Below the pieces are notes generated by a model. It searched no databases. It had not been told where the DNA came from and saw nothing but the letters and a program-made list of their open reading frames with translations. A stretch of DNA of 60,779 nucleotides, taken from the NCBI GenBank assembly GCA_001938485.1, contig MQRK01252387.1:1-60779 (forward strand), given 5' to 3'. Both the position numbers and the translations under genes were made by a program. Within the stretch, counting starts at the first letter, position 1. Every line of letters begins with the position of its first letter. The stretch is from Girardia tigrina. Its lineage: Eukaryota. Shown piece after piece: positions 1-60,779 of this stretch.

Positions 1-809
1 TTGTCATAATAAAATTGTCGAAAATCATTTTAGTGTTCTTAATACCAAAACTTACAAAAATGTATTTATCGTTTTTGGTTTAATTAAAATTATTAATTTA
101 TTTATGATAAAAATCATAAATTTGTATTATTTCAGCAATTGTTTTTAATGAATAGTCCCAAAATATTTACCTGTCATATGAAATTTTGGCGTAGTTTTCT
201 ATATATTTTAATTATAAAAACTTTTCTCTACTGAAGCAATTTTTACTGTTGATGTTAATAACTATTTCCAATCAATTGCAAATTCTGAATACGCAGCTGT
301 CTTAATCAATTTAGAAAATGAAATTTAGATCTTCTTGAGATAATATATGCTTCTGGCAAAGAAACTTTTTATCAACTACTTGTATATTAAAGATTGACTG
401 AGCTTTTTCAAAAGATTAACGTCAGTTTGAAACCTTGAAAATCATTTTTAAATGGTCAGAAATCGAAGACTATAAACTATATATATAAATTGTTTTATTA
501 AGAGTTGTCCAAAAATGACGTCACTCGATTTTAGCAGATTTCCAATCCCCTCCCCTCATCACATTTCGTTACAAAAAGCCCGACCCCCAATTAAATATGA
601 CGTCACAAAACTCTGACCCCTTACTTACATTTTGTTTTTGTTTTCGTAACATGCTAAAAAATTTATAATATTTTTCACAAAAATGTTAGCCATTACACAT
701 ATATGTATAGCCTTCGTTTTTTAAGATTTTATGTTTTTTCATCAGTAAACTTTGTGATAAAACCTGATAAACAGACTAATAATTTGGGGGATTGAAGCAC
801 GTGCATCGT

Positions 810-965
810 TTAGTGTTGTCGTCGAGTCACTATATGTTTTACGGGTCACGAGTCGAGTCACTTAACATATTTTACGAGTCAAATGAAAAGGTATACTCAG
901 GCCACTTTTCATATTTTACATTTCACGAGTCGAGACAATAAATATTTACTAGTACTAAGTCAAAT
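810..965. repeat. hAT-type MITE end with CGAGTC subterminal repeats
   Basis: TAGTGTTGTCGTCGAGTCAC followed by repeated CGAGTC(GAG). Confidence 0.45.
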
Positions 966-2689
966 CATAAAATATTTTATGAAGATAAGTATGACTGTAT
1001 TGTTCCTTATAATTATTCATTAATTATTAGTAATTTTTAATTTTTTAATTTTTTATCACATAGAATAATTTTGATGTCATTAGAATATAAAATATAATAT
1101 CATAATTTTAGTTAAAATAATTAATCATTAGTAAGTACTGTAATATATTTTATTTGTTCAATTTAAATCTCATTAAAAATCTTACAAATAAATCCAGAAT
1201 AATGTATTCAATAGATGATATATTATTGTCGTATTGAAACGTAAATGATTATATTTTGTTTATTTAACTATCAAAAAATAAATGAATAATGTACCTCAAA
1301 AAACTAATAACAACAATCAGACTTCTAAAATAAAATAATTAACTTATATTTCGTCAAACTTATTGCAGTCATAAATCTTTTTCCTTCTTATATGAAATTA
1401 TAAATATAATTATCAGCCTGAATTCTTTCCGGGAGGATGTCTACAACAATTTTCCAAAGTTTTATCGCAGTTAGTGTGATAGTTTTTGAGCCTGTCACGT
1501 ATTTTAAAGATCAGTATTAATTGTGACTTATTAGACCAGTATTAAAAGTCACAATTAGAAAATTTATTTTTATAATACACTAGTAAATCATCTATGCCCT
1601 TGAAGAAATAGTTTTTGATTTTTTCGTAAAGCTATTAGACACAAATTTACTGTAGACGTTATTATTGTAATTTCCATCTTTATAATTAAGAACTCCATTG
1701 AAGAAGAAGCACAAATATTCAGCCACCAAAATGTCCGTGCTAAATTCAGCATAATTATATTGAAAAGCATAAAACTTTATCATATAAATCGTCGATAAGC
1801 ATTTCCTCTTTTGTTTGTGAAAATTATCGTCTTTTTTAACACATTATAAAAAATATTTTTCTCCAAAAAGAATTATTTGCTTTTTGAATATTTGAGTTTG
1901 TTGAGTGTAGATCCTGGGGGGTCCAGACAGCTGCAATTGAATAATTGAGTGCAGTTGCTTCTTTTCATGCTCCTCTACTTTAACAGTAATCTAAATTATA
2001 TTTTAACTAAGTTTTTGTTCTAACTAACTTGAAAAGAAACATTTTTAATTTTAAATGTTATATAATGTTAATTATTTTAATTATTTTACAGAATGTTCAA
2101 AATCCATGTATGGTTTTATATTTACAAAATAAAGCTCTTCATCTAAAATTTGCAGTCTTTTTTTTGATTCAAATCACCTACGATATACGATTTTATACAA
2201 ATTTCCTTATATTCCCAATAGCCAACTTCAACTGTCTTCGTCGGTTACATAAAAATACGTTAATCAAGAATTCCTAAAAAGACTCATTTGAGAGTCTCAT
2301 TATATTTATAATAATTACACAGATTTATTTTTGAACATATTTAATATTTTATATGAAATACTATTTTAAGTTATTTGATTATTGCTTCAATTTAAAAACT
2401 ATCAAATCCTTTCCTTTGAAGTACCTCTAAGTAATATGTTGTCTTGTTTTTACTTTCTAAGAAAACAGAAATTTAAAGCAAGACATTTTATTAAAAAAAG
2501 CAAATGGTACATAGTTGGAATATAATATGTCGAATCTGTGAATCTAATATTATGTATATTCTTAAATTGAGTGAGATAAATTTTGGTTTTCGGAGTTTGA
2601 CAATGAGAGGAAAGGGTGATAGTCAGACGATGAAAAATTTGGAGAGTAAGAAAAGTGAACCAAGGTACATCATCCCAACTCTTGGAAGA

Positions 2690-3330
2690 CATTTGTAGTC
2701 AAATTGACAACACAGATGTTATTGTGCTACAAAATCCTGATTTTTTGTCTGCTAGGGATGTATTGCTCTACCACCATGGAAACTTGTCTTAACTCGTTCC
2801 AATAAACATAAGCATTATTTTTTTGTGTTTTCTGGTAGCCATTTTGAATGAACTATATCCAATCTTTCGGACATTGTATGAAATGAACAAAATATTTTGT
2901 TGGGGAGAGGGTTTTTGCATCTTTTTCTTCATTCAGCTCTTTCTTGGCTTGAAAAAGACATAAATCCTTCTTTTTCGTCAATTGTTCCGAAAACAAACAA
3001 ACGTGGTGTTGGACGATTTTTATTTTTGATTTTTGTTTGTTTGTGTCAATTTGTATGGAAGCCAATTGTTAAGTTTTGTCGGAGATCCAGTGAATCTAAC
3101 ATTCTTGAGATTTTTTAGCAGACCACTGATGTTTGTCCGCAAACTTGGTGGCTGTACTTTTTCAGAAGTCTGAGGAATCTTACTTCGTTAAACATGACAT
3201 TTCTACCCTACCTTGGTGCATCTGTGATGCCAACATCTAAGATTTTGAACGGGGAAAAGCATTTCTGAGCAGTTATTAGTGCATAAAACTTGTTATTGTT
3301 ATTAGATGATTTTTCGACATTTACAATTTT
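2690..3330 (-). mobile_element. Decayed mariner fragment
   Basis: DAPR.GR motif, degenerate TPRL and post-catalytic residues; many stops; boundaries approximate. Confidence 0.5.
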
Positions 3331-4771
3331 TCTATATAATAAAGAAAAGAGAAATATTGAAATAAAAGGTTGAAAGAACAACAGACAAAACGTACAAGTT
3401 CTTTTGTTGGAGATATTTAAAGAAATAAATTAAAAGAAGCAATTGGAACTTTTAAAAAATATAAAAACAATATATTATAAATAGGAAAAAATTTCCACAA
3501 AAGAATTAAATGTAGAAGTAATATTAGCGATAATTTAACAAAACAATTTTCGACTTATTTTAAAGTAAATTGTCTCCTTTAATGAGACGAAGTCAACGGA
3601 AATAGATATTCTAGAAATGTTGTTTTTTAATTGTACAATTGAACGTGATTTTATTTTAATGATTTTTTACTATGGTTTTAAAATATTCATTTATTTATTT
3701 ATTTTGAAAATGCAAGTTAAATATAAATAAATTGATATTCTACACTCTTTACCACCTGAGTGATGAGGATTCAAATTGTGAGAACGATTTATTTTAATTG
3801 AAGAACTTAATTTTTATTTAAAGATTATCCGGGCAAACAATTTTAATTACACAGGAAAATCCCTAAAGCAAATTGTTATATCTAATGCTCAATGAATGAT
3901 GGATCAGTTTTGTCTCAAACTTCATTTTGTCAAATTAATTCTTTTGTTTTTTGATAAGACTTGAAACTTAAAATCAGATTTGTCAGACCAACATTTATTA
4001 TTTGGTCTCCATAGAAAACTGTTGAATGGAGAGAAAAATATTTTAAATAATATAAATTTGATGCATTGACATAGAAAATAATAAAAAATGATTTCAACTT
4101 TAATACCCTTCAAGCTTAAGGTTACTTCTGTAGGTTAATAAAAGAAAGGTTAAACAATTTCTGATTATTTATCATTAAATATTGTCTATACTTAGGCTTT
4201 TCCTGTTAGGATTATTATGATTATAATTATTTGTTTAACGAAAAATTATATGAGTGATTACTGTTGTTTGTGTAAAGTTTTCCCTTATATTAATAATATA
4301 AATAATAAAATCAAATAAATTTAATTAATTAAATAAATAAAATAATCAGCAATTATATAATTAAATAATTAAAAGAAAAAGTTTTAAAAACTTAATAACT
4401 GAAAAAAAGTAATATAAAAAATAATTAATGAAAAAAAGAGTTATAATCACACCATATTGTGTGATTGATTTAAAAATCAAGTTGTTAAGTAGGTAAGGAA
4501 AGACGAGTTCTGATTGGCTGGCCAATCAGAGCCGTTGTGGGATATGATTTTTTAAAGATTTTTTTGTATTGGTTTTTTGTTTGGAACTCGAAATTTCTGT
4601 CATTTTTGTGATTGTGATTACATTTCGTGAAATCGTGAATAGATTTGTTTAATTGTGCACTTGGTGGAATTTGAAACATTTGAACTTTCGTGAATTTTGA
4701 AGTTTAGAATGGATTACATGTATAACACGTATGAAAAATAAATAAAAAATTTTAACTTTAATAGTATAAAA

Positions 4772-5895
4772 CAGGGTGACCAGACAAAGTAGCGCCAAAT
4801 TTCCTGACAAAATAGCACCGACTATTGTCTTTTTATTTTCATTTAAAAAGTGAAAAATAACTTCCGATATCAATTATAGAACAATCAACCTCTAACTTTA
4901 TAAAAAAATATAAAATAAAGGCAAGTTCATTGATTCAGAAAGGTAGTAAGCCTATTAAATTTGCGGTCTGTTCCCAAATTTTAACTATGATCCCGTGGTA
5001 GCCAAAAAATGCAATTGTTGCCCTTGGACTGCATTGTGAGTCACCGAGTTCAGTCTGCTCCTGAATTTCACAGACCAGGGTGCAACCGCTGGTGTTTCTG
5101 TTCACTTGCCAGAACACCATACCATACACTTGCACCATGGTGACTCACCGCTCGCCACCCGTCCCGTCTGAGCACTCCCTGTCACCTTTGCTGTCCTGGT
5201 GTCTCTCGAGCCCCGCACACACCGCCAGCTTGATCAACACTTAATTTTTTATCATCTCCGGCACGACCACCAGCAGCTTTTTCACGTCGCGCGAGAAGTG
5301 CGAATCTAGCAGGCCGTCCTTGACATTGCACGCGCTCACCGCCACCTTGCAAAAGAGTAAGCTAGCTTCACGGTACATTTCGCTCTCCGACTTTTGATCT
5401 TCCAAGACCCGCCTCTCGATTATTTCCGTGTCAGCCTGGTCCTCAAACATGATCCTGTCGCCATGTTTCTATGTTTGCTCTTAAAATTGTCGCAAAACCT
5501 TGGTGCTTTGGCCGCACACACTCGCTGCCCGAGTCCAAGCCGGTTAGGCACGAGCGCTATCAATGCCCCTCCGTCCACGCTCTCTACCACCTGCACGAAT
5601 GGCCCTTTAGATTCTCTCCGAGAACCGAATTTACGCGTCCAGGAACTCGAACCTAGCGGCCCTATCTACTCTGACAAAATACGGCGAGATGCATCCACGA
5701 TCGAACCCCATCAGCGGAGCGTCCTAGGGTCCCCGACTGTCATTGGAAACTGATCGAATTTGCGTCCATGTAGATCTTCCCCCGTCAGTACATATAATAT
5801 ACAACAAATAATATACAAAGCCAAAATTTTAATAATTGATAAATATTGGCGCTATTCTGTCGGGATATTTGGCACTATTTTGTCGGGGAACCATA
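4772..5895. mobile_element. hAT-like imperfect inverted termini enclosing a GC-rich decayed Gypsy pol fragment (minus strand)
   Basis: CAGGGTGACCAGACAAAGTAGCGCCAAAT vs ATTTGGCACTATTTTGTCGGGGAACCATA; interior VKDGLL...LVVVPEM..N*VL resembles the integrase H2C2 region; no TSD found. Confidence 0.5.
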
Positions 5896-6526
5896 AAACA
5901 GTCATTGTAGTTAAAGAAGGAGAAATTTTTTATTGCAATAAAACGAAATCTTTTTTATAGAAATAAGTATAATTTTTTTTCGAAGTTATAGGAACCGTCA
6001 TTTTATCATTTTTGAAATTTAAAATAAAAACTGCTTTGGCCGACTGAAAACAGATCTTTAGGTAAAAACTAATTAAGAAAAGAAATTTAATTTTTAAATT
6101 GATTATCGATTCTTGTTTTTTAGTATTAAGAGCATTGAGTTTAAAACAACTTCCAGTTTTTTTGTTGATGCTAGATGTTTGGGGGTCATCAGAGACAGGC
6201 GTTTAGATATTCGTTTATTTCTTGATTTTAATAATAATAATCGTTCGTAAAGACTGTAAAGAGTGTAATGACTGTTATTTTTTACAAACCACCTGAATTG
6301 GAAGCTTTTAACATCCTTGATAAAGTTCACAAGTTGACCTTCAGTAGAGTTACATTATCAATTTGAAGTTTTTTCATACATATTTTGTATTGATAAGGTT
6401 GTCTAAACGCCAAAATGATGTAAATAAAAACATTTATATTTTATTATATAAATATAAAATTGAAATAATTAGTGTTGTTATTATGATGAATATTTAATAA
6501 AAAAATTATTTTTATTAATATTATAG

Positions 6527-6576
6527 GCTACTTTGGTCATATTCACGCAATGGGGGCTGTTTCAAACATCATTGAC
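6527..6576 (+). CDS. CACNA2D: alpha2delta exon, end of VWA region: (G)YFGHIHAMGAVSNIID
   Basis: ttatag|GC TAC...GAC|gtaagt; matches the GYY.EI...GAI motif. Confidence 0.85.
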
Positions 6577-9500
6577 GTAAGTTTATATAACTTTATTTCT
6601 TTTAAAATATTTGTCTATCTATTATTATTTATGTGTTCAATTTGTGCAGAAATATTCTGTATCAGTCCATAGACACGAGATTCATCGAGGATGTAAACTC
6701 GAAGAATCTGAATTCAGATTAGGTTTAATATTTGTAAATGAGGATGAGCTTCAAAATCCGGAAGACTTCCCACATCCGGTAGGGTTTAGAATACTGTTTC
6801 ATACAATGATTGCCTGGAATTTGATAAATTGTACGGAAATATTTTACTATTTGCCTGTAAATGCATGTGTATACTACCACAATAGTAACGGATATTCATT
6901 TATATACTATATTTTCTCAATCATTTGATATTGTGTTTTTATCATTGAATTATAACTCAAAAACATTTTCATATATGTTAGAAGAAATGAAAAAAATACA
7001 TCCAAATAATAATTTCTTATTACAAAATTCACACGAGACTGAAAATATGAATAATTTTATAGATTTAGACAAATAAAATACAAATATATTATACTAACTT
7101 TATTAACAAAACAAGATTAGTAATTTGCCAAGATCGGACATGGTCAGATAGTATTCGGTACAGTTTGCTGCCGAGCACGGGTTGCCACATCGGTGTTTAG
7201 TGCATGTGAACTGAACATGGAAGTGATTTCAAAGTATCTCTCAACACAAGTGTCAGCACAGTGGTAGAGAGTTTGAGACAAAGATGGTAGAACCAGTTTT
7301 GAATACAAAAACAACCATGAAATCAAAATTAGGTCTTACAGTACAGTTTCTATCAACAGCCCATCTCCGCCGTAAATCATACCAAATAGAGACGATACAG
7401 CTTGTCTCCAGCAAAAGTTCACATTTATCACAGGCTCTCAGAATCATGTTCATGAACAATCACACTCTCCTGGAACATGCGGGTGTCTCTTGGATTTTAC
7501 CGAGGATCTTTAAATTTGGACAGATTGGGCACATCTCTGGCATCATCGAGAATCGTCCACATTCAATCGGAATACTTATGTTGGACAGTATTGAATGTTG
7601 AACCGATGCCTTAAAAACGAATGCTTTGTCTCTTGCGGAGAGGAACATGGATTTTAGTCGCTGGATATTGTCAGCGATCCATGTACCTTGAGCTCCTAAA
7701 AATGTAAATTATAACACTGTATGATTTTGATACTTGGCTTTAATAGCCACGCGGAGTTGGTCTCACTTGGTTACATGTTTTAAATTTTAAAGATTTTAAC
7801 CAAATAGCATTTTCATATTTACCAATAATAAAGAATTTTCAAAGAAAAATGGAAAAGAGAATGAAATTTGAAATATAAATCAAAATACTTAACTTTATGT
7901 TAAAGGAAGATTATCCTCCATTCAGATCCCATACCCTAATCGCTTTAATTAAGTTGGTGAGCACTGAAAAAGAATGTTTTATTTATTACTTATTTAATGG
8001 ATAATCAATAGATAAAACAACATTCTTTACTTAAGCTCTTTGTTTTTAATGGGACAATAAGTTCAGTTAGAAAAAAATTTCCTATTTAAATATTTTTAAT
8101 CTTTATTTTTATGCTACTTGGTTTTATAATTGCTCATTAGTTTATCATTAGGACTCAACAAAATTACGTACAATCAAAAAGTTGTCTAAGAGTATATTTT
8201 TATTTTTAGTAAATCGAAAACCAACGTTATAAGAATATAAATAATTATATAGAAATATAAATTATTAAATGATATATAAATAATTAAATGAAATATTCAG
8301 TAAGCATATTTATCTTCTATTTAAAAATCCTAATGCTAATTAGTGAAGCCTATGAAGAGAAAACAGCAATAAAAATTACATTAAAATCGTTTGACAAACA
8401 GAAATGTAAAAACGTTTTAGATGGTTAAAAATTATTCATTTAAAATTGCAGAAAAAGTTTACAATAAAAAACAATTAATGTCACAAAATATTAAATTTTA
8501 ATGTCACTTTCAATATATTTTGTTAAATTAAACTATTGTACTGTTTTATCCAATAAATTCGTTATTGTGTAATCACGTCTCGTAATTATTTATTACTAAT
8601 TACCCTTATTCGCTTCTATGAGGCTGTCCATAAATGTCGTCACGTAATTTTAGCAGATTTCCAACGCCCCTTCCCCTCACCATATTTCAACATAAAAATC
8701 ATGACTCCCCATTAAATATGACGTCATGAAGCTCTGACCCCCCCTTACATTTTCCTTTTCTCTAATTCAGAGTCTATGGTAATGAAACGACTTCAACGTG
8801 AAAGTCGTCCTGTGGCATTATCAATCCAATAAGTTCTTTACTGAAAGCGCCATTTCTCTCGACCCTATTATGAGGTTGTTTAAAAAATAATGTCGTTTTC
8901 AACCATAATCTTTAAAGACAAATATCTCAGCGTAGAATCAAATGTATTAATCGAAATAAAAACCGTTAGCAGAAATACACTTTTGCCAACGTTGCATATG
9001 TTTATTTATTCTGGTTGCATAAAATTCTGACATTCTGGAGGCGATTAAATCGTAGAAGGCAGTTTTAGCATCCCCTTGATTTTTCAAGTATTTCTCTTGG
9101 AGGAAAATGTTAAGATATTTGAAAATGTGATAATCAGCAGACGAGAGGTCAGGTGAGTATGGTGGATGACTTCAAATTTCGTAGCCAAGTTCGTTCAACA
9201 GTTGCATTGTCAGACGTGGGATGTGTTGCCGAGCGTTTCGTGGTGAAGAATAGGCCCCTTCCTATTTACTAATGTTGGTTGTTGTTATTGTTAGAGTTTT
9301 TGGTTCATTTTAAACAATTTCCTGACAGTATCTCTCTGCCGTAATTGTTTCTCCTGGATTAGGATGCTATAATGAATAACACCGGCTGCAGACCACAAAA
9401 TAGTCACTATCATCTTTTTTTGGTACAATTTCGGCCTCGGAAAGGGTTGCGGAGCTTGATCGTGGTCCGACCATTGAGAAGAACGTCTCCGATTGTCGTT

Positions 9501-12500
9501 GAGAATCCACTTTTCATCACACGTTACAATTCGATCCAGAAACGGATCATTCTTGTTCCGCAGAAGAAGTGAAGATGATGCCTTAAAACGACGCATTTTT
9601 GATTGTCATTTAATTCGTATGGAATCCATTTATCCAGTTTTTTCGACTTCCCAATGTCATGCAGATGGTTTGAAATTGTTCCTATCGTGACGCCTAGTTC
9701 CTCCGCAAGCTCTCGAACTGTTGTGCGTGGATTTGCCTCTACTAGAGCCTTCAAATTTTCATTTTCAATAGCAAGCTTCCGTCCACGGCTATCATCATCT
9801 TCGAGGGTCTCATCTTCTTCTTGAAATTTTTGAACCAACGTTGTAACATACGTTTGTTTGTAGTTCCATCGCCCAATGCACCGTTGATATTACGGGTGGC
9901 CTCCGATGATTTGTGGCCAAGTTTGAATTCATATAAAAAATTACTCGTAATTGCGCTTTTTAAATAAACACGTTATTTTATAGTTAATATTTAAACAAAG
10001 TATCATAGAAATATAGATGTATTCATAAGCTTTAAAGTTATGTATAAAACATAAATAAATGATAAATGTTTATTTCAAAACATGATCAAAAATCAGGACC
10101 ATTCAAAAAACGACATTATTTTGTAAACAACCTAATAAATGTACTTCTTCCCGGAGCATTGGTAGCGACGAATAAAGCGTCGAAATCTAGCTTAAGAAAA
10201 TGGTGGACTGCAACAGTAACCATCTTTTGATATCTCAGATTCTCATTTCGGACAATTTTCACAAAAGTGTAAGCCGTAGTTAGTATATTTTTTGGCTTCG
10301 TTTTTTAAAAAAGATGTTAATTTTTTGTAGTGCTAAAAATTATTTTTCATAATTTTTTCCCAAGAATGTTGCCATTATATTTAATTTAATTTAATTTAAT
10401 TTAAACACACGTCTCAGGTGCAATTTAAATTAAATGCAAGCGCGTTTCCAATCGAAATCAGAAAAGGCTCCATATTTCAGCGGTTTTAAATCTGCCTTTG
10501 TCGCGCTGACGGCAAAGAGTTGTGCTCTCCAAGAGAGTCAACTAGNNNNNNNNNNNNNNNNNNNNNNNNNNNNNNNNNNNNNNNNNNNNNNNNNNGCGCA
10601 TAGTTCGATGTTTCGCCTACCCACTCTGGTAGCATATGCAGCGATGTCGTCGTCATTCCATCCAATGGCGGCGAGGAGGAAATTGTTGGTGTAGTGCCAT
10701 CGGCCGAGGCTACCTACGACGAAAGGGAAGATGTTTACTTCGGCTTTTCCTTTGGATTGTATGAGATCAAGTTGGGCGTCTAGGTATTTTTCACAAGCTC
10801 GATCGAAGGCGTAGTTGAAAGTGTCTTCCGCGTCCCAGGGGCTTTTGACCTCGATGATCCAAGCGTCACGACCAAAATCAACAAGGATGTCAAAGTTGAA
10901 GAGTTTTCCGTCGGGTATAGTGTGTCTATGTTCGGTTTCTACAGTACAGCTATTGCCGAATCTTTTGCGAATATATTTGGCCAATTCCATTTTGATTTTG
11001 TCGTGTTTCATGGTGCAAAAAGGAAGGGAGTAGTTACATCCGTTAATGATGTGCATTGGAGTCTCGAAAAAATGCGACAGGGATGTATACATACATGTAT
11101 GACGTCATTTATGGACATCCCCTATATAGAAAATATTCGTTTTTATATGCTTTAATCAAAAACAACAATCCCCGCTCATTTCCTTGTTTATACCGCGCAA
11201 GTAATGTGTTAGGCATAATTATGAGTAATGTTATAATTATGAAGGAATTGCCGGAACTGAACAAAACAATAAATGTGAAACTTTACTTCCAACAAAGACA
11301 ATGACTCAGAATGTCAAGAAGCGGAAACGACCTAATTGAAAACATTAACTTCTTCTGCATCACGGTAATACCATCGTATTTTCTCTATTTGACGTCCTCA
11401 GATTTTAATTTCTTTTAATCACTTTCAAATTTTATTCGCGACTTTTCTTTTAATACTGATGCATATTTAATTACTTGGTTAATCGAATTATTTGTGTTGA
11501 GAACTGTCGATTTCTAACGCTGAGGTATAAAGCCGTCAATGAAATTGTAGAACTAAAGTCAAAGTTTATTGATAATTTATCAATACAAATATTTATGTCA
11601 TTCCTCAAAGTATGCACCCATATTATCGACAAACTTTTGCCATTTTTACGGCATTTTTGGAATTGAATTTTTTTATTGTCGAAACGCTTCATTTCATGAA
11701 TCTTGTGCTGTCAACTTTCTTTTGGTGCTTTATTTATGTCTACAGGGTTAGCTGAATGTTTGCAATTATATATATTGGATCCACTTTTCATTACAAGTGA
11801 CGATTCGATTTCAAAAGTGATCAAATTTATAACAAACAGCATCATCAAGCAAGCATCCAAACGCATTTTTTTCTGCTTTTCATTCAAAAAATGTGGAATC
11901 CAGTTATCCTACTTTTTCACTTTACCATTTTGAACTAAGAGATAGATACGACTCCACAGTTAGATTCAGTTCGTTATTGTCTTTCACGAATTTCTTGAAT
12001 CAATTTAAGACCGTCTGCCTCTTACATGGTATCTGAATACACTATTGATTTTTCGCGTGGTTTCTGATGCTGAGGTTCCACATTGGTACTCCTACTTTAT
12101 AATAGTTCGAATTTCTATCTTTTCCATTTTTAAATACTGACTAATAAAACAAGTTATAATAATTTTATTTAATTTTTATTGTGGTGTTCACTAGGTATTA
12201 TGTGTAATCGAATTTATAGTAATCATGTCTACAAATTTCATACTTGACAATCTAATAACAACAACAGAGAGAACATATATGATTATTTTATTATTTGTTG
12301 TACAGTAAAAATAAATTTGTTTAAATATAAAAAACTGACATGGCCTACTAACCTTCCTAATACATCTACAATCTCAAGTCGTTCCCCTTTTACAGAAAAT
12401 ACTTTAAACGAAAAGTAAAATAAATTAACGTATATTTTGTTTTAATTGCAACATTTATTAGGACGTGTCCACAGTGCTCAGTCATACGATGGTGTTCAAT

Positions 12501-15500
12501 GATGAAACGTATTACGTATGGCACAATATCTACCTTGACAGTTTAGTATGTTAATAAATGTTGTCACTTTTTGTTTATTTATATTTTTATTTCTTGGTTT
12601 ATTAAAACAATTGGCATTTACGCACAACAAAATTGATCATTTCTTTGAATTGACACAGATCAAACTGATTTAATTAATGATTGTATCATTAATTTTAATC
12701 CGTCAGATTTCAATAATTACTTTTTTGAGCTCAATTTTGGAAATAAAAAAGACAAATTTTAGAATAAAATCAACGCTATTTTAATTTTTCATTTAATTTT
12801 TTCATTTAATTTGCAAATTTTTTTCACTGATTATTGTTTTAATAATATTGAAATTGTTCTATTTAATTATTTTTTATTATTTTTATTATTTTTTATTATT
12901 TTATTTATTTTTTATTTTTATTATTATTTTTTATTATTTTTATTTTTTTTATTTATTATTTTTTATTGTGTAAATTTTTTTTATTTTAAAGGATTTTTAT
13001 ATGTGATTTGGGAAATTAGTTTTTAAAACCTTTTTCAAAATAATCAAACATTTATTAATATATTGTCAACACGATGAAAGACTAGTGGAAATTGTTCGTT
13101 CCAGAAATCGGGATGAAAATCTCAAGTAAATTCTGAGTCAACCGTACTTTTTTCCACTCTTTCTTTTTTGGAGTACATATTACTTCTTTCTTTGGTAAAT
13201 ATTTTGAGTGGTTTTGCTTTTTATTAAATTTTCTTGTTTCACCAAAGTATTTGTAGTCATTATTTATTCTTATATGGTAATTAAAATTATGTCCATGTTA
13301 ATTTAATTTTTGCTTATTGATTTCTTGAACTTTTTCATTTGTATTTTAATTTAAATCCTAATCAAAATGAAGAGAAATGAAATAAATTGCTTTAGTTCGA
13401 TCATACTCTAATTTAAATATTTTAGCAATGTTTTTTTCGTTAAGATTTTTGAATATTTATAATTATTTTTTGAAACAGGCAAACATGCTCATAATTTAAT
13501 TTTTTTAATTTGATATTTAATTTAAATATCCTTAACATCTTTCTTAACATTTTGAAAGTAACAGATTTTATACTGTGAAACTTCGCCAGGACCGGACAAT
13601 ATTTTAATTATCAGTTATCAGTTTGAGATCGTCCAGAAATTGTTGCACAATAATTGTCGGTGTAATCATTAAACACATATTGTGTGATTTGCCACTAGCA
13701 GTTGTTCCAGCTATAAGACACATGTTGTGTGAGCGGCCATTAAATTTAATATTATTAACATGGTAAGAAAGTTTTTTTCCGTTACTCTCCACTTCTAAAT
13801 AAGAAAGGAAATTACAATTCTAATACTATTTTTTTGTTAATTCACTTTTATAAATATTTTTTGGCAAAAAAATCAATCTATGATCACTTTTCATATAGGA
13901 TTTGAAAGGTTGTCGGTAAAAATGGAGTTTTCAAAATCTAACAGTCGATTCTATGCATACGTTGAGTGGAAAAATGGAACGACTGCAACTGAAACCTATA
14001 GAAAGTTGTTCAATGCCTTCCTTGATAATTGCCCAACGGAACGCACAATAAAAAACTGGTTCTCTGATTTTACCTCAGGCAAGCGGCTATCGTTGGACGA
14101 TCACCCACGAAGTGGACGTCCTTCAGCAACAACAACTGATGATTTGATTGAAAAGGTTAGGAACATAATTGAGCAGGATGAAAGAATGTCTTTAAGACAC
14201 ATAAATGAAATGCTTTATGTCAACAAAGAATCAATAAGGACAATCCTCCATGAAAATTCGAACAGGAAAAAGATTTTGAGAATCTGGGTGCCTTATCAAC
14301 TGACTGATGATCACAAACGACAACGTATTGAATACTCAAGAATTTTTTTGCAACTTGTGCAACAATATGGGAAAGAATACTTGATGAAATGATGGATAAC
14401 AATTGATGAAACGTGGATATCATTTTCCCCTACATTATGGAGATCCGACTAACGAGTATGGGCAAGTGCAGATGATCCTCAACCACGTGCTGTTCAAAAC
14501 AAAAATTTGGACGAAGAACAATCCTTATTTTGGCACATCGAAGTAGCAAAATCTGGTGAGGCTATCAATTCTGAAAGATATACAGAATTCATTCAAAATA
14601 GTCTTACGAAGTTTAGTAAAGACAGACGACGAGTGAATATGCGAGAAATTCTTTGGCAGCATGATAATGCTCGACCACATTCATCCAAGTTTACCACGGA
14701 GTTTTTTCAGAAAAAAACATGTTGAATTGATTCAACAAGCTCCATATTAGCCTGATTTAAATCAGTGTGACAAATGGCTATTCAAATTTTTAAAAGGATC
14801 ACTAAGAACAACATCATTTGCAAGTGATGAAGAGGTCTTACAAGCGGTCAGTGATATTATGAGGAATCTTTCACGAGAAAAACTTTCACATGAATTTGAT
14901 AAACTTTTTACACATACTGAAAATGTTATTTATTATAATGGTGAATATACTGTTGTGTAGAAATATATATTTGTTGTTTTATATTTGTTTTATTTAGAAA
15001 TTAGAAATACAGAGGAGTAACGGAAAAAACTTTTTTACCATATTAATAGATTTTCTATGTCATCATATTTTTTTTACAAATCTGAATGACTTTGAAACTT
15101 TTCTTTGTTTTAGTTACAGTTTTACTGTTTTTACTATTTGAAATGAGTCTATGACGAATCTGACGTACCCTTTAAAATCTTTTGAAAACAATATCAACTA
15201 AAGTATTTACAACTTTGAAATTTGTCTGCAGCGTTAATTATGTTCGTTCCTTTATCCTGGATCTAACTAATAAATGTTATTATCTATTCTTATTTGTTTT
15301 TATTTCTATAACTATCTGAGTATGATGAAACAATCGGAATTTAGAAAAAACTATGCTTAATCAAAACTATTAGCTGATATTAATTAACATTTGTAAAATA
15401 CTTAATTTTTTAGAATTTCTTTTTAATTTAAAAAATTTAAATATAAAACACAGAGACACCATTTGTAAATAAAAATATATTGGTATTTTTCGGAAGTATA

Positions 15501-18500
15501 ATTTGGTGGAATATGTATTAGTTCTTCAAAGCCTTAGACATTAAATCCCATAACTAAATGAACATTTTTGTATCTTGTAAATTTGAAACTTTTATTAGAC
15601 TGATAAAAAGTGATGCTTGAACACTTTTTAGGATTGGCACTTTTTAATTTCAAGTTGAGCTTGATAAAAGTCAACTCAGAATAATTTCGGATTTTATCAA
15701 AATCATTTTTAATCTTCTTAAACAAAATTTTTAGTAAATCCTTAAATCTAAATAGAAAAAAAATCGTATTTTCTATCTGTTTTCACGAAATATCAAATTT
15801 ATTTAAAGAAGTAAAAGACATTTAAAGAATGTAAATAAAATTAAATAATTAAAAACTTTGTAATTCACAATGCATCAACTCGTAAGAATTAATTCATATA
15901 AATTATCTATACATTTAATATTTTTACATATACATATATATAAATATACTGCCGAAATTTCAATAACAAATGAATATCAACAAAGTATTTAGTCATCAAC
16001 GTCACATAAGTTTTCAAAATATACCCCATTCTACTTAATGCATCGTTGCCATCTTCCCGGTAACTTGTTGATGCCATCCTGAAACAATTGCTGCGGTTTT
16101 GAGTCAGCCCATTGTTGAATATCGTGTATTACAGCAGATGAATTTTGCTACCCAGTCGGGGCATGTTCTGAGGCCAACTGTGCCTTCACCAAGGATGCAG
16201 TTGATTTCTTTATGATTATTGGCAGTTGAAAGTCCTCTCTTCCAGTTGTAATAAATGAATTTTCTAATATTTCCTCGAGAAAACAGCATTTTCAGTACGA
16301 ATTCTCACTAGACAAACGAAAAACATTCGTAATAAATTTAAACAATGTTTAATTTCATACAAATTAAGTATTTTATCATAAAAGTTCTGTTCAAATTGTG
16401 AAAATTTTAACATATATTGTTAACAAAACTACTGAAGAGTACATGGTAAAAATTTCATTAACCGCGAATGCATAGAACTAATTTTAGAAAGCTTTATTCA
16501 TCGGCAGAAACTTTTGAGCCAAACTTGTACATTAAATCCTGTCGAATTGAAATATGAGTTAAATGTCTTTTGCATCATTATAAATAACCTTATATTATTA
16601 TCAACAGAAAACAGCAAAACTTACTTTCAATTCATCATTGAGGTACAAAATTATTTATCAGATTTTTAAATTGTGAATTCTTTCACTTATAATTAGCGGA
16701 CTTTGTATTATTTATTCATATATTTTATAAGCAATAATTTTCAAACTTCTTACCTCCATGCAACATCACAAAACATTTCATTAAGTGGTAGTTCAAGTGT
16801 TAAAGGTTCTGAAAGATGGAATTACAGTTTAAGAATAATTACTCTAAATAATGTAAAAAAAAGATCTTAAAAATCTATAAAAAGTTTTAAAGCATTTCTT
16901 AAATAGCGAGCATTCTATTCCGGCTTTAATATTTATAATTATCTGTAGCGGACAATATGTCGTATTGCAACAACTGTATTCTGAGATTGCAATATTTTCT
17001 ACAGATACCAGATCCTATAAGTTTTCTTTAGGAAGGACTGCGAATCAGAAATATCAACAAAAATTATAAATTTAAGTACAAGAAAATTTTTATATCATTC
17101 TTCTGCAATGAACATAACAAATTGATTTTTTTAAAGGTCAATGTGATTTTATCCTTAGTTCTTCATCCAGAAAAATATTCTACGTTGGAAAAATCCCTCG
17201 ACTACGCCAATATGACTTGGTCATCATAGTTGGACGATTTATTTATTTGGACCTCTGAGAAGTTTCTTTTTCTTCGTCAAATTAAATACATGTTTTACAT
17301 CGCTCTGTTTACAGTGCTTGCTTCAGTTTAATATATTCTCGTACACATTCTTGGGCTATCAATAAATGCTTTGGTTCACCACGAGTAACGATACATGTTG
17401 CGTCAGCCTCAAATTAGTATAAATTATGAATGTTTCTACATGATTTTGATTAATTCTGAATAGATTCTGACTGTTTGTAAAATGATCCTCACTGTCTCTG
17501 ACAAGAATTGTATCAAACTGAAAATGAACTTGTAATGTTTGAGGAGATTTAATTAATAACTTAAATTTCAATGATTCCGAATTTCGATTCTTCGAACTAC
17601 AGGCTTAAATATCCAGTTCGGATAATTCGAAGAAAGATAAATCATAAGTTAATGTTTGGTATTAGACCATTTGTATGTGAGAGTCGATCTCGTGTTGGAT
17701 CTCTCACAAATTACTAAATTATTTTTTCCATTTTTATATTATTCATAATAAAATTATATTTTGAAATAAAAATAACAAAAAAGGTATTAATATCATTATT
17801 ATTTTATTATTTCAGCTAATCCGGGCGATTCGATGAATCTTTTCAATAGAGATCTCTTTCTTCTATCCATTATAAATAATAATTTTATATAATAATATAA
17901 TTTTAAATATAATTTAACTTGGTTTACTTTGAATGATGGAATAAGTTTTGATAAAATAAGGGATATATTAAAGATAGTTTGGTCAAGAAATATTATTAAT
18001 TTTTATTCCTAACAAGTATTATGTACATATTTATATCATATGTATAAATTTTATTCGCTCTTCAAAGAAACCTTTTGAATGAATTAAACATTAATTTATG
18101 CATGTTAAAGAATGAAAAATATTGTTTTATTATATTTTTGAAGAATGAAGATAATAATATTTTTTTTATTTTTCGTCATAACATTTTAGTGTTTGAAAAA
18201 ACGTGAATTAGTTGTTTTAATTTTTAAAGATTATTTATTATAATTAAACTATTAATTAATTGATTATTCATTTTATATATTATTTTCAGGGTATGGGTTT
18301 AATGACCAGCTTGACTATGCCCGTTTACAATAGATCGGTTTGTTTACGTTTTGTGTTTTAATTGACGTTGAAAAATTATTCAATATTAGACAATAAATTG
18401 TTGTTAAATATTATAAAATTATATGAATTATTAGGTTAATGCAAAAGAAATGTCGTTTTTAATGTATTTAATATTGATTGTTTGAAATATTTAGAAAATC

Positions 18501-21500
18501 ATTAATAAATTGATTCATATTTAAATTTACTTTAAAGCTTAAACTTTACTCTATATTTTGATACCAAGTATGACATTATTGTTGTTAATTTAAGGTATGT
18601 TTATTTTATTTTAGAAATGTTAGAAAAGAAGGAAATGAGAACAATTTTATTCTACGATTTCCAACTAGGTTGAAAAGCGACAGAAACGGCTCGTAATATT
18701 AACAGGGTATTTGGACAACATACCAATAATTTACGAAATGTACAACGTTGGTTTTCTAAGTTTCCTAGTGGCAACGAGAGCCTTGAAGATGAAGAACACG
18801 GCAGTGGATCATCACAAGTTGACTACGACCATTTGAAGAAGTTAATTAATGCCGACCCGTATAAAAATTCACAGGAAGTCGCTCAATAACTCAACGTTCA
18901 CCAATCAACAGTTGTTCACCATCTGAAGAAAATCGGGAAAGTGAAAAAGATGGAGAAGGGAGTCCCGCATGAATTAAACGAAAATCAAAAAATCATCTTT
19001 TTAACGTCCTTTTGCGTAATCAAAGCGACATGTTTCTGGATCGAATTGTAACATGCGATGAAAAATGGATCACATACGACAACCGGCGACGTTCAGCTCA
19101 GTGGTTGGATTTCAATGAGGTTCCAAAGCCTTTCCCGAAGCCAACATTACACCAAAAAAAGTCATGGTAACTGTTTGGTGGTCCGCACACAGTTTAATCC
19201 ATTACAGCTTCATAAAACAAGGCGATAAAAAAAATTGATTGACAAATGCAGCAAATTGACAAAATGCACCAAGAACTACAAAAAACGGCCGGCATTAATA
19301 AATAGAAAGGGGCCAATTCTTCTGCATGACAACGCTCGTCCACATGTTGCAAGAAAGACCATGCTGAAGTCAAACGAACTGGGATATGAAACTTTGCCTC
19401 ATCCAACGTACTCACCAGACTTTTCTCTTACAGACTATCACCTTTTTAAACATTTCAGCCAGTTTCTTCTCGAAAAATGCTTCAGAAACCAAGGAGATGC
19501 TGAAAGAGCCTTGGACGACTTCATCAATTCCAGAACTCCAAAATTTTATGAAACTGAAATAAAAAAACTTGTTAACCGTTGACAACAGTGTGTTCAATGT
19601 AATGGTTTTTATTTTGACTAATAAAGTTCATTCTAACGAAAGTTATATTCATTTAAAGTTGATGGTTAAAAACGACATTTCTTTAGCATCAACCTAATAA
19701 AAAATTTGAATAAATATCCTATTGAAGTAATCTTGAGCATTCTGTTTAAAAACTTTAAGAAATAATATTCTGAAGGAAGGAATATTAATGATTAAATCCC
19801 ATTGCTTAAAATTACCTTCATGTTAATAATCTGCATTAAGTTTATAAATTGTGTTTTAAATTTTCCAAATAAACGTTATTTTAGAATCATAACTTCGCTG
19901 CTGAAAATGTTGGAATTCCGAAAAAAATTAATATTTTGTAACGCGAGCGATGAAGGAGAGATTTCCTACTTGGTTTTGCCCTTTTCGCTCGATAATACTA
20001 TGGATAAAGGGATATTGAAAAGTTCTTTTCTTCGTTACACCTAATGATCCTTTACAGCCATAGATTTACAAAGGTATTTATAATGGATCATGATTGGTCA
20101 TTTCTAAGAGTTAAACCGAAACGTGCCAATCCACTGAAGGCTTGCATTCTTTTATCAGAATTGTTGTGATAGAATCCGTAGTTTGGTATTTTTTTGAGGC
20201 ATTTACTAAACACAGACTCTATGATTCATTAACCTGTGTGTCGATTCTGAGTATCGTAGTTTACTTTATATACACAGTTATCTGTCACAGCCGGGGGAGG
20301 CTTATTATACCATTAAAATTTGTGTCTTTACTAATGAACATAAGATAATTAAATTAAATTAAATTCTTTAATTTAATAAAAGTTATTTATTTGTAAAATA
20401 ATGTATTTATTAGATGACATTTTACAATATAAAAAAGAATGAAAAAATAATAATGAATAAAACATTGTGTTAAGCGATTCTTAATTTCTTTCTGATTGAA
20501 CTTTAACTTATCCTAATGAATTATTTACCAATCGAGGTGTCATTGCTTGACACTGCCATGAAAGGAATCCTGCTACCAAGAATATCCCTAAATTAATTTG
20601 ATAAAGTTATTCAAATGCCTTTCTTTCACTGGAATATAATTAAAAAAAACTGCTGTATTTAGTTTTTTTCTAAATGAAGCTGCATTAATGGTGATTATGT
20701 GGTTGTATGAAGTAATAAAAGTGGAAAAATAACATTGACATTTTAATAACTTAATTGCTTTTCGTTATTATTGTCTTATTTTTAGATCATGGTATTATTA
20801 TTGTTAATGAAAAATAATTTTAAAACAATAAATTATTCTTTATTTACAGAAAATACAAATTAATTGGAATGATAAAAAATCATACTTCAGCTATATATAA
20901 AATAAACATATTATAAACATTTCTATTTGACAGATACAAAATAATATATATAATATTTGTCTAAAAAGTATGTTGGTTTGTTTGTTTGTTTATCGGTGGT
21001 GCTTTTCAATGTGAAATTGCGGAAGAACCAGGGTGAATCCATTTAAGATCGTGGTCAATCTGGATAGCCCGTATCAGTACAATTTTGTGGGTGTAGCGCC
21101 ATTGCCGAAAGACGCACGGAAGCCGATGAAATCGATCGAAAACCGTACAGGTCGTTAAATGCTTAAATTAACAACGATTTCAAATAATGATGATTTTGAC
21201 GATTCCTACAAGGAATTTCGTGGAAAGTTTTATCAAGAATATACTAAATTATTTGATAAATGACCATTTTTATCACTTATTTACTAATTATATTTCTAAA
21301 AATCAATTTAGGTTAAAAAAAAGTATTACTTGGGGGGGAGGGGGGTTTCGGAAATGTTTCTTAAAATCGAAATGCTAAAGTATTTAGAGAAAGACTTCTG
21401 TGATGAAATTTGACGAAGGAAAGAAGGGGTTGGAAATTTGCTAAAATTGCGTGACATCATTTGTGGACAGTCCTAAAATGCAAAATAGTGGAGGAACAGT

Positions 21501-24500
21501 GAGTGAATCTGCATAAAATTGAGATAACTGTGCATAGTCCGCATAGAAACGGTTCTGTCTCTACAGTTCCTTTGCCGAAAGGCTCCGGGAGCCGACTTAA
21601 CTGACTGACTGTTAAATCAACACAGAATTCGAAACAATAAATAATAAATAATAATTACGATTTAAAAATTAAAACAGAAACTTTCAAAGTCGAAAATTCA
21701 GCTCCCCTCGTTTATGACGGGTCTTTTTCTAGTTGAATAATAAATGATGACTTATATTCAAATTATTCTCATTAAATACCCTAAAGTATCGAAAATGAAC
21801 AAGCCTCTCCGACTGTGACGAATAACTATGTATACATAGTAAACTACCATACTCAGCATTGGCACACAAAGTAGAGAATCAAAGACTCTGAGTCGAGTAG
21901 AACCTCAAAAAAAATTTAAGAGCTTTTGATTTCATCAAATGGTTTTTGATTCTGAGTAAATAAACGGTCTATTTGTCGTATCTTTCAGCATGATACCTAA
22001 TCTATGCGTTTCCATCAGTATGTCCACACCGGCAATCAATTTTTCTAAAGTATCTGTGACACTTACAAATTTCTGATCATCGAACAAGCTCTCATTCCAC
22101 ATGCGTACCTTCAACCTCAACCGTCTTACTCTCGTAGGAGGACACTAGTCCAGTCCTCACTTACTGCAAGATCCAATTGTTTTGCGAGCGATCTCAGTGT
22201 TCTCTTAATAATATTTATTAACAACATCACAATTTGAATGTAAACATTTATTTACATCACAAACAGATTCTTCACAACAATTTTCAAAGGTCATCTTTCT
22301 TTGATTGAGTATTTAAATTTTAAGTATTCAAATCTAAAAAAACAATGAATGGGAAATTTTAATATTAACTTTTAATTTCTTAAATTTTATTGGATGAAAA
22401 TGCATTATGTAATTTTTTAAATAAACATAAATTTTTAAAATATATTAAATTTAATAAGTTAAAATCATTTACTAAAAATATTATTAAAATTCATAATTAT
22501 AAAACTTTAATAAATTAGTATTTAAAATTAATATCATTAGATTCAAATAATCAATCAATGAACATATCAATCCCATCTGAGTAGAGGAGTATCTAAACAG
22601 CATACAAACAACAAACTTACAACATTCCAAATTATCCCTCACAATATTAACATACCTTATTATCCTCTTTCTTGGTTTTGTGAATGTCGATTTCATCTAA
22701 TATTTCCTTAATTATTCTGATGAGATTTTTAACATCCCTATTTTAAATTTTAATTATAATAAAATGAACTATTTTATAGAAATAAAATAATTTACTAATA
22801 TTTTATTTAGCTTTCAGTGCAGTTAAATAAATATAAAGAAATGTTGCGGAAATTTGTTTCCATTTGATAAGATTTGATTATGTTATTCATGCAATGAACA
22901 TTGTGTTTTAGTTTAAACTAATTCTTGAGTAAAAAATAAAGATGAAAGTAAATAATCAATATTTTGAAAATTTTAATATTTTTTTAATAAATAATGTTCG
23001 ATTTCTCAAGTTTGTTAAATTTCATAATTTTTTTTTCAAAATTTAACAATTAATAATGGGATAAAACTATTTTCATCAAAATTTTCTTCACCACATTCTT
23101 TTTTCATGAAGTCATTTTCATCGAAAATTACTTTTAACTCTACAGACTAACATTAATCTAATGTCTGACAGAGTCCACATTCATGAGACCAAGAATGAGG
23201 AGGAAGGAGAGCGTTTTAATGTAGTGTCCTTAACACATAAAATGAGAGACTTTCTTTCAGGGAAATTGAAAATCGACAATATATTGAAAACTAATCTTGT
23301 ATATAAATTTAATTATCACGCTTATCAAAACCATTAAATTGTGATCTATGCGAGCAAGTCGGACATACTTCCACGTGTTGTTCTTGTGAAACTAGAAGGA
23401 TGGTTTAACTTCGTCTCTAGGCGAAAGTGTGTAAGAGCAAGCTTAAATAATGCTTGAAAAAAAGTCGGACGTGAATTATTAGTACCATTTGGACAGTATT
23501 CCACTTACAAGTTTAGCTACTATTCTTCATATGAGGGCCGTGGGTCTGATTTGTGGTACTTTTATTTGAAGACAGCTGTGAATGACGGTGGACCCGCAGT
23601 CAATGGTGAGATAGGTTTAGGGATTTAATGGATTGAAATCACGATACCTGTTAGGACCATATTTTTTTGAAGGGCATGTGAATGGAAATTCTTATTTGGA
23701 AATGTTGCGAACATGGTTAATACCTCAGCTGCAAGGCAATAGGCATCATGAATAGTGTTTGATTACAGCAGGACGGAGCTCCGATTACTTATGCTATTCA
23801 GGTGCACTGGATTAGTTGTGGTTTATCAGCATACCCAGCTTTATTTAAATAGTCACCACGAAACCAGGACCTTACATTACAAGACTAATTGTGAGGAGTA
23901 ATCAAATCCAATGTCGTCTAACGATAGTACATGAATAATAAAGAATTTCGGGAAAGTATGTAGGAAGCCTTTCGAAGCATAACTCATGAAAGATCTCTGT
24001 GTTAGATATGATGCTGAACATACAGATCCTTTGGCTCGTAGAGGACATGGATACGTCTAGATCTTTGTGTATATGTTTATAAAAATATCTTACGGATACG
24101 CAAACTTCTCGGGCATATTGTATATATATAAAAGTTTGTTATAAATAATTCTTTAATACATAGATAACTTTTTTTATAACGTCATAAATTGAAACATCTT
24201 ACAATAACCTAATATGCCATAAAAGTACAATAAAAATATTTTTACAGTTGTAATTGTCACAAATATTTGTAGTTTATTTATTAGTTTAAATTCATAAAAG
24301 AGAATTAATTAAAATGTTTACAATTTCTAATGGAAATGTTATTTATGTTTTTATCTTTTATATCAAAAAGAATTTTGAGTGATAAAATCAAAATTAATAT
24401 ATAAAATATATTTACAAACGAATCGTTGTTGTTATTTTATTTATATATTTTTATATTTTCATGTAATAATTATACTTTTCTTAAATCAAATTCAGTGAAA

Positions 24501-27500
24501 CAAAATCAAAAGTAATAAATAAAATAAAATATAAATAAAATGGTAGTTTTCTTTTTTTTTTGTTTCTTTTTTATTTTATGTAATATAAAATTGATTTATT
24601 TACAATTTATTGAGCACTTGGGATCGATGTTGAATAAAAATACGATCATTTAATTTACTTTCATCTTTTAATTGATTTATTGATCATTCTAATGTACGAC
24701 ATTCAGGGAAATGGATCATTCCTCGGATTACTGGGAACTGACATGACGGTGGCTTTCATGGATGATCTTGTCCCACACGATAAAGTACGCAAATGCAAAT
24801 CTTCTATTTAAATTCATTCATTTTATATCATTTTTTTGGAAAAAAAATCAAAAAATAATAATAAAATCGAGAACAAATTGTTTTATTCGATTAGTTCTCT
24901 TTTTTTAAATTAGACACGTTTCAATCAGAAAGTAATTTTTCCAGGAAAACTGCTTTCTCTGGCTCTTCGAGTTCGTCATTAGATTTAGCATCTCTCGTAA
25001 ATCAAGTCAATTTTGATGAATGGAAAAGATCAGAAATTATATGTATTTTTCAAAAGTTATTATAATACGTTTTTTTTGTTTATTTAAAATGGGAAATTTT
25101 GTTTTAATTAATAATGAAAAGCGTATTTCAAATTGCTAAAAATAGTTATTTGTTATTGTTAAGAGCATTCAGACAATTAGCATTATACGTTTTATTAATA
25201 TTACATTTAGAGTCATCACAATGAGAAGTTAGTTAAAATTTGCAATTCGCCAAAATTATTTATTAATTTTTTTTTTAATTTGAAAATTTAAAAAAATTTA
25301 AAATATGCACAAAGTTTTAAAAAAATTAAAATGATCTTTGAAAGAAAAGAAACAAAAATTAAATAATTATATAAAAAACAAAAATGTTTATGTCAAGAGA
25401 ACTCACACATTTGACAGAACATTTATTACATTGACAATTTCGATCATCTTCATGACAATCAATAGCATTGCTTTCACTTGAATCTACCACTCAATGTTTT
25501 ATTCTTCTCGTTTCAATCTCAACTAACTTTATGGAAATTATTTTATTTAAAATATTTAATTTAAATTTTATTGGCTAAAATAAAATTACTTTTTATAATC
25601 ATAATACAGAATTCCTTTGAAATCCAAATACACATAAAGCATGACTTTCATCTGTTTAATTAAAGATCTTTTTCACTTTGCATTGTTAAAAACGATCTGT
25701 TTTTCATCACCCGTTCTTATTTGTTTCAAAAACAGTACTTTGTTTAGCATTTGTAAAGCGAATTCTAAATGTATACTCTGATCAATTGGATTGTTTTCGC
25801 TCAGATTATAAGGAACCAAACATTGTGCTTCCCTAAAAGCTTATTAGCGGTGATTTTCGAAATCTTCGGTATTTCTACTAATATACGAGTCTTTTGATTA
25901 ATTTCAATCATGGTCTTAAAATATTCATCATAACTGTTGGAGGATATGCCAGTGTACTCTTGGTCTTTTAAGTTCAAATCATCAACTCTAAACATGGAAA
26001 CCCACTTGTGAACTGTTTTTGTGGCTAAATCATATTCTCTGTAAACATTACATAGTTTGTTTCTTGCTTGAGTAGCATTCTTGGCCTTCTTGAAATAGAA
26101 AAGCATCAAGTATCGAAAATGCAGCTTGTTTTCTTTCATTTTCAATACGATGTATTGCGGGTACAAATCAACTTAGATAAACATTTCTTTGTCAGACCAT
26201 TATTTTTATCATTCAAATGTTGTCTATGCCTTTGACAAATTCTAATATATTAGGTTGTTTAAAAAATAATGTCGCTTTTTGAATGGTCCTGATTTTTGAT
26301 CATGTTTTGAAATAAATCTTTATCATTTATTTAAGTTTAATTCATAATTTTTAAGCATATGAAAAACTCTATTTCTATGATACTTTGTTTAAATATTAAC
26401 TTTAAAATAACATGTTTATTTAAATAGTTGTCAATATGCAAAAAGTGCAATGACGAGCAATTTTTTATAAGAATTCGAACTTGGCCACAAAACATCGGAC
26501 GTATGTTACAACGTTGGTTCAAAAAATTTCAAGAAGGAGATGAGACTCTCAAAGATGATGATGGCCTTGGACGGAAACCAGCTATTGAAAATGAAAATTT
26601 GAAGGCTCTAGTAGAAGCAAATCCACGCACAACAGTTCGACAGCTTGCGGAGGAACTAGGTGTCACGATAGGAACAATTTCAAACCATCTGCGTGACATT
26701 GGGAAGTCGAAAAAACTGGATAAATAGATTCCATACAAATTAAATGACAATCAAAAAATGCGTCGTTTTGAGGCATTGTCTTCCCTTCTTCTGCGGAACA
26801 AGAATGATCCGTTTCTGGACCGAATTGTAACGTGTGATGAAAAGTGAATTTACTACGACAATCGGAGACGTTCTTCTCAATGGTTGGACCACGATCAAGA
26901 TCCGCAACCCTTTCCGAGGCCGAAATTGTACCAAAAATGATGATGGTGACTATTTGGTGGTCTGCAGCCGGTGTTATTCGTCATAGCTTCTTAAATCCAG
27001 AAGAAACAATTACGGCAAAGAGATACTGTCAGAAAATTGTCAAAATGAACCAGAAACTCCAATAACAACAACCACCTTTAGTGAATAGGAAGTGGCCTAT
27101 TCTTCTCCACGACAACGCTCAGCCACACATCGCACGTCTGACAATGCAACTGTTGAACGAACTTGGCTATGAAATTTTGAGTCATCCACCATACTCACCT
27201 GACCTCTCACCTGCTGATTATCACTTTTTCAAACATCTTGACATTTTCCTCCAGGATAAATACTTCAAAAATCAAGAGGATGCTAAAACTGCCTTCAACG
27301 ATTTCATCGCCTCCAGAATGTCAATATTTTATGAAACCAGAATGTGCAGCGTTGGCAAAAGTGTATTGATGCTAACGGTAGTTAATTCGATTAATAAAGT
27401 TGATTCTACGCTGAGATATTTGTCTTTAAAGATTAAGGTTAAAAATTGACATTACTTTTTAAACAACCTCATAATAGAGTCGAGAGAAAATACAGAATTA

Positions 27501-29643
27501 TAATATATTGTATCAAGAAATTATAATATATTTTTCCAAATTAATGAAAATTAAATGAAATTTTTAAGTTACATAACATTAATTTTATTGAAATAAATGT
27601 AAATAAAAAAATATTACGATGAAAAAAAAATGTTCATGAAAATGATTTCATGGAAAATGTTTACAAAGACAAATTGATGATGAAAGAATTTTCGATAAAA
27701 TTCAACCGGGTAAAGAAGTAATAACCTTGTATGAGCTTATTGAAGAAGGAGAGTTAGAAGAGTTTCCAGGAATTCGGAAAACGGGTGTTTGTGGCATTAG
27801 TTAGTTTTAATAAATTATACCTTTTAAAGCTGGATATGGTTTTTATTTTGTGACATATTTTACCACTGTTTCTTTCAAAATACTTTCAAATAATTTAGAA
27901 ATAAAAGATAAAGATTTCAATGTAAAGGTGAAGTTTCTTTTAAGTAGAACAAGTCTCAATGGAGAATCAATAGACAAATGAAGAATGTGCATCAAGAGGT
28001 GAAATGCAAAACAAAACAAGCAACACCAAACGAGAGTCGTCCCACTGTAAAACTGCTCCTATTTAGTTATCTTCCTCCAAATCAAGGAAGCAGAAACGTA
28101 ATCTATCAAATGTCAAAAAAATATTTTAACTTGTCATATTGAAACACATTTGCAGCATATAAAAATTATCAAGAGACATTAAATATTGAATGTTTGGTTC
28201 GAGGAATTATAGCCGGGAATAACAGTGATAAATCATCATAACAATTTTAGGCCACAATCTGACAAATTCGGACTCATTTTTTTATTTGAATTTCAACTTT
28301 AATTTCTAGGATCGAATGTATTAATGATCCATATGAAATTATGATAAAATGGATCAAAGATTAATTTATCTTTAAACATAATGTATATTTATATGGGTAC
28401 GTATTATTTCTCCTTCGGTCGTTTCTCCTCCCGGAATATGTATTATTTAATTTTTATACCTCATAGATAAATAACTAAAATCACTTGACTTATATTATTT
28501 TATCAAATGAAACTTCAAAATATTTATTCATTAATTGAACAATACCTTTATAATAAAATGAATATTCAATGACAAAATCTTAATATAATAAATGCATTGA
28601 TCAGCATATTTGGTGATATCCAATTCCATGGAGGTTTATTCCATTTAATTAAATTTTTTAAGAAAAAATGAAATGAATTAAATCTATTTTAAAGATATTA
28701 CACTGATTCAGAATTTTCTCTCCTTGCTCGTATGGTTCCAGCTTTAGCTTTTGTTCCTTTCAAGGAAATTAATAAGGGGTTAAAAACATTAGTAAATGAA
28801 TTACCACACGAATTAATGCGTTACTAAATTGTTTCGGGGGTAATTATGTTGGTCGTTCCATACAAGCCGGTCATCGTTGAAAACCTCAATTTCCTCATGT
28901 TATGTTATGAGAGAACACTGAATGATCAAGTTCGTACCAATATTCATGCAGAAGGAGTAAATCGTGCTTTACAAGCACATTTCAGTGTAAATTATCCATT
29001 ATTATGGAAATTCATTAATGGTTGGAAAAGGATACAAAACAACAAAATAATACCAAAGTGAAACAAGTATCAGCATACCGATGAAAGCAATTTAACAATA
29101 TTCAAATTTTTATTTGATAAAATAACATCTCCGTATTCGTATTAGTGAGCACACACAACAAAGTCGGTCGAGTAAAGTCTGTGAGCATGTGAAGTCGTGT
29201 CAAAATAGTAAATCAGCAGATATAAAGGAGAATTTTTCAATTCTGACTTCGAATTTCGATACGCATTCTGAAAGACAGTTTTGTGAGTCACTATTGATTA
29301 GACATCACAACCCTTTAATAAACATTTAAAACGGAAATAGCATAGCTGTCACAATTTTAAATAAATTTTATTTAACATTGCGATAAGTAAATAATTTTTA
29401 AATTTGAATATTTATCTATGTATTTTTTACTTATTATATTGTATCAAATTATTTATATTTAATTTTTAATTATATTTATAATTTATCAAATCTATTTAAG
29501 TGTTTATAGTTATTTCTGTCCTATTTAGTTTCGTTATTTTTTGTCAATTATTAATTTGATTTTGTAACGAAATATGTAGTGAATTGTGAAATCATAAATT
29601 GTTACTCAAAAGATATTTCTTCATCTTCTATTATGTTAAGTCA

Positions 29644-29688
<45 letters not shown>

Positions 29689-32600
29689 CCCAAGTCACTC
29701 ACTGCTTCACTAACGCTCATTATCTACTTACAATTGTAATTATATAATTATATAACTATATAATTATATCCGTCATACATGACGGGTTATTTACTAGTAT
29801 ATATATATATATATATAGTTAAAATGCTTCTTCTGTTTGAATTTGAATTTATTTTTGGTTTTGAATTTTAGCTCGGGCCGACCGGATACGCCTTTGCTAT
29901 AAACACAAATGGATACATTATATTTCATCCGGAGTTAAAAAATCAAGTAACACTTAAAAATTGTTGTTTTGGTAATTTTCATATTATTATTAAATATTAA
30001 AATAAAATGAATAATGTAAACAATTTATACAAACAAATCAGTCGGACAACCGGGGGACATGCCAAGGGTAAAATTTACTTATGTGTAAAAAACACAACAA
30101 AATATTAAACTGATCCTTATCAAAATTTTGTCTTATATGATATACTAATTTTATAATTTATCGGATGCCTATCGGGGAGCTTATAGACTAATTTGGTTTG
30201 GGTGGACCATCTAAAGAACCTATAGACTCAATACCATTCTTGAGAGAGATGGGAGGCCCACATAATTTATTACTTATTTAATAATTAATCAAATTAAAAA
30301 AGATTTATTTATTTGAGTACTAATAGGTACCATTTAAATATAAATGTTTTAAAAATCTAGCTCTCAACAAATTAAAAGCAGGAAGGGATTGGGAGTAAAT
30401 CATTACATAGTTACTGGGGTAACCAGTGTCACCGATATCGATCACGTAAATTGTCGTGTCCGCCCCGCTCAAACGTGTCGCCCACAGACTCCGATTGTGC
30501 GATAATTTGTATTTCGATTTTAACGATTCACAAACTGTTCCGTTTGTCGTTTTCGTTAAAACGGGTTTATTCGATATATATTCATATCCGTATTTCGGAT
30601 CGGGAAATTCCGAATAAAGTGTCTTGTACTTTCATGCGAGATAGTTCTCTGGACTGGTCGACATGGAATATCGAGGATCGTATTGCGCCGTAGCCAAGTA
30701 CGAGTAGTCGCCTGTTGCGGCGGCGATTCGCGATTGCGCGATCAGATATTTTCGATGATCGGGATCGACGAGTTTCCGTTCGAATTCCATCGGCAATCGA
30801 CCGATAATAACTCGATGAAGGCAAGATCGATGATCTTGTTTTACTTTTCCTTTTTTTGAGCATTTATTCTCTGACATTCTTTATTTACTTAAACTAAGCG
30901 AAATATCGAAATATAATCAATTTAATCGAAAGAAAAAAATTCAAACGATATCAATTAATTTATTTTCTGCTTCAAATTTTCATACAAAGTTAATTATTTA
31001 AACAACACCAAATTAAAATATTCAGTTTTCTATAATTTTTAATCAATTTTTATATTTTTAATTGAATTAAAAAATTTTCTGAATGTACGTCTGGATTTTT
31101 CTCAGCTCAAAAATTTCAGGGGTCGCAAATCCAATTAAGGCATTTTTGATAATTAAAAGTTAAAAAAAATAAGTTAAATATCACATTGAAAAACTCTTAA
31201 TTTGTTGCTGTTGCTGATACGATTTAGTGGACACTACAGTTACAAATAAATCGCAAGAAATTCTAAACATCATACTGTGAAGATGAAGGATTTGACATTT
31301 GACTCAGCATTGTCAGTCTGTCTGAATATTTTAAAATAAGGCTACAAATAGAAGATTAAAGGAGTTAAAATACGTAGATAAGTTCAAAAGTCTGTAGACT
31401 GGTAGATTATTTAATAATGTAGGAGTCTGATTTTTTGTGATAGAAGTATATCTGCACAGATAAAAATAATGGGCATTTGTTTTAAAATTTGACTATTAAT
31501 CAGACATATTTCTTTATTTTTCAACTTAACATGATATCTAACGTTGAAAGGTTCAGGTTTTACTTTTAAGGAAAATTTAATCTGATGAAATAATACGGCG
31601 ACTAAGCCAGGCGTAGGATGCAGAGGTCCTCTCTGTACATACAATTAACTGTTAATCACATTACAGTTTCATGATCTTTCAAGTGATTTTAATTCGGTAG
31701 TATGAGTTTTAAGGAGGACTTTCTAACAATAAAAAATTCGTCAATAATTCAAGATTAACACTTTTAATATGCAATACGTTTATACCGTAAAACAGAAACC
31801 TTTATATTGAGTATGAAACTAATTTAAAACATGACGCGATAATACACGTTCGGAGAGCTTCAGACACAAATTCTTGTGCAGGTGTATACGTGTAGAGCAG
31901 TGAACGGGTTAAGTAAATCGATGCCTCATCATCATTTTCAATGACTTGATTTTCTTTATAAGAAATCCCCACGAGCTAGCCGAAGCCAAAACTGTAAGAG
32001 TTTTAATTTTCTGTGGATTTTTTCAAGTTCCAATGAATGATGAATTCTGGAAACACACTGTGACTTTTGATGAGAAATGGATTTATCTGGTCAATCAAAA
32101 GAAAAACAAACAATCTATTCAAGAGGTCAAGCAATGTCACTCATTTAGTCTCAAGAACCATTTGCCAAGATGTTCATGATTTCGAACTTTTAAGGCGTTT
32201 TACAAGTTGAACTTGTTCCGAATAGTCATGCTGTCAACGACGAGTTCTACTGCCGGTAAGAAGACTGCGTTTACTAAAACATATTTGAGAAGCATTACCT
32301 TTTTGTTCATCAAATGAGCGTTTCATTTCAGCAGGACAATCCTAAAACACACACTGTCATGAGGATTAAGAGGAATGTAAAGGAGTTTAGCGATGTCAGA
32401 TGTTACACCTATTGATGAAAGTCTTTTCCAATGGATACAGTATTTTTGGAAAGTCGCCGAATTTAATCATTCGATGAAACTGCATAAGCGTCTCATAGGT
32501 TCTTCAGTCTGAAGGAGCTAGAGTGGTACCCTATACGAATTCAGATGCTTGCAGACAGATTGCAGGATGAAGTAGAAAATTATCGACTTGGAGGAGTAGT

Positions 32601-35600
32601 TTGTTTTTTATTATTAAATGGTTGTTTTAAAAATATTAAGTTCCTTTTGTAGCTGTTACAGAACTTTTTTGACAACTTCGTAAATGATTTTTAAATATTT
32701 AGAAAAAAAAGTTGACAATGGTTTGGGTATCTTTCCTGACCATTTTACAAGATTAGTTTGAGAATAAATGTTTTAAACAATTTTATTTATCGTTCCTGGT
32801 TGTTATGTAAATTATTTAAATTGTCGACAAAATTAATTGTAAAAGAACTTAATCATCATGACATGTTTCAATGTTTTCTTAATCTAAAAGACTTTAGGAT
32901 TTCTAAAAACTTCGAATAATCTAATAAATTTTTAAATTATTAAAATCAGTTGCTCTAAAAGAGCCTTATAAAAACATAAATATAAAAGTTTAAGGAAATA
33001 AGGTTCAAGCTTGTTCATGAAAATATTGTAAACAGTATAATTAAATATAGAAATAAAAGTATTGTAGCAGTAGTCCCCCAAAGACCGATTGCAGATTAAT
33101 CTTTATTTAACCCATTTCTCTCTGTTGAAACATCTCATATATACTTTTTATAGCTCTTGTAATTTAAATCTTTATTATGATGTTTCAAAATTAAGTTTAT
33201 GAATATCTTTTCTATAGTTATATATTTATATGGAATAAATAAAATATTGCCTTTCATTTAAAATTTTTATTTCAGCTCGGATGGATGCGCGATCCCCCAA
33301 ATGTCGACATGGTTGAGATAGAATATAATTCGGATGATAAAACTAAGGTAAATTTTCAATTGTCTTTTTAAATGGAAATAGTTAAACTTTAAAATGTTTG
33401 TTTCTTTAATTTTTTGTTTTCTTTTTATAACTCAAAGATACTCTGTGTGCTTATCAAAATACTTTTCAAAATATGATCATAGGACATGTTCTAATTATGT
33501 TTTTTACATCACCATCAGTACTAGAGGTTTAAAAATTAATTAGACTTGATTATAAAATGGTAATAAATATCAAATGATATCTTAAAATAATAAATAAATT
33601 TTTTTAAACTACTATTAAATTCTGTACTGACCTACCTAATGATATATAAATTATATAATATTATATTAATTAATTTGAAAAATAAAAATCAATAAAAAAT
33701 GATCTAAAATTTCATTTTGTTTTCTTGGATTTTATAAGAATAGTTTTTATTAAATTTCTCGACATCATCCATCAACTAACGAAACGATTTCTTTTTGATT
33801 TATCGGAGTCATCCATCATCGCATTCCTCCATCAAATCGCAATTACCAGAACGAATCAAATCAAAATTCATCTCAAATCCAATTACAAGTTCCAACATCA
33901 AACAAATAACTTCACCAAAAGATAATCTATCTCGTGTTCTCTTTACCAAACATTGATCATCCAATTTATTACTGTAAAACCAGCCAATAACAACACTCCG
34001 AAACATTACAACAATACTAAGTAACTAATTTACATTTTATCAATTTTCTCAACTCGTGATCCTATCAATTTTTTAATCCTTCCGTTACTGTTTATTGTTA
34101 TTAAATAGAACTAAATTATTTTAATCTATTTTTTGTTTATTATTGTAAGCAAGTTTACTGATCTTGATCCATCAGATCCATCAACTTGATTTCTTACAAA
34201 TTCAAATATTTAAATTAATATTTATATATTGCAAAAATTATTATTGCTTATTGTAGTGACCTAAAGTCACTAATATATTTGTATTTATATATAAAACTAG
34301 TAAATAACCCGTCATGTATGACGGGTAAAATTGAGAAAAGAAATTTCATTTTTTAATTTTAATTTGAGTAATTTTGGATGTGGAACAGATGCATTAAAAC
34401 AAAGANNNNNNNNNNNNNNNNNNNNNNNNNNNNNNNNNNNNNNNNNNNNNNNNNNNNNNNNNNNNNNNNNNNNNNNNNNNNNNNNNNNNNNNNNNNNNNN
34501 NNNNNNNNNNNNNNNNNNNNNNNNNNNNNNNNNNNNNNNNNNNNNNNNNNNNNNNNNNNNNNNNNNNNNNNNNNNNNNNNNNNGAATTATTATTAATATA
34601 AATATCTACTTACAATTGTAAGTAGATAATATGAGCGTTAGTGAGGCAGGCAGGCAGGCAGGCAGGCAGTGAGTGACTTGGGCTTTTATAAGATAAGATG
34701 AAATATGTATATAGAAATATAGATAGTAAATATAATAAATATAATCAAATAAAAAAATTTATTTTTTAATAAACAAATAAAAATGAAATGCCTTGGAGTC
34801 GTATGCGTTTGTAACAACTGTTGTTGGATCTGCTGTGATTTTTCTGTCACAAACTGAAAATTTATTCGCCTGTACGGAAGAACAGAGTGAAATCCAATTG
34901 CAAATTCATCAACAGAAAAAACCATTCGAAAATTACAATTTAAGAAACAATTTCAGAACATTTTCTACCTCGAACCTCAATTTCTACAATTCCGTTGTTA
35001 TCCATCATTCTCTTTTTCAATCAACTAACAGAATCTCAACAAATATTTCGTTATATTCTAACATTATTCCCTTTTGCGAACACTTATGATTTACCAGTAA
35101 GTTATTTATATTTTTTATAGTGTATAAAATTTTAAATTTTATATATATATATATATTTTTTTACGTTAAAAGAGCTCATTGAAACATTCGTTTCAGTTAG
35201 CTCTTTTACACTTATTACGGAGTATGAAACTTTGAATTATGTTCAATCTGAATACTACTCTGCAAAAATTTGAACTCCCTTGGAAAAATCGTCTTTTTAA
35301 TATTTTATTATCATTGTCACACTGTCTTATGTAACGTAGTTTTTTATTTATGACTATTGTGGGTAGTCTTATATCTCATTTATTGTATTAAAATATGATT
35401 ATTTTTTAAATATTTGGCACGGATTTCATTAGGAAAGGGTTTCTTTGTTAGGAAGATAACGACCAAAAACATACATCAAAACATAGTATGAATTATTAAG
35501 AATCAAAAGAAACTTTAGATACTCTTAAGTCTATGGAATGGAAATCACAATCGCCAAATGCAAATACGATCGAACTGTTAAGGAATACGCTGAACCGAGA

Positions 35601-38600
35601 AGTATGGAATCCATATCTAACTAGCAAATCTCATTTGTAGGAATGTCTTAAACAGGCTTGGCAACGCTTGCGACCAGAAAGTGGCCAGAATTTCCAGAAT
35701 TTATGGGGTCATCAACAAATCAAAATGCTTACATATTGGTGAAAAGCGGATGAACAGACTTTTTCGTTGTTTAAGTATTACTGTATTATATGTTTCGTAA
35801 TAAATTATTTCGATAATGTAATTCCAAATAAATAAGTAATATATGACGGTTTGAGTACGATAAATAAATCGATAAATGCAAAAAAGGAAAATTTTTCCAG
35901 GTGAGTCAAAACTTTTGCATATTCATATATAATGAAATGAGTATTTTATTTTTAGTGAAAATTTTGGAAATATGAAACCAACTTAAATTATAATTTTCGC
36001 AACAATTTACTCTAAGCTAACCCAAGAAGAATAATTCATAAAATTGTTTTTTTTTATAATTTTTCTTTATAACACAAAAATTGTAAGATCAAATAAAAAG
36101 AAAACTCTTTTTCATATAAAGAACATTTGTTGGCAATTATTTTAAAATAGTTATAAAAAAGAAATGTATCATAAATATATTGGAATAACAAATGAATACA
36201 AATATATCAAGAAACTATTTTAAAATAAATTCTAAATTTTTATATTTTCAGAGGGGTTACTTTAGATTCCATTTTGTTTTATATAAATATTATTATACAC
36301 TTAATTCATTGAATTTTTGAGAGCATACTTGGTTACTTAGTACAACTTCGAAACGAAACAAACTAAGTATCATTTCATGAATAACTGTATAAAATAGGTC
36401 TAGTAAATGCTCATTCAAAAAAGGACGAGGAACGGTAATGATTTAGACATTATCTTCTCTTTAATCAACATTTTGATTTCGATTAATACATTTATTTGCA
36501 ACAGAAATAGAATCGAAATTATAACTATTTATTCTTCATTTGTAATTTTTTATAATCATTTTACAAAGTTAATGGAAAAGGAAACATTAAATTTTAATTA
36601 ATTAATTTTTAATAAATATTACCTTTAAAAAATAATAATCAATTTCATTCAGTTTCCTTTAATTTAAATTACAAAAAACTTAGATTAAGTTTTTTCATGT
36701 ATTAGGTTGTCCTAAAAGTTCCCGGTCAATAATGAAAATAAATTTTTTTTAAATTTCTTTTTGGCATTCAATATTTGATATTGATATATATATATATATA
36801 TATATCGATTTATTTATAGCATTATATGAACTGCGAGATTACAAAGCTTGAAATCCGTGTATTGCTGCGTCACTATTGAAAGAAAGGCTTGAAAACACGA
36901 GATGCTGCCAAGGCGATTTACAAAGTTGAAGGTACACAAACGGTCGGAAAAACTACGGTAATTGATTGGTTCAAGCGTTTCAATAAAGGCAACTTTGACT
37001 TGAATTACAGTCCTCGTTCTGGACGACCAACAAAATTGTATAACGACATGAGTCGGACATGAAGCCTTCGTCAAGCACTCGCGATTTGACATTTAAGCTT
37101 GGAGTTGGCAAGTCAACCATGCATTGGTATTTGAAGCAGCTTGACTTTGTGCACAAGAAACCGCGTCAAGATCCACACGAATTCACCAAAGTACAGGCTG
37201 ATAAAAGAGTTCAAATTTGCCAACAACTGCTACAGAATCCACGAGATGACCGCTTTTGGAAACGAATTGTGACGTCAGTCGAGAAGTGGGTCTACTTGGT
37301 CATGGACCCCTGTATAATAGCATCTGGATTAACAACTGAATATCGTGTTAGACAACATGAGGCCTACGCTCTGTAATGACAATATATGTGCCAAATATAT
37401 AATCTTGTCTTCCTCAATGAAAGTCAGATTTTCCACCAAATCACCAATGCAGACAGTGATTTGTAATCACAAATAATATATTATATACACTATACAGAAC
37501 AAATTACAATAATTAGGTACAATTATTATACATATTAGGAATTGAATTTAATAACTTTTCTCACGTTTGAGGAGCATGCGGATGTTGAATTGGTGTCTGT
37601 TACTGTATTTTTTGTCATGATGTTGAACATACTGCGTGAAATCTGTGACAGAAGATCGTGACCATTTTCGCTGCCGAGAAAATATATTTCAGTGTCGTTT
37701 TCTAGCACCAGTTTCATAATTTCCGTGAACATAGAGCGACTGGAAGAAGAATGGAGAAGCATTTTTGTCAGGTTTGTTTTCTGTTTTATTTCAGAGAAAA
37801 CATTCCAAAATTTGATACAGAGGAGAAACAGATAGTCCGAAGGATAGGTGAGACCTCCTCTGTTAAGTGATGTCAACAAATCAGAAGTAGTCTTTGACAA
37901 TTCATCAGATTCCAGCTCGTGGTTGACAGAGTTATTACTTTTCAGCAACTGCTCACAGCTGCTGCATTCAGGTCTGTGAAGAATGGTTTTTGTAATATAT
38001 CCACCTACGTAGAATAGAGCACAGGCGTCTGAATAGGACGGTGCTGTGTCAAATGTCAGAGAGGATACAATTTGTTGCACAGTGGCAGCATTTCCGAATG
38101 GTTGTTCGTCTCCCTCAGCGACANNNNNNNNNNNNNNNNNNNNNNNNNNNNNNNNNNNNNNNNNNNNNNNNNNNNNNNNNNNNNNNNNNNNNNNNNNNNN
38201 NNNNNNNNNNNNNNNNNNNNNNNNNNNNNNNNNNNNNNNNNNNNNNNNNNNNNNNNNNNNNNNNNNNNNNNNNNNNNNNNNNNNNNNNNNNNNNNNNNNN
38301 NNNNNNNNNNNNNNNNNNNNNNNNNNNNNNNNNNNNNNNNNNNNNNNNNNNNNNNNNNNNNNNNNNNNNNNNNNNNNNNNNNNNNNNNNNNNNNNNNNNN
38401 NNNNNNNNNNNNNNNNNNNNNNNNNNNNNNNNNNNNNNNNNNNNNNNNNNNNNNNNNNNNNNNNNNNNNNNNNNNNNNNNNNNNNNNNNCAGAAATTCCA
38501 GGAATTCAGTTAGATAAAGGAGCTTCCAATCAGCCGAGGAGCGAATAGGATCACGATACAAATCCCGCTTGTGTTTTCCGATGAAGGGTGTTCTTACATT

Positions 38601-41600
38601 CAGAATGCGCCAATACTTGATGATCGTTTGCAGGAATTCGGCAGTAGCACGCCTTTCAGCATTGATCTCAGGAGCGTAGAAGGAGAATCCTTGAGCCGTT
38701 GATTCACAAAAAACACTGGCAGAATGTTTGACGGATGTCCTCTGAAGGTTGGTTGGATTCAGAGATGCTGCACGTAATTTATGGGCAATTTTAACGGATT
38801 TGTCTCTNNNNNNNNNNNNNNNNTCTTCGATATGTTGAAAGTTGGCAGTGAACGATGATGATTGTGGAGAAAACGGAGGACACACAAAAACTTTCTTAGA
38901 TTGGAAATTGTTGTAAATATTTTTTACATTGTGGGTAGTGTCAAAATTCAAATATAGAGGAGAATCAGGATCACATGGATTGGGTATGGATGACTGAAGA
39001 ATACCATTGCAGAGTTTGTTGGTGTAAAAGGCACGATTAACAGAATAATTATCCAAACAAACAATGAGAACTCGGAATCCAATGGAATGAATAAATTGTA
39101 TTGTGGATAGGAATTTTTCATGAAGGAAATCAGTGTTTAATTTTCTGACAGGAAACAGGGATACGATATCTCTGTAGTCACCAGCTATTGATGAAATCAT
39201 GAAACTGAGCACTGTGGATGCTAATGTGTCAGAGTTTTCACTGAAGCCAACGAATTTTCCACCGCAATATTCTAACTTTGCTGGCTATGTAAATCTCGTC
39301 AATAATGAGAGTAACATACCGCTGTTGTTCATTCAATGTGGCGAGTCTCCTTTGAAAGTATGGCTTATTGGATTCACCGCTCTTCATCTCAACTCCTCGA
39401 GATAATTTTCGGAGAGTGTTGATGGAAGGAAGACACAAGATATTCTGATGAAGCAAAGCACTGTAGCACGATGAACTCGTTGAAAATAAAGTTTAGGACA
39501 AAACAATGATAGCGGGAGAGTATCGGCGGGCATGTTTGCTGGATTGTAAAAGTCTCAGCTGCTCGATTTGAAATTCAAGTTGACGAAGATTGGTTTCTCC
39601 TTCAATGTTGTCAGAGGAATCGGGAACATTCTCACACTGCCTCAGCAAGCATTGAATGGCTATATCGACCCAAGGACAGTTGGTATTTGATGAAGGATTG
39701 TCATTCAACCATGATTTAATAAGAGACATGAGGTTCAGAACTTGGCTGAAATATACGAGTTTTCTCTTAGATAATAAATGTTGATATCGAGAAAATGGAA
39801 CAGGAGCAGAGTAATAACCACTGTCACTGATCGATCATTTTGCACTTGGATTGAAGCATCAATTTTAGGAATATCCTCCACGCTCGAAATGATGCAAAGT
39901 AGCAAGGAGGAATCATATTTGATAACCTGAAAGCCATCAGGAAGATGTTGCTCTTCCATTAATTTCCTGTGGAGCTCTTCAAGGGAATGGATTTCGTCGT
40001 TATTCACGAATTCCTGATAGATATCATCATTACGCTGCACTTCACGTAAATATCTCTCCTCAAACTTTGAGTTTGACTGTCGGCGGGGAGGTAATTGTGA
40101 TGTATAATACGATGGAAGATCAGGGAACTTGGATGGAAACGAATCATCTTTCAGATATCTAAAACAGCAATCATTCAATAACAATGAACACAGTAAAAGA
40201 AAAGGTATTTTACAAAGAAATAACTTACCTTTTCAATAACTTTCTTGGTCTTTTATTCTTCCGATCAGAATTTGTATCTCGTGTTTCTTCCACAAAATCG
40301 TCCTCTTTAAAATGTTTGGAGCAAATGCGGGAATTACTATTCGGAGTGAAGTTTTCACGTGAGAGACGATGAAGCTACTTCTGGAGTAAGACTGGATTGT
40401 TCAGGGGAAATTTGTGTAAGGTTATACCTGCTATATCTTCTTCAAAGGAAGATTTATAACCTGTTTTACAGCCAGGAGCTGCACACTTAAAACCCATGTG
40501 ATGTGAAAATGAGAGAAAACAATGAGGCTTTTTCGTACAATTTCCATCAACAAATGAGAAGAGGCATCACGCACCGACCCTTATACCTGAGGACTCAGGA
40601 CTGATTCATCATATCATAGTTCACACACATACACACAGAGGTTTTCAATGAGAATGACTCACACAAGAATGATAACACACACATCTGTTTGTACTTTTAA
40701 ATATGAGATTGAACAAGTAGTTGAAAACGTATTTATATACTTCATATCTATAGGCCTCATGTTGTCTAAAGCGAAAAAATATTTGAAGTGGTTGTTAGTC
40801 CAGATGCTATTATACAGGGGTCCATGACTTGGTCAACCACAACCGAGACAAGGGATTGGTTCCACCGGGTCAAACAACGCTGTCAGCTCCAAAACAAGAT
40901 CGATTTGGCTTGAAAATCATGTTTTGCGTCTGGTGGAACTTTGAGGGAGTCGTGCACTTTGAGTTCATTCAGAACAGCTAAGCCATCAAGGCAGAGCTCT
41001 ATTGTTAACAGCTGGACCGTTTCTATGAGAAGTTCAAGGAGAAGTAACCTGCCTTAATCAACCGAGAACGTGCACTGCTTCAGTAAGACAATACCAAGCC
41101 GCATACCACCAAGAAGACCACGGGCAGGTTCCAAGAGTTGGATGGAATCGAAATCCTGCCGCATCCTGTTTAAAGCCCTGATTGCGCTCCATCCGACTAT
41201 GGCCTCTTCCGATCCATGCAACACTTTTTTAAAGGCTGCCGATTCGAAGCATTCGATGAAGTTGAACAAGCATGTCAAGAGTTCCTCAATTCGAAGCAAC
41301 CGGAATGGTACTTTGACCAGATCCGAAAGCTTGCAGACCGTATACAGAAATTAGTCGAAAACTTTGGTCTATACTTTGAAGATTAATTGTTATTTATTTA
41401 AAATAAATTCTTGCACAAAAAATTGTATTTTTCATTCTTGACCGGGAACTTTTAGGACAACCTAATAATAAGAAAATTAAGACAAACACCCAAAAACAAT
41501 TTATATATGGTGTGTTCAATAAGTACCCGGCCTGACAAAGAAAACGAATTTCGAAAAAGGATATTTTTAGTACACAACAAGCTTAACGTTTGTAGGCATC

Positions 41601-44600
41601 ATTTTTCAACAAAATGTTTATTTCGATTCACACACTTTCGCTAACTAATAATCAACTAACAAATGTGCTTCCGGAGGATATGCGGCGAAGAAATCTTCCA
41701 CAGCAATCTTCAAATCGTCTTTGGATTCATTTTGGAAACCTATAAAATGCTTTTTTATGTGTTTAAAGAGGTGAAAATCGTTCGGTGCCAAATCTGAGCT
41801 GTACGCGGATGAATCACAAGCAATAGTCCAACACTTTCAATTGTAGCCCGAGAAATACCCGTAGATTCCACTGCATTTCTTCTTCTGATACACAAAGAAC
41901 TTGATAACGCTGCGATATTTGATGTCTGAAATCATTGCACTGATGAAAATTCAAAATTTTACAATAGAAATTTTATTACGTTTGGTAAAATAAAACTGAA
42001 ACTAAAACTTATTTTAATTTACAAATAAAATTAAAATTTGCTATTACATTTTTTACATTAGGTCGAGTACTTATTAAACGCAACATGTAGCATAAAAATG
42101 AATAAAAATTGGAATTATGATGAGAACTTTTTCTACAACTTATAGTATCAATATATTCAATTCTGCTATTCTTGATGGAAAATTTGAAATATCAAAATGT
42201 CGACAAGTCGACATTATACCTTTATATATCGTATATATGTAAACAGGTCGAAACTCGGGAGCAACGTTCGTGTTTAGGCTATTCGATAAGTACAAAGCTC
42301 GTGAATACCATTTGTTTAAAACCAATAAGTGGTTAACTACTTATCCGTATAAAAATCATATCTTATATCAATGTTAATATATGTCAGAAGTGAATACTTT
42401 TCGTTGTATATCTTTAGTCTTGATTTGTTTCTTTTCGAAACTAAATTGTATTTATTGTTTCTGTAAAACGATATTTCTCTAGGAAAAAGACGATTATTGA
42501 CTCGAAATTCATCACAAGAAGGTCATTCATTTATCGGTCGTTGTGGTGGTGAATAATCAAAAAATAGATCTTGGATTTATGTTTCATAAAATTTCACATA
42601 TGTCAGTACTTACTTCGTGAACACAATTTACTCCTATATTTTAATTTCGATTCTGAGGAATATTTTAAATTTAGTATCTAGAATTTTGTATGTTGAGTTC
42701 AGTATTTCCGACCCAAGATGGAAAATTGGTAATTTTGATGTTCGAGCTGATTAATTGTTCGAGTATTATTTACATTTTGAATTACAACGTAAGATATAAA
42801 AAATTTTAATTATTGAAATATTAAATCTTTCAATATTTGAATATTAAAAGTTTTGAGAAAGTAAAAAAGTTTAACTACATTTTAAATAAATTAAGTAAAT
42901 CTTTTTAATATTGAGTCTTGTGAACGCAAGTTTAGTATTTCGAAAATATAATTTGATTAAAGCTTTTTTTATACAACTATTGGACATGTTTCGATGTTTA
43001 TATACATCATCATCAGCAATTTTCTATTGAATTGTTTGAATAATACAATTTTTCACAATTTTAATAAATATAATTTACTTTAAAAAGTAACGAAAAAATT
43101 AAACATTTTTATTTATTACCCAATAATATTTTCATAAATAAAAATTTTTAATTTTTTCGTCACCTTTTAAAGTAAATTATATTTATTAAAATTGTGAAAA
43201 ATTGTATTATTCAAACAATTCAATAGAAAATTGCTTATGATGATGTATATAAACATCGAAACATGTCCAATAATTATATAAAAAAAGCTTTAATCAAATT
43301 ATACTTTCGAAATCTTTTTAAATATAACCATTTTTAAATTAAAATAATATTTAGATAAAATTTTATAAATTAATAAAGAAACATTTTAAAAATAAAATCT
43401 GAAAATAATTTCAATGTTATTAGCAAGATCACAAATTCCTTGAATCATTTATTTACAACACAAACAGAATCATTCTCAGTAGCAATTTTTGCGGGAAGCA
43501 TCGTTCTTGATTAATAAGTTTTTTGTTTATATATTTAAATCTTTGATTAATATTAAATAATATTAACTTTTAATTTCTCAAAATTTTATTGGATAAGAAC
43601 GCATAAATTAAATTTTAAAATAAACATTAGTTTTTAAAATATATTAAATTTAATAAGTTAAAATCGTTTTACTAAAAAATATTATTAAAATTTATAATAA
43701 TAAAACTTTTTAATTAATTAGTATTTAAACATTAGTCTCATTAAATTAATTTCATTATATTTAAATAATTAATCAATAACATATCAATCCCATCGGAGTA
43801 GGAGAGTCACAAATCTAAACAGCATACAAACAACAAACTTACAACATTCAGAATTTTCCCTCCCAAATATATAAAAGAAAAATTTGTTCTAAAATTTGTT
43901 TAAAACTATTTATTACCAAAATCCTTATCAAAGTACGAAAGCTTTACTGAGAATCATCCCAAATACAATTCAAACTGTCATAAAAATGAAAATGTGGAAA
44001 ATGATATTGGTGTTCTTAATATCGATATCATTCAGCAAGATACAGTTACATTTCCGGTCGGTGCCACAAACAACACTGATGATATTTCCGAAAATAATTC
44101 TGCTTTAACTTGACGACAATTTTATATTACCATTGAGATAATATCCATTAATAATTCCGATATGTTTCCACAACATCTACAATTTCAAACAGTTATTACC
44201 CACATATATATTGAGTAAGTGATACAATATTCTATTTGCGATTCCGATTCCATAAGATTGTATAATCAGAACAATTCTACTGTACTAGATATCCTTCCCA
44301 TTTATCCATAAATGTAAAAATACTGTTAGGTTTTATATTTTATAGTTATTATCGAAGTATTTCTTTTCTTGTTTTTTTTCGTTATGCAGTGAAAGCCGCT
44401 TATAGTGCCCACCGCTAGAGTGGCCCCTTGATGTACTTGTAAAAACCTTTAATGCATGCTCTGGCGCTGACTTTGACTTATAAACAGAACTTTGGATGTA
44501 ATGGCTATCCTGTTACAGTGACCAAATCTGGCTGGACGAATGAGGCCACTTCAAGCGGATTTTACTGTATCATCTTTCCAAATGAATTTTTTGTTCTTAT

Positions 44601-47600
44601 ATATTTATATTTTAATTTAAAATTCCATTTTTTTCTTTATTAATAATAAATTAAATTTTGCAAATTCTAAATATTTCTTTAGTTCATTTTAATAAAAGGG
44701 AATAATAAATTAAACAAAAAATATCCGCAAAAATAAATTTGAATATTATGTATATCAAAGAGATATTTTCATACAATATGTTATCTTAAATCAACATTCG
44801 TCCTTTTGGTTTATTTTTCAATTAGTTTTTAGTACTGAATTTGAGTTTATTTTTATCAACAAGTTTTGATAATTCTTTTTAAATTTGTACTAGTGAACTT
44901 TCATAGTAATTGAATCAGTATTCTAATATTGTTTTGTCTATTTTTTTATAGATCTGTTCGTTGACATTGTTAAAAACTCTGAAAAAATTACTTTTACAAC
45001 ATTTATTATTACAACAAGGAGAGTTGTCTCCGTTACAGCTCTCGGAAGATCGTTCACAAGTCGAGATTCTAGTTCGTGAATTTATATTTATATTTTCTGA
45101 TTTTTTATCATGATTATTCGAACAAATTTTCTTTATTTCTAAAATCTAAAATCTTTGAATAGAATTTGAATTTTTACATTTTTTAACATCGAAATTTTAT
45201 TTTCATTTAAAATTCGTTAAAAATATTTATTAAATTTCATTATAGAGAAATATTTTTAAATATTATTTATTTAAATTTGTCTTTGAAATTTATTTTATCT
45301 GGCCTAAAACTATTAAAACTATATATTAAAAATATACCAATTTTATTATTTTATAATTTTGGATTTGTTTAATAATTAAAATATCAAATATTCAAAAATT
45401 ACTAACTTTTTAGAAATTACTTATATTTTAAATTTAGTATTTTCTACTTATTATTTCATAAACTTAAATTTTATTAGATTATTAACGGATATCGCCAATT
45501 AGTATCACCAACCCAAATAGTATCACGACCCAAATAGTATCACGACCCAAATAATATCACCAATTTAAAAAATTTTTAGTGATACTATTTAAATTGTATC
45601 ACGACCCTATTAGTATCACTATTTAAGTTTTTAAAACTCACTTGAAAAAAAATCATTAATTTTTAAAATCATTTAATTAAATTGTTTTAATATTAATAAG
45701 TATTCCATTTTAAAAATTCTTATGGCCAACCGATCATTTACAATCGCTTTCAAAAAAAGAAGTAATCAAGTTTATGTTGCAAGGCAAAACGTGTAATGCT
45801 GCAAAACAGTATTTCAAAGTTAAAAACTGGGAAATATATGAACATTCTATGTTTCAACAGTGGTTTAATAACAAAGACAAACTTGCTAATCAAAAACCAT
45901 CATTGAAAAGAGCGTTGGGAGCAGGAAAGAAAACCAGTTTTGGAACTATAGAACAAATTATTTGCGATGAGATAATAGATCTTAGAATACGAAAAATGAA
46001 AGTTAGTCGGAAGTATATTTCTGATAGGGCAGTGGCATTGAGTAAAGAGTTTAATATTAAATTAAAGGCTACTGGAAATTGGATAACAGGGTTTATGAAG
46101 AGAAATGGATTTACACTTAGGCGAACTAGCAATTTAACAATATTTTCAGACTCTGACATAATTTAACGTGCTGTTAATTATATGAAATATTTAAAAAATC
46201 GTCTTCCTTATTTAAATATTAAAAAGACTTTAATGATGGATGAAACTGCAGTATTTTTTGAGGATGCCAGAACAAATACTGTGGATTTACTCGGAACACG
46301 CCATGTAGTAATGACATCAACTGGTTTTAGTTCAATGAGAGTAACAGCACTGATTTCTTTTGGGTAGTTGGTAGGAAGGCAATGCCTTTGGTAATCCGAA
46401 AAGGAAAGGATGGAAGTCCTATTTGTAAACAAAATCGTGTCTTGCATACTACTCAATCAAAATCCTGGGTTAACCAAGAATTAATTATAAATTGGATCGA
46501 CCATATGTTTCCTTTGATTGATTTAAGCAACGGTAAGTGTATTATTTGGGATTCGTGTCGAGTTCATTTAGGCCTCCAAATAAAAGAACATTGTGTTAAG
46601 AGAAATGTTGAAATGATCACGATCCCAGGGGGATGGACACCTTATCTACAAGCAGGAGATATAGGAATTTTTCGTTCCTTGAAGGATTTGATATATTTTC
46701 GTATTAATGAATGGAAGAACTCTGATTCTGTTGTTTATACTAAAAATGGTAATCCAAAACGACCATCGAAGGAATTGGTTAATTCATAGGTCGGAGAATC
46801 TTTGAATGAATTGAAAACCAAAACCATAAAAAACTCAATAATATCATCAGGATTTAGTTCGAACCCTGACGATTGGCATATAGCAAAGCATGATGTGTAT
46901 GGTAGAAAGTTTTCCGAGGCTTGGGCTGTTTCAAACCAGATTGAACAATTTCCCTACGAGTCTACTTCCGGGGAAGATGTAGATGATCAGGATGTAGACT
47001 GTTTAGATAATGATGATTTAGAATGTTTGGATGTCGTTAATGAATAAAGTATTATTGATATTTGTTTTCTTTTTTATTCATATTTTGATATTTTTGTTAA
47101 TGTGAATTGAAAGCACCAAATAGTATCACGACGCAAATATTATCACCAAAAATTTTAGTGATACTATTTAAATAGTATCCGTGATACTATTTGGCGACAT
47201 CCGTTAATTACATAAACTTTTCAAAATTTTAATTTTGTTCGAATAATGAATTAAAATCAACATACCACATACCAACCTTTTAAATATTCCTCACGTATTA
47301 TTTTGAACTAAATTTTTTCAACCCCCTATGGGAACTTCATGGACGATGGAATGGTGTCCAACCCGGCCATTCAGTTGACAAAGTATTTAATACTTCCTGG
47401 AATGATTCAAGAAATATACAACGGTCTTTTGTTTTTTTCATGATTTTTTACATTTGTTCTGTACAAAAAAAATCAAAAGTGTTTTCAAAAATTTTGTTTG
47501 AATCTACTTAATACATATTTGATTTAAAACCAAAATGTTCCGGAAACAAATTGATTGCTTTTCTTAATCAGATTAGATCAAGCATAATTAATTGTGCAGC

Positions 47601-47661
47601 ATCAAACGGAACGATGAAAGGGATGGATGATGTTCGAAGCTTAATTAAAGTGCCGGATGAG
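6527..47661 (+). CDS. CACNA2D: Voltage-gated calcium channel alpha-2/delta subunit, internal portion. Exons 6527-6576, 12462-12545, 18290-18337, 24707-24784, 29872-29946, 33276-33347, 47572-47661; start and stop not found in window
   Basis: Each exon is bounded by AG/GT and they join in frame: (G)YFGHIHAMGAVSNIID-DVSTVLSHTMVFNDETYYVWHNIYLDSL-GMGLMTSLTMPVYNRS-GNGSFLGLLGTDMTVAFMDDLVPHDK-LGPTGYAFAINTNGYIIFHPELKNQ-LGWMRDPPNVDMVEIEYNSDDKTK-IRSSIINCAASNGTMKGMDDVRSLIKVPDE. This is colinear with the alpha2delta-1 sequence as recalled ([91 protein letters not shown]). Paralog number cannot be assigned. Confidence 0.93.
6650..6778 (+). CDS. Candidate phase-0 cassette exon, 43 aa (KYSVSVHRHEIHRGCKLEESEFRLGLIFVNEDELQNPEDFPHP)
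   Basis: tttgtgcag acceptor and CCG|gtaggg donor; 129 nt, stop-free, GC higher than flanks, phase-compatible with neighbouring exons; no counterpart in canonical alpha2delta. Confidence 0.5.
8871..10135 (-). mobile_element. mariner element (cecropia/Hsmar1-like), defective
   Basis: TIR TTAGGTTGTTT.(A/C)AAATAATGTCG, TA TSD; WIPYEL, IVTCDEKW, YSPDLSSADYH motifs with frameshifts. Confidence 0.92.
10380..11075 (-). mobile_element. 5'-truncated RLE-clade non-LTR retrotransposon (NeSL/Utopia/R2-like) 3' end
   Basis: Zn-knuckle remnant ETPMHIINGC...KHDKI, restriction-like endonuclease FDILV..IIEVKSPWD...RACEKY, FVVGSLGRW; 3' (TTAAA)n tail. Confidence 0.8.
11300..12360 (-). mobile_element. Decayed mariner
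   Basis: MEKIEIRTIIK*EY..GTSASETTRKIN N-terminus, GKVKK.DNWIPH, RIVTCNEKW; boundaries approximate. Confidence 0.7.
12462..12545 (+). CDS. CACNA2D: alpha2delta exon DVSTVLSHTMVFNDETYYVWHNIYLDSL
   Basis: ttattag|...|gtatgt; W.N.YLD motif at the start of the Cache domain. Confidence 0.92.
12860..12990. repeat. Low-complexity (TTA/TTTA)n tract
   Basis: Almost only T and A. Confidence 0.85.
13755..15046 (+). mobile_element. mariner-family element with a distinct TIR, defective
   Basis: TIRs TTAA(C/T)ATGGTAA.AAAGTTTTTT..CCGTTACTC with TA flanks; HPRSGRP, WVPYQL, DETW, HDNARPH, PY*PDL. Confidence 0.9.
15980..16530 (-). mobile_element. Internally deleted mariner fragment
   Basis: HTH region NIRKFIYYNWKRGLST...GEGTVGLRTC..W..KF and C-terminal GINKLPGRWQRCI..NG.Y; terminal ~75 bp recurs at about 50877-50952. 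Confidence 0.7.
18290..18337 (+). CDS. CACNA2D: alpha2delta exon GMGLMTSLTMPVYNRS
   Basis: ttttcag|...|gtttgt; LGL..T.T.PV.N motif. Confidence 0.92.
18431..19697 (+). mobile_element. mariner element (cecropia-like), defective
   Basis: TIR TTAGGTT(A/G)ATGC.AAAGAAATGTCGTTTTT, TA flanks; HDNARPH and HPTYSPDFSLTDYHLF. Confidence 0.92.
20944..21732 (+). mobile_element. Non-autonomous Helitron, family B, (TTTG)n, containing a Harbinger end
   Basis: Homologous to 52794-53433 and 56120-57198; ends ATGACGGGTCTTTTTCTAG|T. Confidence 0.7.
23150..24060 (-). mobile_element. Decayed CR1/L2-like LINE reverse transcriptase 3' part
   Basis: Degenerate .SKGF (KAFD), GYAD (YADD) and W..L terminal motifs in the correct order; many stops. 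Confidence 0.5.
24707..24784 (+). CDS. CACNA2D: alpha2delta exon GNGSFLGLLGTDMTVAFMDDLVPHDK
   Basis: attcag|...|gtacgc; Cache-domain LGV.G.D motif. Confidence 0.92.
25640..26240 (-). mobile_element. mariner 5' fragment (mellifera-like)
   Basis: MKENKLHFRYLMLFYFKKAKNATQARNKLC..VY; TGDEKQI motif downstream. Confidence 0.75.
26250..27471 (+). mobile_element. mariner element, same family as 8871-10135, defective
   Basis: Same TIRs; near-identical peptides (ENENLKALVEANPRTTVR, HDNAQPH, HPPYSPDLSPADYH). Confidence 0.93.
28395..29090 (+). mobile_element. Mutator-like (MULE) transposase remnant
   Basis: ALAFVP, RTNIHAEGVNRAL...PLLWKFI, matching the MULE RTNN..EGW..P.+WKFI motif. Confidence 0.75.
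29649..29797 (+). mobile_element. Non-autonomous Helitron, family A (short copy in a TA tract)
   Basis: TATAAAAGCCCAAGTCACTCACTG 5' region; 3' hairpin CCGTCATACATGACGG then CTAG|T. Confidence 0.75.
29872..29946 (+). CDS. CACNA2D: alpha2delta exon LGPTGYAFAINTNGYIIFHPELKNQ
   Basis: tttag|...|gtaaca; diagnostic GY.FAI..NGY...HP motif. Confidence 0.95.
31955..32680 (+). mobile_element. Decayed mariner related to the 36702-41465 family
   Basis: NPHELAEAK...FWKHTVTFDEKWIYLVN, QQDNPK.H; degenerate 3' TIR GAACTTTTTTGACAAC. Confidence 0.7.
33276..33347 (+). CDS. CACNA2D: alpha2delta exon LGWMRDPPNVDMVEIEYNSDDKTK
   Basis: tttcag|...|gtaaat; P..D..E.E motif. Confidence 0.9.
34297..34698 (-). mobile_element. 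Non-autonomous Helitron, family A with (CTGC)n microsatellite
   Basis: A|TCTTAT... 5' end, CCCGTCATACATGACGGG hairpin and CTAG|T 3' end; internal palindrome ATCTACTTACAATTGTAAGTAGAT. Confidence 0.8.
35415..35925 (+). mobile_element. Tc1-like transposon 3' remnant
   Basis: EDNDQKHTSK...MEWKSQSPNANTIE resembles the DNDPKH..WPSQSPDLNPIE motif; terminal GAGTCAAAACTTTTG. Confidence 0.65.
37301..40826 (-). mobile_element. P-superfamily (THAP9/Galileo-like) DNA transposon inserted in a mariner
   Basis: 36-bp TIRs CATGGACCCCTGTATAATAGCATCTGGA(T/C)TAACAAC with 1 mismatch; 7-bp TSD ACTTGGT (37294-37300 and 40827-40833); 19-bp internal inverted repeats; THAP-domain transposase inside. Confidence 0.93.
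37535..40497 (-). pseudogene. THAP9/P-element-like transposase, disrupted
   Basis: THAP domain MGFKCAAPGCKTGY...HKFP...*...RICSKHF with the conserved Trp changed to TAG; 70-nt GT-AG intron 40159-40228; core motifs LPSINTLRKL, LIIDEIY, CLDNYSVNR, FDTTHNVKNIYNN, YVGGYI, NRGGLTYPS; further stops and frameshifts plus an N gap. Confidence 0.9.
41506..42088 (-). mobile_element. mariner-derived deletion derivative (MITE-like)
   Basis: Imperfect TIRs (ATGGTGTGTTCAATAAGTACCCGGCCT vs AGGTCGAGTACTTATTAAACGCAACATGT); YSSDLAPNDFHLFKH peptide. Confidence 0.7.
42909..43309 (-). mobile_element. Penelope-like fold-back insertion (inverted pLTR plus ~30-nt tail)
   Basis: Near-perfect ~175-bp inverted arms (about 42938-43115 / 43135-43312); unique ~30-nt extension on one side; direct repeat AAATCTTTTTAA at 42897-42908 and 43310-43321; hammerhead motif in the arms. 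Confidence 0.75.
42979..43020 (-). ncRNA. Minimal type I hammerhead ribozyme (PLE-type)
   Basis: Minus strand ATTG-CTGATGA-T-GATGT(ATATAA)ACATC-GAAAC-AT-GTC-CAAT: catalytic boxes, stem II, palindromic ACATGT stem III, GUC cleavage triplet, stem I ATTG/CAAT. Confidence 0.8.
44387..44567. mobile_element. pogo/Tigger-type MITE
   Basis: Termini CAGTGAAAGCCGCTT...AAGCGGATTTTACTG; 181 bp. Confidence 0.6.
45485..47204 (+). mobile_element. pogo/Tigger-like DNA transposon with disrupted CENP-B-HTH/DDE_1 transposase (about 45722-47047)
   Basis: TIRs ACGGAT(A/G)TCGCCAA(T/A)TAGTATCAC with TA TSD; subterminal CCAAATAGTATCAC repeats; KATGNWITGFMKRNGFTLRR, MDET, WDSCRVH, IPGG.TPYLQAGD; in-frame stops. Confidence 0.92.
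47572..47661 (+). CDS. CACNA2D: alpha2delta exon IRSSIINCAASNGTMKGMDDVRSLIKVPDE
   Basis: taatcag|...|gtaaga; matches IR..MI...R.L.K..DE. Confidence 0.88.
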
Positions 47662-48519
47662 GTAAGACTATTGTGACTGTCAATTTACTTTTGTAATATT
47701 TATTCAATCGGCCTTTGTTGTCATTTTCAAATATTCTACAGTATTTATTATATTATTTTACTTTTTACGTATTATTACAAAAAGATTTTTATGCGTTGTT
47801 TAATGCAATGTCACAGAATTTGGCATTTGTGTTCCTCAGTCTTATTTCATTATTTGAAGGAAATTTTGGATTTAGTTTGATAATTACTTCCAAATTTCGC
47901 TATTAATAACATTTAAATTAATAAATAAATTGGACAATTAATTTAATGCACCTCTTTGATAATTATTCGTTCACAGAACGAATTCCATTTTCCATCAGAA
48001 TTTATTCCTCACAAATTAAATTTGTTTACTACAAAGTCGTATATTTGAAAATTTTTAATTTAAATATATATATTTGTTTTAAGATTTATTTACATTTTTA
48101 TGGCTGAAAAAGCACTTGCATCGCTCTGATTGTAATTCATGGGTACAATGTCCTCACAATTGCCAATAGAATGAGCTCAGGGATGAAACAATGAGGATTG
48201 CAGCGCCACCAATATTTGCTGGCCATTTCTTCAACATTTCTGAAATCAAAATACATCTTTTCTTCAAAATGAAAGTTTTTAATAACTTTAATAATGATTT
48301 AAATGATTTCACCATAAATGTTTTACTTCTTTTACATAAAATCACATTTTTATGACCGAAAACTACTGATATGGATCAAATATACTCAAAAGAAGAACTG
48401 TACATCCGAACAAACATCATTTATCATAAATGTATTCTGCGTCATTTTCAATCACTAGCTGTAAATAATCTCACACTTTATATAGTTTGTCTGAAATTAG
48501 TCGGTGGTATGGCTAGTGA

Positions 48520-48870
48520 ACCTCTCTCCGTCTTTCAGGTATGAAGCTGACGGTGCCCTCATTTCACTCCATATAATGCAGAGATTGACATGATACTACT
48601 CAGGTGGATAACTGACATCATTGCAATACCGATCATTAGGATTGATTCATCCCATATCATTGCGATGCTATCTCACCGTAGACTACTCCATACAGCCTTC
48701 ACACCCAGCTTTGTAGGTGGCCTTAACAGAACGGATTACTAACCCGTTAAGAATGCAAATCGCCGCCGGCATTCTGAAAAAATGACTCAGCACAGCTTTG
48801 GACACTTTAGACTATGTATGTTTGACTGGTTTATATACAGTTTGCCAAAGCTAGTGATCCTCAACTTGGT
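48520..48870 (-). mobile_element. Decayed RTE-like LINE fragment
   Basis: SISALYGV resembles the RTE LLYG.E motif; GC-elevated; weak. Confidence 0.35.
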
Positions 48871-51837
48871 ATGGCTAGTAATTTTTCAAGCACCAATTTG
48901 TCTACATTTTCATCATCATTGAACATTTTTTACACTTATCTTATTTACTAAATTAACAAATATAACAATCGATCCCAAATATATAAATCTTTAGAATAGA
49001 TTACATTGAAGGGTACTCCTGGTTCTTGTTTCTTCAGGAACTCTTGAGTTTTGCTTGTCAGAGAAGGTTTAGCATAGTAAATTGAAGAAGAACACCTTTC
49101 AATCTTTTTTTTCTAAATTTCGTTTCATGAAAAAACAATTTTATTAAGTAATAAGTATTAAAGTGTTTGTCTAGCTTATGTTACTGCCATTCAAAATTTA
49201 GCAGTTGAGAATCTGAGATTACGCTTTTTTAAGTTTTATTTTCAACCTATTTCAAAAAGAGATCAAAAGAAAACGTATCGTCATTTACGCAATATATACG
49301 TTCACTCTCTTGTTAACGAGATTTTTTCTAATTGACATGACAATAGTTTGCTTTAGTTTTCATTGTTGAGCATTAAGTTAATGGGAAACCCAAAATATTG
49401 CAAATGTATCATTATTGATCCTTATCGTACATGAAAATTCATGCAATTTGTCAGTCACTATTTCAAAATATCTAATTCTGCGCAATAAACGCTGTGGAAT
49501 TCTAAATATTTCATGGAGTCCTCAAATTAGGTATACATTCAACTCGAGCCTGACAAATTTCATTATTGGCAGATATTGACATATGTTTCTAGCAGATCAT
49601 CATACACTTCGCTTACATGTTTTTCAGGAAATGTGAATAAATTCAAATTAAAAATTGATATTTTACATTATACTTCGCAGGTAGTGTTAGAATGTACATA
49701 TATAGACCCTTAAAACGCCACATACACCCCAAACGCCAAATACTTTTTTTAAGTAATCTCGTTAGAATAATTCATGACTTGGAAATAAAAATAAGAAAAA
49801 TTTAAATCGACAGCCTTTAAAGCTCTTTTTAGCAATGCTTGTTACAGTAGAAATGGTACAGTCAATAGTCGGTTGTGGCACTGATAAAAAGTACTGGGAA
49901 CCGGTTATTGCCTGTTCCGGAGGTTTAAGATTTAAAATATTACTGTAAAAAATGACACAAGCTAAAATTAAAATAAATCTGAAAACTGTCTAAATTTTTC
50001 CGGTTACACTAAGAAAAAGATCCTCCCATTTATGAATGATACTGTTGATGTTGTTTTGCAAAAATTCATCGGGTCTGGACTCGAAGTAGATATTATAATA
50101 TCTTTAAGATCCAGATACAGATCATGGTCCTTTTTAAATGGAGGCCTGGCTTCACTTAAGACTTTGGCGTAAGTCATGACGTCTTTTACTTATTTCTGTG
50201 TTTCATATTGACGCATAAACACCATTTTCCATCTTCCTTAACGATTCAGTATGGGAACCAATCTCTAAGTCCGCATGTGGCACGATGTTTTGAAAGATCT
50301 TTTCCTTGTTTCCTCCATTAGGCATTTTAAGAGAACTCACACATTTGATAGAACATTTATTACATTGACAATTTTGATCATCTCTATGACAATCAACAAC
50401 ATTGCTGTCACTTGAATTCATCACTCAATGTTTAATACTTCTCATCCAAAATCTGATATAACTTGAAGAAAATTATTTTATTTAAAATATTTAACTTAAA
50501 TTTTATTGGCTAAAATAAAATTACTTTTTTTAATCATTTTTAAACATTAATTTGATTTTAATTATTTTTAAAAATTTACAAAAATAAAATGAATAAAATT
50601 ATTTAAAATTTACAATAGTAAAAAATTAAAAATTTGAATATTAAATCTAAATTTGAATAAATTAGTTTCAGATTATAAGAATTAAAATATTAATCATCCA
50701 TTTGATTAGGAGAGGCACAATCACAAATCAACACACGACATTTAAACATGTAAACACTACACAAAAACATCAACACACCAAATATTCCTCACAGGGTACA
50801 TGGGGCTCGTAAGCATCAAAATTTGGGAAATATCTCATTTATATATATCTCATATATATATATAGGCTTAGGTTATATTTCATTAACCGCGAATTGCATA
50901 GAACTAAATTTAGAAAGCTTTATTCATCGGCAGAAACTTTTGAGCCAAACCTTTTTATACATTTTAAAATACACAATTTTGATTTTTAAAGAAAGTTATA
51001 TTTTTATAATATTTTGTCTTTAGATACATACGTATGAAAAAGTCAGAACCTATGCTTACTATGGAGTACCTTATTCAACATTTGGGTTGGTTTTTAAAAA
51101 TTATTAGAAATTATTTTAATAAATAAAATAATTAATTTTATTTTCATTCAACAAAACAAATTGACAGAAAAATCAAAACCAAAATTAACAAATGATTAAT
51201 ACTTGAAAATTGTTTTTTTTCAATTAATGATTTTTAAATTAATTTAATTCTATTTGTTTAAATCTGATAATCTTCAAATAATTATTTTAATTAATCTCAT
51301 TTGTTTAAGGGAAAACATTATTTTGTTTTAATTAATTGTTTTCAAAACAACAAAAACGAAGTGAGTGTATTACAAAAAAAATTTTGTTTTGAAATTTATT
51401 TATATAATATTTACGATAGTAAAGGAAATTAATTAAAACAAAAAAAACATTCATAGATTATTTATTAATTCGTTTATTATTTTTATGGAAAAAATCATTA
51501 TAATTATTTATTTATTTGAATAATTGATTTATTTTCATTGTAGCGTAATGTTGAATATCAAGATTAATTTTTAATAATAACAAAATTAAAAGCAAGGTTG
51601 TAAAGAGTTTTGTCTTTCCATTATTTACGACTTTCTTGGTGACACCAAGTAGCGTTACCATTAATCTGTCCCCTCTGAATGGCTTTACTGTAATATAGTT
51701 TCCATGNNNNNNNNNNNNNNNNNNNNNNNNNNNNNNNNNNNNNNNNNNNNNNNNNNNNNNNNNNNNNNNNNNNNNNNNNNNNNNNNNNTATATATATATA
51801 TATATATTAAGATTTAATGGTAATTTATTTGACACAT

Positions 51838-51935
51838 ATCATGAGAGGATAGTCGCTGAGGCATTATTAATAAAGCATTTAAAACCATGCTTAAATGTTC
51901 AAAGTGAATTATCCAATCATATTAAAATCTTTTAA
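51838..51935 (+). mobile_element. Penelope-like GIY-YIG endonuclease C-terminal remnant
   Basis: HERIVAEALLIKHLKPCLNVQ..* matches the PLE EAL.IK...P.LN.Q motif; degenerate hammerhead-like GCGAAACATGT at about 52306-52316. Confidence 0.65.
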
Positions 51936-52356
51936 TATTAATTAAAATAAAAGATTAAAAAAATTTTTCTTCAAAACTGTAAATTCAGTTTCATAGTTAA
52001 CTTTCTCTATTTCTGAACTTTTTAATGTGATCTAGAATCGAGCTATTCCTACACAATTGAGTGTACTCAATTCTAGAGCAGAGATGACGATTTGTTTCTC
52101 CAATGTACAAGGATTCACACTTGTGACATTTAAATTGATATACTAGATTAGCTTGGATACCCGATGGAGTTTTTGATTTATTTGAGAAATATCTCGATAG
52201 TTTATTAGTTAAAGATCACCCGCAAATTAAAACCCGATTAAAAAAAGATTAATTGCGTAATAGTCAATGTGCCATATAAATGACTTGTAATTTGATGCTG
52301 TAATGGCGAAACATGTTTTGACACATAAAGAACTTTTTAAATGGCGTTTGTTATTC

Positions 52357-52394
<38 letters not shown>

Positions 52395-52793
52395 ATTTTA
52401 TTAGATAATAATATGTTTGAATTTTATAATTTTTTTCATTGTACTTTTACCTTGAAACACTAATGATGGATTGGAAATCAATTGTAACATAAGATAGTCT
52501 AATTTTCCATTATATGAATACAAAGATATGAGTTATAAAATGGAACTAATTTAATTACATATAACGACAAAGATCAAAAATAGCGGTTCGGGACTCAAAT
52601 TGATTTATTATCTTTATTATTATTTGTTTTCGTTATTATATCAACTTCTTTTACCCAATCAGATCAACAATTATTTTCATGAGAATTCACATCGAGAACA
52701 TTGGCGTTGGGTTTTGAATGACAATCTATGATAACTTATTTATCTTTTATTTGCTTTGCTTACAGTATAGTATATATGTAATATATGTATAAA

Positions 52794-53433
52794 CTAGAAA
52801 AAGATATTTCATATTTGACGGGTGATCTGAATTTTCGTCTTATTTTTAAAGCGTAATTATTAAATTTATTATTTCGAATTCTGTGTTGATATAGCAGTCG
52901 ATCAATTAAATCGGCTCTCTGTAGCTTTCGGAGAAGAAGCTGCACAGACAAAACCGTCTGGTTGCGGGCTATGTAGATTGACCATGCCCTTACATGGATT
53001 TGCTCGGGTTCCTCCACCATTTGCATTTTATCAGCATATATATTTTCATAGTCAAATTTGAGCGAGCCCAACAAACCGTAGTTCAGATGATAACGAAGTT
53101 TTGCATATTTATGCAAAATAGATTTTCAGATAGATAATTAGTAAATCAGAGATATAAATCGTTGTTTATCAATTAAATTAATATGTTATTAGTATTTTAA
53201 AATAAATACTCACAAAATTCCTTGTATGAATCATCAAAATCGTCATTATTCGAAATCAGTGTTGCATTAACCATTTAATGACTTTCGACGAAGGCATTAT
53301 ACTGACAGAATTGTATTGATGCCGGTTATCCAGATTGAACACGTTATTAAATGGATTCGTCCGCAATTTCACATTTAAAAGCTTGACCGACAAACAAACA
53401 CACTTTTTAGACAAATATTATATAATAATAAGA
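52794..53433 (-). mobile_element. Non-autonomous Helitron, family B
   Basis: TCTTATTAT...TTTGTCTAAAAAG 5' end, degenerate hairpin and TTTTTCTAG|T 3' end. Confidence 0.7.
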
Positions 53434-53578
53434 AAAAAGATTTAAATTAAATAATTAAAAGAAAAGAATTAAATTAAATTAAAATAAAAACTTAAAAAAT
53501 AAATAATTTAAATTAAATAAAATAAAGATTTAAATAATCATTTGTGATTATTGTTCAAAGTAAAATAATTTTTTTTAA

Positions 53579-54678
53579 CCCATGAGTCATTTTGACATTA
53601 ACATTTTGAGAACATATGTATGCGTGTTGGTGTGCTTGAAGAGGGAGTGGATTGGGACAATGTGTGTTAAAAGAAAATTTGAAAAACTCGCTCTGATTGG
53701 CTCGATTAATTTTCACAATTATTATAAAGATTTATATTTGGAGAAGCACAAACTTCACAAACATGCTTTGAGGTTCGATATATTTGTGGTGGACAAATGT
53801 GACATCTTCATTTTTTTATTTGAGTTTCCGATTTCTCGCTCATCGTAGGGCTATTGTTGTTTTCATCGCGAAGTAGCTCTTTGAAGATTATCTGTGAATT
53901 GTCACTTATTCCTTTGGGGCTTCAGTTTATAATATGTGTTTTAACCATTTCTTGAGCAATGGGTCTTGGAACCTGCTTCCTGGAGAGTTTACATGCAGTT
54001 TCTAAATTTTTCGAAATCACGTATGCAGCGATTCCTGAAAAATCGGTTAAGTTATGGCAAAATGCTATGGGCCATCTATTTGTCTTTTGTCGGGCTGTAT
54101 TCTCATGGCCAATTTGGTCCAGCGTATCCACTCCACCTTTAATTTTATTATAGAACAAATTAATTTCAAACTTATTTTCGTTAATTTCATGTACCATATT
54201 TGTATGATGTTTTGTTTATAATAAAATAACAGTGAGATTCTTTTTTTGGAACATATAATACCATTGTAATATGTTTCCAAAAACCAAAATAGTTGCTTTG
54301 TGGCAAGCGGTTATTTTTAGGCAAGAAATGTTTATTTTTTCGCAATGTACCAACGGTAGTCAACACATATGACAGTAGAGATTCTGCTAGATTTCATATC
54401 TTTAAATAAATTGTCCAATGTTATGTTTCGCCTTGTTCCAAAATAAGGTTCACATTGCTTTTCGACAATATTTAAAGCCACGTTTTCGGATCTAAGTAAA
54501 ATAAATCTTTACCTAAATAAGGTTTTCCATGAAGAAGATAGCCGGTGTTATTATGGCAGATCCATCACATGTTCAAGCCGTATTTATATGGTGTGCTCGG
54601 AATGTGTTGTTTGAATGATAATCGACCTCGGACCAACTGTTCATCGATTGTTAGATCTAAATTTGGCATTATGAGGGG
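53579..54678 (-). mobile_element. piggyBac remnant
   Basis: TTAA-CCC...GGG-TTAA ends; motifs LTIDEQL, KYGL, RNITLDN, VGTLRKNK, YNKIKGGVDTLDQ, KTNRWP. Confidence 0.85.
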
Positions 54679-54734
54679 TTAATTTAAATTTGTATCTCGC
54701 CAGAATAATTTATTATTTTTTTAATTTAAAAGGT

Positions 54735-55260
54735 AAAATATTTTAATGTTAATATGCTTATTCAATATTTTAAAATTAAAAATGATATAATAAAACAACT
54801 ATTAAAAAATCAAATACGTATTTAAAAATAAAATGTTTTTAATGTGTTTTTAAATATTTTAAAAATTAAAAATGATATAATAAAAGAAAATCATAAAAAA
54901 TTAAATATAAATTTAAAAGTAAAAAATATCTTTTTAATGTATCTATTAAATATCTTAAAATTAATATCTTAAAATTAAATATCTTAAAGATGTGAATTGG
55001 TATATAAATAAATTTTGGTGTTTAAAAAAAATGAATCCCGATATTGAGGTTGCAACCACTTCTCACATGGCGACTAACGCTGCAATGAATATCTTCACGG
55101 GTCAACTGTTACCTGAAAAGTACAGGAAAGGCGATAATGTGGAGACATTTATTGAAGAATGTGAAACATTCTTTAATTTTGCAGGAATAGCGAAGGCCAA
55201 ACAAGAGACCTATTAAATATCTTAAAATTAAAAATGATAAGAAAACCATTAAATATTTGT
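54735..55260. repeat. Degenerate ~90-bp AT-rich tandem repeat
   Basis: TTAAAATTAAAAATGATATAATAAAA recurs at about 54770, 54860 and 55220. Confidence 0.55.
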
Positions 55261-55700
55261 GAAAATTATTTAATAAATTTGCAAGATTTTAAAAATTGAA
55301 TCGAAAAGAATTTAATAGATTAATTTGTGGCGAGATAATTAAATTAACAGAAAAAATTGTTTAAATATGTGATTTGTTGATATATTAATAAATTTTGGTG
55401 TTAAAAAAATGAATTCTGATATTTATGTTGCAACCACTTCTCACAGGCATGTAATGCTTCTTCAAATTTTTGTTTATATTTTCCTATACATTCCGAATTT
55501 GTGCTAGTTTATCTCTGGCTGTACTTTCGTATCTGGTTTCCCTGTCGTAAAATCTTAAAAAACGAAGAATTTAAAAAACGAAGTATATCTGCTTCCACAT
55601 CTATTTCAGGCAGAATATTTGAAATTTCATCATCACATTCTGTACTAGCTTGTAAAGCTCGTCGAATTTTATCATCTGTAAGTCTTCACATGGTGTAGCT
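55031..55700. mobile_element. Rearranged Gypsy-type gag remnants
   Basis: LLPEKYRKGDNVETFIEECETFF (gag N-terminus-like); its start is duplicated at about 55409 and followed by a coding-like segment on the opposite strand. Confidence 0.55.
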
Positions 55701-56119
55701 ATTACAAACCGATATAAATATCTTTATAGAAATCATCATAAAAAGATAATATTTTACTTATCGATTTTATTTAGAATTCATCATTGAAATATATATAAAC
55801 GTTTATTCTTTATAGTAATAATTACATATAGAAGAATACACTTTATCTAACAGGTGGATTTCAACACAAAGATATCAATTTTCCAAAATATCCAAATTAT
55901 GAACAGTAATTTCATTTTTGTATTGGTGTCTAATGGACATATACTGGACCATAATGGTATGATAAAAATATATTTAAAAAACTACATGACAACCAAAAAC
56001 AAATTATTTTTTTAATATTTTTAGCACCTAAGTATTCAGTAAACATTTTTCTGCCACTGTAAACTTTAATTTGTATCTGTTGGACATTACTGGACACTAC
56101 TTTTAAGGGCTATTCATTA

Positions 56120-57198
56120 TCTTCCTTCCTTCGCCGAAAGACTCCAGGAAACCGATGAAATCAACTGAAAACCGTGCTGGTCGAACGATTGTTAACTCAA
56201 CACCGAATTCGAATAATGCCTATTCGGATGATTCCTACAAGGAATTTTAGGAGAATATTTTTAAAAATACTAATAACATTAATTCCATTGACAAATGACG
56301 ATTTCTATCACTTATTTACTAATCATATTTCTAAAAATCAATTTAGGTTAAATTTGCAAAATTTCGTTGTCATCTGAATCTCGGTTTGTCGGTCAAGCTC
56401 AAATTTTACTTTGATCATAAATATGCTGATAAAATGCGAAATAGTGGAAGAACAGGGAGTCAATCAGCATAAAATTGAGGTCAAAATTTTAAATTTGGTA
56501 TGTTGAATTTTGTATGTTGAGTTTAGTATTTGGAAATGTCTTTCTCCCACCAGATGGAAAATTGATATTTTGGATGTTCACGATAAATAATTATTCGAGT
56601 ATAATTTGCATTTTAAAGTACAGCATTATTTAAAAAACTTTAAAAATATCAAATCGTTTCAAATTTTAATATTAAAATTTGAAATAAGTTAAATAATTTT
56701 TAACTAAGTTTTAATTTAAATAAATGTTCTTTCTTTAAATAAAATGATTTTTTAAATAAAATTAATATGTAGATAAGATTATTACTAAAATTACAAAATT
56801 TGAACTTTAAAAATAAAATCTGAAAATAATGAAAAATTTGTTCGAATAATTGTTTATTAAAAAACATTAACTAAAATTTATCAATTTAGAACGATGTCGA
56901 ATTACGAATTTGCTGAGAGTTTTCCAAAAGACAATTCTAATTGTATTGAAAATAAAAGGTCAAAAATCCGTGTTGGTTTTCTTAATAACTCTGCATAGTC
57001 CGCATCGAGACGGTTCTGTCTGTAAAGCGCCTTCGCCAAAAGGCGCCGGGAGTCGACTTAATTGACTGACTGTTAAATAAACACCGAATTCGAAAAAATA
57101 AATAATAAATTATAATAATTACGATTTAAAAATTAAAGTAGAAACTTTCAAAGATGAAAATTCAGCTCACCCGTCATATATGACGGGTCTTTTTCTAG
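56120..57198 (+). mobile_element. Helitron family B copy, 5'-truncated, interrupted by another repeat at about 56483-56990
   Basis: CCCGTCATATATGACGGG hairpin plus CTAG; blocks shared with 21100-21732. Confidence 0.7.
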
Positions 57199-58462
57199 AT
57201 ATGTATATAATAATATATTTTGATGTGTAATATTGGCGTGAAAAAACATTGTTTTGAAAACTTACATATAAAAATTGAAAACATAATAAATTATTTTAAA
57301 TGTGTAAAACCTATGGCATTCATTAAACTGTTTTATTTCATTATTACGATTTTTTGTTAAATTGATCCAATATTTAGACTTCTTGAAAGGACTTCGTTGT
57401 CAAACTAAAATATTCCTTTTTCCTGTTATTTTTTATTAGGAAATATTAACTATTTAAAAATAATTTAATTTAAATTCTGAAGAATATTTTTTTCTTTTTC
57501 TTGTTTATGTTATTGATAAAATCAATGAACTATAAAGTTTTAAAAATATGTAAATTAAGTATACTCAAATTAGACATTTTGCAAATAACAAATATATAAT
57601 GACTGAGCATTCTGTGGGCGTTATAATTATTTTAGTTTTGTTTCTTTTCCAAAACTATGGATCGGTATTATTATTCATTTATTAAAAATTTTAAAATTTA
57701 AATAATAAATATAATATTTTGAAAACCCAATCTTGGCCTCCTTGTTATGAATTTAAAGTTGTTAATCAACACTTCTAGTGTAGTTTCCTTGGTGTTTTGG
57801 AATGATCTCTTTTAATTTTTGTTGAACATTCAGACGTTCTAACTTTAAAGACTCAATATGTTGATTGGATTCGCTTTCAGACACTTTGACTTCACCTAGC
57901 TCTTCTTTAAGAAACTCAACAGTTAGACCATCTCTATTCCCTTGATCGTTTAGAATTTCAATTAAAAAATTTTTAAAAAGTTCTTGGAGGACAAAGTTGT
58001 ACTTTTTACAACTTAAGACAAGTGGCCACCATCATCACCAGATGTGAATTCCTTGAATTACTCCGTATAAGCGCGTGCAGAGAGTGAAGCCTATGGCGCT
58101 CGTCACACAAGAAATTCCGTTGCGAAGGTCTGGAAGAATCTTCCAGTGGCGTTTATTGTGAAAGCCTGTGTTACATTCCGGAAACGGCTGGAAGCCACCT
58201 TGTATGCGAAAGGAGATAATTTTGAATAAATTGTTTAAAATACTTCTATTCAACTTGAATTTAAAGTTTCGTTGCGTTATCTTGTATTATCTTGTTGCGT
58301 AACCTTGTAGTTCCTGAAATATACATGTTTATATGTTTGCAGTGCTTTTTTGACAAGACTTTCACAACACTCTGAATATGTTTTCTATATGTTTTGTTAA
58401 TTAAATAACAATTTTCATTATTTACTTTTTATTATACACAAATAGCTGAATATATTTTCTAG

Positions 58463-59049
58463 AATAACAATTGTTACATCAACGTATAATCAGTTTTATC
58501 CCACATTCGCTGTCGATATCAGATTCCTTAAACTGACGGAGTGTTCCCCTTCATTGTGTTCTATGGTTATCAGTATTCCTAATTTAAGTGAGTTATATAA
58601 TATTAATAATAATAATAAATCCTTATCACTTTATATGATCTATTTGAATAAACAATGTCCGCAACTTTCTTTTAAAAAAGTATTCTCTTTTACAGAAAAT
58701 ATCGACTTGAAATTTACAAATGACGTATTTTTATACGCGGAAATCGGGTTGATTAAGCGATGCAAACTGACAAATATCGGTGAAGCAGTTTTAAATTCCA
58801 CGACCACTACCGCATCTTATGAAGCGACAACAAATGTTCAAAAAACCGAGTCTCACTTAGTTCCAATAACGACTATGGGATCGACTATCTCAAGCTCAAT
58901 AACAATTCTTCAGAATATTAATATTTCCAAAGAAGTCACCTTGCCTTATGAGAACAATCAAAGCGTAACAACGGAATATCAAATACCAAAGTTTTCGGAA
59001 GAATTATTGAGAATCCTTGCTTGTCTTCAAAATCAATCAAAGGATAAAT
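58463..59049 (+). CDS. Two exons (58463-58587, 58696-59049) of an unidentified Ser/Thr-rich, probably secreted or membrane protein
   Basis: Splice sites ttttctag|...A|gtgagt and tttacag|AA...T|gtaaat join in frame: ITIVTSTYNQFYPTFAVDIRFLKLTECSPSLCSMVISIPNLKNIDLKFTNDVFLYAEIGLIKRCKLTNIGEAVLNSTTTTASYEATT...; N-glycosylation sequons (NST, NIS, NQS) and a mucin-like stretch. Confidence 0.6.
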
Positions 59050-59561
59050 GTAAATTTTTATTTATGATTATTTATGTATGTTTTATTTACGGTTTTATTT
59101 TTATTTTATGGGGCATTTAAACATTTTTATAATATAAAATAACAAAGACTTACGATTAAAATTATTTTAATCTATAAATAATATTATTTTTCGCAATTGC
59201 AATTTGCATCACCAACTTCCGTCGTAGGAACGGGAAGAAAAAAGAAACTGATCGAACATAAAATATATTGACAAATAACATGTAAACACGATCCGAATCG
59301 GCAGAATAGAGATGTCTATCGGCATAATCATTGAGATGGATACTCGCGTATTGTCTGGGCATATTTGAGTTGATGATTGAGAGTTTTTTGATGTTGCTGA
59401 CTGTAATTCTGATTTGTGTCATGGTTAATTCCGTTTTTTATTCTGTTCGCCAATTTGCTTTAGTTAAACAAAAACATTAATTCTGTTCATTCATTTAATT
59501 TCATGAATTTTTATTTAAATTGATTTTTGTAATTTGGTTTCGTGTTCTTTTAAACACCACA

Positions 59562-60779
59562 TCAGCCCCCCCCAAAGGAAGTGTGGAGCACGGACTTGGA
59601 AGCTACAGAGTATTGAGAGTGAGCATTGAGGGTTGTCGCTGGGTTTAACTGCCGATCGGATGAGAGAGGGGAAGACCACAAAAAAGAATGTTGGTATGGA
59701 TTGATTCAGTTGGCCTGGTGTAACGTTTGTGGATGTTGTGGGGGGTGTATATGTGTGATCACCGGTATCTGACAGACTGTTGTTGTTCGGTATTGTATCG
59801 TTGTTACCGGGTGTGTGATCCTCCAAGTGTATGCAGGGTTTAAGTTTACATACGTTAACGGTGCGTTCTGCACCGAGGAAGGTGATTCTTGCTGTGTTGT
59901 TTCTTGAGTCGATGGAGATGAGTCTGTGTGGCCCAGTGTAACGGCATTCTAAAGATGTGGAGGTTTCTTTCTGCAGCCAGACGAATTTTGCAGTTGCCAG
60001 GTCTTTGGAAACGAAAATCTTTTGTGTGTCGTGATGTTGTGGCATTCTGTCGGTTTCCATGAAGAGCGTCCGAGCTGCCGCCAGTTGGCTGTTGTTTCGG
60101 AGTGCTTTGTTGAAAAACAGTTCGTTAACGAAGGAAGTATTTGACCCGAAAAGCAGTTGTGCTGGCAAAGTCCCGGGTTTGCCGTCGGGGATGTTACGCC
60201 AAGCAAGAAGGACGAAAGGTAATTGGTCTGCCCAGGCTGGGGTTTGTCCCAGCGCTCTGAACGGGTTTTTTAGTGTCCTGTGGAAGCGTTCCACGAGACC
60301 GTTGGTTTGGTGGTGGTAAGCAGTTGTCCTCACCTTTTGGATATCCAGTCTTTTGGTTAAATCCGTGAAAAGTGCGGATTCGAATAGCCGACCCTGGTCG
60401 GTAATGATCCGCTTGGGAATACCAAATCTGGATATCCAGTGGTTCATCAGTATGTCTGCTGTGGTCTCCGTGGTGGTTATTCTGAGAGGGAACGCTTCAT
60501 GCCAGCTCGTGTTTCTGTCAATTATTGTGAACAAGTAAGAAAATCCTTTTTACGGAGGAAGCGGGCCGACCAGATCCATATGAATTGTGTCGAACCTGCT
60601 GCCAGTAGGGAAGGCTGTGGTCGGTGGTTTCGTGTGCCAGGTGACCTTGCCCCGTTAACAGTCGAAGCAAGCCCGACACCATAGTAAAACGTATTTTCCC
60701 ATCTGTGGCCAAATGACTTTAGTTCGTAACAACTCGTAAGTTGCTTTCCTGTCGGGGTGAGCGACGTTGTTAACGGCTT
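59562..60779 (-). mobile_element. Ty3/Gypsy LTR retrotransposon pol (integrase) with polypurine tract, continuing off the window
   Basis: Zn-binding AHP...CRACFDC, IHMDLVGPLP, ITDQG, AYHHQTNGLVERFHRTLK, YTGP; G-rich PPT at 59562-59573 followed by TGTGG (putative LTR start). Confidence 0.92.

Follow-up and report, generated by a model that had tools for sequence, protein, structure and literature searches.

The insertion at 42897-43321 of the DNA examined here (a stretch of 60,779 nucleotides from Girardia tigrina, contig MQRK01252387.1 of assembly GCA_001938485.1, hereafter the window) carries two oppositely oriented hammerhead ribozyme motifs, one intact and one with a G-to-U change at core position G5 (G5U). 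How was such a structure made, and does the change in one of the two motifs reflect selection exerted by the host gene? We consider it highly probable that the insert is a head-to-head stub of a Penelope-like element (PLE), which likely arose in a single event, with reverse transcription starting at each of two staggered nicks, and that G5U is likely to be neutral decay. Throughout, comparisons with published systems refer to the available portions of the cited papers.

Structure of the insertion and its target

Self-comparison of the window revealed a 377-bp palindrome with arms that are 96% alike. The palindrome, its one-sided tail and the 12-bp direct repeat had been described in the first-pass annotation, and all three were borne out by alignment of the arms and by a 12-mer count in the assembled contig: the word AAATCTTTTTAA occurs only twice in the whole window, on the two sides of the insert (Table 1). 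At most 2 nt of the left copy of this duplication and at most 4 nt of the right copy match the element. Two linked marker sites, at 42977 and 42974, define the G-G haplotype of the left arm, while the right arm has A-A at 43273 and 43276 together with a GTCACC marker, and shows rare changes at about 43146, 43236 and 43304. The insert is a short, 5'-truncated, head-to-head remnant of a common Penelope-type element within a probable intron.

Table 1. Coordinates of the insertion and of the features around it (window positions)
Feature	Position	Strand	Remarks
Host intron (inferred)	33348..47571	+	14.2 kb; GT/AG phase-0 exons
Old AT-rich host repeat, split by the insertion	42660..43400		other copies 70-82% alike, one at ~56500-56850
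Target-site duplication, left copy	42897..42908	+	12 bp; last 2 nt also fit element tail end
One-sided tail	42909..42936	-	28 nt, left arm only
Left arm	42937..43116	-	5'-truncated pLTR / element 3' end; G-G haplotype
Intact minimal hammerhead motif (putative)	42979..43020	-	left arm; pattern match and published min-HHR features
Inner-end overlap of both arms	43113..43116		TTAT, 4 nt; read against family copies
Right arm	43113..43313	+	without tail; inner end ~21 nt longer; A-A haplotype
Inverted arms	42937-43116 / 43134-43313		180 nt each, 96% complementary, 7 differences
Second hammerhead motif	43230..43271	+	sense to host pre-mRNA; G5U at 43236
Target-site duplication, right copy	43310..43321	+	first 4 nt also fit pLTR end

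When the insert and one copy of the duplication are removed, the flanks align unbroken to other copies of the host repeat. The alignment comprised 15 copies, namely 14 genomic ones and the one at 56.6 kb in the window. Most of them have a single related AAAT-T-run-AA word at the insertion place, and three of the 15 are without the stretch that holds it. The repeat does recur near 56.6 kb without the insert, as noted earlier, but the suggestion that this copy provides an empty-site control has to be given up, since it is a roughly 70% identical paralogue and not allelic. All of the aligned copies are paralogues, at 70-82% identity, and none is an allele.

Other repeats were observed in the window. 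At 59518-60549 (minus strand) an LTR-type element has left a piece of its integrase core (rve, E=4e-9), and two inverted transposase-like copies (8853-10140 and 26245-27489), which we take to be mariner-like, are 88-94% alike and lie 16-18 kb apart. An open frame at 10541-11104 (minus strand) carries a motif that we take to resemble the endonuclease end of a non-LTR element; Pfam returned no match for this frame. Short 17-bp tandem units at 45513-45622 and 47116-47149, 1.5 kb apart, are perhaps the two ends of one repeat. GIY-YIG-like fragments at 29126-29326 (plus strand) and 52000-52215 (minus strand) are akin to Penelope endonuclease ends by weak Pfam matches, and a loose pattern detected no intact hammerhead in either.

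Element family and fold-back copies

Searching the genome with the left arm gave 573 candidates, of which the 40 scored were 97-100% alike, and a 20-mer from the hammerhead had 7,038 matches at no more than one mismatch, a number that may include allelic duplicates. The locus is an ordinary member among thousands of decaying stubs. Longer copies of the family extend upstream into broken frames, RT first and GIY-YIG after it, for which the Pfam matches lay below the cut-offs (RVT_1, E=1.3e-6; another RT fragment, 3e-5; GIY-YIG, E=0.0064). Judged from these frames, the family is an EN+ Penelope-like element with RT and GIY-YIG domains, and the insert itself keeps no ORF body. From the domain order and from its motifs we take the family to belong to the Penelope/Poseidon clade. 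The Penelope-like origin proposed for the insert is thereby upheld by its inverted pLTR and one-sided tail and by the RT and GIY-YIG frames of the longer copies. We also considered a non-LTR retrozyme, an identity that needs head-to-tail tandem units, and rejected it since the units here are head to head.

Starting from the ATG of the hammerhead palindrome, a reading frame runs across the tail without a stop and, by analogy with the elements in the available parts of PMC3846280 and PMC11167929, is likely to be the start of the element ORF. With a narrow search pattern and in this fragmented assembly, we found no full-length family copy, and none of eight candidates had an ORF that ran past the tail in frame. 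The repeated ATG in the hammerhead core of the family opens, in addition, a 14-codon frame that overlaps the main start; the three common family variants within it are, by eye, all Val/Ile swaps. Of 148 family ends, 9 fall at a third, minor point some 10 nt inward of the pLTR end, which may be an additional start site or result from homology in TA runs.

The element type, the architecture and the hammerhead motif are already known. Pen2a_Av/Pen2 of Adineta vaga likewise has head-to-head pLTRs with a one-sided tail (31 bp there), an 8-10-bp duplication, an overlap at the inverted junction and an ORF start within pLTR and tail, as appears to be the case here, whereas our insert is without the ORF body (PMC3846280). 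In Poseidon PAc of Anolis, as in the present family, the tail lies between two end points, the targets are AT-rich and the hammerhead overlaps the ORF start (PMC11167929).

To place the insert among its relatives we used 50 fold-backs, 7 of them from left-arm matches, 14 from a tail-independent search and 29 from a search that required the tail; second-strand duplicates, repeats of the window locus, two duplicate loci and 14 host-repeat loci were left out. One arm is tailed and the other tail-less in 39 of these, a single fold-back has two tails, and 10 are cut by gaps or unresolved. All seven loci with both ends resolved among the 14 from the tail-independent search are one-tailed. The tail measures 28-30 nt and is on one arm. 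Duplications of 10-15 bp were seen at L013, L098 and L099, compared with 12 bp here, and most other ends lie in TA runs. One-tailed inverted architecture is typical according to the available part of PMC8557442.

Host gene

Four exons with GT/AG phase-0 boundaries were recognised on the plus strand, at 24707, 29872, 33276 and 47572. The exon at 29872 matched alpha2delta-1 in the PDB (E=0.0015) and led to two full-length proteins with VWA, Cache and VGCC_alpha2 domains, one of which maps in order to the plus-strand exons at 12462, 18290, 24704, 29872 and 33276. Matches to downstream exons are weaker than those upstream: the candidate at 47572-47661 was the top of 110 candidates, yet it ties with the best of 205 opposite-strand controls, and another fitting frame lies downstream of the insert at about 51024. 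The host gene was not named by Pfam over 18 whole open frames, nor by PDB searches with the single exon frames 24638, 47572 and 33276; the frame at 23458 had no homolog in a search and was left out of the evidence. On the order of these exons, the insert probably sits in an intron of 14.2 kb that belongs to an alpha2delta-like gene, and the G5U motif would be sense to the transcript. The earlier placement in a calcium-channel intron is supported as to the intron and the sense orientation of the mutated copy, but the gene would be that of the auxiliary alpha2delta subunit and not of the channel pore.

Hammerhead motifs

The left arm contains, on the minus strand, a 4-bp stem I, CUGAUGA, an unpaired U, a 5-bp stem II, GAAAC, the palindrome ACAUGU and GUC. 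Its core (CUGAUGA-U-GAUGU/ACAUC-GAAAC-AU-GUC, 42983-43016) is the sole match to a loose pattern in the window. A scan with the Rfam hammerhead models returned no match at E<=1, so that the identification as a ribozyme relies on the motif together with the published features of minimal hammerheads (min-HHRs). Those of PLEs are all present in the left arm: the CUGANGA/GAAA/UH core, the base after A9, G10.1-C11.1 and a palindromic helix III. As in the metazoan PLE examples of PMC4209133, the core is intact, the base after A9 is unpaired and helix I has 4 bp, while helix II has 5 bp here against 6-8 bp there. The complete minimal hammerhead claimed for this strand is accordingly retained as a putative motif. 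In the plus-strand copy of the core (43234-43267) we see the reported CUUAUGA, a G>T at 43236, and at this G5 position the right arm departs from the min-HHR core. Pairs of min-HHRs on opposite strands, 100-700 bp apart, have already been described (PMC4209133).

For a hammerhead dimer, the duplex of the palindrome is predicted at -6 kcal/mol. Folding of the insert, in turn, buries both motifs in the arm-arm duplex with a mean pairing probability of 0.96-0.97, and the predicted hairpin has -218 kcal/mol versus -157 with the hammerhead fold forced. On either strand the complementary arm is transcribed before the motif. In the pre-mRNA the arms would thus pair into a 180-bp hairpin in which neither hammerhead would fold, and the locus may have been drifting since. 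Such a hairpin might have been co-opted for small RNAs or editing and so regulate the host gene, a proposal consistent with the 180-bp, 96% duplex predicted on either strand. However, there are dozens of similar stubs and no mark of conservation on the insert, and incidental production of small RNAs, although plausible, is not a function; we consider co-option extremely unlikely.

Mismatched arms and the mechanism of insertion

Just past the cleavage site and 3 nt apart, the two marker sites show tight linkage across the family: of 144 arms, 69 are A-A, 65 G-G, 4 mixed G/A and 6 other. The insert joins a G-G left arm to an A-A right arm. By marker pair, 35 of the 50 fold-backs are concordant, 6 discordant and 9 uncallable, which leaves 6 discordant among 41 callable. 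Double recurrent change would be expected to yield 0.016 discordant fold-backs in these 41, and random pairing 19.9 (p=6e-6 for so few as 6). Divergence between the arms of a fold-back was 3.4%, compared with 5.1% between loci (42 loci), and both arms had a rare allele in common in 3 of 44 fold-backs versus 1.6% between loci. With 35 of 41 concordant and arms more alike than in random pairs, most fold-backs stem from a single source or lineage, and two distinct pLTR sequences contributed to a minority. At L020 the arms show a subfamily difference along their whole length. The tailed arm is G-G in five of the six discordant loci (L001, L020, L091, L095 and L110, not L094), and a seventh discordant locus found by haplotype search, L127, is oriented opposite to the majority, like L094; in so small a number of loci, the bias could reflect mosaic tandem sources. 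Our literature search, which covered main texts of mostly open papers, found no study that counted haplotype mismatch between inverted PLE arms.

The only useful clue that the G5U insert offers is that its arms are of different element variants, and its two halves were likely copied from two templates. We envisage the following sequence of steps. An endonuclease would nick the two strands at positions about 12 nt from each other. Of the two 3' ends, one would prime cDNA at the start site at the tail end, where 2 nt fit the target, and the other would prime at the start site of the pLTR end, which lies 26-29 nt from the first and has a fit of 4 nt. The second priming would be on a different pLTR copy, either in a second RNA or in the second repeat of a tandem RNA, and the two short cDNAs would then join at TTAT. 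When each arm is followed in the 5' to 3' direction, starting from its copy of the duplication, the sequence is in both cases antisense to the element, as expected of first-strand cDNA primed at each nick. For head-to-head Penelope insertions in general, we lean somewhat towards two RT events, each at its own nick, with its own start site and on a separate pLTR template.

L1 twin priming offers a comparison. There, both DNA ends prime cDNA, and the cDNAs join by microhomology within the target duplication. In that system a single RNA is primed at two places that do not overlap, whereas both arms here copy one stretch, so that, unlike in L1 twin priming, two pLTR copies or a fold-back are needed. 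Closer to the present family, the Poseidon PAc protein, a predicted dimer, nicks and extends both strands in vitro, with RT starting at two sites that bound the tail (PMC11167929). It is reported to prime without homology to the cut DNA, in contrast to the 2-4-nt fit seen here, which may be AT-rich chance, and the part of that paper covered does not trace inverted insertions to a pair of templates as we propose.

Self-priming or snap-back on a single template, the model of PMC3846280, does not, in the available text, predict arms of different subfamily haplotypes; one arm would later have been gene-converted, or a second insertion would have taken place. The concordant fold-backs (85% of those callable) fit snap-back equally well, the rare alleles common to both arms speak for it, and the genome holds thousands of copies that could serve as donors for conversion. 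However, one duplication encloses the entire unit, whose arms share 4 nt where they meet, the right-arm markers span ~115 nt, and the difference at L020 runs over the full length. Conversion between the arms of a palindrome would, moreover, be expected to erase differences and not to create them. We regard this explanation of the insert as unlikely, and prefer priming from both nicks on two templates.

The mismatched arm, or the whole palindrome, could also be a chimera of a fragmented short-read assembly: there are 255,254 contigs with gaps and thousands of near-identical copies, the junctions are known from the assembly alone, and contigs from four sequencing runs over 41500-51500 were mostly other repeat copies, in which neither the junctions nor splicing could be seen. 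We consider this very unlikely, given the unequal ends, the seven differences, the duplication and the collinear flanks. In addition, a rare change and the right flank are both no more than 45 nt from the A-A marker, and the left flank is no more than 70 nt from the G-G marker, distances that fit inside one read length.

Selection or decay at G5

It had been suggested that the sense copy was inactivated by selection, since its self-cleavage would cut the alpha2delta pre-mRNA. G5U is indeed on the sense arm and private to the locus: the three-part haplotype of the right arm is found in 33 copies, and among those listed only this one has G5U. Inheritance from a dead source lineage is ruled out, as G5 is kept in 32 of the 33. 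Origin at the locus is also what selection predicts, and the right arm has three changes rare in the family, G5U among them, against one in the left. The chance that at least one of three changes would fall in the 13 core bases of 180 is, however, 0.20.

Genome-wide, 60 copies had another base at G5 (A in 35, T in 17 and C in 8, by hand count) versus 2,945 intact. A control C in mirror context outside the ribozyme, located with the same anchors, was changed in 149 versus 2,945 intact. The resulting odds ratio is 0.40, for a control that consists of one base only and in which inherited variants may be counted. Measured against this one base, G5 is not lost in excess genome-wide, and the shortfall of changes would be compatible with purifying selection on the source elements. 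Each intronic fold-back has one sense arm, and purging should therefore raise core damage in fold-backs, but we found no excess (8 changes in 409 core positions versus 32 in 1,924 downstream non-core positions, 86 arms); this test is weak, as not all of the loci are intronic.

Published observations point in both directions. Fast intronic ribozymes lower splicing (Fong 2009, cited in PMC10919898), and Xenopus introns are depleted of retrozymes, according to the available part of bioRxiv 10.64898/2026.07.22.740005. On the other hand, splicing was unaffected by slow ribozymes (PMC10919898), a single min-HHR was without cleavage in the part of PMC4209133 available, and the Poseidon motif cleaved only when the element's protein was present (PMC11167929, likewise in part). 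Since changes at G5 are rarer than at the control base, the fold-back cores show no excess and the sense motif is predicted to be buried in the hairpin (pairing probability ~0.97), the suggestion of selective inactivation finds no backing here and seems to us most improbable. G5U is likely neutral decay rather than the outcome of host selection.

Implications

The count of mismatched arms bears on how Penelope elements come to form inverted repeats with a one-sided tail, and it speaks for priming at both nicks, each on a template of its own. If the two-event reading is true, about one in seven fold-backs would record double priming genome-wide, in the form of arms of different subfamilies, which would argue against snap-back as the only route. 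Given gene annotation, the family is also numerous enough to examine whether hosts remove hammerheads that lie in introns on the sense strand.
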